A DNA stretch of 64,000 nt from an uncultured delta proteobacterium (GCA_963785725.1 CAWAWS010000047.1:64001-128000), one strand, 5' to 3'; numbered from the stretch's first letter, positions 1-64,000 are shown. Notes: generated by a model not told the origin, from the letters alone. Numbers and translations: made by a program.

Positions 1-3000
1 CGCGTACGACGACGGAGCGCGAGGCCGAGGAGCATGAGGCCCATCAGCGGCAGCGCCGTCGTGGGAGCGTCCGAGCCGGTCGCGCTGCAGCCGCTGTGGT
101 GCTTGCCGCCACCACCGCCGCCAGCTCCGCCACCGCCGCCAGCCGTGCCACCGCCGCCGGCCGCGCCACCGCCGCCGGCCGTGCCGCCACCGCCGGCCGT
201 TCCACCGCCGCCGGCCGTTCCGCCGCCGCCGGCCGCTCCGCCGCCGCCGGCCGTTCCGCCGCCGCCAGCCGCTCCGCCCATGTCGCCCGGAGGCGCCGGC
301 ATCGGCTGAACCGTGACGTTGCCCGTCGCCGGCGCGCTGATGCCCGTGCCGCCGTCATTGACGATGAGCTGGAACGTCAGGACCGTGTCCGCCGTGACGT
401 CGGGAGCCGTGAAGGTCGGCTTCGACGCCGTGGCGTCCGACAGCGTGACCGCCGGGCCGGCCGTCTGCGTCCAGACGTAGTGGATCGTCTTGCCGGCGCC
501 GGCGGTGCTGCCCGAGCCGTCGAGCGTCACCACAGTGCCTTCGATGACCGTCTGGTCGGCGCCGATCTTGGCCAGCGGCACGCTGCAGGTCGCCGACTGC
601 GGACCGGTCGTCGGGAACGGCGTGTTGGTGATGCCGCTGAACGCCATGTTGTCGACGAACCAGCCGGTCCAAGCGCCGGGCCCGTTGAGGTCGTCGGTGG
701 CGACGCGGAAGCGGATCTGCACGGTCTGGCCGGCGTAGGTCGAGCCCAAGCTGACCGTCGTGGTGACGTCGGCCGGATAGCCCGCGCTGGTGCCGGCGAA
801 GGCCAGCTTGCCGCCCAGCGCCTGCGTGTCGCCCGTCGACGGGTCGATGAGCGTCTGCGAGTAGGCGTCGCCGCTCGAGATGCTGCTGCCGATGTCGGTC
901 CACGTCGTGCCGCCGTCGCTGCTCAGCTCGATGACCGCGCCGTCGTAATAGCCGCCGGAGTCGAACTCGAAGCTGTAGTGGTGCGTGAAGGTGAAGCTGA
1001 ACGGATTGGTCGCGCTGACCACGAGCGGCGGCGAGGTGAGCCGCAGATCGGCCGGGGCGCCGGTGTCGTCGCCGAACCAGAGCTGGCCGAACACGCCCGT
1101 CGCCGGCACACGCGCCCAGTTGTCGACGACTTCGCCGTCGATGCTGGTGTCGTTGCTGGTGGTCCAGACCGTCGTCGGCGCGTCGTTGCTGTCGGTGGCC
1201 GAGGTCGCCGGCAGGCCGTCGTAGTTGCCGTAGTAGGTCGTCGTCGACGTGCGCACCGCCGGCGGCGTGAGCGCCGGGATGTTGGGCGTGTCGACGGTGA
1301 CGGTGATGTCGAAGCCCTCGAAGCTGGCCGCGCCGTTGAGCGAGACCGGGATCTTGACCGACGAGCCCGAGAACACCTTCGTCGACGGGAACGTATAGGA
1401 CGCGCCGCCCGGGAACGTGAGGTGCGGGTTCGTCGTGGCCACGGTGACCGTCGCCGCCGTCAGCGTCGTGGCGCCGATGTTGTTGATGCTGACCGTCAGC
1501 GTGCCGGTCTCGCCGTTGTCGAGGACGTGGTCACCGTCGCACGAGGCGATGTCGTCGTCGATGCCGACGCTGCCGAGCTCGATGTCGGGACCGGCGACGA
1601 AGCTCTCGGTGACGCCGTTGTTGTCGGCGGCCTCGCGCGGCGGCGCGACGGCGCCGGCGCCGATGCCGCGGCCGGCGAACGCCGTGAAGAACGTGGTGAA
1701 GTCGTTGGGCTTGGCCGTGTTGGCCAGCGCCGCCAAGAGCCACGCGTCACGCGCTTCGGTGAACGTCGGATTGATCGGCGTCAGCTTGAGCGAAGCCACG
1801 AGGTAGTCGCGCATCTGCTGGCTGGCCGTGTCGAACGTGTAGTCGGCCGTGTCGAGGAGCAGCGACGTGTAGAGATCCCACAGCATCGTCGTCCACACTT
1901 CGCCGGTGGCATGCACTTCGGAGTTGTCGCCCGCGAAATAGGTCAGCTTGGGCGCCGGCGTCGTCGGCTGCGCCTCGCTCTGCTGGATGTACTTGAACGT
2001 CAGCGGATTGATCGTCTGCGTGCGCGAATAGGGATAGCGACGAATGCCCGAGTAGAGCGCCGAGCCCGAGCCGCCCGTGGCGTACGCGCCTTCGGGATAG
2101 GCGCCGTTCCACTGGCTGTTCGAGGCCACGCTGGTGTCGGTCGGGCGGATATAGGTCAAGAGCGCCACGAAGTCGCTCCAGCCTTCGCCCATGCCGCCGG
2201 CCTGGTTGTTCCCGAGGCCGTTGCCGTCGCCGATGAGGCGGTTGGACAGCGAGTGACCCCACTCGTGCGAGACGATGGTGCCGTCGACCGAGCCGTCGCG
2301 GCTGGCGCTGCGGTGCATGGTGACGTTGGCGCCGGCGGCCGTCTTGAGCGCGGTGCCGACCGTGTGGCCGATCATCTCCGACGGGAACTTGGCGAGCGAC
2401 GCCGTCGAGCCGGAAGCGCCCATGTTCTTGGGAACGTCGGTGGTGGAGATGACGAGCATGCCGACGCCGCCCGCCTTCAGGCAGTTCTTGGCCTGCGTCG
2501 CGTAGGTGCAAGCGGCGTCGACGAGGCAGATGTTGCCGGACAGCGCCGCGGCGTTGGCGATCGTCGTGAACGCGCCGCAACCGGTGTTCGTCGGCGTCGC
2601 GCCGGCCGCGACCGTATCGACGAGCGCGACGACGTTGCCGGTGAAGTCGTAAATCTGCGGACCCCAGGTCGAGTAGCCGGCGGGCAGGCCGGTGGCCGCG
2701 TTGGCCGCGGGCGCGTTGACGTCGGCCGTCGGCGGGCTCGTCGTGTCCCATAGGTACATCTGAATGCGCGGCGAGGCGCCGTCCGCCGGCGTCGAGCAGT
2801 TGGCGTTGTCGATGCCCGAGTAGTCCTGCGACTCGGCCAACACCGGATCGGCCTCTTGGCCGCCGCGCCCGAAGTTCGACAGCTGCGCGTTGCCCGAGAC
2901 CTCGTCGTAGCCCGAGTCGTAGAAGAGGTCGTGCATGTAGTTGACGGTGAAGAAGAGCTGGGTCGTGACCGCTTCGATGTTGTTGTCGTTGGGCACGGCG

Positions 3001-4154
3001 ACGCTGCCATACGAGAGCGTCTTCGGATCCCACGTGCGATCGAACATGCCGGGCGACGTCGGCGTCACGAGGACGTCGGCGGTGTTGGGCGCGTAGCCAT
3101 CGGGCGGCGCGGCGTCGCAGTAGGCGTGAACGTTGTTGCCGCTGAGCTCGGGCGCGTTGTCGGGGAGCCAGGGATCGTTGGTCTTGAACTGCGTGCTCGA
3201 CAGCGTGACGAGCGACGGCGTGATGAAGCTCAGCTCGGGCGCGTTGTCATCCTCGACGCCGGTCGCGTCGGGCGTGGTGTTGCCGTACGGGCTGTCCTGC
3301 GGCGCCGCCGGCAGCTTGGCGCCGGTGTTGTCGGCCCACACGCGATACGAATAATCCGACTGCGTCATGTCGTGATGGAACAACGACGCGCCGTTCGCCG
3401 CGTCGACGACGAACGAGTTCAGCGTCGACGTCGTCGTGCGATCGTCGGCAACGTGAAGCTCGACGTAATAGGCCGGCTGCAGGCCGTTGGGCTTGGCGAA
3501 CCAGACCTTCTTGATGCGCGCGTCGACGTACGAGAGCTGCTCGGGCGTCTGCACGTTGAACAGGAAGCGATTGTGCCCGCTCTTGTCGACGCCGTTGGCG
3601 CTGAAGCCGGCCGGCGACACGGTCGAGCCCGTCAGCGTCTGGTAGGCGGCGGCGACGGCGGCCGGCGCGTCGAGCGTCCAGCCCTTGGCCAGCTGCGCCG
3701 TCGAGGGCGCGAGCGAGCCGGTGACCGCGAGCGGCGTCAGGTCGCGCTGCATGGCCACGTTGAGCTGCATGCGGAAGACGTCGACACCGCCGACCGTCTG
3801 CGCAAAGCGGGTGATGATGCCGCCGTGGCCGACGTCGTGCGTGGAGACGACGTGGGCGCTGGCGAGCGCGCCCGAGCTCAGCCGGAAGGTCGGCGCGACG
3901 GCGCGCAGCGTCCCCCAAGCGATGTCGGTGGACGTCGCGTGCGCCGGCGCCTGGAACTGGCTGTGGTCGATCCAAGCGAACGTCGGCACTTTCAGCGTGT
4001 CGTTGACGTGCGCGACGCGGGCGGTGACCCGGATCGACGGCGCGGTGGCCGCGCTCTTTGCCGCCGCCGGCGGCGTGCTGCCGCTCGGGCTGCCGTTGCA
4101 ACCGCCTGCTGCGACTGCGCCCAATAATAGGAGACCAGTTCGGGACAATGTCAT
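1..4154 (-). CDS. M36 (fungalysin) family metallopeptidase with PA domain, C-terminal PKD-like domain, Gly-rich linker and MYXO-CTERM-type sorting tail; stop codon lies just outside the window
   Basis: Read by hand on the minus strand; absent from the ORF track because it has no stop in the window. Start MTLSRTGLLLLGAVAAGGC at 4154. Zinc motif DGTIVSHEWGHSLSNRLIG (His codon 2265-2267) followed by GMGEGWSDF. Tail SGCSATGSDAPTTALPLMGLMLLGLALRRRT. Start, active site and tail are in the same frame. Confidence 0.9.
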   Translation of the reverse strand, partial: MTLSRTGLLLLGAVAAGGCNGSPSGSTPPAAAKSAATAPSIRVTARVAHVNDTLKVPTFAWIDHSQFQAPAHATSTDIAWGTLRAVAPTFRLSSGALASAHVVSTHDVGHGGIITRFAQTVGGVDVFRMQLNVAMQRDLTPLAVTGSLAPSTAQLAKGWTLDAPAAVAAAYQTLTGSTVSPAGFSANGVDKSGHNRFLFNVQTPEQLSYVDARIKKVWFAKPNGLQPAYYVELHVADDRTTTSTLNSFVVDAANGASLFHHDMTQSDYSYRVWADNTGAKLPAAPQDSPYGNTTPDATGVEDDNAPELSFITPSLVTLSSTQFKTNDPWLPDNAPELSGNNVHAYCDAAPPDGYAPNTADVLVTPTSPGMFDRTWDPKTLSYGSVAVPNDNNIEAVTTQLFFTVNYMHDLFYDSGYDEVSGNAQLSNFGRGGQEADPVLAESQDYSGIDNANCSTPADGASPRIQMYLWDTTSPPTADVNAPAANAATGLPAGYSTWGPQIYDFTGNVVALVDTVAAGATPTNTGCGAFTTIANAAALSGNICLVDAACTYATQAKNCLKAGGVGMLVISTTDVPKNMGASGSTASLAKFPSEMIGHTVGTALKTAAGANVTMHRSASRDGSVDGTIVSHEWGHSLSNRLIGDGNGLGNNQAGGMGEGWSDFVALLTYIRPTDTSVASNSQWNGAYPEGAYATGGSGSALYSGIRRYPYSRTQTINPLTFKYIQQSEAQPTTPAPKLTYFAGDNSEVHATGEVWTTMLWDLYTSLLLDTADYTFDTASQQMRDYLVASLKLTPINPTFTEARDAWLLAALANTAKPNDFTTFFTAFAGRGIGAGAVAPPREAADNNGVTESFVAGPDIELGSVGIDDDIASCDGDHVLDNGETGTLTVSINNIGATTLTAATVTVATTNPHLTFPGGASYTFPSTKVFSGSSVKIPVSLNGAASFEGFDITVTVDTPNIPALTPPAVRTSTTTYYGNYDGLPATSATDSNDAPTTVWTTSNDTSIDGEVVDNWARVPATGVFGQLWFGDDTGAPADLRLTSPPLVVSATNPFSFTFTHHYSFEFDSGGYYDGAVIELSSDGGTTWTDIGSSISSGDAYSQTLIDPSTGDTQALGGKLAFAGTSAGYPADVTTTVSLGSTYAGQTVQIRFRVATDDLNGPGAWTGWFVDNMAFSGITNTPFPTTGPQSATCSVPLAKIGADQTVIEGTVVTLDGSGSTAGAGKTIHYVWTQTAGPAVTLSDATASKPTFTAPDVTADTVLTFQLIVNDGGTGISAPATGNVTVQPMPAPPGDMGGAAGGGGTAGGGGAAGGGGTAGGGGTAGGGGTAGGGGAAGGGGTAGGGGGAGGGGGGKHHSGCSATGSDAPTTALPLMGLMLLGLALRRRT
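106..279 (-). repeat. Imperfect 18-bp coding tandem repeat (about 9 units) encoding a (T/A)AGGGG linker
   Basis: Repeated ccgccgccggccgtt-type units; translates to a Gly-rich spacer just before the sorting tail of the M36 protein. Confidence 0.85.
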
Positions 4155-4278
4155 TCGCGCACCTCTTGGTTACGAGCGTGCGCAGCGTTGCATGAGCGTG
4201 ACGACGATGACAATCGCGCTCTTGTTCCCAATGACGCTTTTATTCCCGACAAAATCCAAAATTATGCGTAACGATGGC

Positions 4279-4560
4279 TCAGCGCCGAATCTCGAACCTC
4301 TGGAGATCGTCCGAGATCTCTTCGTCCACGGTCGTGATGCGATCGACGCGCGCGCCGGGCGGCCCTTTCGCCGCCCAGGCCAAGAAGCCGTCGACGGCCG
4401 TCGCCGGGCCCTGTACGACGCCTTCGACGGCGTCGCCCGACACCGTGTTGCGCACCCAGCCGAACACCCCGAGCTCCGCCGCCGCGTCTACCGCCGAAGC
4501 CCGAAACGCGACACCTTGCACCCGCCCCACCACCCGAAACCGCACCCGCCGCTTCATCAC
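4279..4560 (-). CDS. acyP: Acylphosphatase
   Basis: GRVQGVAFR and GWVRN motifs, 93 aa. Confidence 0.92.
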
Positions 4561-4574
4561 GCCCTCATTTTTGC

Positions 4575-4603
4575 TTGACAGGAATACGCGCGCCGCCTAG
4601 CGT
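4575..4603 (+). promoter_or_regulatory. Sigma70-type promoter upstream of rho
   Basis: TTGACA-N17-TAGCGT. Confidence 0.65.
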
Positions 4604-4703
4604 TTTCGCCGGACGCGAAGCACCAAATCGCATTTCCCCCCAAGTACCAACACCAATCCTACCTGACACGGCGCAACCAGCGCCCCTTTCGGAGACGACG
4701 TAC

Positions 4704-5951
4704 ATGAATTTGACCGAGCTCAAGCGCAAAAAGATGGGCGAGCTGATCCATATGGGATCGGAGCTGAATCTCGAAGGCGTCAATGGTATGCGACGCCAGG
4801 ACCTCATCTTCGCGCTGCTCCAGCACACGGCCGCCAATAAAGGTGAAGTCTACGGCGACGGTGTTCTGGAGACGCTGCCCGACGGTTTCGGCTTCCTCCG
4901 TTCTCCCGATTACAACTACCTGCCCGGCCCGGACGACATTTACGTCTCGCCGTCGCAGATTCGTCGCTTCGGCCTCCGCACCGGCGACACCGTCGAAGGC
5001 CAGATTCGTCCGCCCAAGGACTCCGAGCGTTACTTCGCGCTCCTCAAGGTCGAGAAGCTCAACGGCCAGGCGCCCGAGTCGGTGCGCGACAAGATCGCCT
5101 TCGACAACCTGACCCCGCTCTACCCCAATCGCCGCCTCCATCTCGAGCACGATCCCAAGAACTATTCGACGCGCATCATCGACATGTTGTGCCCGATCGG
5201 TCTCGGCCAGCGCTGCTTGATCGTGTCGCCGCCGCGCGCCGGCAAGACGGTGTTGTTGCAAGACATCGCCCATGCCATCACGGCCAATCATAAGGAAGTC
5301 GTGCTCATCGTGCTGCTGATCGACGAGCGGCCCGAAGAAGTCACCGACATGCAGCGTACGGTCAAGGGCGAAGTCGTCTCTTCGACGTTCGACGAGCCGC
5401 CCGCGCGTCACGTGCAAGTCGCCGAAATGGTCATCGAGAAGGCCAAGCGCTTGGCCGAGCACAAGAAGGACGTCGTCATCCTCCTCGACTCGATCACGCG
5501 TCTGGCGCGCGCTTACAACACGGTCGTGCCGCCGTCGGGCAAGATCCTGTCGGGCGGCGTCGACTCCAACGCGCTGCACAAGCCGAAGCGGTTCTTCGGC
5601 GCCGCTCGTAACATCGAAGAGGGCGGCTCGCTCACCATCATCGCCACCGCGCTCGTCGACACCGGCTCGCGCATGGACGAGGTCATCTTCGAGGAGTTCA
5701 AGGGAACCGGTAACTCGGAAATCCACTTGGACCGCAAGCTCATGGAAAAGCGCATCTTTCCCTGCCTCGACATCAACAAGTCGGGCACGCGTAAAGAGGA
5801 GATGCTGCTCGACGACAAGGTGCTCAACCGCGTCTGGATTTTGCGCCAGCTGCTGCACCCGCTCAACGTCATCGACGCGATGGAGTTCTTGCGCGACAAG
5901 ATCGCCAAGACCGACTCCAACGGCGAGTTCATCGCCTCGATGTCCTCGTAG
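4704..5951 (+). CDS. rho: Transcription termination factor Rho
   Basis: [28 protein letters not shown]-loop PPRAGKT and [16 protein letters not shown] 4704 preferred (GGAG upstream, 415 aa) over TTG 4575, which is the -35 box. Confidence 0.98.
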
Positions 5952-5955
5952 CCAG

Positions 5956-5984
5956 TTGACTTCGCTCGTTTGCTGATTTAGATC
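5956..5984 (+). promoter_or_regulatory. Possible sigma70-type promoter for rpmE-prfA
   Basis: TTGACT-N17-TAGATC, followed by GGAGG SD. Confidence 0.45.
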
Positions 5985-6006
5985 AACCGTTCTTCGGAGG
6001 TGCAAG

Positions 6007-6246
6007 ATGCCCAAAGCTGGAATTCATCCCGCGTACAGCGCGGCCAATATCACGTGCGTTTGCGGCGCCAATTACGCCATGGCGTCGACGCGCGGTAACT
6101 TCGCGGTGGAAATCTGCGCGAGCTGCCACCCGTTCTACACCGGCAAGCAGAAGCTGATGGACACGGCCGGCCGCATCGAGCGCTTCCAGAAGAAGTACGG
6201 TCGCGCGGGCGAGGCGCCTGCCGCTCCGAACACGCCGGCCAAGTAA
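6007..6246 (+). CDS. rpmE: 50S ribosomal protein L31 (zinc-binding type)
   Basis: [22 protein letters not shown] and [10 protein letters not shown]. Confidence 0.97.
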
Positions 6247-6270
6247 CACTTTCCGTCATCGGCGCGGCGC

Positions 6271-7349
<1,079 letters not shown>

Positions 7350-7353
<4 letters not shown>

Positions 7354-7871
7354 TCCTCTCGCGCCTCGATGCTGCCGAAGCTGAGGGCGCGATCGAGGAG
7401 CTGGCGGCGCTGTTGGTCGACGTCGTCGCCGGCGGCGCGTCGGTCAACTTCGTGTGGCCGTTCGGGATCGCCGACGGGCGCGCTTTCTTCGAAAACAAGG
7501 TCATTCCCGGGCTGCGCGCGGACACGCGGGTGTTGTGGGTCGCGCGTGACGACGACGGGCGAATCCTGGGCAGCGTGCAGCTCGATTGTGCGACGCCGCC
7601 GAATCAGCGGCACCGCGCCGATGTCGTCAAGCTGCTTGTCTTTCGCGATCAGCGCCGGCGCGGCATCGCACGCGCGTTGATGGCGGCGATCGAGGACGAG
7701 GCGCGGGCGCGCGGTCGCTCGCTGTTGACGCTCGACACCGTGCACGGCAGCGCCGCCGAGCCGCTCTACCGCGCGCTCGGCTGGACGCCGGTCGGCGTCA
7801 TTCCCGACTATGCCGTGAGCCCGGCGGGCGTGCCGGAAGCGGCGATCTTTTTCTACAAGCGCATCGGGTGA
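7350..7871 (+). CDS. GNAT family N-acetyltransferase
   Basis: [18 protein letters not shown] acetyl-CoA motif A, LLTLDT and LYRALGW; GTGA overlap with prfA. Confidence 0.88.
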
Positions 7872-9979
7872 AGCGCCTCACGCTGCGACTGCTGGCGCCG
7901 GCGCTCGTGCTGCTCGCGAGCGCGGCGTCCGCCCAAACGGCGCTGCGCGCGCCGGTCGCGCCGCGCCATCCGCATGTCGTGCAAGTGCACGGCGAAGAGC
8001 GGCGCGACGACTACTACTGGCTGCGCCAGCGCGGCTCGCCCGAGGTCATGAAGTACCTGCGCGCCGAAGCGGCTTACGCGGACGCGATGATGGCGCCGAC
8101 GCGGCCGCTGCAAGAGACGCTCTACCGGCAGATGGTGAGCCACGTGCAGGAGGACGACACGTCGCCGCCCTTTGTCGACGGTGATTGGCGTTATTGGGTG
8201 CGCGAGGACAAGGGCAAGCAGTACCCGGCCTACGTGCGCGCGCCGAAAGCGGGTGGTCCGGCCGAGGTCATGCTCGACCTCGATCGGCTGGCGCGCGGCA
8301 AGAAGTTCCTGGCGCTGCACGGCTGGGAAGTGAGCGACGACGGCCGCCGCCTCGCCTACTTGCTCGACGAGACCGGCTTTCGCGACAACACGCTCTACGT
8401 CAAAGACTTGGTGAGCGGCAAGATCTTGCCCGATCGTCTGCGCCACGTCAGCTCGCACAGCTGGTGCGGCGACACGCACACGATCTTCTACGTCGCCGAC
8501 AACGACGCCAAGCGATCCTATCGACTCTATCGTCACGAGCTCGGCCAGCCGCAGTCGCGCGACACGCTCGTGTTCGAAGAGAAGGACGAACGCTTCGAGC
8601 TCGGCATCGCGCGCACGCGGTCGCGCGGCTTCATCGTCGCCACGTCGCAAAGCCACACGGCGTCGGAGGTTCGCGTGCTCGACGCGCGCGATCCACGCGG
8701 GGAGTGGCGCGTGATTACGCCGCGCGTCGTCGGGCTCGAGTATTACGTCGAGCACGGCGGCGATCGCTTTTACGTGTGGACCAACGATGTCGCGCGCAAC
8801 TTTCGCGTCGTCACGGCGCCTACAGCCACACCCGATCGCGCGCACTGGCAAGAGCTCGTCCCCGCGTCGCCGACGACGATCGTGGAGAGCGTCACGGCGT
8901 TCGCGCATTTCCTCGTCGTCAGCGAGCGCGAGCAGGCGCTGTCGCAGCTGCGCGTCATCGATCTGCGCACGGGCGCGTCGCAGCGCATCGCCATGCCCGA
9001 GCCGGTGTTCGAGGTCGGCGTCGACGCCAACCACGAGCTCGGCAGCGACGTGCTGCGCTACAACTACGAGTCGCTGACGACGCCGACGACCTGGATCGAC
9101 TACGACATGGCGAGCCACGTGACGACGACCGTGAAGCGGCTGGCGGTGCCCGGTGGCTACGATCCGTCGCGCTACGTGACCGAGCGCCTGTGGGCCACGG
9201 CCAGCGACGGTGCGCGCGTGCCCATTTCACTCGTGCGCCGCATCGACGTGCCGCGCGACGGCACCGCCCCACTGCTCTTGAGCGGCTACGGCGCCTATGG
9301 AATGGCCTACGAGATCGAGTTCGATCCGGCGGCGATTCCGCTGCTCGATCGCGGCGTCGTGCTCGCCTCGGCGCACGTGCGCGGCGGCGGCGACCTCGGC
9401 AAAGCCTGGCACGACGACGGCCGCATGCTGCACAAACGCAACAGCTTCACCGACTTCATCGCCGCCTCCGAATACTTGATCGCGCAGAAATACGTGGCGC
9501 GCGATCGGCTCCTCATCACCGGCGGCTCGGCGGGCGGCCTACTCATGGGCGCCGTCCTCAACCTGCGTCCCGAGCTCTTCCGCGCCGCGCTCGTCGATGT
9601 GCCGTTCGTCGACGTCATCAACACGATGCTCGACGAGACGCTGCCGTTGACCGTGGGCGAGTTCGAGGAATGGGGGAATCCGAAGGAGCTGCAGGACTAT
9701 CGCTACATGCTCGGCTACAGCCCCTACGACAACGTGCGCGCGCAGGCCTATCCGGCGATGCTGGTGCGCTCGGCGCTCAACGATTCGCAGGTGATGTATT
9801 GGGAGCCGGCGAAGTGGGTGGCGCGGCTGCGCGCGACGAAGACGGACACGAACCCGCTGCTGTTCAAGATCAGTCTCGATCCGGCCGGCCATTCGGGCGC
9901 GTCGGGTCGCTACGATCGGCTGCGCGAGACGGCGTTCGACGACGCGTTCTTGCTACGGCAAGTAGGGATTAGCGACTGA
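7868..9979 (+). CDS. ptrB: S9A family oligopeptidase B (protease II) with signal peptide
   Basis: DDYYWLR, GYGAYG, GGSAGG nucleophile, DSQV and AGHSG. GTG 7868 gives the signal peptide [22 protein letters not shown] and overlaps the upstream stop. Confidence 0.92.
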   Translation: MKRLTLRLLAPALVLLASAASAQTALRAPVAPRHPHVVQVHGEERRDDYYWLRQRGSPEVMKYLRAEAAYADAMMAPTRPLQETLYRQMVSHVQEDDTSPPFVDGDWRYWVREDKGKQYPAYVRAPKAGGPAEVMLDLDRLARGKKFLALHGWEVSDDGRRLAYLLDETGFRDNTLYVKDLVSGKILPDRLRHVSSHSWCGDTHTIFYVADNDAKRSYRLYRHELGQPQSRDTLVFEEKDERFELGIARTRSRGFIVATSQSHTASEVRVLDARDPRGEWRVITPRVVGLEYYVEHGGDRFYVWTNDVARNFRVVTAPTATPDRAHWQELVPASPTTIVESVTAFAHFLVVSEREQALSQLRVIDLRTGASQRIAMPEPVFEVGVDANHELGSDVLRYNYESLTTPTTWIDYDMASHVTTTVKRLAVPGGYDPSRYVTERLWATASDGARVPISLVRRIDVPRDGTAPLLLSGYGAYGMAYEIEFDPAAIPLLDRGVVLASAHVRGGGDLGKAWHDDGRMLHKRNSFTDFIAASEYLIAQKYVARDRLLITGGSAGGLLMGAVLNLRPELFRAALVDVPFVDVINTMLDETLPLTVGEFEEWGNPKELQDYRYMLGYSPYDNVRAQAYPAMLVRSALNDSQVMYWEPAKWVARLRATKTDTNPLLFKISLDPAGHSGASGRYDRLRETAFDDAFLLRQVGISD

Positions 9980-10466
9980 GCTCGTCGAGCTCTTGCTTGA
10001 ACTTGGCGACGTCGCCGGCGCCGTCGAAGCCTTCGTTGACGAAGCGGACGATGCCCTTCTTGTCGACGACGAACGACGAAGGCATCTTCGGCGGATCGTA
10101 GCTCGACGCCACCGACGCCGACGGATCGAGCAGGACGTCGAGCCCGAGGCCGAGCTGCTTGACCAGCTTCTCGGCGTTGGCGCGCTGCTTGTCGATGTTG
10201 ACGGCGAGGATGACGACGCCTTTGCCGGCGTACTGCTTGGCCAGCTTGTCGAGCTCGGGCAGCTCCTTCTTACAGGGCTCGCACCACTGCGCCCAAAAGT
10301 CGACGAGCACGACCTTGCCGCGCAGCGCCGCCAGCGACTGCGTCGGCCCCTTGAGCGTCGGCAGCGCGAACTCGGGCGCCTTCTGCCCTTTGGACACGCC
10401 GGCGAACGCCGACGTCGCCGTCAGCACGCTCAGCGCGAAGGCCGCGAAAATGGTCGCGACGCGCAT
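9969..10466 (-). CDS. TlpA/ResA-like thiol-disulfide oxidoreductase with signal peptide
   Basis: GKVVLVDFWAQWCEPCKKELP. True start is ATG 10466 (TAATG overlap with the upstream gene), not 11135. Confidence 0.9.
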   Translation of the reverse strand: MRVATIFAAFALSVLTATSAFAGVSKGQKAPEFALPTLKGPTQSLAALRGKVVLVDFWAQWCEPCKKELPELDKLAKQYAGKGVVILAVNIDKQRANAEKLVKQLGLGLDVLLDPSASVASSYDPPKMPSSFVVDKKGIVRFVNEGFDGAGDVAKFKQELDELSR

Positions 10467-11272
10467 TACTTGTTCAGCTCCTCGTCGACCCAATCTTTGA
10501 GCTCGTCGTAAACCGGCGCGCCGTGGAACTTGCGGCCGTTGATGAACAAGGTCGGCGTCGAGTCGATGCCGGCCTTCTCGCCGTCGGCGCGGTCGCGGTT
10601 GACCTTCTCGGCGGCGGCGTCGCTGTCGCGCTTCCAGCGCGGGATGTCGAGCTTGAGCTCGCGCGCGTAACGCTCGAGATCGCTCGGCGCCTCTTTCTCC
10701 TGGTCGCCGTTCCAGATCTTGTCTTGGTACTGCCAGAACTTGCCCTGCTTGCTCGCGCCGATCGCCGCCTGCGCCGCCGGCTGCGCGTACGGGTGCGCGC
10801 GCGTGATCGGGTAATTCTTGAAGTACAGCTTCACCTGCGGATACTCCTCCAAGATGCGCTCGAGCGCCGGCTGCGCGTGCTTGCAGTGCGGGCACTGGAA
10901 GTCCGAGAACTCGACGATGGTCACGGGCGCGCCCGGATCGCCTTTGAGCGGCGCGTCGTGCACGTCGATGTTGAACTTGGGCACGTTGCCGAAGCGCTCG
11001 TCGTAATGCTCCTCGACTTCCGACGGCAAGAGGCCGAGCTTGAACAGCTTGACCATGTAGCGCGCGGCGAACACCGAGCGGCGGCACTTGGGATCGCTCT
11101 TGAGCGACGTGGCCAACGAGTGCGCCTTGCCGCAAGCCGAGGGATATTTGTCGAGCAGCTTGTAGAACGACGCCTTGTCGGTATCGCCCAGGCCGGACGT
11201 ATCGACGTTGGGAACCTGTGCCGCGGCGCTCAACGGCGCCAGCACGAGGCAGAGCAGGACGACATTTCGCAT
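10466..11272 (-). CDS. DsbA/DsbG-like thioredoxin-fold protein, exported
   Basis: GAPVTIVEFSDFQCPHC and GIDSTPTLFING; signal peptide from ATG 11272. Confidence 0.88.
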   Translation of the reverse strand: MRNVVLLCLVLAPLSAAAQVPNVDTSGLGDTDKASFYKLLDKYPSACGKAHSLATSLKSDPKCRRSVFAARYMVKLFKLGLLPSEVEEHYDERFGNVPKFNIDVHDAPLKGDPGAPVTIVEFSDFQCPHCKHAQPALERILEEYPQVKLYFKNYPITRAHPYAQPAAQAAIGASKQGKFWQYQDKIWNGDQEKEAPSDLERYARELKLDIPRWKRDSDAAAEKVNRDRADGEKAGIDSTPTLFINGRKFHGAPVYDELKDWVDEELNK

Positions 11273-11340
11273 GATTGGCCGGTTGTATTGCACGCCGTCA
11301 CCTACAGTCAAGACGCGCCTTTGTGTCAGGCCATTCACCC

Positions 11341-11368
11341 TTGACGGCGCCTGGCCGAAGATTATAAA
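11341..11368 (+). promoter_or_regulatory. Sigma70-type promoter of the TetR-etfBA operon
   Basis: TTGACG-N16-TATAAA. Confidence 0.6.
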
Positions 11369-11374
11369 AGCAAA

Positions 11375-11394
11375 CTGAATGAACAATCATTCAG
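11375..11394. promoter_or_regulatory. Palindromic operator, FadR(YsiA)-box type
   Basis: CTGAATGA-ACAA-TCATTCAG has perfect 8-bp arms, overlaps the TetR start codon and resembles the Bacillus FadR box TGAATGAnTAnTCATTCA. Confidence 0.8.
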
Positions 11395-12065
11395 CGCGAG
11401 CCAAGGCCAAGTCGAGCGGCAGCCGCAGCAACGGCAGCCGTGGCAAGACGTCTGGCAACGGCAAGGGCGGCACGCCCGAGGCCGGCAAGCGCGAGCGCAT
11501 CCTCGACGCCGCCGTCAAAGTATTCGCCGCCGAAGGGTTCTACAACGCCAAAGTCTCGCAGATCGCGCAGGCGGCCGGCGTCGCCGACGGCACGATCTAC
11601 TTGTACTTCAAGTCCAAAGACGATCTGTTGATTCAGCTGTTCGAAGATCGCATGGAGCGCGTCAACTCGACGCTGCGCGAGGCGCTGGCGACGAATGATT
11701 CGGCCGCCGTGCGCCTGAAACGCGTGGTGCGCTTGCACCTCGAGCTGGTGGAAGCGAACCGCGACATGGCCGAGGTCATCTCGGTCGAATTGCGCCAGTC
11801 GTCGAAGTTCATTCGCGAATACGCCAACCCGAAGTTCGCCGAGTTCTTGCGCACCATCGCCGGCGCCGTCGTCGAAGGGCAGCGCGCGGGCGAATTGCGC
11901 TCGGACATCGACCCGTACATCTTCGCGCGCAGCCTGTTCGGCGCGCTCGACGAGATCGCGGTCGCCTGGCTTGTCAAACATCCCGGTTCCAAGGCTAGTA
12001 TCGACTTGCCGCGCGCTGCCGAGCACGTCGGCAACTTATTCATCGACGGGCTGCGCGCCCGTTAA
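11379..12065 (+). CDS. TetR family regulator, FadR/YsiA-like (fatty acid degradation)
   Basis: HTH RILDAAVKVFAAEGFYNAKVSQIAQAAGVADGTIYLYFKSKDDLLI, VELRQS, and context upstream of etfBA. Confidence 0.9.
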   Translation: MNNHSARAKAKSSGSRSNGSRGKTSGNGKGGTPEAGKRERILDAAVKVFAAEGFYNAKVSQIAQAAGVADGTIYLYFKSKDDLLIQLFEDRMERVNSTLREALATNDSAAVRLKRVVRLHLELVEANRDMAEVISVELRQSSKFIREYANPKFAEFLRTIAGAVVEGQRAGELRSDIDPYIFARSLFGALDEIAVAWLVKHPGSKASIDLPRAAEHVGNLFIDGLRAR

Positions 12066-12098
12066 ACGTCACCCGCCACTGCAACAAAGGAGACGATC

Positions 12099-12919
12099 GT
12101 GAAGATCCTCGTCACCGCCAAACGCGTTCCCGATCCCGAGCAGAAGATCAAGCTCAAGGGCAACGAGCTCGATCAGTCCGCGGTCAACTGGCAGCTCAAC
12201 CAGTTCGACGAGTACGCCGTCGAGACCGCGCTCCGACTGACGGAGAACGCGTCGGCCGGCGGCGCGCGCGACGGCGAAGTCATCGTCGCGTCGATCGGTC
12301 CCAAGGACGTGCAGCAGCAGCTGCGCTCGACGCTGGCCATGGGCGCGGACAAGGCCGTGCTCATCGCCGGCGACGACAACGAGCTCGACGCCGACATCGT
12401 GGCGCAGACGATCAAGAAGCTGGCCGAGCGCGACAAGCCGGACTTGATCCTCATGGGCAAGCTCGCCGCCGACTCGGAAGCGAACGACGCCGGTCAGCGC
12501 TTGGCCGGTCTGCTCGGCTGGCCGCAGGCGACGTTCGCGGGCACGATCGAAGTGACCGACGGCGGCAAGGCGCTGCTCGTCGGCCGCGAGGTCGACGCCG
12601 GCAACGAGATCAAGAAGGTGACGCTGCCGGCCGTGGTCACGGTCGACCTGCGCATCGTGGCGCCGACGGCGATCAAGAACGGCAAGACGGCGGCGACGCA
12701 CGCTTACGCCGAAGGGCCGCGCTACGCGTCGCTGAAGGGCATCATGGCGGCGAAGAAGAAGCCGATCGAGGAGACGACCTTGGCGGCGCTCGGCGTCACG
12801 ACGGCGAAGAAGGTCAAGACGATCGCGCTCGAGGCGCCGCCGGCGCGCAAAGCCGGCGTCAAGGTGGCCTCGGTCGAAGAGCTCGTGCAGAAGCTCCACA
12901 ACGAAGCGAAGGTGATCTG

Positions 12920-12920
<1 letters not shown>
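12099..12920 (+). CDS. etfB: Electron transfer flavoprotein subunit beta
   Basis: [25 protein letters not shown] and [24 protein letters not shown]. Confidence 0.96.
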
Positions 12921-13893
<973 letters not shown>

Positions 13894-13907
13894 CGTAAGC
13901 TCTGCCG

Positions 13908-14696
13908 ATGCGGCGGCTGCGCATCGGCGATCCTCCGAACCAACGTAGTCTCCGTGTCCGCGACGAGGGCGAGTCGAACCGGCCCGCCCTCGTTTGCGTC
14001 CACGGCGCCGGCTCCTCCTCGGTCATGTTCATGGATGTCGTGCGCCGGCTGTCGCCGCAGCGCCGCGTGGTCGCGCCCGATCTGCCGGGCCACGGCCAGT
14101 CGGATCCGTGGCATCCGCCGTCGGAAGTCTCCATCGACATGTACCGCGACGCCGTCGGCACCGTCTGCGCCGAGCTGCAGATCGCGCGCGCCGTGCTGCT
14201 CGGCCATTCGATGGGCGCGCTCGTCGCCCTGGCGGCGGCGGCGGCGTGGCCCGAGCGCGTCGCCGGGCTCGTGCTCGTCAACTCGGGCGCGAGCATCAAA
14301 GTCGCGCCCGAAGTGTTCACGCGCATCGAGTCGGATTTTCCGCGCTTCGGCAAGTGGTTCTCGCGGCTGGTGTGGTCGCCGACGACGCCGCTCGACACCA
14401 TCGAGCGCTGGGGCGCCGTCGCGCTCACGGCCGACCAAGCGACGACCGAGGCCGACTTCCGCGCCGTCGCGCGCTTCGACGCCACTGCCCTGCTCGACCG
14501 CATCCAAGCGCCGACGCTCGTGTTGGGCGGTGCGGACGATCGGTCGACGCCGCCCAAGCTGAGCCAGACCTTGGCGGCGGGAATTACGGGGGCGCGGGCG
14601 ATCATCGTGCCCAACGCCGGGCATATGTTGGCGCAAGAGCAGCCCGACATCTTCTTCGCCGAGCTGGAGACGTTCCTCGCGGCGTCGTCCAGCTGA
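13908..14696 (+). CDS. Alpha/beta fold hydrolase
   Basis: VHGAG, DLPGHG, GHSMG nucleophile elbow and AGHM. Confidence 0.92.
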   Translation: MRRLRIGDPPNQRSLRVRDEGESNRPALVCVHGAGSSSVMFMDVVRRLSPQRRVVAPDLPGHGQSDPWHPPSEVSIDMYRDAVGTVCAELQIARAVLLGHSMGALVALAAAAAWPERVAGLVLVNSGASIKVAPEVFTRIESDFPRFGKWFSRLVWSPTTPLDTIERWGAVALTADQATTEADFRAVARFDATALLDRIQAPTLVLGGADDRSTPPKLSQTLAAGITGARAIIVPNAGHMLAQEQPDIFFAELETFLAASSS

Positions 14697-14807
14697 GCCG
14701 CCCGCGCACACCGGCACACCTTCATCCGCGCCTCTTTTGCGCGTTTAGTGCACCCAACGCGATAGCGAATTTTCGTAGACCGCGATACGATACGGCGGTC
14801 CCGCGCT

Positions 14808-16613
14808 ATGACGACGCGACGTAAGCCAACGCTGGGCTGGGTCGCCGCGGTGGGCGCATTGGCGCTCGCGCTCGGCTGGTGTGTCGTGTGCCCTTGGCTC
14901 ACGGCGCTCTCCTTGGCGCACGCGACGGCGCTGGTGCCCATCGAAGGCGCGGGCGCGCTCGTGGTCGGCCTGGCCGGCTGGCGCGCGGCGCGGGCGTCGT
15001 CGACGTTGGGGCCGCGCGGCGCCGTTCGCTTGGGCGGCGTCATGGCGCTGGTCGGCGCCGGCGCGTCGCTGGTGACGGCGTTGGCGCTCTTGAAGCCGCT
15101 CGGCCCCTCGGCCGCGGTCGCGCTCGCGCTCGCCGACGGCGGCTGGACCATCTGCGTCGCGCTCACCGTCATGTTGGTGGCGATGTGGCGCATCGGCCGC
15201 AAGCGCGGCGACGAGTCGGTCGGTCGCGCCGTGTCGCTGCGCTCGCTCTTGGCCGGCGCGTCGGGCCTGTTGGCGACCGCGGCGTGGGCGCTGGCGTCCG
15301 GCCACGTGCTCGGACAGCTGCACGCCGACGCCGATCGCCACGCCCTCGACGAGGCGCGCGACCTCGTCGCCATCGTCGCCGAGCGCGCGCTCATCTCCGA
15401 CGAGCTCGACGACATCGCGCCCACGCTCGCGCCCGCCGGCGGCTACTTGGTCTCGCTCGACGACGCCGGCCGCGTGCTCGACGGCGTCGGCGTCGGGGTG
15501 CCCGCCGGCGCCGAAGTCTTGCTGGCCGGCCGCGACGCCTGCCGCATCGGACCGCGCATCCTGCCCTGCGCCGTGCGCCGCCTCGTCGACGGCACCATCG
15601 TCGCCGCCGCCGTTCCCGCAGTGCCGCTCGCCCGCGGCGTCGTCCTCGGCTTCGCGCTCGCCGGCCTCTTCGTCGCCCTGACCGCGCTCGGCATCGGCGG
15701 GCTCATCGGCGCCGGCACGGCCCGCGATCTCTCCCGCGTGGCGCAGACGCTCGACGAGCTCGGCCGCAACGCGCGCGGCCTCGATCGCCTCGTCGTCGCG
15801 CTGACGCATGACGAAGTCGGCGAGCTGGCGACCGCGCTCGGACAGCTGCGCGCGCGCTTGGCGCCGGGGCTCGCCGAATACCAAGCGGCGCTAGAGAAAG
15901 CGCAGGCCGCCGATCAAGCGCGCACCGAGTTTTTGACGCTGGTCTCGGCGGAGCTGCGCACGCCGCTCGATCGCATCTTGGCCGGCGCGCGCACCTTGCT
16001 CGATCCCGCCGCCGAGCCGCTCTCGGACGAGCAAAAAGAGGACGTGCGCATCGTGCTCACGTCGACGACGCACTTGGTCGATCTCATCGACGAGGTGCTC
16101 GATATCTCGGCGATCGCGACCGGACAGGTGCAGCTCAAGCTCGGGCAGGTCGATCTCGGACAGCTGGTGGCCGACGTCGCCAAAGCGCAGCGACCGCTGG
16201 TGCAGCAAAAGGGCGTCGAGATCAAGATCGACATCGACACGCCGTCACCCGATGCGCGCGCCGACGAACGGCGGCTGCGCCAAGTCGTCACCAACATCAT
16301 CTCCAACGCCGTCAAGTTCACAGAGAAGGGCTCGATCGAAATTGGCGTGCATCGCGAGTCGGACCGCGTCGTCATCAGCGTCAAAGACACGGGGCCGGGA
16401 ATCGCCGACGAGCAGCTGCCCAAGCTGTTCTCGGAGTTCGTGCAGCTGGGCTCGTTGAAGCAGCGCGCGCGCGGCACCGGGCTCGGCCTCGCCATCTGCA
16501 AACGGCTCGTCGAAGCGCACGGCGGGCAGGTCGCGGCCGAATCCAAAGTCGGCGTCGGCTCCATCTTTCGCGTCATCTTGCCGGCGCGCGGACCGGACGT
16601 GTCGCGCGCATGA
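14808..16613 (+). CDS. Multi-TM HAMP sensor histidine kinase-like protein lacking the phospho-acceptor His; ATP-binding domain intact
   Basis: H-box reads FLTLVSAELRTPL (GCG at 15948-15950). N box NIISNAVKFT, G1 DTGPGI, F box LFSEF and G2 GTGLGLAIC are all canonical. Confidence 0.9.
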   Translation: MTTRRKPTLGWVAAVGALALALGWCVVCPWLTALSLAHATALVPIEGAGALVVGLAGWRAARASSTLGPRGAVRLGGVMALVGAGASLVTALALLKPLGPSAAVALALADGGWTICVALTVMLVAMWRIGRKRGDESVGRAVSLRSLLAGASGLLATAAWALASGHVLGQLHADADRHALDEARDLVAIVAERALISDELDDIAPTLAPAGGYLVSLDDAGRVLDGVGVGVPAGAEVLLAGRDACRIGPRILPCAVRRLVDGTIVAAAVPAVPLARGVVLGFALAGLFVALTALGIGGLIGAGTARDLSRVAQTLDELGRNARGLDRLVVALTHDEVGELATALGQLRARLAPGLAEYQAALEKAQAADQARTEFLTLVSAELRTPLDRILAGARTLLDPAAEPLSDEQKEDVRIVLTSTTHLVDLIDEVLDISAIATGQVQLKLGQVDLGQLVADVAKAQRPLVQQKGVEIKIDIDTPSPDARADERRLRQVVTNIISNAVKFTEKGSIEIGVHRESDRVVISVKDTGPGIADEQLPKLFSEFVQLGSLKQRARGTGLGLAICKRLVEAHGGQVAAESKVGVGSIFRVILPARGPDVSRA

Positions 16614-18494
16614 GCCCGGGAGCGACGATCGCAGCCCGCACCGCGATGACGGCGCGCGTGCGCATCTTGGCCGGCTGCATGGTGCTGGCGATCGGCGTGG
16701 CGTTCCTACTGCCGTCACTGTTTCAGTGGGTGCTGCATCTGTCGCCGAACGAAGCCGAATACACGCGGCGCGCGTTCTGGGCCGGCGTGCCGCTCGATCT
16801 GACGGCGCTGACGACGACGGTGTGGATCGGCCTGTCGGGCGTCGATCGCGCGCAGCCGGGCGACGAGCGCGCCCGCCGCCGCGTGTTGGCGCTGCCGTTC
16901 CGCTTGTCGCTGGTGACGGTCGTGTTCGGCATCGTGATGGCGCTGGGCGCGATGGCCTTCGATCAGTACAAGACGCAGACGCCCTTGCCGATCGCGTTCG
17001 GCTTGACGCTGTGCTCGTGCGCGATGATCGCGCTCGTCGCCGTGCCGCTCTTTGCCTTGACGCGCGCGGCGCTCGTGCCGTTGGCGCAGCGGTTGGCGAC
17101 GGAGTCGCCGCCGATGGGCCGGCCCTTGTCGCTGCGCGTGCAGCTCGGCTACACGGTGTTCGCCATCGCCACGGCCGCGGTCGTGCCGGCAGCGGTCTTC
17201 GGCATGGCGCAGCTCGAAGCCGCGGCCGCGACCGAAGCGCACGCGCGCGCCGAGAAGACCGCGTCGCGGCTGGCGGCGACCGCGCAAGAGCTCGACGTCG
17301 TGGCCGCGACGCGCCTCATGACGCGCACGCCGTTGTCGGGTCGCGAGCGCGTCATCTTGCGCGCGCCGTCGGGCTCGCTCATTCCCGACGACGCCGCCGA
17401 CGAAGTGTCGTGGATGCCGTATGTCGAGAAGCGACTCGGCGGCTCGCTGGCCGGCGGCGCGCTGCGGATCTATTACGCGCCGCGCCCGATCTCGCCGGTC
17501 GCGCTGATGTTGGTGACGCTCGGCCTCTTGCTGCTCGCGCTCGTCGTCGCCTCCACGATCGGCACCGCCGTCGCCAAAGACGCGCACGGCGTGGCCGAGC
17601 AGAATCGCGCGCGTCGCCGCCGGCGAAGAGCCGGAGCCGCTCGGCGCCGTCGCCACCGCCGAAGTGCGCCGCGTGACGATGGCCGTCAACCGCCTGCTCG
17701 AGCGCATCCCGCGCTTGACGGTCGAGTCCTTCTTGGCCGTCGAGCGCGCCGAAGAGGCTCGCCGTCTCAAAGCGCAGTTCTTGGCCAATATGAGCCACGA
17801 TTTGCGCTCGCCGCTGAACTCGATCTTGGGCTTCTCCGAGCTGCTCTTGCGCAACTTGGAAGGCGAGATTTCGCCCGGCCAGCGCGTCGTCTTGGCGGCG
17901 GTGCACGCGACCGGTCTCAACTTGTTGCGATTGCTGACCGAGATCTTGGACACGGCGAAAGTCGAGAGCGGCAAGATGGAGCTGCATCGCCAGTCGACGC
18001 CGCCGGCCGAGCTGCTCACGCAGGCGCTGCAAGAGGCGCGGCGCGGTCGCGCGCAGGCCGCCACCGACAAGCTCGTCGTCGAGCTGCAGCCGGGAATGGG
18101 CCCGATTTACGTCGATCCGCTGCGCATGGTGCAGGCGATTACCCATCTCGTGAACTACGCGCTCGACGCGGCCGATGGCGGACGCGCCATGTTGCAAGCG
18201 AGCGAAGGCGAGATGGCGGAGTCGCGCGTGCTCCTGCTCGACATCGAGCACGACGGCGTCCTCGAAGATCACGAGCGCCGCGAGGTGTTCGACGGCTTCC
18301 GGCGCATCGCCGGCAAACAGGGTCTGAATCTGGCGCTGCCGCTGGCCAAGCGCATCCTCGAGCTGCACGGCGGCCAATTGGACCTCGTCAACGCCGGCCA
18401 ATCGGGGCAGCGGCCGCGCTTTCGCGCCGTGGTGCCGATCGGCGTCCGCCGCGAAAAAGCCACGCCCACCCGCGGCGTTCCCCGCATTCCGTAG
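16610..18494 (+). CDS. Multi-TM HAMP sensor histidine kinase-like protein with intact H-box and degenerate ATP-binding domain; one apparent +1 frameshift at about 17603
   Basis: Removing one A at 17603-17604 joins the TM region (ORF 16610) to the kinase core (ORF 17664..18494) through a HAMP-like segment. H-box FLANMSHDLRSPL; N, G1 and G2 boxes degenerate. Confidence 0.85.
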
Positions 18495-18563
18495 CTCATT
18501 TTGACGAATCCATAAATCGCGCGTAACGGAAGCTTGCGTAGGCGTAGCGACCAAATTGTCCTG

Positions 18564-18572
18564 TGATATAAT
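18564..18572 (+). promoter_or_regulatory. Extended -10 promoter upstream of the MoxR operon
   Basis: TGATATAAT (TGn-TATAAT), 15 nt before ATG 18588. Confidence 0.6.
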
Positions 18573-18587
18573 GACTCGCGAATCTCT

Positions 18588-19577
18588 ATGACCGTCTCAC
18601 CAGTTCCACTCGAGCCACCCGAACGGCCGCGCGATGCCCGCGCCGCGCTCTCACGACTAGAAACGGCCGTCGCGCGCGTCATTCACGGCAAAGGCGCGGT
18701 CGTGCGCATGGCCATCAGCGCGCTGGCGGCGCGCGGCCACGTGCTCATCGAAGACGTGCCCGGTGTCGGCAAGACCACGCTCGCTCGCGCCTTGGCGCGC
18801 GCCATCGGCGGCACGTTCCGCCGCATTCAGTTCACGTCCGATCTATTGCCGTCGGACATCCTCGGCGTCACCATCTTCAACCAAGAGTCGGGCCGCTTCG
18901 AGTTTCGCCGCGGTCCCATCTTCGCCAACGTCGTGCTCGCGGACGAGATCAACCGCACGACGCCGCGCACGCAGTCGTCGCTGCTCGAAGCCATGAGCGA
19001 AGGCCGCGTCTCGCTCGACAACTTCACGCACGAGCTCGATCAGCCGTTCATCGTCCTGGCGACGCAGAACCCGCTCGAGCACTTCGGCACCTATCCCTTG
19101 CCCGAGTCGCAGATGGATCGTTTCCTGTTGCGCTTGCGCATGGGCTATCCGTCGCCGGCCGACGAACGGCGCGTGGTCACCTCGGCGCAGCTCGAAGATC
19201 CGGTGGAGAGCCTGCAGCCGGTCGTCGACGCCACCGACATCGCGGCGATTCAGCACGCGGCGGCGCGCGTGCGCGTCGAAGATGCGCTCGTCGATTACGG
19301 CCAGCGCGTCGTCAGCGCCACGCGCGAGTCGCCGTTCTTGGCGCTCGGCGTGTCACCGCGCGGCTTTCAAGGCTGGTATCGCGTCGCCAAGTCGCGCGCG
19401 CTCATCGGCGGTCGCGACTTCGCCGTGCCCGACGACTTCAAAGAGACCGCGCTGCCGGCGCTCGCGCATCGCCTGGTGCTGTCGGGTGGCGGCGCCGGCG
19501 AGCCGCTCGGCCGCGCGCGTGAAGAGGCGGAGCGCGTCCTGACCAATCTCCTCGAGCGCATCCCGGTTCCCGCGTAG
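18588..19577 (+). CDS. MoxR family AAA+ ATPase
   Basis: EDVPGVGKT, RIQFTSDLLPSD, LADEINR, ATQNP and YPLPESQMDRF. Confidence 0.95.
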   Translation: MTVSPVPLEPPERPRDARAALSRLETAVARVIHGKGAVVRMAISALAARGHVLIEDVPGVGKTTLARALARAIGGTFRRIQFTSDLLPSDILGVTIFNQESGRFEFRRGPIFANVVLADEINRTTPRTQSSLLEAMSEGRVSLDNFTHELDQPFIVLATQNPLEHFGTYPLPESQMDRFLLRLRMGYPSPADERRVVTSAQLEDPVESLQPVVDATDIAAIQHAAARVRVEDALVDYGQRVVSATRESPFLALGVSPRGFQGWYRVAKSRALIGGRDFAVPDDFKETALPALAHRLVLSGGGAGEPLGRAREEAERVLTNLLERIPVPA

Positions 19578-19583
19578 GCGAAG

Positions 19584-20711
19584 ATGCCGCGCCGCCGTAG
19601 CAATTGGGAGCGCGCCGCCGGTTGGATGCGCGTCGCCGCGTGGCGCTTTGGCCGCCGCCTGCGCAAGTGGTGGAAACCGCCGCGGCGCCTGCAGTTCACG
19701 CGCGAGGGCAAGTACTTCGTCGGCATCACCATCGGCGTCGGCTTCGCGGCCATCAACACCGGCAACAACCTGCTCTACCTCCTGCTCGGCATGATGCTGT
19801 CGCTCATCATTGCCTCCGGGATCATGAGCGAGCTGTCGCTGCGCGATCTGACGGTCACGCGCCAGCCGCCCTCGCGCATCCACGCGCGCCGGCCGTTTCT
19901 GATGGGCATCGGGCTCGCCAACGGCAAGAAGCGGCTGCCTTCGTTCTCGGTCGAGGTCGAGGATTTGGTCGGCGAGCGGCCGCTCGACAAGAAGTGTTAC
20001 TTCCTGAAGCTGCCCGCGGGACGACTGCAGCACACCTCCTATCGCCACACGTTTCCCCGCCGCGGCCGCTACACGTACTCGGGCTTTCGGCTGTCGACGA
20101 AGTTTCCCTTCGCGCTCTTTCGCAAGTCGCGCCTCGTCGATCGCGCGACCGAAGTCATCGTCTATCCGCAGCTGGCGCAGCTCGGTCACGCACAAGCGCC
20201 GCGCGCGCGCGTCGCCGGCCTGGAAGCGCAGAACCGGCGCGGCCGACAGGGCGAATTCCACGGCCTGCGCGAGTTTCGCGACGGCGACGATCCGCGCGAC
20301 ATTCACTGGCGCTCGACGGCGAAGGTCGGTCGCACGCTCGTCCGCGAGCACGAGGAGGAGGCCGCGCGTCGCGTCACGATCTACCTCGACAACGCGCTGC
20401 CCGAAGGCGAGCTGTGTCCCGACGAGCTGGCCAAAGACGGCCTCGAGCGCGCCATTTCGCTTGCCGCGTCGCTCGCCGCCGACTATCTCGAGCGCGGTTA
20501 TGCCGTGCGCGTCGTGACGCGCGGCGATGCCGTGCCGCCGTGGCTGCAAGGCCCGCCGCAGCTCGTGCGCCTATTGAAGACGCTGGCGCTGTTGCCGACG
20601 GCGACACCGGAGCAGCCGTTTCCGCCCGTCGGTGACGCCAGCGCCGAGCCGATCTTGATCGTGCGCAAAGGCGGACCGCGCGCGGCCTTCACGCGGGTGA
20701 TCGAAGCGTGA
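19584..20711 (+). CDS. DUF58 domain membrane protein
   Basis: N-terminal TM pair (AAINTGNNLLYLL), FPFALF and EFHGLREFRDGDDPRDIHWRSTAK; follows MoxR. Confidence 0.9.
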   Translation: MPRRRSNWERAAGWMRVAAWRFGRRLRKWWKPPRRLQFTREGKYFVGITIGVGFAAINTGNNLLYLLLGMMLSLIIASGIMSELSLRDLTVTRQPPSRIHARRPFLMGIGLANGKKRLPSFSVEVEDLVGERPLDKKCYFLKLPAGRLQHTSYRHTFPRRGRYTYSGFRLSTKFPFALFRKSRLVDRATEVIVYPQLAQLGHAQAPRARVAGLEAQNRRGRQGEFHGLREFRDGDDPRDIHWRSTAKVGRTLVREHEEEAARRVTIYLDNALPEGELCPDELAKDGLERAISLAASLAADYLERGYAVRVVTRGDAVPPWLQGPPQLVRLLKTLALLPTATPEQPFPPVGDASAEPILIVRKGGPRAAFTRVIEA

Positions 20712-20760
20712 GCGCGCAGGTTCGCGCCGCCAGCGCGCCGCTTGCGAGCGTGACCGGCGC

Positions 20761-22959
20761 ATGAGGTTCAGCGCCATCCACAAAGCGACGTCGTACCTCA
20801 TGGTCGCCGCCGCCTTCGCCACGCTCGCCCTGTCGCACGAGCTCTCGCCCGTCGTCGTCGGGCTGACGCTCGGGGCCGGCCTGCTCTCTTATCCGTTCGA
20901 GCCTGCGCGCCATCCGCGCTTGCGCGCCCGCGCCTGGACCGCCGGCTGGAACGCCGTCAGCCTCGCGGTCTTCGCGCTCACGCTCATCGACGCCATCCGC
21001 GGCGACGCCTTGCCCGCCGGCGTCCGCTTCTTGTGCTTTCTGCTCGTCAACAAGCTGTGGAACCGCAAGTCATCACGCGATTACTTGCAAGCCTACGTCG
21101 TCAGCTTCCTCATGCTCGTCGCCGGCGCCGCGCTCAACAACGAGCTCGCCTACGCCGGCTGCTTCTTGGCCTACGTCATCTTCGCCACCTGGACGCTCAC
21201 GCTCTTCCACTTGCGCCGCGAGATGGAAGAGAACTACCTCATCAAACATTCCGACGACGGCGCCGAACGCGTCGAGGTCGATCGCATCCTCAACTCGCGC
21301 CGCATCGTCGGCTGGTCGTTCCTCGGCGTGACCTCAATCGTCTCGGTCGGCGTCTTCGTTGGCGCGACGTTGGTGTTCTTCCTCATTCCGCGCTTCGGCT
21401 TCGGCTTCTTCGCCACGCACACGCGCCACGGCCAGATGACCGTCGGCTTCAGCGATCGCGTCGACCTGAACGGCTACGGCCTCGTCAAAGACAATCCGCA
21501 AGTCGTCATGCGCGTCGAGTTTCCGGGGCCGCTGCCGGCCGAGCCGCTGCGCTTCCGCGGCGTCGCGTTCGACAAGTACGAGAGAGGTCGCTGGACCCGC
21601 ACGTTGACCGCGCAATCGCCGATGCGTCGTTGGGGCGACCTCGCGTTCATCGGCGAGATGTCGCGTCATTTGAACGGGCCGCGCGTGCGCGACTTCTTGA
21701 GCCACGCGTTGGAGCAGCGCATCTACCTCAATCCGCTCGACACGGCCGTGCTCTTCGGCGCATCGCGGGCGGTGGCGTTCGAGATGCCCTCGGGCGGCGG
21801 TCTCGGCCCGGCGCCGGTCGTCGCCGAGCCGCGACCCGGCGACGAAGTCTATGCCGTCGAGCGCCGCTTCAACCGCGACGGCAACTACAGCTCCGTCGAG
21901 CGCCGCTCGGGCTTGCGCTACAGCGTCTACTCCGACGTGTCATCGCCCGACGAGCGCGTGTTGCGCCTCGCGCCCGACGCCGATCGCGAAGACGACGAGC
22001 TCGCGCCGTATCTCGCCTTGCCCGCCGATTTGCCGCCACGCGTCGCCGAGCTGGCGCGCCAGATCACCCGTGACGCGCACGGCCCGTGGCAAAAGGCGCG
22101 CGCCATCTCCGACTACCTCGCGCGCTATAAATACACGCTCGATCTCAAGCGCGACGAGCGCTACGAGCCGCTCGAAGACTTCCTGTTCGTGCAAAAGGCC
22201 GGTCACTGCGAATATTTCGCGTCGGCGCTGGCCGTGCTCTTGCGCGTCGTCGGCGTGCCGACGCGCTCCGTCAACGGCTTCTTGGGCGGCGAATGGAACA
22301 GCTACGGCCACTATCTCGCCGTCCGCCAAGGCGACGCGCACTCGTGGGTCGAAGTGTGGATCGACGGCGCCGGCTGGGTGACGATGGATCCGACGCCGCC
22401 CGGCGCCGCGCCCGCGAGCTCCGGCGGCGCGTGGAACGCCATGCGCCAGCTCGCCGACAACATGGAGCTGGCCTGGTTCAAGTACGTCATCGAGTACGAC
22501 CTCGGCAAGCAGGCCGACATCGTCAGCGGCGTGCGGCGCTGGGCGCAGCTCGCGTCCAAGCGCGACGCCGTCGACGCGGCGGTACGCCGCTATGCGGCGC
22601 CGCTCGTCGGCGCGGCCGCGGCGCTCTATGGTTTGTGGCTGCTCTTGGGCGTGTGGCGTCGCCGCCGGCTGCCGGCACAACGCATTCGGGGCGGCGCCGA
22701 GGCGCTGCACGCGTATGCGCGCGCGTTGAAAGCGCTCGAACGGCGCGGCTTTCAGCGCGGCGCGGGCGAGACCGGCCGCGAGCTCGCCGCGCGCGTCGAA
22801 CGCGCCGCCGATCCGGCCGCGGCGCCGTTCACCGAGCTCGTCGAGCTTTACTACGCCGCGCGCTTCGGCAACGTCCCGATCGCGACCGCCGAGCTCGAGC
22901 GGCTGGCGCATTCGGTGGCCGCCTCGCCGCCCGCACCAGAAGTCGCTGCCGCCGGCTGA
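20761..22959 (+). CDS. TgpA-like transglutaminase domain membrane protein (DUF3488 / TGase / DUF4129-type architecture)
   Basis: Multi-TM N-terminus; catalytic triad motifs [17 protein letters not shown] and DPTP; C-terminal LYYAARFG. Confidence 0.92.
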
Positions 22960-22970
22960 CCACCTCCGCT

Positions 22971-22999
22971 TTGACGTCGCGCTGCCGAGCCATTAAGGT
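22971..22999 (+). promoter_or_regulatory. Sigma70-type promoter for the surface protein/beta-barrel pair
   Basis: TTGACG-N17-TAAGGT. Confidence 0.55.
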
Positions 23000-23118
23000 G
23001 TTTGACACTTTGGCTCAACATGGCTTTCGCTCGTGACGCGATGACGTCCTATCGGCTCCGTGCCGGTCGCAACCCGCGGGAATCACACGCGGCATTCCGC
23101 TTGCACACCCGCGCCCCC

Positions 23119-24696
23119 ATGCGTCTCACGCTCGCCTGCGCCGCGCTGTCGGCCTTTGCGTTCGCCGGAACCGCCCACGCGCAGACCGCTACCGCCTCCG
23201 GCACCTGCTCCGGCACCGACTCGTCGGGCGGCATGATCGCCGGAACGGTCGGCCTCGCCGTCCCCGGCAGTGACGGGACGACGTTCTCGAGCGTCGCGGC
23301 CGCGTCGGTCCCCTACGTCTTCGGCGCCGCCGAGTGCGAGTGCACACCCGACGAGAGCGACCAGATCAACCTGGAAATCCAGCTCACCTCGGCGTTCGGA
23401 AACTCGGACACGCCAGCCACCGTCGAGGTTTGGGTCGGCTCGGGCTGCGACACGTACACGACGCGCACGACCGTCGGCGAGACGGTATGCGAGAAGCTGA
23501 CGACCGGCATCCCGCAGTTCACCAACTTCACGACGGCGAGCAACGCCGGCCTGCTCATTCACATCCCGATCCCCGGCAACGCCCTGACCGCACCCGTGAC
23601 GCACCAGTGCACGACGGCCACAGTCAGCAACTCGATCTACGTCTTCATCTTCAACGATCCGACCATGCCGAGCGCGTCTTGCACGCTCACTGGCATCACC
23701 GAGCAGGGCCAGCCGCCGACCGCCGTCACCGGCATCACCGCCGGCTCCGGCGACGGCTCGGTCACCCTGACGTGGACCGCGCCGCCGCAAAACAGCTTCA
23801 GCCCGGCCGGATATCAGGTCCTCTGCACCGACGACTGCGGCAACGTCATCAAGCCCTCGCATTCGGCGGCGCAGTATTCGACCTGCGTCAACGGCGTTCT
23901 GCAGCGGCGCACGATCCCGACCGGTGGCTCGCTGCCGACGACGGGTGACGCCGGCGTCGCGACGACGGGTGACCTCGGGACCTTCTCGCTCACCGGCCAA
24001 ATCGACCCCGCAGCCGAGCCTGAAGCGACACCGGCCGCGGAGCCGGCCATGGGCTGCGGCGGCGACGGCGGAACCTCGTTGTTCAGCGGCGACATGGCGT
24101 CCGCGACAAACGATATGGGCACGACGGTCAACAACAACGGCCCGCTCACGAACATGGATCCGAAGTTCATCTGCTCGGGCATGATCGGCGCCACCGGCAA
24201 CTCGGCGCGCATCACCGGCCTGACCAACAACACGCGCTACCACTTCACCGTGCTCTCGTACGACTTCTACGGCAACGCGTCCGCCTCCGCCGTCGTCGAC
24301 GCCATCCCGCAGCCGACCGAGGATCTCTATCGCCGCTATCGCGACTCCGGCGGCGCCGCCGGCGGCTGCTTCATCGCCACCGCCGCGTTCGGCTCGTACG
24401 AAAGCGACTGGGTCTACATCTTGCGCGACTTCCGCGATCAGGTGCTCTTGCCGAGCGACACCGGCCACGCGTTCGTCAACTGGTACTACGCCAACAGCCC
24501 GCCCGGCGCCGCGTGGATCGCCGAGCGCCCGTGGGCGCGCGCCGTCACGCGCGTTCTCCTCTTGCCGTTCATCGCCGGCGCGTTCTTCTGGGTCTACTTC
24601 GCGGCCTGGCAAAAGGCGCTCTTCATCTTGCTGCTGGCGGCGTTGGTCATGCGTAAGCGCCTCGCGGCCGCGATCGAGCGAGGACAGCGCGCGTGA
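23119..24696 (+). CDS. Exported Cys/Thr-rich protein with a split fibronectin type III-like domain and CFI-box-CTERM tail
   Basis: Signal peptide from ATG 23119. FN3 halves AGSGDGSVTLTWTAP and ITGLTNNTRYHFTVLSYDFYGNAS. Tail GGCFIATAAFGS...LRDFRDQVL...FVNWYYANSPP followed by TM helices. Confidence 0.8.
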   Translation: MRLTLACAALSAFAFAGTAHAQTATASGTCSGTDSSGGMIAGTVGLAVPGSDGTTFSSVAAASVPYVFGAAECECTPDESDQINLEIQLTSAFGNSDTPATVEVWVGSGCDTYTTRTTVGETVCEKLTTGIPQFTNFTTASNAGLLIHIPIPGNALTAPVTHQCTTATVSNSIYVFIFNDPTMPSASCTLTGITEQGQPPTAVTGITAGSGDGSVTLTWTAPPQNSFSPAGYQVLCTDDCGNVIKPSHSAAQYSTCVNGVLQRRTIPTGGSLPTTGDAGVATTGDLGTFSLTGQIDPAAEPEATPAAEPAMGCGGDGGTSLFSGDMASATNDMGTTVNNNGPLTNMDPKFICSGMIGATGNSARITGLTNNTRYHFTVLSYDFYGNASASAVVDAIPQPTEDLYRRYRDSGGAAGGCFIATAAFGSYESDWVYILRDFRDQVLLPSDTGHAFVNWYYANSPPGAAWIAERPWARAVTRVLLLPFIAGAFFWVYFAAWQKALFILLLAALVMRKRLAAAIERGQRA

Positions 24697-25553
24697 AACG
24701 TCTCGCTCTCGCTTCCTTCTTATTCTTGGCGCTCGCAGCGCCTGCGCACGCGCAGGACGAGAATTACGGCGGCGGTCCCGCCACCGAATTCGGCGAGAAC
24801 GCGCCGCACAACTACGAGTCCTCGCAGAACTTCGCGTTCGAGATCAAGCTCGGCCCGTACTCGCCCAACATCGATGGCTCGCCCGGATTGAACAAGCTCG
24901 GCGGCCATCCGTTCGCCGATCTGTTCTCGCCCGGCAAAGCGCGTCCGCCGGGCAAGCTCTTGACCCAGCTCGAGTTCGACTACGAGTTCTGGCACAAGTG
25001 GTACGGTAGCTTCGGTCTCGGCCACAACATCGGCTACTACCGCCGCACGGCGCACGCGCTCGAGTACAACGGCGGCAACCCGGCATCGCCCTGCGATCCG
25101 GTCGCGAACCAAAAGTGCGTCGGCTCGAGCGGCGACACGACGTCGCTCAACATCATTCCGCTCGAGCTCACGCTCAACTACCGCTTCGATCTGCTCGCGC
25201 GCCGCTGGCACATTCCCATCGTCCCTTACGTCAAGGTCGGTCTGGCCTACTACGTTTGGTGGATCGAGAACGGCGGCGGCTTCCTCTCGATCGCCAACTA
25301 CAAAAACGCCGCCGGCAAAACGACCGACACCGGCTGGGGCGGCACGCTCGGCTGGGTGCTCAACCCGGGCGGCATGTTCCTGCTCGATGTGCTCGACCCG
25401 ACCGCCGCGCACACGCTCGACAGCGAGCTCGGCATCAACCACACCTACCTCTTCTGCGAGCTGCACTACGCCGACATCACCGGCTTCGGCGCCAGCAACA
25501 AGATGAACCTCTCCGACGTCACGCTCAACGCCGGCCTCGGCTTCGAATTCTAA
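24693..25553 (+). CDS. Outer membrane beta-barrel protein, MXAN_2562-like
   Basis: Signal peptide, amphipathic strands, FEIKLGPYSPNID, LDSELGINHTYLF and C-terminal GLGFEF (BAM signal). Family name is from recall only. Confidence 0.75.
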   Translation: MKRLALASFLFLALAAPAHAQDENYGGGPATEFGENAPHNYESSQNFAFEIKLGPYSPNIDGSPGLNKLGGHPFADLFSPGKARPPGKLLTQLEFDYEFWHKWYGSFGLGHNIGYYRRTAHALEYNGGNPASPCDPVANQKCVGSSGDTTSLNIIPLELTLNYRFDLLARRWHIPIVPYVKVGLAYYVWWIENGGGFLSIANYKNAAGKTTDTGWGGTLGWVLNPGGMFLLDVLDPTAAHTLDSELGINHTYLFCELHYADITGFGASNKMNLSDVTLNAGLGFEF

Positions 25554-25577
25554 ACATCGCTATATAAGGTTGTTTAG

Positions 25578-26321
25578 ATGCGCCTGCGAATGATCGTCGA
25601 GTATGACGGCACCGACTTTTGCGGCTGGCAGCGGCAAGAGAACGGGCCCAGCGTGCAAGCCGCGATCGAAGACGCGCTGGCGACGATGGTGCAAACGCCG
25701 ACCGTCATCCGCGGCGCCGGCCGCACCGACGCCGGCGTGCACGCGCTCGGGCAGGTCGCGCACTTCGACTCCGACGCGCGCATTCCGCCGCTCGGCTATC
25801 AGCGCGGTCTGAACGCGATCCTGCCGCGCAGCATCGCCATTCACTCGGTGGTCGAGGCGGCGCCCGACTTCGACGCGCGCTTCTCCGCGCGCGGCAAGCT
25901 CTACCGCTATCGCATCTGGAACAGCCAGACGCGCTCGCCCATGCAAGAGCGGTATGTCTGGCAGCTGCGTCGTCCGCTCGAAGTCGCCAGCATGCAGGAA
26001 GGCGCACGCGCGCTCGTCGGCCGCCACGACTTCGCCGCGTTCCGCGCGTCCGATTGCGAGCGCAAGACGACGGAGCGCACGCTCGCTCGCGTCTCGGTCG
26101 AGCGGTCGCTCGAGGGCTCGGGCGAGCTCATCACGATCGAGGTCGCCGGCGACGCGTTCTTGAAGAACATGGTGCGCATCATCGTCGGGACGCTCGCCGA
26201 AGTCGGCTACGGCAAACGCGCCCCGACCGACGTGCAACGAATTCTCGACGGCAAGGATCGCCGGCAGGCAGGCGTCACGGCGCCGCCGCAAGGACTGACG
26301 CTCGTGCACGTCGATTATTAG
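25578..26321 (+). CDS. truA: tRNA pseudouridine(38-40) synthase
   Basis: YDGTDFCGWQRQ, GAGRTDAGVHA, FLKNMVRIIVG and TAPPQGL. Confidence 0.97.
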   Translation: MRLRMIVEYDGTDFCGWQRQENGPSVQAAIEDALATMVQTPTVIRGAGRTDAGVHALGQVAHFDSDARIPPLGYQRGLNAILPRSIAIHSVVEAAPDFDARFSARGKLYRYRIWNSQTRSPMQERYVWQLRRPLEVASMQEGARALVGRHDFAAFRASDCERKTTERTLARVSVERSLEGSGELITIEVAGDAFLKNMVRIIVGTLAEVGYGKRAPTDVQRILDGKDRRQAGVTAPPQGLTLVHVDY

Positions 26322-26339
26322 GTGATAGAATTTGGCGCG

Positions 26340-27236
26340 ATGAACCTGCGCAAGACCTTCTTCATCCTGCCCAACCTCTTCACGCTGTCGAGCGTGTTCT
26401 GCGGGTTCTTCGCGCTCACGCTGTGCTCCGGGCAGCCGACGATCGATAGCCTCTATCAGGCCGCCGTCGCCATCTGCTTCGCTTACTTCTTCGATCTCGC
26501 CGATGGTCGCGTCGCGCGCTTGACGAAGACGCAGTCCGATCTCGGGCTGCAGCTCGACTCGCTGGCGGACGTCATCAGCTTCGGGGTCGCGCCCGCGCTG
26601 CTCGTCTACAAATGGGGTCTGACGAGCTTCCATAAGTGGGGCATCTTCATCGCGTTCTTGTTCTGCGCCGCCGGTGCGTTACGGCTCGCGCGCTTCAATG
26701 TCCTCGCGATGCAGCACGACTCGGCCAAGCCCGGCAAGTTCATCATCGGCCTGCCCGTCCCCGCAGCCTCCGCCGTTCTCGTGTCGCTCGTGCTCTTGAA
26801 CCATCAGCTGGCCGGCTCCTACGTCGACGTCGGCCAGCCGGCGCTCGCGGCGCTCGTCGTCATCCTCGCGTATTTGATGGTGAGCCGCATTCGTTTCCGC
26901 TCGTTCAAAGACTTGCGCCTCACGCGCCGCACCATCATCGGCTTCGTCGCCATCGCCGCGTTCACGGTCGCCGTGATCGTCGGCCGCATGCACTCCGCGC
27001 TCATCTTCGTCGTGCTCATGGCCACCTATGTCGGCCTCGGATTGACCGAAGAGGTGTTCTTCTATCGTCGTCGCAAAGAGGAGGACGCGGCCGCCAAGGC
27101 CACGCATCCCGTGCACCTCGAAGCCGAAGGCGGCGCCAAGAACGACGAAGAAGTCTTGGCCGAGCTCGGCGCGTACGACTCCGACGAGGAAGAGCCGGCC
27201 ACACCGTCGTCGACGCTCGCGCCCCGTCGTTCTTGA
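26340..27236 (+). CDS. pssA: CDP-diacylglycerol--serine O-phosphatidyltransferase
   Basis: LPNLFTL, DLADGRVAR...GLQLDSLADVISFGVAPA and ALRLARFN. Confidence 0.92.
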   Translation: MNLRKTFFILPNLFTLSSVFCGFFALTLCSGQPTIDSLYQAAVAICFAYFFDLADGRVARLTKTQSDLGLQLDSLADVISFGVAPALLVYKWGLTSFHKWGIFIAFLFCAAGALRLARFNVLAMQHDSAKPGKFIIGLPVPAASAVLVSLVLLNHQLAGSYVDVGQPALAALVVILAYLMVSRIRFRSFKDLRLTRRTIIGFVAIAAFTVAVIVGRMHSALIFVVLMATYVGLGLTEEVFFYRRRKEEDAAAKATHPVHLEAEGGAKNDEEVLAELGAYDSDEEEPATPSSTLAPRRS

Positions 27237-27670
27237 TGCATCCGAACATCATCAGCGACGACGAAGCGCGCGTGGCCGAGCTCGTCCGCACGAGCCGTCG
27301 CGTCGCCGTGCTCGGCATCAAGACCGAGGCGCAAGCGAGCCAGCCGGCGTATTACGTGGCTGCCGGACTTCAGCGCGCCGGCGTCGAGATCATTCCGGTG
27401 CCCGTCTACTACCCGGACGTGACCGAAATCTTGGGGCAGCGCGTGTATCGCCGGGTTGCCGACGTGCCAGGCGCGATCGATCTCGTCGACGTCTTCCGGC
27501 GCTCGAGCGACGTCGCCGCGCATTTGCCCGACTTGCTCGCCAAGCGGCCGCGCGCCGTCTGGTTACAGCTCGGCATTCGCGATGACGCGACCGCCGAAGC
27601 GCTGGCCGAGGCCGGAATTCTCGTTGTGCAGGATCGCTGTTTGCTCGTGGAGCATCGGCGCTACGGGTAA
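27236..27670 (+). CDS. CoA-binding protein (YccU-like)
   Basis: RVAVLG, IDLVDVFRRS, VWLQLGI and VVQDRC; TGATG overlap with pssA. Confidence 0.9.
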   Translation: MHPNIISDDEARVAELVRTSRRVAVLGIKTEAQASQPAYYVAAGLQRAGVEIIPVPVYYPDVTEILGQRVYRRVADVPGAIDLVDVFRRSSDVAAHLPDLLAKRPRAVWLQLGIRDDATAEALAEAGILVVQDRCLLVEHRRYG

Positions 27671-27889
27671 CGCTCCGCTGGGGGTGTGCTGCGGCGCACG
27701 GCTGCGCTGCGCGCGGCTGCGCTGGCGCGCGTATGCTTTGGTTCGGCTGTTGGGCGCGATGACTTCGACTGGTGCGCTGCGCGGGCTTTTCGCGCTGGGG
27801 GCGCCGTGAGGCTACGAGAGCGCGGGTCCGGGCAGCATTTCTGAGGATTGCGCTCGATTGGGAGCGCGCGGGGGATTGCGGCTGGACGG

Positions 27890-28324
27890 TTAGCTGCGCT
27901 TTTTGGCGGGCGGCTTGTCGCCGGCAACGGCGGGTGGGGCGGTCTTGCCGCCGCCGTCGTCCCATTCGACGAAGATGCCGTACAGCACGCCGACGATCGG
28001 GGCCCAGATCGCGCCCGAGCGTAGCGGCAGCTGGTCGACGCCGACCTGGAGCGGCTTGACGTAGAGCTCGGTGTCGGGCGCAAAGTGCAGCCCCAACGCC
28101 GCCAAGCCCACGCCGATGCCGGCACCGACGATCAGCTTGAGGACCGGCGTCCAGATCGTCTCGGCCTTCCACGGCGCGCGCCCAGCCACGACACCGACGA
28201 GCGCACCGACGAGCCCGCACGCCAGATACGCGAAGACCGGCGAAAGCAGGCCGAAGTGCAACAGCCCGTAGCCGATGCCACCACCGACGACGAGTCCCTT
28301 GAGCAAGCCAACGATGACGCGCAT
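27890..28324 (-). CDS. Hypothetical membrane protein (about 4 TM)
   Basis: ATG 28324 preceded by AAGGAGG and TATACT; Gly-rich hydrophobic helices. Confidence 0.75.
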   Translation of the reverse strand: MRVIVGLLKGLVVGGGIGYGLLHFGLLSPVFAYLACGLVGALVGVVAGRAPWKAETIWTPVLKLIVGAGIGVGLAALGLHFAPDTELYVKPLQVGVDQLPLRSGAIWAPIVGVLYGIFVEWDDGGGKTAPPAVAGDKPPAKKRS

Positions 28325-28430
28325 GGGGAACGGCGCCTCCTTCGAACAGTATACTTGTTCTATAGCGCCATTATTCCCAGATGCACGGAGGAGCGAATTT
28401 TGCCGCGGAGAATTACGTGTCAGGAGCGTT

Positions 28431-29831
28431 TCAGGGCATCGGCGACAGGCCGTGCGCCAACAGCCGGTCAGGTGGCGGCACGACGGGGATCGCCGCCAGC
28501 GCCTGCAGCCGCGGCGCAATCACGTCGGCGAACTCCTGGCGATACTTGCCGTCGATCGAGGCTTCGCGCGCGGGTTTGAGCTTGAGCGGGTCCACGAACG
28601 CGCCATTGACGCGGACGCTAAAGTGCAAGTGCGGGCCCGTCGCCAATCCCGTCATCCCGACGTAACCGATGACCTGCTTCTGCCGCACCGACTGGCCGAC
28701 GGCCAAGCCACGCGCGAACTTCGACAGGTGCATGTAGGTGGAAGACATCCCATTCGGGTGATCGAGGATGACCGCGTTGCCAGCGCCGCCCCGCGGTCCC
28801 ACGAACGCCACGCGCCCGCCCGTCGTCGCCCACACCGGCGTGCCGAGCGGCGCCGCGTAATCGACACCAAGGTGCGCCTTTTCCGTGTGCAAAATCGGGT
28901 GGAAGCGATGGCGATCGAACGCCGACGACACGCGCACGTACTTGAGCGGCGTCTTCAGCATGCTCTTGACGATGCTCTCGCCGTGCTCGGTAAAGTAGCT
29001 GCCCTCTTGCGACCCGTTCGCCGGCTGGAACCAGAACGCGCGGAACGTCCCCGTGCGACCTGAATATTCCGCAGCCAACACGCGACCGTATTTGTAGAAG
29101 CGACCGCCCAAGAACTTCTTCTCGACGATGATCTTGAAGCGGTCACCGGCCTGCGAGTCGGTATAAAAGTTCAGATCCCACGCGAACGTGTCGACGAACC
29201 AGCCAACGAGCGTCGTCGATTCGCCGGAGCGCTTGATGGCTTCGTAGAGCGACGAGCCGATGACGCCGCCGATCTCGGCCTGGCGCACTTCGAGCGGCTT
29301 CTCGTCCTTCGTCGCTTTCCAGCCGTCGCCTTCGCGCACGACGTGATACGCGAGCGCCGGGCTGACGCGATACTCGAGCGAGCGCAGATGATCTTCGCCG
29401 TCGAAGCGCAGCGAGTAGCTGTGACCGGCGCGCACCGTGCGCAAGTCGAACAGCTTGTTCAGCGACGCGGCCACATCGTTGACTTGCTTCGGCGGCAGAC
29501 CATCCGCTTTCCAGCGCCGCTCGACGGTGTCGCTGTCGGCCATGACGCCCTCGACGACGCGCGCCTCCTCGGCCGTCGCGTCATCCGCCTTCGGTCGCTG
29601 CGCCGGCTGCGCGCTCGCGCCCGACGGCTGCGTCATGAGCGCCGACGCTGCCGACGGGTCATGCTTGGCCAGCTCCGTCGTCTTCATCAGCGCGCGCAGC
29701 GACGTTCCGCCACGTAGGAAGAAGAAGTAGACGTTCACTCCAATGAGCACGACGAACACCATGCCGAGGCGGACACTGCCCTGCCACGGGGATGCACGAC
29801 GTTTGCTGCGACGACCCTTCTGCGCGGGCAT
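28431..29831 (-). CDS. M23 family peptidoglycan DD-endopeptidase (MepM-like) with N-terminal TM anchor
   Basis: HLGVDYAAP, YMHLS and TGPHLHF; central FAWDLNF domain. Confidence 0.92.
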   Translation of the reverse strand: MPAQKGRRSKRRASPWQGSVRLGMVFVVLIGVNVYFFFLRGGTSLRALMKTTELAKHDPSAASALMTQPSGASAQPAQRPKADDATAEEARVVEGVMADSDTVERRWKADGLPPKQVNDVAASLNKLFDLRTVRAGHSYSLRFDGEDHLRSLEYRVSPALAYHVVREGDGWKATKDEKPLEVRQAEIGGVIGSSLYEAIKRSGESTTLVGWFVDTFAWDLNFYTDSQAGDRFKIIVEKKFLGGRFYKYGRVLAAEYSGRTGTFRAFWFQPANGSQEGSYFTEHGESIVKSMLKTPLKYVRVSSAFDRHRFHPILHTEKAHLGVDYAAPLGTPVWATTGGRVAFVGPRGGAGNAVILDHPNGMSSTYMHLSKFARGLAVGQSVRQKQVIGYVGMTGLATGPHLHFSVRVNGAFVDPLKLKPAREASIDGKYRQEFADVIAPRLQALAAIPVVPPPDRLLAHGLSPMP

Positions 29832-29935
29832 GAACTGGTCCTTCTAGCGGTTACCACGCACGCCGGAGCGTCGCCAATTTTTGCCAAAGATTCGCATGTT
29901 TGAACACGCGTTCAGTGCACGAGATGCGGCAGCCG

Positions 29936-31666
29936 TCACGTTTCGGCGCGCGCCCCGCGCAACAGCTCCTCGGCGTGTGCGCGCGCTTTGGGCGTCACCT
30001 TGCCGCCCAACATGCGCGCGATCTCCTCCTTGCGCTCGCTCGCCGACAGCTCGCGGACGATGGTGCGCACGCGGCCGTCGCTCTCCTGCTTCTCGACGCG
30101 AAAGTGGGCCACGGCGTGCGCGGCGATCTGCGGCAAATGCGTGATGCACACGACCTGCTTGTCCTCGGCGACCGCCCGAATCTGCCGGCCGACGACGTCC
30201 GCGACCGCGCCGCCGATTCCGGCATCGACCTCGTCGAACACGTAGGTCGCGACTTGATCGGCGCGCGACAAGATGCGTTTGAGCGCCAACATGATGCGCG
30301 ACAGCTCGCCGCCCGACGCGATGCGGTGCAGCGGTCGCGGCTCTTCACCCTTGTTCGCCGCGAGCTGAAATTCGGCGCGATCCCAGCCCGTCGGACCGAG
30401 CCGTCGACCGTCGAAGACGAGCGCCGCGTCGTCGCCCTCGCGCGCCGGCGCCGCCGTCACGACGGGCACGAGCCGCGCACCCGCCATCGCCAGCTCGGCC
30501 AGCGCCGCGCCGACCCGCGTTTGCAGCGTCCGCGCCGACTTCTCGCGCGCCTCGGTCAACGCGCGCGCCAACTTCTCCGCTTCCTGACGCGCGGCGCTCA
30601 ACTCCGTCTGCAGCTGCGCGCGCCGCTCTTCATGCGACGTCAATTGCGCCAGCTCCGCCGCCAACAGATCGCGACGTCGAATCAGCCCCGTCACGTCGGT
30701 CGCTTCCGCGCGATGCTTGCGCAGCAACTTCGCCAATAGGTCGGTGCGCTCTTCGACATACGAGAGCCGCTCGGGATCGGCGTCGAGCCCATCGGCATAA
30801 CGACGCAGATCGCGCGCGGCCTCCTCGAGCGTCACCCGCGCTTCGTCGATCGACTTGCCCACTTTGGCGAGCTCGGGATCGATGCGACCGAGCTCCTCGA
30901 GCTCGCGACCGAGCGCGCCCAGCTCGTCGGTGACGGCGCCTTCGCGCGCGTACAAAATGTCTTCGCCGCGACGGGCCGTCGACAACAGCTTGCCGGCGGA
31001 GCGCAGCCGCTCACGCTCGAGGCGCAGCTTCTCGTCTTCGCCTTCTTGCAGCTGCGCCTCGCCCAGCTCCTTCAGCTGAAAGCGCAGAAACTCCTCGCGT
31101 TCGATGCGCGTGCGTTCGTCGAGCGTCGCGGCCGACAGCGCGCGCGCCGCCGTCTCGACACGCCCGTGCGCAGCCGCCATCGCCGCCAGCTGCGGCTCGT
31201 GCATGCCGAACGCATCGAAGATCGACAGGTGCTGCGAGGGATCGCCGAGCGTCTGATGCTCGTGCTGTCCTGCCAGCTCGATGAGCACGCCCGCGACATC
31301 GCTCAGCGCCGCCGCTGTAGCCAGCACGCTATTAATGTAGACGCGCCCGCGCCCCGATTTTTGGATCACGCGGCGCACGATCAGACCTTCGTCGACGGGC
31401 GCGATCCCGACGTGACCGAGCCGCTGCAACAGCGCGTCCGCAGCTGGTCCGTGCGGGGGCTCGAAGATCGCCTCCACGCGCGCCTCTTCCGCGCCTGCGC
31501 GCACGACCTCCGCCGACGCGCGTCCGCCGCGCAACAGCGCCACCGCCTCGACGAGCAGCGACTTGCCCGCGCCCGTCTCGCCGGTGAGCACGTTGAATCC
31601 AGGGCCGAGCTCGATCTCAACGTCGTCGAGCAGCGCGAAATCGGTGATGCGCAGGTGCGTCAGCAT
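29936..31666 (-). CDS. recN: DNA repair protein RecN
   Basis: [31 protein letters not shown] and ITHLPQIAA. Confidence 0.97.
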
Positions 31667-31708
31667 GGGGTCTTGGTTTTATCGGCTAGCGCGGGCGAAA
31701 GTTGCTGA

Positions 31709-32560
31709 TTATTTTTCGCCCCAGTTCATTTTCTCGCGCAACACGTCGAAGTAGCTCTGCGGCGAGCGAAACAGACGCAGCGGCTGCGTCGCCGCCGAGA
31801 TCTCGACGCGATCGCCGTCCGCCAACGACGTGCCCCACTGTCCGTCGATCGTCAACATGATGTGCGCCGCCGACGACGCCAGCCGCACCATCACGCGCGA
31901 CGTGGCGGGCACGACGACCGTCCGATTACTCAGCGCGTGCGCGCAGATGGGCGTGACGACGAACGCTTGTACGCTGGGCGCGACAATCGGTCCGCCCGCC
32001 GCCAGCGTGTACGCCGTCGACCCAGTCGGCGTCGCCACGATGAGCCCGTCGGCGCGATAACGATTGATGAGCTTGTCGTCCAAGAACGCGTCGAGCTCGA
32101 TCAGACGCGCCAACGCGCCTTGGCTGAGGACGGCGTCGTTGCAGGCGTAGCGCGTGATGCGTTCGCCGCTGCCGCGAATGACGTCGCAGCGCAGTCGCAG
32201 ACGCTCCTCGAGCGGCAATTCGCCGGCGAGCGCCCGCTCGATCGCCGTCGTCGCATCGGCCGGCGAGCACGACGTCAAGAAGCCCAAGTGCCCCAAGTTG
32301 ACGCCGAGAATCGGCACTTTGCGATCGGCGACCAGCGACGCGCCATGCAGCAACGTGCCGTCACCGCCGAGCACGATCAGCAGATCGATCTGATCGTGCA
32401 GCTCGGACTCGTCGATGATACGCGCGCCGTGCGGCGACTGATCGTGGTTGCCGATGATGAACGGCTCGTGACCGCGCGCGCGCAGCCATTCCGCCAGCGA
32501 CGCGGCGATCTCCACCGCCTCGGGCTTGGCGCGCTTGAGCAGCAGGCCGACGCGACGCAC
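31709..32560 (-). CDS. nadK: NAD(+) kinase
   Basis: LGGDGT, GVNLGHLGFL, ND motif and DGLIVATPTGSTAY. Confidence 0.96.
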   Translation of the reverse strand: MRRVGLLLKRAKPEAVEIAASLAEWLRARGHEPFIIGNHDQSPHGARIIDESELHDQIDLLIVLGGDGTLLHGASLVADRKVPILGVNLGHLGFLTSCSPADATTAIERALAGELPLEERLRLRCDVIRGSGERITRYACNDAVLSQGALARLIELDAFLDDKLINRYRADGLIVATPTGSTAYTLAAGGPIVAPSVQAFVVTPICAHALSNRTVVVPATSRVMVRLASSAAHIMLTIDGQWGTSLADGDRVEISAATQPLRLFRSPQSYFDVLREKMNWGEK

Positions 32561-32575
32561 GAGCGGCAGTCTACG

Positions 32576-33496
32576 TCACTTCGGTTGAAACAGGTAACCC
32601 TGATGCTGATAGAGACAAATCGAGCCTGGACCTTCTTCGCGCGCCCGCTCCAGTGCGCGCGCGGCCATGCGCATCAAATCGCTCGCGTCGTTGACGTCTT
32701 TGCCGGGATAAAACGCGATGCCCATCGACACGACCGGCGAGAGCTCGTCCACTTTCGTGGCCGCCATTTCACGCCGCAAGCGATCGGCACAGGTCAGCGC
32801 GCCGACGAGATGCGTATTCGGCAACAGCGCTGCCAGCTCCGACGCGCCATAACGAGCGACGACGTCGATCTGACGCAGCGATCGCATCGTCGCCGCCGCC
32901 GTTCCTTGCAGCAAACGATCGACGAAGGTTCCGCCGCGCTGATCCATCAACGTGCGCCAACCTTCGACCGCCAACAAGATCAGCGACAAGGGATCGTTGT
33001 AACGCACCGAGCGCTTGAACTCCTCGTTGATGCGCTCGCCCAAGAACGCGCGATTGCGCAGACCGGTCGTCGCGTCGACGTGCGTGCGCGCTTCACTCTC
33101 GGCGCGGGCGACGCGCAATTCGTCGACGATGGCGCGCGTGCGCAGCAGCGCGCCGACCCGCGCCAACAAACGGTCGACATCGATCGGCGACGTCACCACG
33201 TCGTCCGCGGACGACAGCGCCTGCACGTGCGTCGCGACATCGCCGCGCGCAGTCACGAGGATCACCGGCATGAAACCGAGCTGCGTCTCGCTCTTCATGC
33301 GCGCCGCCATCGCCACGCCGTTCAGCCGCGGCGCGGATTCATCGACGATGACGAGCTCGTGTCGCTCGGCGCGCCACAGCGCGAGCGCCTCTTCACCGTC
33401 CGCCAACACGCGCACGCGATGGCCCGCTTCCGTCAGACGCCGATCGAGCTCGTCGCGCACCGGCGACGGCGGCTCGACGATCAGGATCGTAGACAT
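32576..33496 (-). CDS. Atypical receiver domain fused to a degenerate GGDEF domain
   Basis: REC-like N-terminus, DATTGLRNR; active site reads RYGASEL with RQID I-site upstream. Confidence 0.85.
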
Positions 33497-34761
33497 TCGC
33501 CCACTCGCGCGCGCTCTTCGTCATCGAGCGCGTATGCGTCCATGATCATCTCGTCACGTCGCGCGTCGTCGCCGCGCACCGCTGCCTCCGCGACGGCTCG
33601 CCGCAGCTGCTGCGACGACGACGGGATCGGCAATGCTTCCAAGTGCGAACGCAACACGCGTGGCATCGCATGACGCGCGCGATGCAGCCAGCGCACGCAC
33701 GACGAATTCAGCCACGCTGCCAGAAAATCGAGATCGAGCGCGTCATCTTCGAGGGCAAATGCATTGGCGCTGTTGAGCGTCAGCTGCCCCAACCGATCGA
33801 CCGCCGCAAGCGGATGCGCATGCACGAAGCGATAAACGACTTTGTCGCGATCGTACGCTGTACGAGGCGCCGCCTGCTGTACGCGCTCGAGCGGCACCGC
33901 CAAGCGCCGATTGGGCGGCGCAATGCGCATCGCGGTCACGTCGGTGCCGCCGACGATGGGCTCACCTTTTTCGCCGAGCGCGTGGCGATTGTCGCCGGTC
34001 ACGACGCCCAAGATGAAGCGCACGCGACCACGCAGTCGCTCGGTGGCCGACTCCAGCTTGCGTGCGAGCGTGTGCTCGCGTGCGGACAAGCGCGCGTTGA
34101 TCACGAGCTGATCATCGCGCAGGAACGTCGCTTGCGCCACCGTCCCGTGCGGAGTCGCCGTCATCTGACCGACACGCACATCCGCGTCCAGCTCGCGACG
34201 CGCCACGATCAGCGCCGCCGGCGCGTGTACGCCCGCGAACACGTGACCGAGATGTTGCACGCGCTCGACCGCCGCCCGCTCCAGCAATCGTTGCCGCGCT
34301 TGCCGATGCGCGTCGACTTCGAGCCAAGCTGCCGGGACCAACAGACACAGCCGCCCGCCCGCCGGCAAGAGCGCGAGCGCACAATCGACGAACCGCGTGA
34401 CGGACTCCTGACCGCGCCGAATCGGACCCACGCGACCGGCGCCCCACGGTGGATTGCCGATGACGTAATCGAACGGCCCGCGCGCGCACGTGCCATCCGC
34501 CACTTCAATGGTGGCGGCGTCACCCAAACGTGCCTTTGCGGCCGCGACCGCGACCGGATCGACGTCGGCGCCGTAAAGCCGCGATCCCGGCCAACGACGC
34601 GCGGCTGCCGCCAACCAGGCGCCATCGCCGCAGGCCAAGTCCGCGACAACGCCCCGCGGCGCCGGCAGCGCGGCAAGCGCCGCCTCCACGAGCGCCGCAG
34701 GCGTGTAGTATGCCCCCAGCGCCTTTCGCGCCGCGGATCGGACCGCCGCCTGCTCCGTCAC
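33481..34761 (-). CDS. Orphan amino-DNA methyltransferase (gamma class, TaqI/Eco57I-like)
   Basis: GAYYTP (motif X), DLACGDG (motif I) and IGNPPW (motif IV), then a TRD-like C-terminus (LAAWLNS). Confidence 0.8.
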
Positions 34762-34803
34762 CAGTCGTTCGCTCGCATCGCGACACCCATCATATCAAAG
34801 ACC

Positions 34804-34832
34804 TTGACTCCCAACCGTACGCCGCATATAAG
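34804..34832 (+). promoter_or_regulatory. Sigma70-type promoter of rplM-rpsI
   Basis: TTGACT-N17-TATAAG. Confidence 0.6.
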
Positions 34833-34869
34833 TCCTGGCCTTGTTTCCAAGGTTTTGGGGATCTTCCAC

Positions 34870-35316
34870 ATGAAGACGTTCTCGATGAAGACCGACGCCG
34901 CCATCACCGACCGCCAGTGGCAGGTCGTGGATGTTGCGGGCATGACTCTGGGCCGCGCCGCGACCCAGATTGCTCACGTCCTGCGCGGCAAGCACAAGCC
35001 GACGTACACGCCGCATGTCGATGCGGGCGACTTCGTTGTCGTTCTCAACGCGAACAAGATCGCGCTGACCGGCAAGAAGATGCAGGGCAAGCTCTACTAC
35101 CGTCACAGCTTGCACCCCGGCGGCCTCACGACGTTCACGGCCGAGCAGCTCCTCGCGCGCAAGCCCGAAGAGTTGATCGAGCGCGCGGTGTGGGGCATGT
35201 TGCCGAAGGGTCCGCTCGGCCGCCGAATCTACAAGAAGCTCAAGGTATACGCGGGCGACAAGCATCCTCACGCGGCTCAGACTCCGGTGGAGCTGAAGCT
35301 CCAGCCGGCCCGCTAA
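34870..35316 (+). CDS. rplM: 50S ribosomal protein L13
   Basis: [17 protein letters not shown] and [10 protein letters not shown]; start MKTF at 34870. Confidence 0.98.
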
Positions 35317-35338
35317 AATAGAGAAGAAGGACTAAGAA

Positions 35339-35740
35339 ATGGTCTCAGTCGACAAGAACGCCTTCTACTCCGTCGGTCGCCGTAAGCAGGCGGTCGCGCG
35401 CGTGTGGATGATGCCCGGCACGGGCAAGATTGCCATCAACCGCCGCGACGTGGACGACTACTTCGGCCGCGCGACGTCTAAGATGATTCTTCGCCAGCCG
35501 CTCGAGCTCACCGAGACGCTCGGCCGCTACGACATCTTCATCAACGTCGCCGGCGGCGGCTTGTCGGGTCAGGCGGACGCCATCCGCCACGGCATCACCC
35601 GCGCGCTGATGAAGATCAACATCTCGTTCCGGCCCGCTCTCAAAAAAGAGGGCTACGTCACCCGCGACCCGCGCATCAAAGAGCGCAAGAAGTACGGTCA
35701 GCGTGGTGCGCGCGCCCGGTTCCAGTTCAGCAAGCGCTAA
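35339..35740 (+). CDS. rpsI: 30S ribosomal protein S9
   Basis: [25 protein letters not shown] and ERKKYG...QFSKR. Confidence 0.98.
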
Positions 35741-35743
35741 ACG

Positions 35744-36784
35744 TTGGAACGGCTGCCGGTCGCGGTCGTCGGAGCGTCCGGTTACGCAGGAGCCGAGCTC
35801 GTTCGGCTCCTGCTGCAACACCCTCGCGTTCAGCTTCACGGTCTCTACGCGCAGCGTAAGGCCGGCGAAGAAATCTCCAAAGACTTCCCACAGTTCACGG
35901 GCATTCTTCAGGGACGATATCAGGCGTTCGACGCCGATTCGATCGCCCGCGAGCACGCGGTCGCCTTCTTGGCGCTGCCGCACGGCGAGAGCGCTCGGGC
36001 GGCGCGCGAGCTGCGTGCGCGCGACGTCACGGTGCTCGATCTGTCGGCCGATTTGCGGCTAGGGTCCTCCGAGATCTACGCTGAGTGGTACGGCCAGCAT
36101 GCAGCGCCCGAGCTGCTGCCGCACGCCGTCTACGGCCTGGTCGAGCGTCATCGCCACGAGCTGCCCAACGCGCGCTTGATCGCAGTGCCGGGCTGCTATC
36201 CGACGGCAGCGATCTTGTCCTTGGCGCCGCTGCTCGATGCCAAGCTCATTGCCCCCGAAGGCATCATCGTCGACGCGAAGAGCGGCACGTCGGGCGCCGG
36301 TCGCGAGGCGCAACGATCGACGAACTTTTCGGAAGTCGGCGAAGGCGTGCGCGCTTATAAGGTCGCGGCGCATCGCCACACGCCGGAGATCGAGCAGGAG
36401 CTCGAACGCGCGGCGGGCTGCGCGCTACGGCTGACGTTCACGCCGCACCTCATGCCGATGACGCGCGGCATCCTCGCGACCTGTTATGCGACGCCGACCG
36501 ACCGCGAGCGCCCGGCGCAAGCTTACGCGGATGCGCTGCGTGCGGCGTATGCGAACGAGCCGTTCGTCACGGTCGTCGACCAGCCGCCGGACACGACGCA
36601 TGTGCGCGGCTGCAATCGCGTGCAGGTCGGCGCTTGGTATGACGCGCGCGCCGGCCGCGTCATCGTCTGCGGCGTCATCGACAACCTCGTCAAAGGCGCG
36701 GCGGGGCAGGCGCTGCAGTGCTTGAACGTCATGCGCGGCTGGCCCGAAACGACGGGCCTCGAAGCCACCGCAATCTTCCCGTAA
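35744..36784 (+). CDS. argC: N-acetyl-gamma-glutamyl-phosphate reductase
   Basis: GASGYAG, PGCYPT, SGTSGAG, HRHTPEI and DNLVKGAAGQA; TTG start uncertain. Confidence 0.96.
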   Translation: MERLPVAVVGASGYAGAELVRLLLQHPRVQLHGLYAQRKAGEEISKDFPQFTGILQGRYQAFDADSIAREHAVAFLALPHGESARAARELRARDVTVLDLSADLRLGSSEIYAEWYGQHAAPELLPHAVYGLVERHRHELPNARLIAVPGCYPTAAILSLAPLLDAKLIAPEGIIVDAKSGTSGAGREAQRSTNFSEVGEGVRAYKVAAHRHTPEIEQELERAAGCALRLTFTPHLMPMTRGILATCYATPTDRERPAQAYADALRAAYANEPFVTVVDQPPDTTHVRGCNRVQVGAWYDARAGRVIVCGVIDNLVKGAAGQALQCLNVMRGWPETTGLEATAIFP

Positions 36785-36943
36785 GTCGCGCCAGATCACG
36801 CACAGCTCGATCGCTTCCGATGGCATTCTGTCGACCGCGTTAGACGCTCGTTCCAGCCGCGGTAGTCGGCGGATTCGTGACGCATCAGCCACGTCAGCAA
36901 CTATTGACATTCTAGTCATTACGAATAATTAGACAGCATTCCT

Positions 36944-37135
36944 GATTCGAGATTATGACGCACTTGCGCGTTCGAATCGGATCCGTCGCGATCCTTGCGA
37001 GCGCTGAGCCCCTGGGTCATCGGTACGGTCGGTCAAGCTCGGGGCGACACGGGATCTTCAACGTGCAACGGCGGCAAACTGCGAACGTGCGACGCTCGTC
37101 CAGCGACCCATCCGTCGCCGTCAGCGCTCGGGAGG
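36944..37135. other. Candidate structured non-coding element
   Basis: Nested inverted repeats in a 374-bp intergenic gap (see findings); no known RNA family recognised. Confidence 0.3.
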
Positions 37136-37158
37136 CGGCTGCCGTGTAAGATGGGATT

Positions 37159-38580
37159 GTGGCGCGCCGCGTGCCGATTCTCGCCAAGCTGCTGGGCGCA
37201 TATCTCGTGCCCGCGCTGGCGACATTTGCTGGCTTCGGCCTTGTCGCCCACTACGTCGCGCGTCGCGCGCTCGAAGACGAGCTCGGCCGACGACTGTCCG
37301 CCGTCGCCGCCGCCACCGCCGCGCAGCTCGCCGACGAAAACCTCACCCTACTCTCGCCCGGCGACGAACAGACGCGCACCTACCGCAACGTGCAGCGGCG
37401 CCTACGCGAGCTCGCGTCCGCGACCGGTGCTGCGCGTATCTACGTCTTCGCCGCCGATCGCACTTCGCGCTGCGACACGCGCGACGACATCGCCATCGGC
37501 GATCGCTACTACGCGCTCGACGGATCGCAGTCCGAGCTGCGCCAGGTCTTCGCCGGCAACGCCGCGTCGTCCGTCCTCTTCCGCGGCCGTGACGGCGCAT
37601 TGTACAAATCGGGCTTCGCCCCGCTGCGCGGCGACGCGTCGACGATCCCGTTCGCGGTCGGGGTCGATGGCGCGGCGTCGCTGTACGCGCAGCTAGCCGG
37701 CTTTCGCCGCACGTTGGTCGCGCTCGGATTGGCGGGCACGCTGGTCATGGTGTTGCTCTCGATCTTGGTCGCGCGCCGACTCGTGCGACCCGTGCGACGG
37801 CTGGCGCGCGCCGCCGAACGCATCGGCGGCGGCGATCTCGATGAGCCCGTGGCAGCGACGTCGCGCGATGAAATCGGCCTCTTCGCCGATACGATGGAGC
37901 AGATGCGCCAACAGCTGCGCGCCCGCGATGAGCGCATGCAGATGATGCTGGCCGGGATCGCTCACGAGGTGCGTAATCCGCTCGGCGGCGTCGAGCTGTA
38001 CGCGGGACTCTTGCGTGAAGATCTCGCCGGCGACAGCGAGAAGCTGCAACACGTCGCGCGCATCGAGCGTGAGCTCGGCCGATTGGCGACGATCGTGAAC
38101 GACTTCCTCGAATATGCGCGCCGTCCCAAGCCGAGCTTCGCGCCCTGCAACATCGCGGAGCTGCTGGCTGAAGTGCGCGACCTGGCGCTCGCGAGCGCGC
38201 AGCCGCGTCATGTCGCGGTTGAGCTCGCAGCCGAGCCTGCGCGCGTCGCCGGCGACGAAGGCCAGCTGCGGCGCGCGCTCGTGAACCTCGCGCAAAATGC
38301 CGTTCAAGCCTGCCCCGAAGACGGCAGCGGCCGCGTTACCCTCGGCTGCGCGCACGCCGGCGGCGAGATCGTGATCACCGTCCGAGACACCGGCAGCGGC
38401 ATCGACGCCGAGACCCTCGCGCGCATCTGGACGCCGTTCTATACGACCAAACAGAGCGGCACCGGGCTCGGCCTCGCCTTCGTCCGCGACATCGCCAGCG
38501 ATCACGGTGCGCGACTTGCAGTCGAGAGCGATCCCGGGCGCGGCACCACGTTCACCCTCGCCCTGCCGGAGGCTTCGTAG
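37159..38580 (+). CDS. HAMP sensor histidine kinase
   Basis: Two TMs, [24 protein letters not shown] and GTGLGL, all canonical. Confidence 0.94.
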
Positions 38581-39977
38581 TGGCGACTATCCTCATCATC
38601 GACGACAACGAGACGATTCGCGAAGGCTTGGCGCACATCGTCAAGAAGATGGGCCATTTGACGCTCGCCGCGCGTAGCGGAAAAGAGGGCGTCGAGCGCT
38701 TCAAGCAGACGCCGGCCGACTTCGTCATCACCGATCTGAAGATGGACGGAATCGACGGCGTCGACGTCTTGCGCGCGGTGCGCGAGATCGATCCAGATTG
38801 CCCGGCGATGATCATCACGGCATTCGGCACGATCGAAACCGCCGTCGAAGCGATGAAGTTGGGCGCCTTCGACTTTCTCATCAAACCGTTCGCGCCCGAA
38901 GTCGTGCGCCTCAAAGTCGAACGCGCGCTCGAGCTGCGCAACGCCCGGCGCGCCAAAGGTCGTCTCGAAGCCGAGAACGCCTATTTGCGCGGCGAAGAGT
39001 CGCTGCGTCTCGGCGAAATCGTCGGCGGATCGGAGCCGATGCGACGCGTCTTCGGCATCGTCGAGCGCGTCGCGCCCACCGATACGTCGGTCGCGGTCTA
39101 TGGCGAATCGGGCACCGGCAAGGAGCTCGTCGCGCGCGCCATCCACCAGCGCTCGCGCCGCGCACAAGGACCGTTCATCAAGGTCAACTGCGGCGCGCTC
39201 GTCGAGACCTTGCTCGAATCGGAGCTGTTCGGTCACGAGAAGGGCGCATTCACCGGCGCCATCAAGCGCAAGCTCGGACGCTTCGAGCTCGCCGACGGCG
39301 GCACCCTCTTCCTCGACGAAATCGGTGACGTTTCGCCGGCGATGCAGACCAAGCTGTTGCGCGTGCTGCAAGAGCGCGACTTCGAGCGCGTCGGCGGCGA
39401 GACGAGCATCAAAGTCGACGTCCGCGTCATTTCCGCGACGAACAAAGATCTGACACGCGAAGTGGCCGAAGGTCGTTTCCGCGAAGATCTCTATTATCGG
39501 CTGCAGGTCGTTCCTATCGTGATCGCGCCGCTGCGCGAACGAAAGAGCGACATTCCGCTGTTGGTCGAGCACTTCATTCGCCGACTGGCGCCGAAGACGA
39601 ATCCGATGATCACGGCGATCGACGACACCGCCATGGCGCGGCTACTCGCGTATCGTTGGCCGGGGAACGTGCGCGAGCTCGAGAACGTCATCGAGCAGGC
39701 GCTGGTATTCTCGGATGGCGATCGCATCGTCTCCGACGCGCTGCCAGCGGCCGTGCGCGGCGAAACGGCGACCCACGACGCGCATCCGCAAACAGCCGAT
39801 CGACTGCCGCTGCCTGCGGGAACGATGGCGCTGCCGGACCTGCTCGATGATCTCGAACGACAGCTCATCTTGAAGGCGTACACGCAGGCCAAAGGCGTCA
39901 AGACCGAGACGGCGCGGCTGCTCGGTATCAAGACGAGCGCGCTCTACTACAAGTTGGAAAAGTACGGGATCGGCTGA
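38580..39977 (+). CDS. Sigma54-dependent response regulator (NtrC family)
   Basis: REC (IIDD, TDLKM, KPF), [24 protein letters not shown] and Fis-type HTH. Confidence 0.97.
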
Positions 39978-40040
39978 GAGCACCTCGAAAAACTGAGGGG
40001 TACGAGACGTAAGTGTCGCGATTGCCAAGCACTTGGCGCG

Positions 40041-40056
40041 CGGCATGCCGGTTGCG
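40041..40056 (+). promoter_or_regulatory. Candidate sigma54 (-24/-12) promoter
   Basis: CGGCATG-CCGG-TTGCG with GG-N10-GC spacing, directly downstream of the NtrC-family gene. Confidence 0.5.
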
Positions 40057-40072
40057 TATGCTAATGCCCGAG

Positions 40073-41137
40073 ATGCGGCTTGCAGGAGCGTTGTTCGTGC
40101 TGCTCGCGGCGACAACGCCGGCGCGCGCCGACGTGTGGGCCGACCTCGCCGCCACCGAACGCGCGATCGGACAGCTCGACAGCGCACGCGCGCAAGTCGA
40201 AGGCCGTCGTCGCGAGCTCGAGCAGCAGAGCCGGGAGCTGGCCGCGCAGATCGAAGCCACGAAAGCCGAGCCGGCCGGCGTTCGTCGCGACCTGAAGCTG
40301 CAAGAGCTGCTGGCCGGGCAACGCGCCAAAAGTGACGAGCTCGAGCACCTGACGTCCGACCTGCGCGGCCGAGTGTCGCTGCTGGCCGGCGCCCGCCGTA
40401 AGCTGTTGGCCGATTGCGATCGCGCGCTCTCGCTGCCGCTGCCGGAAGCAAAGCGGCTCGAGCTCTCGCGACTGCGCACGGCGCAGGCGACTTCGCTGGC
40501 GCAAACCGATCGTCCGCTCGGCGTGGCGCGGCCGACCGCCGATCCACTCGACGGACCGCGTGAGCTGCAAGACAAAGCGGACCTCTTACGCGACTCGGGC
40601 GACAAGCTGCGCCACGAAGTGCAGCGCTTGGCGCAGCGCATCGACAACGTCGAGCGGCGTCGTCATCTGCGCGAGCGAGCGGGCGCGATCGATGAGGATC
40701 TGTTCGGCGAGTCGGTGTCCAATCGTCATTCGGCGCGCATCACGTCGTTGAACAACAGCACGTTTTCGCCGACGGCCGGAGCGACGGGCGGAGCCGCCGG
40801 CGCGGGTGGGAGCAGCGGCGGCTCGGCGCCGACCGGCGGCGGCGCCGGCGCCGCACCCACCGGCGGCGGCACGAACAGCGGCTTCGGGAACGCGCCGACC
40901 TCGCCCGGCTCGACGAACAATACGGCGCCGCCGAACGACACGACATTGGCGCTGCGCAATCTCGTCGATCCGGCGACGCTCGATGAGTTGCGCCGGGCGG
41001 ATAGCGGCGACGATCTCGAGCGCCAGCTGCGGGCGCTGCGTCGTGCGCAGGGCGAGCTCGACGGTCTGGCCAAGGAGCTCGACCGGCGCGCGCACGATCT
41101 GTCGACGCGAGCTGACGAGCTGAGGCACAAGAAGTAG
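40073..41137 (+). CDS. Hypothetical exported coiled-coil protein with Gly/Thr-rich internal linker
   Basis: Signal peptide MRLAGALFVLLAATTPARA and long heptad segments; start could be 40058 or 40064. Confidence 0.75.
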   Translation: MRLAGALFVLLAATTPARADVWADLAATERAIGQLDSARAQVEGRRRELEQQSRELAAQIEATKAEPAGVRRDLKLQELLAGQRAKSDELEHLTSDLRGRVSLLAGARRKLLADCDRALSLPLPEAKRLELSRLRTAQATSLAQTDRPLGVARPTADPLDGPRELQDKADLLRDSGDKLRHEVQRLAQRIDNVERRRHLRERAGAIDEDLFGESVSNRHSARITSLNNSTFSPTAGATGGAAGAGGSSGGSAPTGGGAGAAPTGGGTNSGFGNAPTSPGSTNNTAPPNDTTLALRNLVDPATLDELRRADSGDDLERQLRALRRAQGELDGLAKELDRRAHDLSTRADELRHKK

Positions 41138-41149
41138 TAAGATCGGCGC

Positions 41150-42253
41150 GTGCACGGTCTCGTCGCGCTGGCGGTAGTGCGGTTCGGCCTGCAGCTATCG
41201 CTCGGCCCCGAGTACGACAGCAACGCCAACCGCGCGGAAGTCGTCGCCAATGTCGCGTCGCCCGATCAAGCAACGGGCAGCTTCCTGTTGCGCTCGACAG
41301 CGTCCGGTCAGCTCGCCTGGCGCAGCGGCGGCAACTTGTTCCGCGCTACCGCTGGAGTCGGCGGCAAGGTCTTCTTCAATCCCGCGGTCGCCGATCAGGA
41401 TGTGTTCGTCGTGCAAGCGGCGGCCGAAGATCGCGTGCGCGTGACGCGCTTTTTGCACCTCGCGCTCAACAGCGACTACTACGATGCCTGGCAGCGTCCG
41501 ATCGAGCCCTATCGCCACCGCGACTTCCGCAGCGGCTCCGCCGTCGCGCGCGTCTACTTCGTCGATCGAATCGGCGAAGTGCAGCTCTCGGGCGGTTACC
41601 GCGGCTTTCAGTACAAACCCGATCCCGAGTCCGACTTCGAAGCAGCGCAAGCGAGCGCCAATGTCATCACGCGTGAGCACTTCGGGCGCAACGCCGACCA
41701 CGAGCTCGACATCTTCGCCAGCTACCACTTCGAGCACCGCGACTTCGCAGGCGTCTCGCAATACAACCAGTGTCCGCTCGGCGCACCGATCACCGACAGC
41801 TGCCTGCTTCCCGGTCGCCGCCGCCGCGACACGTTCGAAGAGGGCGGCATCGAGCTGACCTACGTCGGTCCACTGCTCGTCGGACTCGGTTACGGCGCGC
41901 AGATCAACACCTCGAACAGCTTCGGCCAGTCGCTGCTGCGCAACATGCTGACCTTGAAGCTCGCCATTCGATTGCCGTTCAGCCTGTACGCGACGTTGAA
42001 AGCGCAGCTGTACATCACCAAGTATCTCGATCCGGTGCTGCTCGATCACATCTTCAACTCGCAGACGTTCGTCACCATCGACGACGAGAATCGCAACGCC
42101 GTGCTGATCGATCTAGAGCGTCCGATCGCGTCAATCGGGCTGTCGGTCAACGCGCGCTATTCGGTGTACACGAACGAGCTGTCGTCCTCGAACGACTCCT
42201 TCTTTCGGCAAGTGATCTACCTCGGGTTGACCTATCGCGCGGGTGCGCGTTAA
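41150..42253 (+). CDS. Hypothetical outer membrane beta-barrel protein
   Basis: Alternating aromatic/hydrophobic strands, GPEYDSNA near the N-terminus and a terminal strand VIYLGLTYR. Confidence 0.7.
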   Translation: MHGLVALAVVRFGLQLSLGPEYDSNANRAEVVANVASPDQATGSFLLRSTASGQLAWRSGGNLFRATAGVGGKVFFNPAVADQDVFVVQAAAEDRVRVTRFLHLALNSDYYDAWQRPIEPYRHRDFRSGSAVARVYFVDRIGEVQLSGGYRGFQYKPDPESDFEAAQASANVITREHFGRNADHELDIFASYHFEHRDFAGVSQYNQCPLGAPITDSCLLPGRRRRDTFEEGGIELTYVGPLLVGLGYGAQINTSNSFGQSLLRNMLTLKLAIRLPFSLYATLKAQLYITKYLDPVLLDHIFNSQTFVTIDDENRNAVLIDLERPIASIGLSVNARYSVYTNELSSSNDSFFRQVIYLGLTYRAGAR

Positions 42254-42261
42254 ATCGACGC

Positions 42262-42918
42262 GTGGCGCTGCGCAACGCGTACGACGCGCTGAGCGAAGAC
42301 GAGCTCGTACAAGCCGTGCTCGCGCGCGAGCCGGCTGCGTGGCCAACGTTTTTCGCGCGCTACGAGCGACTGGTCATCAGCTGCGTGCGCAAAGTGCTGA
42401 TTCGTTGGGGCGCGTCCTTCAACGAAGAGGACCTGGAAGATCTCGTTTCGGCGACGGCCCTGAACATCGTCAAAGACGACTACAAGAAGCTGCGCGCGTT
42501 CGATCCCAAACGCGGCTACAAGTTGTCGAGCTGGATCGGGCTCATCGCCACCAACAGCGCGCATGACTCCTTGCGCCGGCGCGCGCCGACCGAGGTCTGG
42601 TCCGCAGTCGCGCTCGATGACACGGCCCCGATCGCGCTCGAGAGCGAGGATGCGCTGGCATCCGATCGGCTCGAAGCGCAGGACGAAGCGCGCGAGCTCA
42701 ACGCCGCGATCGCCGAGCTGTCGCCTGCGGAACGGCTGTTCGTCAGCTACTACTACATGCAGGAGCTCGACCCCGAAGTCATCGCGCAGCTGATGTCGAT
42801 TTCGATCAATACGGTCTACAGCCGCAAGAATAAGATTCGCGAGAAGCTGCGCGCAATCGTGAGCAGAAACCAATCCGGTGCCGGTCGCGTCCGGAAGGGC
42901 GACGCGCCGCACGCGTAG
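42262..42918 (+). CDS. ECF-type RNA polymerase sigma factor
   Basis: SEDELVQAV, EDLEDLV, LSSWIGLIATN (region 2) and IAQLMSISINTVYSR (region 4); GTG 42262. Confidence 0.9.
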   Translation: MALRNAYDALSEDELVQAVLAREPAAWPTFFARYERLVISCVRKVLIRWGASFNEEDLEDLVSATALNIVKDDYKKLRAFDPKRGYKLSSWIGLIATNSAHDSLRRRAPTEVWSAVALDDTAPIALESEDALASDRLEAQDEARELNAAIAELSPAERLFVSYYYMQELDPEVIAQLMSISINTVYSRKNKIREKLRAIVSRNQSGAGRVRKGDAPHA

Positions 42919-42930
42919 CACGAGAGTGAA

Positions 42931-43648
42931 ATGGCTGACGACGAACACGCGCAAAGAGACGAGCTGGACGCGGCGCTGAGCGCGCACGTGCGTGCCGGCC
43001 GTCCTGCGCTGGGCGAGCCGAGCGCGAACGCGCCGTCCGACGACGAGATCCTGCGCTACGTCGACGGCGTGATGAATGACGCGGAGCGAACGGCCTTCGA
43101 AGCGTGCCTGAGCGACCAGCCGGATGTCATCGATCGTGTCGTCGTCGTCGCCAGCGCGCTCGCCGAAACCGGTTATGCAGCCTCAGAAGCCGACACAAGA
43201 CGTCGGAGCGCGCGCGGCACGTTTCGTCTTCCAGCTGTCGCGCGGCGCGCTCGCCTTCTTGCGCGGCAGCTCGCTGCCACTTTCGATCGAGCCCGCGCTC
43301 GCTGTTCGTTCGCAGGCGCCGTCGGAGCCGCCCCGATTCTTCGAGGTCGTGACACACCTTGCGTCCGACAGCGGTGAGGCCGGCACCGTCGAAGCACGCC
43401 TCGCCATCGAAGCGACCCAAGACGAAGCCGTCGACGTCCAGATCGCCATTACGCGACAAGGCGCCCCGCTCGACGGCGTACGCGTCAAGCTCCTGCGCGA
43501 CGGCCGGCCCATCGACTCGTCGCCCACCGATCATGGCCGCTGCACCTTTACCGCGTTGCGCGCCGCCCACTATGAGCTCGAGATCCGCAAAGGCGGCACC
43601 GAAGTCGGCCGCCTGACGCTCGACATCCGCGACGACCGCACCGTCTGA
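42931..43648 (+). CDS. Putative soluble anti-sigma factor with C-terminal beta-sandwich; one apparent +1 frameshift near 43170-43200
   Basis: ILRYVDGVMNDAERTAFEACL resembles an anti-sigma N-terminal domain. It continues in the 43124..43648 frame into a carboxypeptidase-regulatory-like segment (PLDGVRVKLL...TDHGRCTF...YELEI). Confidence 0.65.
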
Positions 43649-43772
43649 GTCGCAACGCCCGGGGTGGGGAGCCCCTAGCATCCTGGGGTGTAGGCACCGC
43701 ATCCTTGCTTACTTTGCGGTCATTCAACCCGTTTAATTATCGGCAATTGCGGCGACACCTCGAGTGTACCGA

Positions 43773-43789
43773 TTGGCACGACACATGCT
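43773..43789 (+). promoter_or_regulatory. Sigma54 (-24/-12) promoter
   Basis: TTGGCACG-ACAC-ATGCT with GG-N10-GC spacing, 33 nt before ATG 43823, preceded by an AT-rich tract. Confidence 0.7.
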
Positions 43790-43822
43790 CATTCGGACCT
43801 GCAAATGAGGCCCGAGGCTCAC

Positions 43823-44161
43823 ATGCGTAACCTAGTGCTAATCAGTACGCTGCTTTTGTCAGGCGTGGCGGCTGCGCAAGCGGCCACCCCAGTGGCCGGT
43901 GACCAAAAAGAAGACATTCGGGTGCTGGGACGCCTCAACGTCAACGAAGCAAGCCGCGAGCAGCTGCTGACGGTGCCGGGGCTCGACCCGGTCGTCGTGG
44001 ACACGCTCCTGGCTCAGCGAAAGAAGGCGCCGCTCGACAAGAATGCGCTCGTCGTGTTGCCGGCAGAGGCGGCGTCCCATTTGAAAGCGGGCGGCTCGTC
44101 CGACTATCGCCGTATCCGCCTGTTGCCACTGCAAGTGCTGATGGCGCGGGCTTCGCTCTGA
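43823..44161 (+). CDS. Exported helix-hairpin-helix protein (ComEA-like)
   Basis: Signal peptide, then LNVNEASREQLLTVPGL; GAGG SD before ATG 43823. Confidence 0.8.
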   Translation: MRNLVLISTLLLSGVAAAQAATPVAGDQKEDIRVLGRLNVNEASREQLLTVPGLDPVVVDTLLAQRKKAPLDKNALVVLPAEAASHLKAGGSSDYRRIRLLPLQVLMARASL

Positions 44162-44255
44162 TCGCTCGCTCCGTCGCCTCGCACCTCATGGCGTTTTAAG
44201 GCCGCTCGCTCCGAGCGCCGAACCTCGCTGTCCGAAAATCTAAACAAATAGGCAC

Positions 44256-44290
44256 AAAAAAAGGGCCCCGGTTTCCCAGGGCCCTTCTTT
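44256..44290 (-). terminator. Intrinsic terminator of groESL (possibly bidirectional)
   Basis: Stem AAGGGCCC/GGGCCCTT with a 7-nt U tract on the minus strand and TTCTTT on the plus strand. Confidence 0.88.
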
Positions 44291-44315
44291 GCTCCGTGAA
44301 GCTGGAGCGGCGAGC

Positions 44316-45989
<1,674 letters not shown>

Positions 45990-46280
45990 TTATTTCTCTA
46001 CGATGGCGAGGATTTCGTCCTCGCGAAGGATGAGGTGCTCGACGCCATCGACCGAAATCTCGGTGCCGGAATACTTACCGAACAGGACGCGGTCGCCCTT
46101 CTTGACGTCGAGCGGGCGCAGCTTGCCGTCGTCGTTGAACTTGCCGTTACCGACGGCGATGACTTCGCCCTCGACCGGCTTTTCCTTGGCGCTGTCGGGG
46201 ATGATGATGCCCCCCTTGGTCTTCTCTTCCTCAGCCAGCCGCTTGACAACGAGCCGGTCCTGAAGCGGTCGAATATTCAT
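45990..46280 (-). CDS. groS: Co-chaperonin GroES
   Basis: [20 protein letters not shown] and GKYSGTE; GGAGG SD 6 nt before ATG 46280. Confidence 0.99.
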
Positions 46281-46319
46281 CACTCTCCTCCAGTTGGGGA
46301 ATCCGTTACCGGACGATCG

Positions 46320-46346
46320 TTAGCACTCACGTCGAGTGAGTGCTAA
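46320..46346. promoter_or_regulatory. CIRCE element (HrcA operator)
   Basis: Perfect TTAGCACTC-N9-GAGTGCTAA upstream of groES. Confidence 0.98.
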
Positions 46347-46574
46347 CAGGGCGGCATGTTAAGCATTGCGATTTTTCACGCAAGGCCCTTTCCGTCGTTT
46401 TTCCTGCTGCTTGCAGAATAGTCACAGCGTCGCGAAATGTAATCCACAGTCGCATAACATCGAAAGTGAAACAGCCTCGCGAACAGCCCTCTACTCAACT
46501 GGAAACAAAGCGGAAATTGAAGTTTGGGAGGGAGTGGCCGATGATCCAGGTGTCGACTTGGAGGTCTCCCTGCG

Positions 46575-47138
46575 ATGGATTTGAAGCTCACTACCTCGAT
46601 CGCCGAATTCTTCCAGGACCGTATCGCCGATGCCATGCGCAACCAGGGCCTCGATGCGACCACACCGACCGAGTGCTACTTGGTCAGCCTGCTGTCCGAC
46701 TACACGACTTCGCCGCCGGATGACGAGCCGTTGGCGCTCAAGTTGGCGCGCGCCGTTCAATCGCCGGATGAACGCGTTCGGCAGCTCAAAGAGGTCGGTG
46801 ATACATCGCTCTACTTGTCGGGCTTTTTCGCCGACTCGATACAGCGCCGGCTGGTCGACGTCGACTACTACATTCAGATGGGCGGCGCCGCCTACAGCGA
46901 GCTGGCGCGCTATTTCCGCGGCAACCCGAACTCGCAGGTATTCGGAGAGGTCTACGACGAGCTGGGCAAGAAATTCCCGCGCTTCGTCGACGTGTTCGCC
47001 GAGGTGAGCGAGGGTTCGACGACGTCCGATCACGACCTCGTGCATTTGTACGAGCGTTGGCTGCGCACGGGCTCGGAATGGATGGAGCGGCGCCTGCGCG
47101 CGCAAGGCGTCATTCCGCGCAAAGGGGATTTGCAGTAG
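46575..47138 (+). CDS. Conserved-looking hypothetical cytoplasmic protein
   Basis: GGAGG SD, typical codon usage and block LKEVGDTSLYLSGFF...VDVDYYIQMGGAAY. Confidence 0.82.
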   Translation: MDLKLTTSIAEFFQDRIADAMRNQGLDATTPTECYLVSLLSDYTTSPPDDEPLALKLARAVQSPDERVRQLKEVGDTSLYLSGFFADSIQRRLVDVDYYIQMGGAAYSELARYFRGNPNSQVFGEVYDELGKKFPRFVDVFAEVSEGSTTSDHDLVHLYERWLRTGSEWMERRLRAQGVIPRKGDLQ

Positions 47139-47785
47139 TGCCTGCCGTCCTGCGCGCCTTGCAGGGCGGATTGGAATCGATGTATCGAGTCGAGACCGAT
47201 CTGGACGTCTGCGACTTTCTCATCGACGGCGAAGGCCGCGACGGCCATCAACTGGAGCGCACACCGCGCGAGCAACTGCTCGTGAAACAGGGTGGCGACG
47301 ACTTGGAGCTCGGTCTCTTCGTCGACGAACGAACCTTGGAGAATCTGGCGATGCGCGATCCGCGCCGCCGACTCGATGCGGACAACTTGCAAGACTTCCT
47401 GCTCGCGGTCGAGGGCGTGAGCCACTTCGTGTACATCGTGCATTGCGCGCGGCAGGAGCGTCACGTCTCGGCAGTCGAGCTCGAGCTGCAGGCGGAGGTC
47501 GACAAGTATCTCGTGGCGCTGCTCGTGACCTGGAACCAGACCGGTGAGCCTCCGAGCGACCTACGCGAGCGGCTGTTCTCGCGGGTGACGTTCGCGGGCG
47601 ATCTGTCACGCGAAGAGCGCGATCGATATCAGCTGGCGAATTCCGCGGCAGACGAGTACGCGGCGTCGTTGGAAGCTCGGTTCGTGCGCACACACTCGGT
47701 GACCGAGATGCTCGGTGAGGCGCGCGAGTTCTATCGCAAGGGACTCGCCGACAAGCTCGGCTACATCAGCCAGCTCGCAGCCTAA
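47138..47785 (+). CDS. Hypothetical protein, possible zincin-like fold
   Basis: TAGTG overlap with the upstream gene; motif VEGVSHF...ELELQAEVDKY. Confidence 0.8.
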   Translation: MPAVLRALQGGLESMYRVETDLDVCDFLIDGEGRDGHQLERTPREQLLVKQGGDDLELGLFVDERTLENLAMRDPRRRLDADNLQDFLLAVEGVSHFVYIVHCARQERHVSAVELELQAEVDKYLVALLVTWNQTGEPPSDLRERLFSRVTFAGDLSREERDRYQLANSAADEYAASLEARFVRTHSVTEMLGEAREFYRKGLADKLGYISQLAA

Positions 47786-47872
47786 GAAGCAAAGTCCTTT
47801 CGCCGCCACTAGGTCGCACGAAGGCACAAGCCTCGGGTCATCAGGCACACATCAGCACAGCCACCCCACGCG

Positions 47873-48805
47873 TCAGCCAGCTTGCCGCGTGGCGTGCGTG
47901 CGCTTCTTCGGCCGCGCCTTGGCGTGCTTCGGCTTCGTCGCGGCCGGCGGCTCCGGTGTCACTTCCGCCGGCTGCGTCGGCACCATGAGCTGCGACGGCA
48001 AGTGCGCAACCGGGGCCTCGCGCTCAGGAGGCGCCGTTGGCAACAGGACAGGCGTCGGCGGACGTCGCAACAGCGCCGTGCTGACGCCTGCGAGCGCAAT
48101 CAACGAGCACATGGCCAACGACGGCCAGAACACGCCGCGCAGCGTCCGAGAACCTCCTGGTCGCGCCTTCGCCGACGCCACCACCGCGTCGCTGGCCTCG
48201 AGCGCGCCCGGCGGCGGCACGTTGGCCATGATGTCGGTCGGCACGACTTCGTTCGTCGTGTCCTCGTTGAGGTCCACGAAGATGCGCAGTCGCGCCGCAC
48301 CGCCGCGCGTAACGTCGAGCCCAATCCACTGCACGCGTCCATCGCATGCGCGCTCCGGCGACAACTCAGTCGTCACTTGGCTCCCCAGCTTCAGCCACGG
48401 CAGCTCGGCTTCGATCATGACCCCGCGGTCGCTCAGGTCGCGCGCGCTGGCTCGCAATGGAGCGCTCAGCGCCGGCAAGTGAATGCGCACGTCTCGCCGG
48501 CCGAACAGCGTCGGTTCGCGCTTCTGTACGAGCCGCTGGATGCGCTGACGATCGGGATCGCCGAGACCGACGAATCGGACGGCCATCCCTTCATCGGCGT
48601 GGCGCACGACCTCGCCCTCGACATCGACCGGGTCGGCACCGTCGCGCAGGTTCACTTTCATGCGAATCTGCGCGCCGAGCTCGAGCGGAGTCTCGGCGGA
48701 CATGAGAATGCCGCCTGTGGACAGGTTGACGGACCGTGCGCGACCACCGCTGCCGAATTGGACGGTGGCATCATGTGCTACTCGCGGCGCATCTACCGAA
48801 CGCAT
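47873..48805 (-). CDS. Tandem PilZ-like domain protein with C-terminal TM helix
   Basis: NLSTGG...GEVVR...GMAVRF and a second DLSDRG...GRVQW unit; start 48805 or 48865. Confidence 0.78.
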   Translation of the reverse strand: MRSVDAPRVAHDATVQFGSGGRARSVNLSTGGILMSAETPLELGAQIRMKVNLRDGADPVDVEGEVVRHADEGMAVRFVGLGDPDRQRIQRLVQKREPTLFGRRDVRIHLPALSAPLRASARDLSDRGVMIEAELPWLKLGSQVTTELSPERACDGRVQWIGLDVTRGGAARLRIFVDLNEDTTNEVVPTDIMANVPPPGALEASDAVVASAKARPGGSRTLRGVFWPSLAMCSLIALAGVSTALLRRPPTPVLLPTAPPEREAPVAHLPSQLMVPTQPAEVTPEPPAATKPKHAKARPKKRTHATRQAG

Positions 48806-48924
48806 GCTACCGGTTACGCAAGTATCGTTCCGCTCCGTAAGGCCCGAAAATCCTAGATCTTGCATCGCGACACTCTCCGGATTTCGGAGGCCGGTACGGT
48901 TTCCGGTGCGCTCCGATACGTTCC

Positions 48925-49575
48925 TTAGAGCTTCGTCGCGAGATCCTTCCGTTGCAACTTTGCTGTCGTCGTCAAAAGCTCCGGCTCTTTGGCGATACCC
49001 ATCGTAATGACGAGCTTGAAGGCCTGTTGCACCGGCATATCGAGCTCGCGGACCAGCTTTCGCTCGACCAGCAAATAGAACCCGGACGTCGGATTAGGAG
49101 TCGTCGGCACGAACACGCTGACTAGCTCCTGGCCGTCGCGCGACAAGATCGGCACATGGCTCGACGTCACGAACGCGATCGAGAAGATCCCTTGGCGCGG
49201 ATATTCGATCAGCACGGCGCGGTTGAAGCTGTCGGCGCCTTGCGCGAACACCGACTCGAAGACCTGCTTGATGAGCCCGTACGTGCCACCGAACAGCGGA
49301 ACCCGTTGGAAGCTGCGATCGAAGAACGCGACCAATCGACGACCGACGAAGTTGTGCGCAAAGACGCCGAACAGGAGCGCGAGCACGAGGACGCTGAGCA
49401 CGCCGAGCCCCGGCATCGGATAGCCGAATGGCTTCGGCCGATAGGCGTCGGGGAAAAGGCCGTCGATGCCGCTGACGATTAGATACACGAGGTAGGCGGT
49501 GCCGACGACCGGCGCCAGCAACACCATGCCGGTGATCAACTCGTTCTTGAGGAGGCTCCCGAAGCGCTTGATCAC
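48925..49575 (-). CDS. DUF502 domain membrane protein
   Basis: LIEYPRQG and VFVPTTPNPTSGF. Confidence 0.9.
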   Translation of the reverse strand: MIKRFGSLLKNELITGMVLLAPVVGTAYLVYLIVSGIDGLFPDAYRPKPFGYPMPGLGVLSVLVLALLFGVFAHNFVGRRLVAFFDRSFQRVPLFGGTYGLIKQVFESVFAQGADSFNRAVLIEYPRQGIFSIAFVTSSHVPILSRDGQELVSVFVPTTPNPTSGFYLLVERKLVRELDMPVQQAFKLVITMGIAKEPELLTTTAKLQRKDLATKL

Positions 49576-49585
49576 GGGCGCGAGT

Positions 49586-50440
49586 CTACGGGGCGAGTAG
49601 CAGATTGTCGATGAGTCGCGTGTTGCCGACGAATGCCGCGATCGCCATCACCGCCGGACGGATCACTTCGCCGCTCAAAAGCTCCAGTGATTCGCCGTCG
49701 CGCAGCTCGAGGTAATCGAGCCGAACACCGGCGCCGGCGTCGACCAGCTGACGAGCTTTCGCCAACAGCGTCGGCGCGTCTCGCTCGCCGCCAGTAAAGG
49801 CAGAATGAGCCGCGCCGAGCGCGCGCGACAAGGCCAAGGCACGACTACGCTCGTCGGCCGACAGATACGCGTTCCGCGACGACATGGCCAAACCGTCGGG
49901 CTCGCGCACGATCGGCATGCCCACGATCTCGCTGGAAACGTCGAGATCGCGCGCCATGCGACGAATGACCTGGAGCTGCTGATAGTCCTTCATCCCGAAC
50001 AGCGCAACGGTCGGCTGAACGATATTGAGCAGCTTGAGAACGACCGTCGCCACACCGCGAAAATGGCCCGGCCTACTCGCGCCGCACAATCCCTGCTGCA
50101 GCCGCTCGACTTCGACGAACGTCTGATATCCGTCGGGATACATCGAAGCCGCATCCGGTACGTAGGCCACGTCGACGCCGGCACGCTCGGCCTTTGCCAA
50201 GTCGCCCTCGAGATCGCGCGGATAGCGCGACAGATCTTCTTTAGGCCCGAACTGTGTCGGGTTTACGAAGATCGAGAGCACCAGGATATCGCCGCGCCGC
50301 CGCCCCTCCTCGAGCAACGAAACGTGACCGTCGTGCAGGTAGCCCATCGTGGGGACGAACGCGATCCGCTTGCCGGCGACGCGCCACGCGTCGGAACGCG
50401 CGCGCATCGCCGACGGCGTCTTGACGATTTCGACCGTCAC
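49586..50440 (-). CDS. panC: Pantoate--beta-alanine ligase
   Basis: [36 protein letters not shown] and RLIDN. Confidence 0.98.
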
Positions 50441-51384
50441 GTCTTGCGTGGAAACGGCAGCGGAATACAGGCTGCGCCGCTGGCGTCGGGATCGCGATCG
50501 CCGCCGTTCGCCGCCGCCGCGCGCACCGAGCCGTACGGCGTCGCCGATTCCGCACGCTGCGGAACGTCCTTCGAGAAGCTGTGCTCGACGTCGGGGAACT
50601 GCTCGTTGCGCACTTCGTTGATGTATTGCTCGACCGCGGTGCGAATGCGCACGGCGAGATTGTCATAGCGCTTGACGAACTTGGGGCGGAACTCCTCGTT
50701 CATGCCCAACAGGTCGTAGATGACGAGGACTTGCCCGTCACAGTGCACGCCGGCGCCGATGCCAATGGTCGGGATCGAGATGGCGTCGGTGATCTGCTGC
50801 GCGAGCTCGTGCGGAATACCTTCGAGCACGATCGAATAACAGCCCGCCTGCTCGAGCGCGCGTGCATCGGCGAGGAGCTGCTTGGCTTGCGCATCCGAGC
50901 GCCCTTGAACTTTGAAGCCGCCCATCGAGTGCAGCGACTGCGGAGTGAGCCCGATGTGGCCCATGACCGGGATGCCGATGCGCGACAGGCGCGAAGCGAG
51001 CTCGGCGTATTCGGCGCCGCCTTCGAGCTTCACAGCCTCGGCGCCGCCCTCTTTCACCAAGCGACCGGCGTTGCGAATGCCGTCTTCGAGCGAAGCCTGA
51101 TACGACATGAAGGGCATATCGCCGACGACCTGCGCACGCTCGGTGCCGCGCTTGACGGAGCGACAGTGATAAATCATCTCCTCCATCGTGACGGGCAGCG
51201 TGTTGCCACTGCCCTGCACCACCATGCCCAGCGAATCACCGACGAGGATGATATCGATTCCGGCTTGATCGACGAGACGCGCGAAGCTGGCGTCGTAGGC
51301 GGTGAGCATCGAAATCTTGTGATGCTCCGACTTCATCTTGGCGAGCGTGTTGATCGTGACTTTCGAGGCCGTGTTCGTCTTCAT
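50437..51384 (-). CDS. panB: 3-methyl-2-oxobutanoate hydroxymethyltransferase
   Basis: [26 protein letters not shown] and IGIGAG. Confidence 0.98.
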
Positions 51385-51405
51385 GGTCCACCTCCGTCTC
51401 GGTCC

Positions 51406-52047
51406 CTATCGGGATCCAAGCGGGCTGTAGTGGGAGACGCCTGCCTTGGTGCGCTGGATGACCGCTACGAGATCGTCGAGCTCAGCTCGGCTCTCCACGA
51501 AGTCGATCTCCGACGTGTTGACCACCAACAGCGGACTATCTCCGTAGTGAAAGAAGAACTCTGCGTAAGCTTGCGCCACCCTTTCGATATAGTCACGCGG
51601 CGGGGTCCTTACGCCGTCCGCGCGTCGCTTCAAACGGGACAAAAGCACGTCGGGCCGTGCTTGTAAATATACCACCAGATCCGGCCGCGGCACTTGCGCA
51701 CCCAAGAGGCCGTAGATCTTGTCGTACAGCGTCAATTCGTCGCGACTGAGGTTCAACTGCGCGAAAATGCGGTCACGCGCAAATAAGTGGTCGCTGACGA
51801 CGCCGCCGCGCGCGAACAGATCTTGCTGATGTACGTCGTGTTTTTGCTGATAACGCGACAGCAAAAAGTAGAGCTGCGCTTGAAAGGCGTGGCGCTTCGG
51901 ATCGTCGTAGAAGTCGGTCAGGAACGGGTTGTTCGTCGACTCCAACACTTCGCGTGCGCCGAGCTTCGCCGACAGCAGCCGCGCGAAAGCGGTCTTGCCC
52001 ACGCCGAGAGGTCCTTCGATGACGAGGTAGCGAGGGCCCACGTCCAC
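51406..52047 (-). CDS. Deoxynucleoside kinase family protein
   Basis: IEGPLGVGKT, QLYFLLSRYQQ and PDLVVYLQA. Confidence 0.9.
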   Translation of the reverse strand: MDVGPRYLVIEGPLGVGKTAFARLLSAKLGAREVLESTNNPFLTDFYDDPKRHAFQAQLYFLLSRYQQKHDVHQQDLFARGGVVSDHLFARDRIFAQLNLSRDELTLYDKIYGLLGAQVPRPDLVVYLQARPDVLLSRLKRRADGVRTPPRDYIERVAQAYAEFFFHYGDSPLLVVNTSEIDFVESRAELDDLVAVIQRTKAGVSHYSPLGSR

Positions 52048-52087
52048 TCGCGCAATATAGGATCAATCGTCGGAAGCGTCTACGCGC

Positions 52088-53206
52088 CTATTCGGTCGTT
52101 TTAGCGCTGCGGCGGCCTGCGAGTGGGATCGTAAAAGCCCCCGAAGCCGGCCGGCGTTTAGGTAAATCGGCGCGTTGCAGCGATTTGTCCAGGCAATCGG
52201 CGGCTGGATGATCGGGCCGCGTACGAATGCCGGACTTCGTCCACATCAAGCCGACGCGTAAGACCTCGGGTCCCGGCAGGCAGTCTTCGAGTTGGAGCAG
52301 CAGTGGACCCAACGCGCGCGCAATGATCAGCGGATCGCCCGGCGCACCATCGATCTCGCGCGGGTCGAGCTCCAGCTCGAAGTCGGTCAGCTTTTGACGG
52401 GCGAGCTCGATGTACGGGCTGTCGGGCAGCTTGCCGACGAAGCGGCGCATTTCGACGCGCGCTTCGGCGATCGCCCCACGAGCAGCCCAACCGAGCGCAC
52501 GATAATAGTGCTCATCACCGGCGGGCACGAAGACGTAGTCGCCGCTGTTCAAGCTGTACAGCACCGGATCGAGCGAGAGGACGGCATCGACCTCGGCGCG
52601 CGACTTGTCGACTTGGCCGTCACGATCGAGCGCCACCGCCAGCGCCAAGCGCACGACTGGCTTGTCTGGCGCGAGCGCGACGGCCGAGCGATATTCGTCG
52701 ATCGCTTCGGCCAATCGACCGACGGCCATCAGCTCGTCGGCGAGATCGTAGTGAACCAAGTAACGGTTCTGAGGCGGCAATCCGCCCATCGCTTCGAGCG
52801 CGCGATGAGCCTCGATCGCGCCGGCCAGATCGCCGGTGACCTCCCGTGCAAAGCCGAGATGGAACGTAAGCGCCACGTCGGCGTCGTGGCTGGCGGGCTT
52901 GTCCGTCGCAACGAGGCGCGCCCGCTCCAGGACTTGACGAGCATCGTCGAGCTCGTGCGCCGCGAGCAGCGTTTCGCCGAGCGACTGCAGCACGTCGCGA
53001 TCATCGGGACAGAGCGTCGTCGCTTGGCGCAAGAGGTTGGCCGCATTCGTCGCCAAATCGTGAGCACGCGCCTGCTTTGCTTGCTCGAGCAGCACTGCAC
53101 AGCGCCGGCGTGCCGGATGCGCGATGTCGTCCCAAAGTGGCGCAGCGGATACGACGTGTGTCGACGTGACGAGAACGAGCGCGATCATCGAACAGAATCG
53201 CGTCAT
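52088..53206 (-). CDS. Exported tetratricopeptide repeat protein
   Basis: Signal peptide from ATG 53206 (ATGA overlap) and TPR helices; paralog of the upstream gene. Confidence 0.8.
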   Translation of the reverse strand: MTRFCSMIALVLVTSTHVVSAAPLWDDIAHPARRRCAVLLEQAKQARAHDLATNAANLLRQATTLCPDDRDVLQSLGETLLAAHELDDARQVLERARLVATDKPASHDADVALTFHLGFAREVTGDLAGAIEAHRALEAMGGLPPQNRYLVHYDLADELMAVGRLAEAIDEYRSAVALAPDKPVVRLALAVALDRDGQVDKSRAEVDAVLSLDPVLYSLNSGDYVFVPAGDEHYYRALGWAARGAIAEARVEMRRFVGKLPDSPYIELARQKLTDFELELDPREIDGAPGDPLIIARALGPLLLQLEDCLPGPEVLRVGLMWTKSGIRTRPDHPAADCLDKSLQRADLPKRRPASGAFTIPLAGRRSAKTTE

Positions 53207-54447
53207 TTGCCGCCGAATAGCAGCGTGAGGATGACTTCCTCGGCCTCCATGTTGTCGCTGAGCGGGAAACGCCACGCCGACGCAGTCAGCTCGACACAAT
53301 GTCCGAGCGAGCTCTCGTCGACGGTGGACATCAGCACGTGCGCCCGCGCGGCCAGCACGCCCGATGGGTCGATGAGCATTTGCAGCTGCATCTCGCCACG
53401 AGAAGAAGGATCGACGCGCAGCGTGCGCGCATAACACAAGCGCAGCTCTTCTTCGTGCAGCTGGATGACGTCACGCAGCTCGGACGCGGTGCGCACTCCA
53501 CGAAGGTCGACGACATCACCGACGAGAACATGCACGCGCGCCGGATCGACCGACGGACCGCCGCCGTTCCGTTTGAGCTCGGCGAGATGTGCGCGCGCAC
53601 GTCGCACATACGGTGAGGCGGGCGATTCGGCGATGAACGCGCGCCACGCCGCTACCGCGAGCTCGCGATCGCCGGCGATTTCGTGGCCCAACGCTTCGTA
53701 GTAGCGTTTGTCGCCGGTCGGCTCGAAGAAGACGCTGTCGTCCGCGAGATGCGCCATCGTCGGATCGAAGTCGAGCGCGCGCTGAATCGCTTGATGCGAC
53801 TTCTCGATCTGCTCGTCGCGATCGAGCGCCACGCCCAGCCCCCACTCGGCAAGCTCCCACTCGATGTCGCCTGCGATCGACACCGCTTCTGCTTGCCGAT
53901 AACGATCGATCGCCCGATCGAGATAGCCGAGCGCCATCAACGTCTCCGCCGAATTCCCGAGCAGCACCGAACGGCCGAGATCTTCGAACAGATTCGAGCG
54001 ACGAACCGGATCGATGAGCTTGAGCGAACGATCGTATTCGACGAGCGCCTCTTTGTAGGAGCCGATCCGCGACAGCAACAAGCCCAGCTCGGATGCAATT
54101 CGTTCCGCGTCAGCGCCGCTGCGATCGAGCTTGCGCGCTTCGTACAGCTCGTCGATCGCGCGTTGACAGGCGTTGGGACGACAAGCTTCCGGATGCTGCA
54201 AATCGGCGACGCTCAGCGCCTGCGCGAGCATGATGTGCGGCGTCGGATCGCGCGGCTTCTCGCGTGCCGCCTGCTCGCACAGCGCCTGCGCTTGATCGGC
54301 GAGCGTGAAGCGGCGATCGCGATCGCGGGTCTGCGACACCGCGCGCAGCAGCTGCTGCGCCTGCTCGATCAGCCCGGCGCGGGCCCGCGTCGGCAAGCAG
54401 ATGAGCACGATCGCGATGATGCAGGCGAGCGAGCGACGAATACGCAC
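53203..54447 (-). CDS. Exported TPR protein with C-terminal AgmX/PglI (TonB C-terminal-like) domain
   Basis: GTG 54447 gives a signal peptide; TPRs; C-terminal LRLCYARTLRVDPSSRG...IDPSG...GHCVELTASAWRFP. Confidence 0.8.
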   Translation of the reverse strand: MRIRRSLACIIAIVLICLPTRARAGLIEQAQQLLRAVSQTRDRDRRFTLADQAQALCEQAAREKPRDPTPHIMLAQALSVADLQHPEACRPNACQRAIDELYEARKLDRSGADAERIASELGLLLSRIGSYKEALVEYDRSLKLIDPVRRSNLFEDLGRSVLLGNSAETLMALGYLDRAIDRYRQAEAVSIAGDIEWELAEWGLGVALDRDEQIEKSHQAIQRALDFDPTMAHLADDSVFFEPTGDKRYYEALGHEIAGDRELAVAAWRAFIAESPASPYVRRARAHLAELKRNGGGPSVDPARVHVLVGDVVDLRGVRTASELRDVIQLHEEELRLCYARTLRVDPSSRGEMQLQMLIDPSGVLAARAHVLMSTVDESSLGHCVELTASAWRFPLSDNMEAEEVILTLLFGGK

Positions 54448-54507
54448 GTGCCTGAGTATACGTCGTCGATTGACCTCGCGCTGCGACGAGCCGTATAAGC
54501 GGTCGAG

Positions 54508-54765
54508 ATGCCGCGCACGCTCGGTCCCGGACTGCCCGCCGCAGGATTGGCGCTCGGCGTCTTCGGACTCGCGTTGTGGGTGGCGACGATCTCGATCGCG
54601 TCGCTCGATCTGCTCGTCGGTGGGCTGCTCGGGCTCGGCCTGGCCGCGGCCCTCGCCGGCTACGTTTTCGGCAGCAGCGAGCGCGTGCGACGGCTGTCCG
54701 TGCTGGCAATCGGCTGGAACGCCGCGGCCTTGGCCATCGTCGCGATCGTCTACACGGCCGCCTGA
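54508..54765 (+). CDS. Small hypothetical membrane protein (3 TM)
   Basis: 85-aa hydrophobic ORF filling the gap between the TPR gene and the DAHP synthase. Confidence 0.6.
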   Translation: MPRTLGPGLPAAGLALGVFGLALWVATISIASLDLLVGGLLGLGLAAALAGYVFGSSERVRRLSVLAIGWNAAALAIVAIVYTAA

Positions 54766-55781
54766 AAGCGGCGACCGATCGCCTGCGCGATCCCGTGCAC
54801 CTGCGTCGCCAGCTCCGTGATCTGCGCTGGCAGCAAGGACTGCGCACCATCGCACAGCGCCTTTTCCGGCTGATTGTGGACCTCGATGATCAGCCCGTCC
54901 GCGCCCGCCGCCACCGCTGCCCGGGCGACCGGCGCCACCAAGTGCCGCAGGCCCGTCGCGTGACTCGGGTCGACGACGATCGGCAGATGCGACATCGCCT
55001 TGACCACCGGGATCGCCGAAATGTCGAGGGTGTTGCGCGTCGACGTCTCGTACGTGCGGATTCCGCGTTCGCACAGGATGATCTGCCGATTCCCGCCGGC
55101 CATGATGTACTCCGCCGCCAGCAAGAGCTCCTGCACCGTCGCCGAAATGCCCCGCTTGAGCAGGATCGGGCGCTTCACCTTCCCCAAATCCTTCAAGAGG
55201 TCGAAGTTCTGCATGTTGCGCGCGCCCACCTGCAGAATGTCGACGTAGTTCAGCATCATCTCGATCTGCGAGCGATCCATCACCTCGCTCACGATCAGCA
55301 GATCGTGGCGATCGGCGGCCGCGCGCATGATCTTGAGGCCCTCTTCGCCCATTCCCTGGAACGCGTACGGCGACGTCCTCGGCTTGAACGCCCCGCCGCG
55401 CATGATCTTTGCGCCCGCCTTGGCCACGATCGGCGCGATCGCCTCGACCTGCTCGCGGTTTTCGATCGTGCACGGCCCCGCCATCAGCACCACGTCCGTC
55501 CCGCCGATCTTTACGCCGCGGCCCACGTCCACGATCGTGTCCGTCTCCTGGAACTGCCGCGACGCCAGCTTGAACGGCGACGAAATCCGCACCACCTTCG
55601 CCACGCCCGTCAGCACCTCGAACTGGCGAGGATCGATGTCGCGGTCGAGGATCCCCACCACGCCGATCACCGTCTGCTCCTTGCCGTCGGAGCGGTGCGG
55701 CTGAAACCCCTCCGTCTTGATGTGGTCCACGACCGAGTCGATCTGCTCGGCCGTCGCGTGAGGGGTCATGACGATCATCAT
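54750..55781 (-). CDS. aroF: 3-deoxy-7-phosphoheptulonate (DAHP) synthase, type I-beta with N-terminal regulatory domain
   Basis: AGPC, RGGAFKPRTSPY, QVGARNMQNF, LCERGIRT and DPSH. Confidence 0.96.
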   Translation of the reverse strand: MMIVMTPHATAEQIDSVVDHIKTEGFQPHRSDGKEQTVIGVVGILDRDIDPRQFEVLTGVAKVVRISSPFKLASRQFQETDTIVDVGRGVKIGGTDVVLMAGPCTIENREQVEAIAPIVAKAGAKIMRGGAFKPRTSPYAFQGMGEEGLKIMRAAADRHDLLIVSEVMDRSQIEMMLNYVDILQVGARNMQNFDLLKDLGKVKRPILLKRGISATVQELLLAAEYIMAGGNRQIILCERGIRTYETSTRNTLDISAIPVVKAMSHLPIVVDPSHATGLRHLVAPVARAAVAAGADGLIIEVHNQPEKALCDGAQSLLPAQITELATQVHGIAQAIGRRFQAAV

Positions 55782-56153
55782 CGGCGTTCACTCCTGAAGG
55801 AGCGGCAGTATACCCCGAGGCGCTCCGACTCTCCCGTGCTTCGGAAGGACTCCCCGTATCTGCATTTTGGGCCGGCGGCGGCATCGAAGACGCCTGCGTT
55901 TGCAGGAATTCTCCGAACGAACGCAGATGCCAACCGACACAGCTGAGCGTGCGCCCAAAGCCGCTGATGAGCTCCCGCGGCAGCGTTCGCGCCTTTTCGA
56001 GGCGCATGCGCCAACGCAAGGCTCGCGCCTTTTGTCGACGAAAGATCTTCTTGCTGAAGCGCGGCAGCCAACCGCGCCGCTTGCGTCGAACGGGCGCTTT
56101 TATGGCTGGCTTCGACGCGGGTCTCGACTTCTTGCGCGGTGGCATCACGACAC

Positions 56154-56606
56154 CTACCGCAGCTCGCTGGGCGACACGAAGGGCGGCATCGCCTCGCGCA
56201 CTTCATCCGGAAGATCGGCACGCGCAATTGCCTCGTTCAGCCGATCGATGATCGCGCCGACTCCGTCGCTGAGCGTGCGCGCCTCCACCGCCGTGAGAAT
56301 GTCGACGCGCGCGTAGGCGACGATCGCCTGCTTGGCCTCGTGACACAGCCGCATCGAGACCGCGAGCCGCCGATACCAGCGCGGCAGCGACAGGCCACCT
56401 TGCGCGGCCTCGACGAGCCGTTCGGCGACATCGATGAGAATCGCCTGCAATCGATCGAGGTCGAGCGGATTGTCGCGCGCGCGGTGAACGACATCGTCGA
56501 GCAGCCGATTGACGGCTTCGAGCGCGATGTACGGCGGAAACTCCCGATGCGGGAACAGCTGATCGTGAGTCGCAGGAACGAGGAGCGTGGGTTTGTCGGG
56601 ACGCAT
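56154..56606 (-). CDS. Hypothetical all-helical protein, possibly a divergent four-helix-bundle (23S rRNA IVP-like) protein
   Basis: 150 aa with four amphipathic helices; DRLQAILIDVAERLVEA echoes DQLxRAxxSVxxNIAEG. Confidence 0.6.
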   Translation of the reverse strand: MRPDKPTLLVPATHDQLFPHREFPPYIALEAVNRLLDDVVHRARDNPLDLDRLQAILIDVAERLVEAAQGGLSLPRWYRRLAVSMRLCHEAKQAIVAYARVDILTAVEARTLSDGVGAIIDRLNEAIARADLPDEVREAMPPFVSPSELR

Positions 56607-56710
56607 GCCAGCGCCGTAAAGCAGGCTGCATGCCGCCGACAACTAGCTGGAATTATTTGGATGAAGTCTGAATTTTGTCCGGCAGGCGGACAAGATCCGA
56701 ATACCGGACG

Positions 56711-57028
56711 TCAGCCCGCTTCGCGAAAGGCGTCGTCGACGAACTTCAGCTCGCCCTGCGGACCGACCAAGATCACACCGCGCTGGTCAAGGCCGAGCTT
56801 CTCGGGATCGCCCACGTTCCACGAAATCGTCGTCGTCGCGCCCGGCGGGCCGACGACCGGAACGCCATCGATGCGGCCGCGTTGACCGACGATCGCGAGA
56901 CGTTGCCGGGCCACGAAACGGCCGTTGGAAATGGGGAAACGCGGCTCGAGCGGCTCGGCGCCGAACAGCGAGGCCGCGTCATCGGAGGAGAGCCGAACGA
57001 AGCGCGGCTGATGGGGCTTGCGAATCAC
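56711..57028 (-). CDS. Single-domain PduL/PTAC-like protein, degenerate
   Basis: RFVRLSSDDAASLFG, IVGQRGRIDGVPVVGP, DPEKLG and VILVGPQGE align by eye with the first half of PduL. Confidence 0.72.
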   Translation of the reverse strand: MIRKPHQPRFVRLSSDDAASLFGAEPLEPRFPISNGRFVARQRLAIVGQRGRIDGVPVVGPPGATTTISWNVGDPEKLGLDQRGVILVGPQGELKFVDDAFREAG

Positions 57029-57072
57029 AAGTAGACAATAAGCAAAGGCACACGCAGCGTCAAACGGTACCG

Positions 57073-58983
57073 CTATACATCGATATCTTTGGCGTCGGTG
57101 GCGCGCTCCATGATGAAGCGGAATCGCGCCGACGGATCCTTGCCCATCAGCTCGTTCATGATGCGATCCGTGTCGAGCGGGTTCTCGACCACGACGCGCA
57201 GCGCCGAGCGTCGCTTGGGATCGAGCGTCGTCGCTTTCAGATCCTCGGCCGGCATCTCGCCCAAGCCTTTGAAGCGGCTGATCTCCGGCTTCGCATTCTT
57301 CGGCGCCTTCGCCAAGATCTTCTCTTTGGCGTCATCGTCGAGCGCCCAATAACGCTCCTTGCCGACCTCGATCTTGTAGAGCGGCGGCAAAGCCAAGAAG
57401 ACGTGCTTGTTCTCGATCAGCTTGCGCATGTGTCGATAGAAGAACGTCAGCAGCAGCGTCGAGATGTGATGCCCGTCGGAGTCGGCATCGGTGAGGATGA
57501 AGATCTTGCCGTAGCGCAGCTTCGTCTCGTCGTAGTCGTCGCCGAGCCCGCAGCCGAGCGCCGTCACGATGTTCTTGAGCTCGGCGTTGTTGAGGATCTT
57601 CTCGGTCGACGCCTGCTCGACGTTCAACACCTTGCCGCGCAAAGGGAGAATCGCCTGCGTACGACGATCGCGCCCCTGTTTCGCCGAGCCGCCTGCCGAG
57701 TCGCCCTCGACGATGAACAACTCCGACTCGTCGGGAGACGTCGACGCGCAATCGGCCAGCTTGCCCGGCAAGTTCAGGCGATGACTGACCGCCGTCTTGC
57801 GCGTGACCGCTTGCGACGCCGCGCGCGACGCTTCGCGTGCGCGAGCGGCGAGCACGATGCGCGCGATGATGCCTTCGGCGGTCGACTTATTCTCCGTCAG
57901 CCAGCGCTCGAGACCGCCGCGAATGACGCCGTCGACTTCGCCTTGAACCTCGGGATTATTGAGTTTGTCTTTAGTCTGGCCCTGAAATTGCGGATTCAGG
58001 ATGTAGACCGACAAGACCGCGAGCAGACCTTCGCGAATGTCTTCGGCCGTGATGCTGACGCCTTTGGGGGTCAGCCCGTGCGTCTCGATGAAGTTGCGGA
58101 TTGCTTTGACGACGCCCGACTTGAGGCCGGCTTCGTGTGTGCCACCAGCCGGCGTCGGGATGCCGTTGACGTACGAACGAACATGCTCGTCCGTCGACTC
58201 GGTCCATTCGAGCGCGATCTCGACACGCGGCTCGTCTTTGACGAACGAAAACACGCTCGACTGAATCGGCGGATGCCCGCGCTCGGCCGCGATCTTGACG
58301 AGATAGTCGGAGATGCCGCCGTCGTGCGCGAACTCGAGCTTCTCGCCGGTGCCTTCGTCGTGAAACGTGACGTGCAAGCCGCGATGCAAATACGTCTTGG
58401 CTTCGAGGCGATCGCGAACGTCGGCGGAGTCGAAGCGCAGCTTGGCGCCGAAGATCTCGGGATCGGGACGGAAGAAGATCTTGGTGCCCGTGCCTTTGTG
58501 CTTCGACTTCGTGCTGTGCAGCTTGCTGGTCGGCACGCCGCGCGAGAACGACTGCACGTGCTCTTGGCCGTCGCGCCAAATCGTCGCCACGAGCTCTTCG
58601 GAGAGTGCATTGACGACCGAGCTGCCGACGCCGTGCAAGCCGCCCGAGTGAATGTAGTTGCCCTGCTCGAACTTTCCGCCGGCGTGCAATGTGCCGAGGA
58701 TGAGCTCGAGCGCGTTCTTCTTGTACTTGGGAACGTAATCGACTGGGATGCCGCGACCGTCATCTTCGACGGTGACCGAGCGGCCATCCTTGTCGAGCGA
58801 GACCCAAATGGTCTTGGCGTAACCGTTGATGACCTCGTCGATCGAGTTGTCGACGATCTCCCACAATAGATGATGGTAGCCGCGCGAATCGACGCCGCCG
58901 ATGTACATGCCGGGACGCTTGCGAACGGGCTCCAGGCCTTCGAGGACTTGTATGTCCTGGCCGGTGTACTTGCGTTCAGCCAT
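57073..58983 (-). CDS. Type IIA DNA topoisomerase subunit B (ParE/GyrB family, probably topo IV-like)
   Basis: [47 protein letters not shown] and RFKGLGEM; 636 aa. Confidence 0.95.
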
Positions 58984-61281
58984 TTAGTCCTTTGTCTCCG
59001 ACTTATCGTCCGCGGCCGGCAGCTCGGGCACGGCCACCGGCGGTGTAATGACGCGCTCGACGCGCTCTTTGCGCGAGAAGATCTGACGGCCTTTGCTGCC
59101 GCGCGGAACGCGGTCTTTCTTGAGCGGCCGCACTTCTTCCGTCCGTCCCTTGTCGCTCTCGAGGACGAGCGGCTCGTTCACGGTGAACCCGACCACCGTC
59201 GTCGAATCTTCGTCGATCTTGATGACCGTGACGCCGCGCCCCGGATTGGCCAACAGGTTGACGTCCGCGACATCGCACACGAGCGCGTGCGAATCCTGCG
59301 TCGCGACGCAGAGAATGCCGTCGTCGGGCGCCGCGCGAACGCCGACGATTTCGTCACCGTCGGCGACGCGGGCGAAGCGTCGTCCGGCGCGCGTCGAGAT
59401 CTCGCTGTGCGGCGCCAATGCGAAGCGCAATCCGTAGCCGGCCTTGGTGATCGCCACCAAGTTCTCGTCCTTCGGCTTCATGCGTTCGTCGAGCGAGAGC
59501 GCCCACACCACACGCTCACCGTCCTTGAACTTGAACAGCTTTTGCACCGGATCGCCGTAGCCGGTCGACGCCGGAATATCGACGATCTTCGCGACATAAG
59601 CCGATCCGAAGTTGGTGAAGAAGGCGATGGCGCTGCGCGTGTTGCCGGCGAGCACGTCCATGACCGAGTCGCCCTCGCGCACGCGCGTCGACGAAGCGTC
59701 CTTGAGCTCGCGCACGCGCTTGACCCAGCCGTCGCGCGTCAAGATGACGTTGGCGTCCTCATCGACGATGTACGCGTCCGGATTGAATTCAGGCTCGTCC
59801 GACGAGACGCTGATCTTCGTCTTCCGCTTGTCGCCGTACTTGGTGACGATCTCTTGCAGCTCGTCTTTGACGACCGTCCAACGACGCGCGTCGCTCTTCA
59901 ACAACGTCTCGAGCCGATTCGCCTCTTTGCGCTTTTCTCCGAGCTCTTTTTGGATCAGCAGGATCTCGAGCCGCGCCAACCGATACAGCTTGAGCTCGAG
60001 GATGGCGTCGACCTGCTCCTCGTCGAGCTCGAAGCGCTTCATCAGCTTTTGCGCCGCGTCCGCTTTGCCTTCGGACTTGCGGATGATGCGGATAACTTCG
60101 TCGAGCGCGTCGTAAACCTTGGCGTAGCCCTCGAGAATGTGAATGCGCCCGTTCAGCGCGTCCAAGTCGAAGCGAAAACGACGCGTAACGACCTCGAAGC
60201 GGAACTCGAGGAAATGGCGCAGACACGCGCGCAGATTCAGCCGCTCCGGCCGGCCGACTTCGGGATTGTCCGTCGGCACGAGGCAGGTCAGGTTGACCTG
60301 CACGTTGTTCTGTAGCGCCGTGTTCTTGTACAGGTACGCCATCACCAGCGCGGCGTCGGCGTCCTTCTTGATTTCGAGCTCGATGCGCACGTCAGTGGTC
60401 GACTGATCGAGCACGTCGACGAGCTGCGGCAGCTTACGTTCGCGAATGATCTCGCCGATCTTCTCGACGATCGCCTGCTTCGTCGGGCCGTACGGAATCG
60501 ACGTGATGACGATGAGCTGGTTCTTCTTCGTCTTCGATTCCTCGAGATCCCATTCGCCGCGCAACTTGAACGAGCCCGAGCCCGACTCGTAGATTTCCTT
60601 GAGATCGCGTTTCGACGCCAGCACTTGGCCGCCCGTCGGGAAATCGGGACCTTTGATGTACTTGAGCAGATCCTTCGAATCCAGCGCCGGATCGTCGATG
60701 AGCGCCATGCAGGCTTCGACGACTTCCGTCATGTTGTGCGGCGGAATCGAGGTCGCCATGCCGACCGCGATGCCTTGCGTGCCGTTGACGAGTAGATTGG
60801 GAAACTTCGAGGGCAGAACGACCGGCTCGGAGCGCGTTCCGTCGTAATTCGGCCGCCATTCGACCGTCTTGGCGCGAATCTCCTCGATGAGCTCGGCCGC
60901 CAGCTTCTGCAGCTTGGCTTCCGTGTAGCGCATCGAAGCCGCCGAATCGCCGTCGAGCGAGCCGAAGTTGCCTTGCCCGTCGACCAGCGGATAGCGCAGC
61001 GAAAAGTCCTGCGCCATGCGCACGAGCGCGTCGTAAATCGCCGTGTCGCCATGGGGATGATAGTTGCCCATGACGTCGCCGACGACCTTGGCGCACTTGC
61101 GGTGGCGACCGTCCGCCAGCAAATGCAGGTCATGAAACATCGTGTAGATGATGCGGCGCTGGACCGGCTTCAGGCCGTCGCGCACATCGGGCAGCGCTCG
61201 CGAAGTGATGACAGATAGCGCGTAGTTGAGATAGCGCCGCTGCGTCTCCTCCGAGAGCGGAATCGTCTGAATGTCCGGCAT
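58984..61281 (-). CDS. Type IIA DNA topoisomerase subunit A (ParC/GyrA family, probably topo IV-like)
   Basis: [22 protein letters not shown], catalytic MRYTE and GPDFPTGG; short CTD with no GyrA-box seen. Confidence 0.95.
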
Positions 61282-61374
61282 GTCGCGCGCGCAACATAAC
61301 GGGTGAGCCGCGCAGGGTCAAATGCCCTGGCAGGTCGCAACCCAATGTGTCGACGGTGAATTGGTACGAGAGGA

Positions 61375-62073
61375 CTACGTGTTGGGGACGGACTTGCGCT
61401 TCTTGCCGTGCGGATGACCCATGTCACTCGAGCCGGGCGGCGAGTAGTCGATCCAGCGGTACGAAGGCTCTGGGCGGATGTCGACGTGCACGAAACCGCC
61501 GCGCGGATAGATCCCGATGCCCATGCCGCCCGTGTCGAGCGACTCGACATACTTGTGCAGCACCTTCTCGTTCACGCCCGGAATGCGAATATCGGAGGCT
61601 GAGCCGTGGAAATGGAACGACGAGGTGCGCTTCTGGTTGCGGAATCCCGACACCAGCTCGATGCGCTTACCGAAGTGGTCATATACGCGCGAGAGCATCT
61701 CGAACAGGCGCGGATCGATCGCTTTCTCGGTGCCCGTCCGCTTGCAGCGCCAAAAATGATTCAGCTGATCGACGGCGTCATCGTTGAACGTGCCGTCTTC
61801 ATTGTACAGATCGACGTTGAGCGACTCGCCGAAGTTGACGGCGTAGAGCTCGATCTTGCCCGAGGGCTTGTCGAGCGGTTCGTCGCGAAGCTCGTCCACG
61901 GCGGCGAGACGGCCGGAAAACACCGCGTGCGAGCGGTGTTTTTTCTTGTGTCCCGCCTTGCTGGCGGCGACCGGCGGCGCGGCGTCCGCGTGTTCAGGTT
62001 CGTCCGCGTGCGCGGATCCCAAGCTCACGGTACCGGCGAAAACGAGCGCTGCAAACCAGGCTGACTTCTCCAA
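61375..62073 (-). CDS. YcbK/DUF882 family (peptidase M15) exported protein
   Basis: IDPRLFEML, VSGFR, SFHFHGSASD and FVHVD; signal peptide. Confidence 0.88.
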   Translation of the reverse strand: MEKSAWFAALVFAGTVSLGSAHADEPEHADAAPPVAASKAGHKKKHRSHAVFSGRLAAVDELRDEPLDKPSGKIELYAVNFGESLNVDLYNEDGTFNDDAVDQLNHFWRCKRTGTEKAIDPRLFEMLSRVYDHFGKRIELVSGFRNQKRTSSFHFHGSASDIRIPGVNEKVLHKYVESLDTGGMGIGIYPRGGFVHVDIRPEPSYRWIDYSPPGSSDMGHPHGKKRKSVPNT

Positions 62074-62275
62074 TGGCCTCTGCCTCCCGTCGTCTATCGT
62101 TACTGCCTGTCGCGTGACGTACCCATCGGATCGGCCAAGATCGTTGTGGGCGCGAGAACCACAGAAGCACCTACATCCTGAGTGGTCCTCTAGGGTTAGC
62201 CCCTATTCACACAATACTTTTTCGACAGTACCGAGATACGAAGAGCCCCGTCAAGGGAAAATATATGCTGTGGCG

Positions 62276-62734
62276 TCAGGGGTTTGCCTTAGAGGGCGCG
62301 CCCTCGAGGTTGAAAGGCAGATGCTGGAGCTCGATATTTAGCTGTTTGGCGACGTCGAAAATTCGGTTGTCGCGATAGAACTCGCCGTAGACGATGCGAC
62401 GAATTCCCGAGTTCGCGACCTGCTTGAAGCAACTCCAGCAAGGCGACGCGGTGACGTAGATGGACGAGTCGTCGATGGCGACGCCGTTCTTGGCCGCTTG
62501 CAGGATCGCGTTCGACTCGGCGTGAATCGTCGCGACGCAGTGGCCCTCTTCCATCATGTGGCCGACCTCGGAGCAGTGTGGCATGCCGCGAATCGACCCG
62601 TTGTAGCCCGTCGACAAGATCGTCTTGTCGCGCACGATGACGGCGCCGACGAACTTGCGGTCGCACGTCGATCGCGACGAGACGACGCGAGCGATGTTCA
62701 TGAAGTATTCGTCCCAAGATGCGCGCGGTTGCAT
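62276..62734 (-). CDS. Deoxycytidylate deaminase family protein (ComEB-like)
   Basis: SWDEYFM, RSTC, TGYNG, HAESNA and PCWSC; ATG 62734. Confidence 0.93.
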   Translation of the reverse strand: MQPRASWDEYFMNIARVVSSRSTCDRKFVGAVIVRDKTILSTGYNGSIRGMPHCSEVGHMMEEGHCVATIHAESNAILQAAKNGVAIDDSSIYVTASPCWSCFKQVANSGIRRIVYGEFYRDNRIFDVAKQLNIELQHLPFNLEGAPSKANP

Positions 62735-62857
62735 GGCGCGAATGATACGAACCGTTTGCCGTCCAGGCGAGCCGAATCTGCCGCGTGTCACCGAACTGCA
62801 GATCGCGAGGAACCGCGGACACCGCCAGCCGGTCACATCGCGGTCCTGCGAGCGCGT

Positions 62858-63472
62858 TTACGTCGCAGGGAGGGCCGCCGTGTTGACGGCCATCAGGTCG
62901 TGAACGCGCGACCGAGCCTGACGAAGCGTGCGCGCGATGTCGCCGCGACCGAGCACGTGACGGCAGCTTTGGCCGACGCTGACTCCGGCGCGTGCGGCCT
63001 GACTGAAGCATTGGACGCGTAAATAGTAAGCGCCGTGAACGCCGCGCTTGGCGTAGCGAACGCCCGAGTTGTAGTGGTTGAGCCGGCAGCGGTCGAAGTC
63101 GACATGTCCACTACACGCGGCACTGTATTCCTTCAGCTCGCGCGCCGCTTCTTGGAACGCGAGCCAATACGAACGACGGAGCTGCTTACACGTGAACTTC
63201 GTGATCGTCACACGGGTCTGCGTCAAGCCGCAGTCCTTGCCATCGGGACCTTTGATGTCCTCGACGAAGTCCGACTCGTTGCGCGCGACGCCGATGAGCT
63301 CGAACGGATCTATGCCCGCGCGCTCGCCGTGATAGGTCGCAGCGACGGCATATTGAGCGGCTTTTTCGTACGAAAGCGGCACTCCCGGAGCTTGGATCGC
63401 GTAGATTCCTGCGCTCAGCTGCAGCAAGGTCGTGAGCTTGACGACGGTGGCTAAGTATAAGTCGACGTGCAT
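62858..63472 (-). CDS. Lysozyme-like / SLT-type lytic transglycosylase domain protein
   Basis: GIDPFELIGVARNESDF, GLTQ and HYNSG motifs in SLT order; GGAGGA SD before ATG 63472. Confidence 0.72.
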   Translation of the reverse strand: MHVDLYLATVVKLTTLLQLSAGIYAIQAPGVPLSYEKAAQYAVAATYHGERAGIDPFELIGVARNESDFVEDIKGPDGKDCGLTQTRVTITKFTCKQLRRSYWLAFQEAARELKEYSAACSGHVDFDRCRLNHYNSGVRYAKRGVHGAYYLRVQCFSQAARAGVSVGQSCRHVLGRGDIARTLRQARSRVHDLMAVNTAALPAT

Positions 63473-63499
63473 GACGATCGTCCTCCGCACACACGCCAT

Positions 63500-63516
63500 C
63501 GCAACCGACGTGCCGA
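63500..63516 (-). promoter_or_regulatory. Sigma54 (-24/-12) promoter of the SLT-like gene
   Basis: Minus strand TCGGCACG-TCGG-TTGCG with GG-N10-GC spacing; the predicted start site falls just before the SD. Confidence 0.68.
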
Positions 63517-63645
63517 GGTGATGAATCGGGCGACAGACGCCATGTGCAACGGCCGCGACAGAAAATGGAGAACCGCAATTCCACTACAACGGCGACGCAG
63601 CGACGCAAAGAGGCGCCCGTGAACGCCGCAGCCTATACTTCGCAC

Positions 63646-64000
63646 GTGAGAAGCTTGTGCACGCTGGCGGTGGCCCTTGGGTCGCTGACGGCGCAGGCGG
63701 GGACGCTGCCGGAGCCAGAGCTGGCGGTGGAAAACGGGCGGGGATTCATCGTGCGCGGCGACGATCGCATGGAGGTCGCGGCGCAGCTCCTGTTCGATCA
63801 TCGGCAGAGCTCGACGGCGAGCGGCGGGCCGCGCACGCAGCCGATTCGCTGGAAAGCCGACGCGACCGCGACGTTGACGACACCTGATGGCGCACTCGAT
63901 GTCGTGCTCAAGCTCGAACGCAGCGATCTGGGCACGATCACGCTGACCATCGACGGCGCCTGGCGACGACCGACGTGGGTGCATTTGGCCGCGATCGAGG
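63646..64000 (+). CDS. Exported hypothetical protein, partial (runs off the window)
   Basis: GTG 63646 gives MRSLCTLAVALGSLTAQAGTLPEP, open to the window end; TATACT 6 nt upstream. Confidence 0.65.
   Translation, partial: MRSLCTLAVALGSLTAQAGTLPEPELAVENGRGFIVRGDDRMEVAAQLLFDHRQSSTASGGPRTQPIRWKADATATLTTPDGALDVVLKLERSDLGTITLTIDGAWRRPTWVHLAAIE

Follow-up and report, generated by a model that had tools for sequence, protein, structure and literature searches.

Sensor histidine kinases are commonly taught as homodimers, and natural obligate two-protein kinases are, to our knowledge, rare, being represented by CheA3/CheA4 and, as proposed in 2025, by FasB/FasC, whose kinases belong to an AgrC-like class and not to HisKA. 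Among HisKA-type proteins, the acceptor His of Caulobacter DivL is replaced by Tyr, and RetS and GacS of Pseudomonas aeruginosa are not known to be encoded by adjacent overlapping genes. Complementation between EnvZ mutants is said to come from Yang and Inouye in 1991. Neither CheA3 nor CheA4 of Rhodobacter sphaeroides autophosphorylates alone while a mixture of both does, and their split has been argued to permit ultrasensitive responses (PMC3591291). In group A Streptococcus, the FasB kinase domain was proposed to phosphorylate H246 of FasC; two-hybrid assays gave hetero- but not homo-association, the FasC kinase domain was dispensable, and FasC was called a pseudokinase by the authors (PMC12675982). 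Mixed EnvZ dimers composed of an H243A and a G2-box mutant autophosphorylate in trans by complementation (PMC4734776). DivL is described as sensing a phosphorylated regulator and controlling CckA.

Here we describe two tandem genes of a soil myxobacterium whose products, having lost opposite halves of the kinase reaction within a conserved pair, are likely to function only as a pair in which one protein phosphorylates its partner. They lie in a stretch of 64,000 nucleotides (the window) from an uncultured delta proteobacterium (GCA_963785725.1 CAWAWS010000047.1:64001-128000), and their features are collected in Table 1. The initial annotation of the locus knew of no characterised HisKA-type example, and our searches of the literature outside subscription journals yielded neither a HisKA pair carrying complementary lesions nor any paper about the Polyangia pair; a pair of similar function, FasB/FasC, was described in 2025 (PMC12675982).

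The product of gene 1 starts with about 5–6 hydrophobic segments in its first 300 residues, followed in Pfam by a weak HAMP match and then by HisKA (1.2e-10) and HATPase_c (1.1e-31), which stand in that order and both exceed the curated cut-offs. Its H-box lacks the phospho-acceptor His (Ala381), and the ATP-site boxes are all canonical (N, QVVTNIISNAVKFT; G1, DTGPG; F, LFSEFVQ; G2, GTGLGL). Judged by these motifs, gene 1 has a working-looking ATP-binding (CA) domain and has lost its phospho-acceptor. HK853 is its nearest solved relative (E 2e-38), and the two align without a gap over the DHp loop.

Gene 2 shows the reverse state. Its first part contains about five hydrophobic segments, matches no Pfam family over 16610–17602, and is 70–72% identical in four same-genus genomes; between the N-terminal sensor regions of the two genes, blastp found no similarity (best E 4.8). 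The second part, 296 codons and a TAG stop, fits a HisKA domain with its phospho-acceptor His in both Pfam score (1.6e-15) and codon, and matches HATPase_c weakly (2.3e-8; 34.9 bits, the cut-off being 26.4). In a residue alignment to GacS (7z8n), the second Asn of the N box has become Tyr and the Asp of G1 has become His, the first Gly alone is kept in G2, and G2 is preceded by a stretch with two residues fewer; by pattern, 0 of 3 boxes (N, G1, G2) are canonical in the window. The CA fold is retained despite the lost boxes, as indicated by the Pfam score and by an AlphaFold2 model of the second part (mean pLDDT 88, pTM 0.80) in which the DHp region forms two long helices and the CA region folds as alpha/beta. 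GacS (7z8n) is the best solved match of gene 2 by both sequence and fold, RetS (6dk7, 6dk8) and DivL (4q20) are among the best by the same two measures, and the RetS–GacS co-complex (7n0e) is among the best structural matches. The Ala codon beside canonical N, G1, F and G2 boxes in gene 1, the His codon beside degenerate boxes in gene 2 and the ATGA overlap had all been pointed out in the initial annotation, and each was found in the sequence where Table 1 places it.

Table 1. Features of the gene pair and its surroundings, in nucleotides counted from the start of the window
Feature	Position	Strand	Basis or detail
Gene 1, membrane sensor kinase-like protein, 601 aa	14808..16613	+	Open frame, Pfam
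Gene 1 HisKA (DHp) domain	15918..16118	+	Pfam, residues 371–437
Gene 1 H-box	15942–15968	+	VSAELRTPL
Gene 1 Ala381, at the phospho-acceptor His position	15948..15950	+	GCG
Gene 1 HATPase_c (CA) domain, canonical boxes	16263..16586	+	Pfam 1.1e-31
Gene 1 N box	16281–16322	+	
Gene 1 G1 box	16386–16400	+	
Gene 1 F box	16425–16445	+	
Gene 1 G2 box	16473–16490	+	
Overlap of gene 1 stop and gene 2 start	16610..16613	+	ATGA, translational-coupling signature
Gene 2 first part, multi-span membrane sensor region and start of HAMP-like linker	16610..17602	+	331 codons
Extra base 'a' (cagAatc), very likely an assembly error	17603..17603	+	Breaks gene 2 frame
Gene 2 second part: linker, HisKA with His, degenerate CA domain	17604..18494	+	
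Gene 2 H-box	17790–17816	+	MSHDLRSPL
Gene 2 phospho-acceptor His	17796..17798	+	CAC
Gene 2 CA domain, degenerate ATP-site boxes	18114..18437	+	Pfam HATPase_c 2.3e-8
Gene 2 N box	18132–18173	+	THLVNYA
Gene 2 G1 box	18246–18260	+	EHDGV
Gene 2 F box	18285–18305	+	
Gene 2 G2 box	18315–18338	+	KQGLNLAL
MoxR-type AAA+ ATPase	18588–19577	+	Pfam AAA_3 2.6e-62
DUF58 protein	19584–20711	+	Pfam DUF58 4.1e-8
TgpA-like transglutaminase	20761–22959	+	Pfam TgpA_N and Transglut_core

Each of the known systems shares part of this arrangement. FasB/FasC likewise consists of two adjacent membrane sensor-kinase-like genes, one proposed to act on the other's His; the FasBC operon, however, includes the FasA regulator, whereas no regulator is linked to gene 1 and gene 2, and a His of FasB is still discussed as a possible site, whereas gene 1 lacks a His at the canonical position and the ATP site of gene 2 is visibly decayed. 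CheA3/CheA4 divides phospho-acceptor and catalytic domain between two polypeptides, a division that for gene 1 and gene 2 holds at the level of sequence motifs. Those proteins are of the CheA class and their missing domains are physically gone, whereas both proteins here keep a full HAMP–DHp–CA scaffold and their own membrane sensors, the key residues alone being lost. The EnvZ mixed dimer carries the same two lesions, one subunit without His and the other unable to bind ATP, but it was engineered from one gene, whereas gene 1 and gene 2 form a natural conserved pair. Gene 1 resembles DivL in being HisKA-type with the acceptor His replaced and the CA domain kept, although DivL is not known to be paired with a neighbour that bears the His and has a dead ATP site. 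Gene 2 resembles RetS, a HisKA protein without kinase activity in which the His is retained and which binds a second sensor kinase, GacS, via the DHp region (PMC5992135).

Conservation was assessed in 89 pairs of gene 1 and gene 2 from one class, identified as Polyangia by named matches, simple patterns being used to score the N, G1 and G2 boxes. All three ATP boxes (3/3) are present in gene 1 in 89/89 pairs, and gene 2 has its His in 89/89. A canonical gene 2 ATP site (3/3 boxes) occurs in only 8/89 pairs, none of which has a His-less gene 1. The gene 1 His is missing in 22/89 pairs, and all 22 stand beside a gene 2 with 0/3 boxes; in 59/89, a gene 1 with its own His is found beside a degenerate gene 2. 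Where the His is gone, the column is occupied by A, R, G, V, D, T, E, Y, L or K, a wide choice that would fit a position no longer in use. Nine residues of gene 1 are invariant in 89/89 (N156, N160, D187, G189, G191, F201, G216, G218 and G220, C-terminal-part numbering), whereas gene 2 keeps S64, H65 and L67 of the H-box in 88/88 aligned sequences and has no invariant residue in its ATP boxes across the same 88. These data support the view that the invariant residues of each protein are those which a shared reaction would need. Constraint also appears mirrored between the two genes of His-less pairs, where mean pairwise identity in DHp helix 1 is 0.47 for gene 1 against 0.75 for gene 2, and in CA 0.54 against 0.34; gene 1 helix 1 has a mean identity of 0.73 where the His is kept.

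The two genes are adjacent and co-inherited. Gene 2 follows gene 1 in 14/14 loci found with gene 1, and a kinase gene stands in front of gene 2 in 88/89 loci with room for one, the exception being L106; two more gene 2-type matches without a kinase in front reach the contig end. The tandem co-occurrence that the initial annotation set as a check was borne out, every gene 1 match having gene 2 behind it, with L106 as the lone gene 2-type match. In 70/88 related loci the overlap is ATGA or GTGA in the gene 2 frame, and 12 further loci have one that is shorter or longer, giving a stop/start overlap in 82/88. The complementary defects, their conservation and the conserved overlap are direct observations, and its recurrence in related genomes puts the pattern far beyond chance. 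A separate search by H-box pattern with the gene 2 alignment gave 80 loci, most of which were unrelated kinases from many phyla, such patterns being too widespread to single out relatives.

The expectation that both defects would be conserved together holds near the window and weakens with distance: they co-occur in 13/13 classable loci of its family and order and in 9 loci of other families of the class, whereas distant gene 1 proteins keep the His in 67/89 and gene 2 is normal in 8. For this reason the window shows the end state of a series and not a fixed family trait. Across the class, the series would run from both genes canonical, through loss of the gene 2 ATP site, to loss of the gene 1 His, the order of steps depending on the assumed root. 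The tree, a quick search with long branches, needs 3 changes for the His loss. A single clade of all 22 His-less rows, a group named after the tree was seen, was rejected (lnL difference 53.7, p-AU 0.00065), so the loss appears to have recurred.

Since gene 1 has a CA domain without a His, and gene 2 has a His without an ATP site, phosphorylation in trans is predicted, and we hold it moderately probable that the pair is a functionally split histidine kinase, in which the CA domain of gene 1 phosphorylates the His of gene 2 within a mixed complex. The two proteins would be made in step via translational coupling and would pair through their DHp helices, preferably as a 1:1 heterodimer or, alternatively, as two homodimers joined in one complex. 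Gene 1 would supply its bound ATP for the phosphorylation of His396 in gene 2 (read-through protein numbering), from which the phosphoryl group would pass to a response regulator not linked to the pair. Since the membrane sensor regions of the two proteins are separate and unrelated, the output would likely depend on both sensors (predicted AND logic). To the broader proposal we give about an even chance: that in this Polyangia HisKA tandem the gene 2 ATP site was lost and then the gene 1 His at least 2 times independently, each time yielding an obligate two-protein kinase with one active site formed from both products and an output needing both unrelated sensors, that is, a natural AND gate and a counterpart of EnvZ complementation.

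If this proved true, a HisKA-class two-protein kinase would be readable from sequence alone, and its two lesions are those by which laboratory experiments distinguish cis from trans autophosphorylation. Related genomes supply the series from both genes intact, through one lesion, to both, which would open the questions of how paralogous kinases become mutually dependent, whether signalling by a mixed dimer with one active site differs from that of a symmetric dimer, and whether a single phosphorylation event can combine two sensors. For annotation, it would mean that 'dead'-looking kinases are to be read together with their neighbours.

The mechanism needs autophosphorylation in trans, and HK853, the nearest solved relative of gene 1, is a cis kinase, which counts against it. 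The complementation assay fails for ArcB, a cis kinase (PMC4734776), so that the hand of the gene 1/gene 2 family matters. Structure prediction of the complex gave ipSAE values of 0.55, 0.58 and 0.57 (median 0.57), with a partner pLDDT of 78 and at least 77% of contacts shared among runs; the best of 3 controls scored 0.00, these being unrelated proteins with no bearing on a preference for heterodimer over homodimer. In calibration, the mark was reached by 116/157 solved complexes and 2/215 mismatches, and scores of 0.60 or below, as here, form a weak band comprising only 18 of those solved complexes and both mismatches. The score may stem from solved kinase dimers that the predictor has memorised, RetS–GacS 7n0e among them, and the model weakly suggests that the two proteins bind each other.

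The two proteins might instead have separate jobs, gene 1 as a nucleotide-binding pseudokinase with a scaffold or allosteric role like DivL, and gene 2 as a kinase-dead phosphatase, phosphate sink or inhibitor like RetS, receiving its phosphoryl group from a third kinase or a phosphorylated regulator. The presence of RetS and DivL among the best solved matches of gene 2 fits this alternative, as does the account of RetS acting on GacS by three mechanisms without kinase activity (PMC5992135); at least 133 kinase-like matches in the genome could feed gene 2. The conserved ATP boxes of gene 1 prove selection for nucleotide binding and not for phosphotransfer to gene 2. The 59/89 pairs with one lesion imply that gene 1 can be self-sufficient and still stand beside a degenerate gene 2, which need not have started as the sole acceptor and may have another role, e.g., as phosphatase or inhibitor. 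We nevertheless consider separate jobs unlikely for the pair in the window. RetS inhibits GacS, a complete kinase (PMC5992135), whereas a RetS-type inhibitor would be left without a target once the gene 1 His is gone. RetS and GacS are hybrid proteins with receiver domains, whereas Pfam finds no receiver domain in gene 2, and the neighbour that would have to serve as autophosphorylating target lacks the His. The ATP-site residues of gene 1 remain invariant in all 22 His-less lineages with the pair still translationally coupled, and a shared reaction fits better with 22/22 His losses falling beside a gene 2 without canonical boxes.

A shift of the gene 1 acceptor to the His of DHp helix 2 (TSTTHLVDL), phosphorylated by its own CA domain in a self-sufficient kinase, seems very improbable. 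The column is His in 14/22 His-less against 10/67 His-keeping sequences and in all 11 members of the window's family, the window included, and a second His (H284) of FasB has been discussed as a possible site (PMC12675982). Against these observations, 8/22 His-less sequences have Q or R at the column, which is inconsistent across lineages, and the invariant H-box of gene 2 would be left without a reason. The same His occurs beside a normal H-box and in HK853 (SNHLENL), so it appears to be a common residue and not a new one.

The window sequence does contain a frame break at 17603: gene 2 runs in a single frame from 16610 to 17602, and the extra base shifts the frame of 17604–18494. This base, singled out for re-inspection in the initial annotation, is missing from a 1085-base metagenome contig that spans the site at about 97% identity. 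All 11 related loci in which both halves of gene 2 were matched (11/11) read through without a break, and both halves are 70–84% identical to same-genus orthologues with no in-frame stop. Over 18 kb, comparison with related-strain metagenome contigs (about 97% identity), covering parts of the window, gave five uncompensated single-base differences, 4/5 of them extra bases in the window (13445, 13794, 17603 and 22965); the fifth is a T inserted at 11437 in one X6 metagenome contig with a depth of 3.4. ETF-alpha, intact in relatives, is broken by two of these four. Because relatives read through, the contig at about 97% identity lacks the base and ETF-alpha is likewise broken, the break is very likely an assembly error. 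Gene 2 does not appear to be decaying, being intact in relatives, and the extra base is missing from a near-identical contig. That gene 2 is a fresh pseudogene in this strain and gene 1 a lone dead kinase is very doubtful on these grounds, even if the extra base does stand in the window sequence and the contigs come from related strains and not from the source genome. The same-genus genome G002 was tried as a clean reference for counting frame breaks and rejected, since off-frame open frames in this GC-rich DNA match each other and G002 itself seems to change frame within its MoxR gene.

No response regulator is adjacent to the pair, as had been noted initially: among the 150 receiver-domain matches listed, the nearest on the contig are at 38589–38918 and about 23.6 kb upstream of gene 1, and 0/47 flanking frames from 15 related loci contain a receiver domain. 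The MoxR, DUF58 and TgpA-like genes directly downstream of gene 2 (18588..22959) are context, linked to the kinase pair by position only. A MoxR gene lies behind gene 2 in 7/15 sampled related loci.

Gene 1, a sensor-kinase-like gene without the phospho-acceptor His, and gene 2, the overlapping downstream gene that keeps its His and has a degenerate ATP site, carry complementary lesions that are conserved among relatives, are accompanied by mirrored constraint and lie in coupled genes. At the sequence level, all of the features described in the initial annotation (the Ala in the gene 1 H-box, the state of the boxes, the ATGA overlap, the gene 2 His and its degenerate ATP site) were confirmed. 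Gene 1 has about five or six hydrophobic segments in its N-terminal 300 residues and Pfam matches to HAMP (weak), HisKA (1.2e-10) and HATPase_c (1.1e-31), and all of its N, G1, F and G2 boxes, the ATP-site motifs of the CA domain, are canonical. In a residue-by-residue alignment of gene 2 to the GacS kinase (7z8n), Tyr replaces the second Asn of the N box, His replaces the Asp of G1, and the first Gly alone is kept in G2, where the preceding stretch is two residues shorter. In the AlphaFold2 model of the gene 2 second part (pLDDT 88, pTM 0.80), the DHp region still has its two long helices and the CA domain its alpha/beta fold, the top structural matches of the model being GacS (7z8n), RetS (6dk7), HK853 and DivL. 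No mutual similarity was found between the N-terminal sensor regions of the two genes.

Features of the gene pair (window coordinates)
Feature	Position	Strand	Description
Gene 1	14808-16613	+	Open frame, 601 aa
Gene 1 H-box	15948-15950 (Ala codon)	+	VSAELRTPL; Ala381 (GCG) at the phospho-acceptor His position
Gene 1 stop/gene 2 start	16610-16613	+	ATGA overlap
Gene 2, first part	16610-17602	+	Single frame; about five hydrophobic segments; no Pfam family
Extra base	17603	+	cagAatc; breaks the gene 2 frame, other frame thereafter
Gene 2, second part	After 17603 to stop 18492-18494	+	HisKA 1.6e-15, weak HATPase_c 2.3e-8 (Pfam)
Gene 2 phospho-acceptor His	17796-17798	+	CAC, in MSHDLRSPL

At E <= 1e-60, gene 1 was matched in 15 of the 61 genomes, with the window's own genome counted; full-length orthologues occur in all four genomes of the genus and in 11 of the 14 in the family, and three further matches are more distant. 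In 14/14 loci examined gene 2 immediately follows gene 1, one of these loci stopping inside gene 2. At the 13 loci readable at the gene 1 H-box, the acceptor position is A in six, R in two and G, V, D and T in one each, with H in the most distant locus alone, and the four ATP boxes of gene 1 are canonical in all 13. For gene 2, MSHDLRSPLNSILGFSELL is invariant across the family and order loci, but each of them, including the locus with a gene 1 His, has degenerate and variable sequence in the N, G1 and G2 regions.

The survey was extended to the class, Polyangia (Myxococcota), with the gene 2 second part as query, which matched 98 of 401 sampled genomes at E <= 1e-35 (for example 56/71 in one family). 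Of the 97 matching genomes besides the window's own, 13 already sampled and 78 more were used and six were omitted (three too near a contig end, three skipped). Readable pairs were obtained from 88 of 92 loci, and these with the window gave 89 pairs scored by simple box patterns; the dropped loci were one ending inside gene 2 (L013), two ending before gene 1 (L041, L085) and L106, a canonical kinase without a kinase gene in front. All three ATP boxes of gene 1 and the His of gene 2 are present in 89/89 pairs. Gene 2 has all three boxes in 8 pairs, two in 1, one in 30 and none in 50. The initial annotation had asked whether the loss of the gene 1 His and the degeneration of the gene 2 CA domain are conserved and go together in tandem genes, and this was borne out among the 22 pairs with a His-less gene 1, in every one of which gene 2 has none of the three boxes. 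A His-less gene 1 beside a canonical gene 2 was seen in 0 of the 8 canonical pairs. Normal residues do occur in more distant homologs, 67 of the 89 pairs having a gene 1 His and 8 a canonical gene 2. The 89 pairs are kin and non-independent, and therefore the counts are to be read as a pattern rather than a statistic.

Residue conservation follows the same division. Residues invariant across the 89 C-terminal parts of gene 1 include N156, N160, D187, G189, G191, F201, G216, G218 and G220, which make up the ATP-site boxes, and those invariant across 88 parts of gene 2 are S64, H65, L67, G76, G87, L115 and D171, with none in the ATP boxes. In the His-less pairs, mean pairwise identity in DHp helix 1 and the CA domain is 0.47 and 0.54 for gene 1, and 0.75 and 0.34 for gene 2; for gene 1 proteins that keep the His beside a degenerate gene 2 ATP site, the values are 0.73 and 0.59. 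With the His gone, gene 1 drifted in the H-box helix and stayed stable in the ATP site, the opposite of gene 2.

The order of the losses was traced on a quick maximum-likelihood tree of concatenated C-terminal parts with the gene 1 His column masked; the search was short, some branches are long, and the His-less group was named after the tree had been seen. The canonical state of gene 2 changes once on this tree, and the gene 1 His at least three times. His-less rows fall in four places. Sixteen form a clade with SH-aLRT 96 that takes in the family of the window and some of the order, four rows of a different family form a second clade with SH-aLRT 100, and the other two places are long single branches. 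Forcing the 22 His-less rows into one group costs 53.7 log-likelihood units (p-AU 0.00065). With the root placed, by assumption, on the 8 both-canonical pairs, the tree suggests that both genes were originally canonical, that the gene 2 ATP site was then lost, and that the gene 1 His was lost afterwards, more than once.

A protein that keeps a complete, invariant ATP site but has no acceptor must have that acceptor elsewhere, just as one with an invariant H-box and no ATP site must have its kinase elsewhere, and the overlapping partner is the nearest candidate for each gene's missing half. We infer that the CA domain of gene 1 would bind ATP and phosphorylate the gene 2 His within a mixed complex, and that phosphorylated gene 2 may serve an unlinked regulator. 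This complementary-kinase reading is supported as far as genome comparison reaches, its physical steps being predicted. Unlikely, by comparison, is that the two proteins work independently, with a pseudokinase role based on nucleotide binding for gene 1 and a phosphatase or sink role like that of RetS for gene 2; gene 2 does resemble RetS and DivL, and gene 1 keeps its own His in 59 pairs with a degenerate gene 2, yet a His-less gene 1 would leave an inhibitor without a target, and the gene 1 ATP site and the coupling persist. Highly improbable is a relocation of the gene 1 acceptor His to helix 2, where 14 of the 22 His-less sequences have a His, but so do 10 of the 67 other sequences and HK853.

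The predicted complex of gene 1 and gene 2 scores ipSAE 0.55, 0.58 and 0.57, where the best of three controls reaches 0.00. These values lie in a weak-support band (scores of <= 0.60 were given to 18 solved complexes out of 157, and to both mismatches that passed out of 215) and are uninformative on heterodimer versus homodimers. At least 77% of contacts recur between runs, with a partner pLDDT of 78; the predictor may have scored from remembered structures of kinase dimers, for example 7n0e. The mixed-complex model requires trans phosphorylation, and the hand of the DHp bundle is its main point of doubt. The closest solved relative of gene 1 is HK853 (E 2e-38), a cis kinase; among its chains the H260A mutant, with the same SAELRTPL as gene 1, scores best. 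Ashenberg et al. reportedly showed in 2013 that handedness is determined by the loop connecting the two DHp helices. Two homodimers joined in one complex, by analogy with CheA3/CheA4, would sidestep the cis/trans problem.

CheA3/CheA4 is a known split kinase (PMC3591291), and FasB/FasC, described in 2025, is a heterodimeric pair for which the same flow has been proposed as is proposed here (PMC12675982). A mixed EnvZ dimer of H243A and a G2-box mutant autophosphorylates, which gives a laboratory precedent (PMC4734776). RetS-GacS is heteromeric too, but inhibitory (PMC5992135), and DivL is a pseudokinase without the His. Four features set gene 1 and gene 2 apart from the natural systems: the HisKA class, a whole scaffold and an own sensor in both proteins, point-like, reciprocal lesions, and intermediate states in related genomes. 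No HisKA pair with such reciprocal lesions, and no work on the Polyangia pair, was found in the literature covered, most subscription journals lying outside its scope.

The break at 17603 is very probably an assembly consensus error, with gene 2 intact in the organism. That the frameshift is real and gene 2 is decaying, an option left standing by the initial annotation, is hardly credible, as the two halves form one open frame in 11/11 related loci with both matched (tblastn), and a 1085-base soil-metagenome contig over 17057-18142, from a related strain (about 97% identity) rather than the window's genome, differs at 31 positions by mismatch and has just one gap, at base 17603. When window positions 8000-26000 (18 kb) were compared with metagenome contigs, four of the five uncompensated single-base differences were bases that the window alone carries (13445, 13794, 17603 and 22965), three of them in short same-base runs; the fifth is a T inserted behind 11437, in one low-depth contig, and the remaining indels are compensated pairs or one 3-base insertion. 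The two frame changes of ETF-alpha, a housekeeping gene, in the window (gene region 12920-13900) coincide exactly with bases 13445 and 13794. Relatives (L019, L025) have ETF-alpha unbroken in one frame and the metagenome contigs are without these two bases, so single-base insertions are present in the assembly. Base 22965, six bases past the stop of a TgpA-like gene (20761-22959), is absent from a related metagenome contig. In a same-genus genome (G002; 9 contigs, completeness 53), the MoxR gene (L033) seems to shift frame twice relative to the window; this genome may carry indel errors too, to which its low completeness is possibly due.

The gene 1 stop and the gene 2 start share an ATGA or GTGA in 70 of 88 loci; 6 loci have a one-base overlap, 6 an overlap of 8 or 26 bases, and the other 6 a gap. 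In five loci of one family (L060, L096, L099, L100, L101), the GTGA at the gene 1 stop is off the frame of the matched part of gene 2, for which a start in frame comes only after more than 30 bases; this may reflect a longer or differently framed gene 2 N-terminal region or an error. The lack of an adjacent response regulator, remarked on earlier, was upheld, as the closest receiver domains on the contig among the 150 genome matches listed lie 20 kb downstream and 23.6 kb upstream, and none occurs in 47 flanking frames from 15 loci. The downstream one (C47, the window's own contig, 102589-102918), the closest to the pair among those matches, is directly preceded by a kinase-like match (C47 101438-102571; window about 37438-38918 for both). 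Upstream of the pair lie ETF beta/alpha and an alpha/beta hydrolase, and downstream a MoxR-type AAA+ ATPase, a DUF58 protein and the TgpA-like transglutaminase (window 18588-22959), to which a functional link of the kinase pair is possible. Among 15 sampled class loci, 5 have an ETF gene ahead of the pair (four with ETF-alpha, one with an ETF-domain frame), and MoxR stands directly behind gene 2 in 7 (L019, L023, L030, L031, L055, L074, L107), including one with both kinases canonical.
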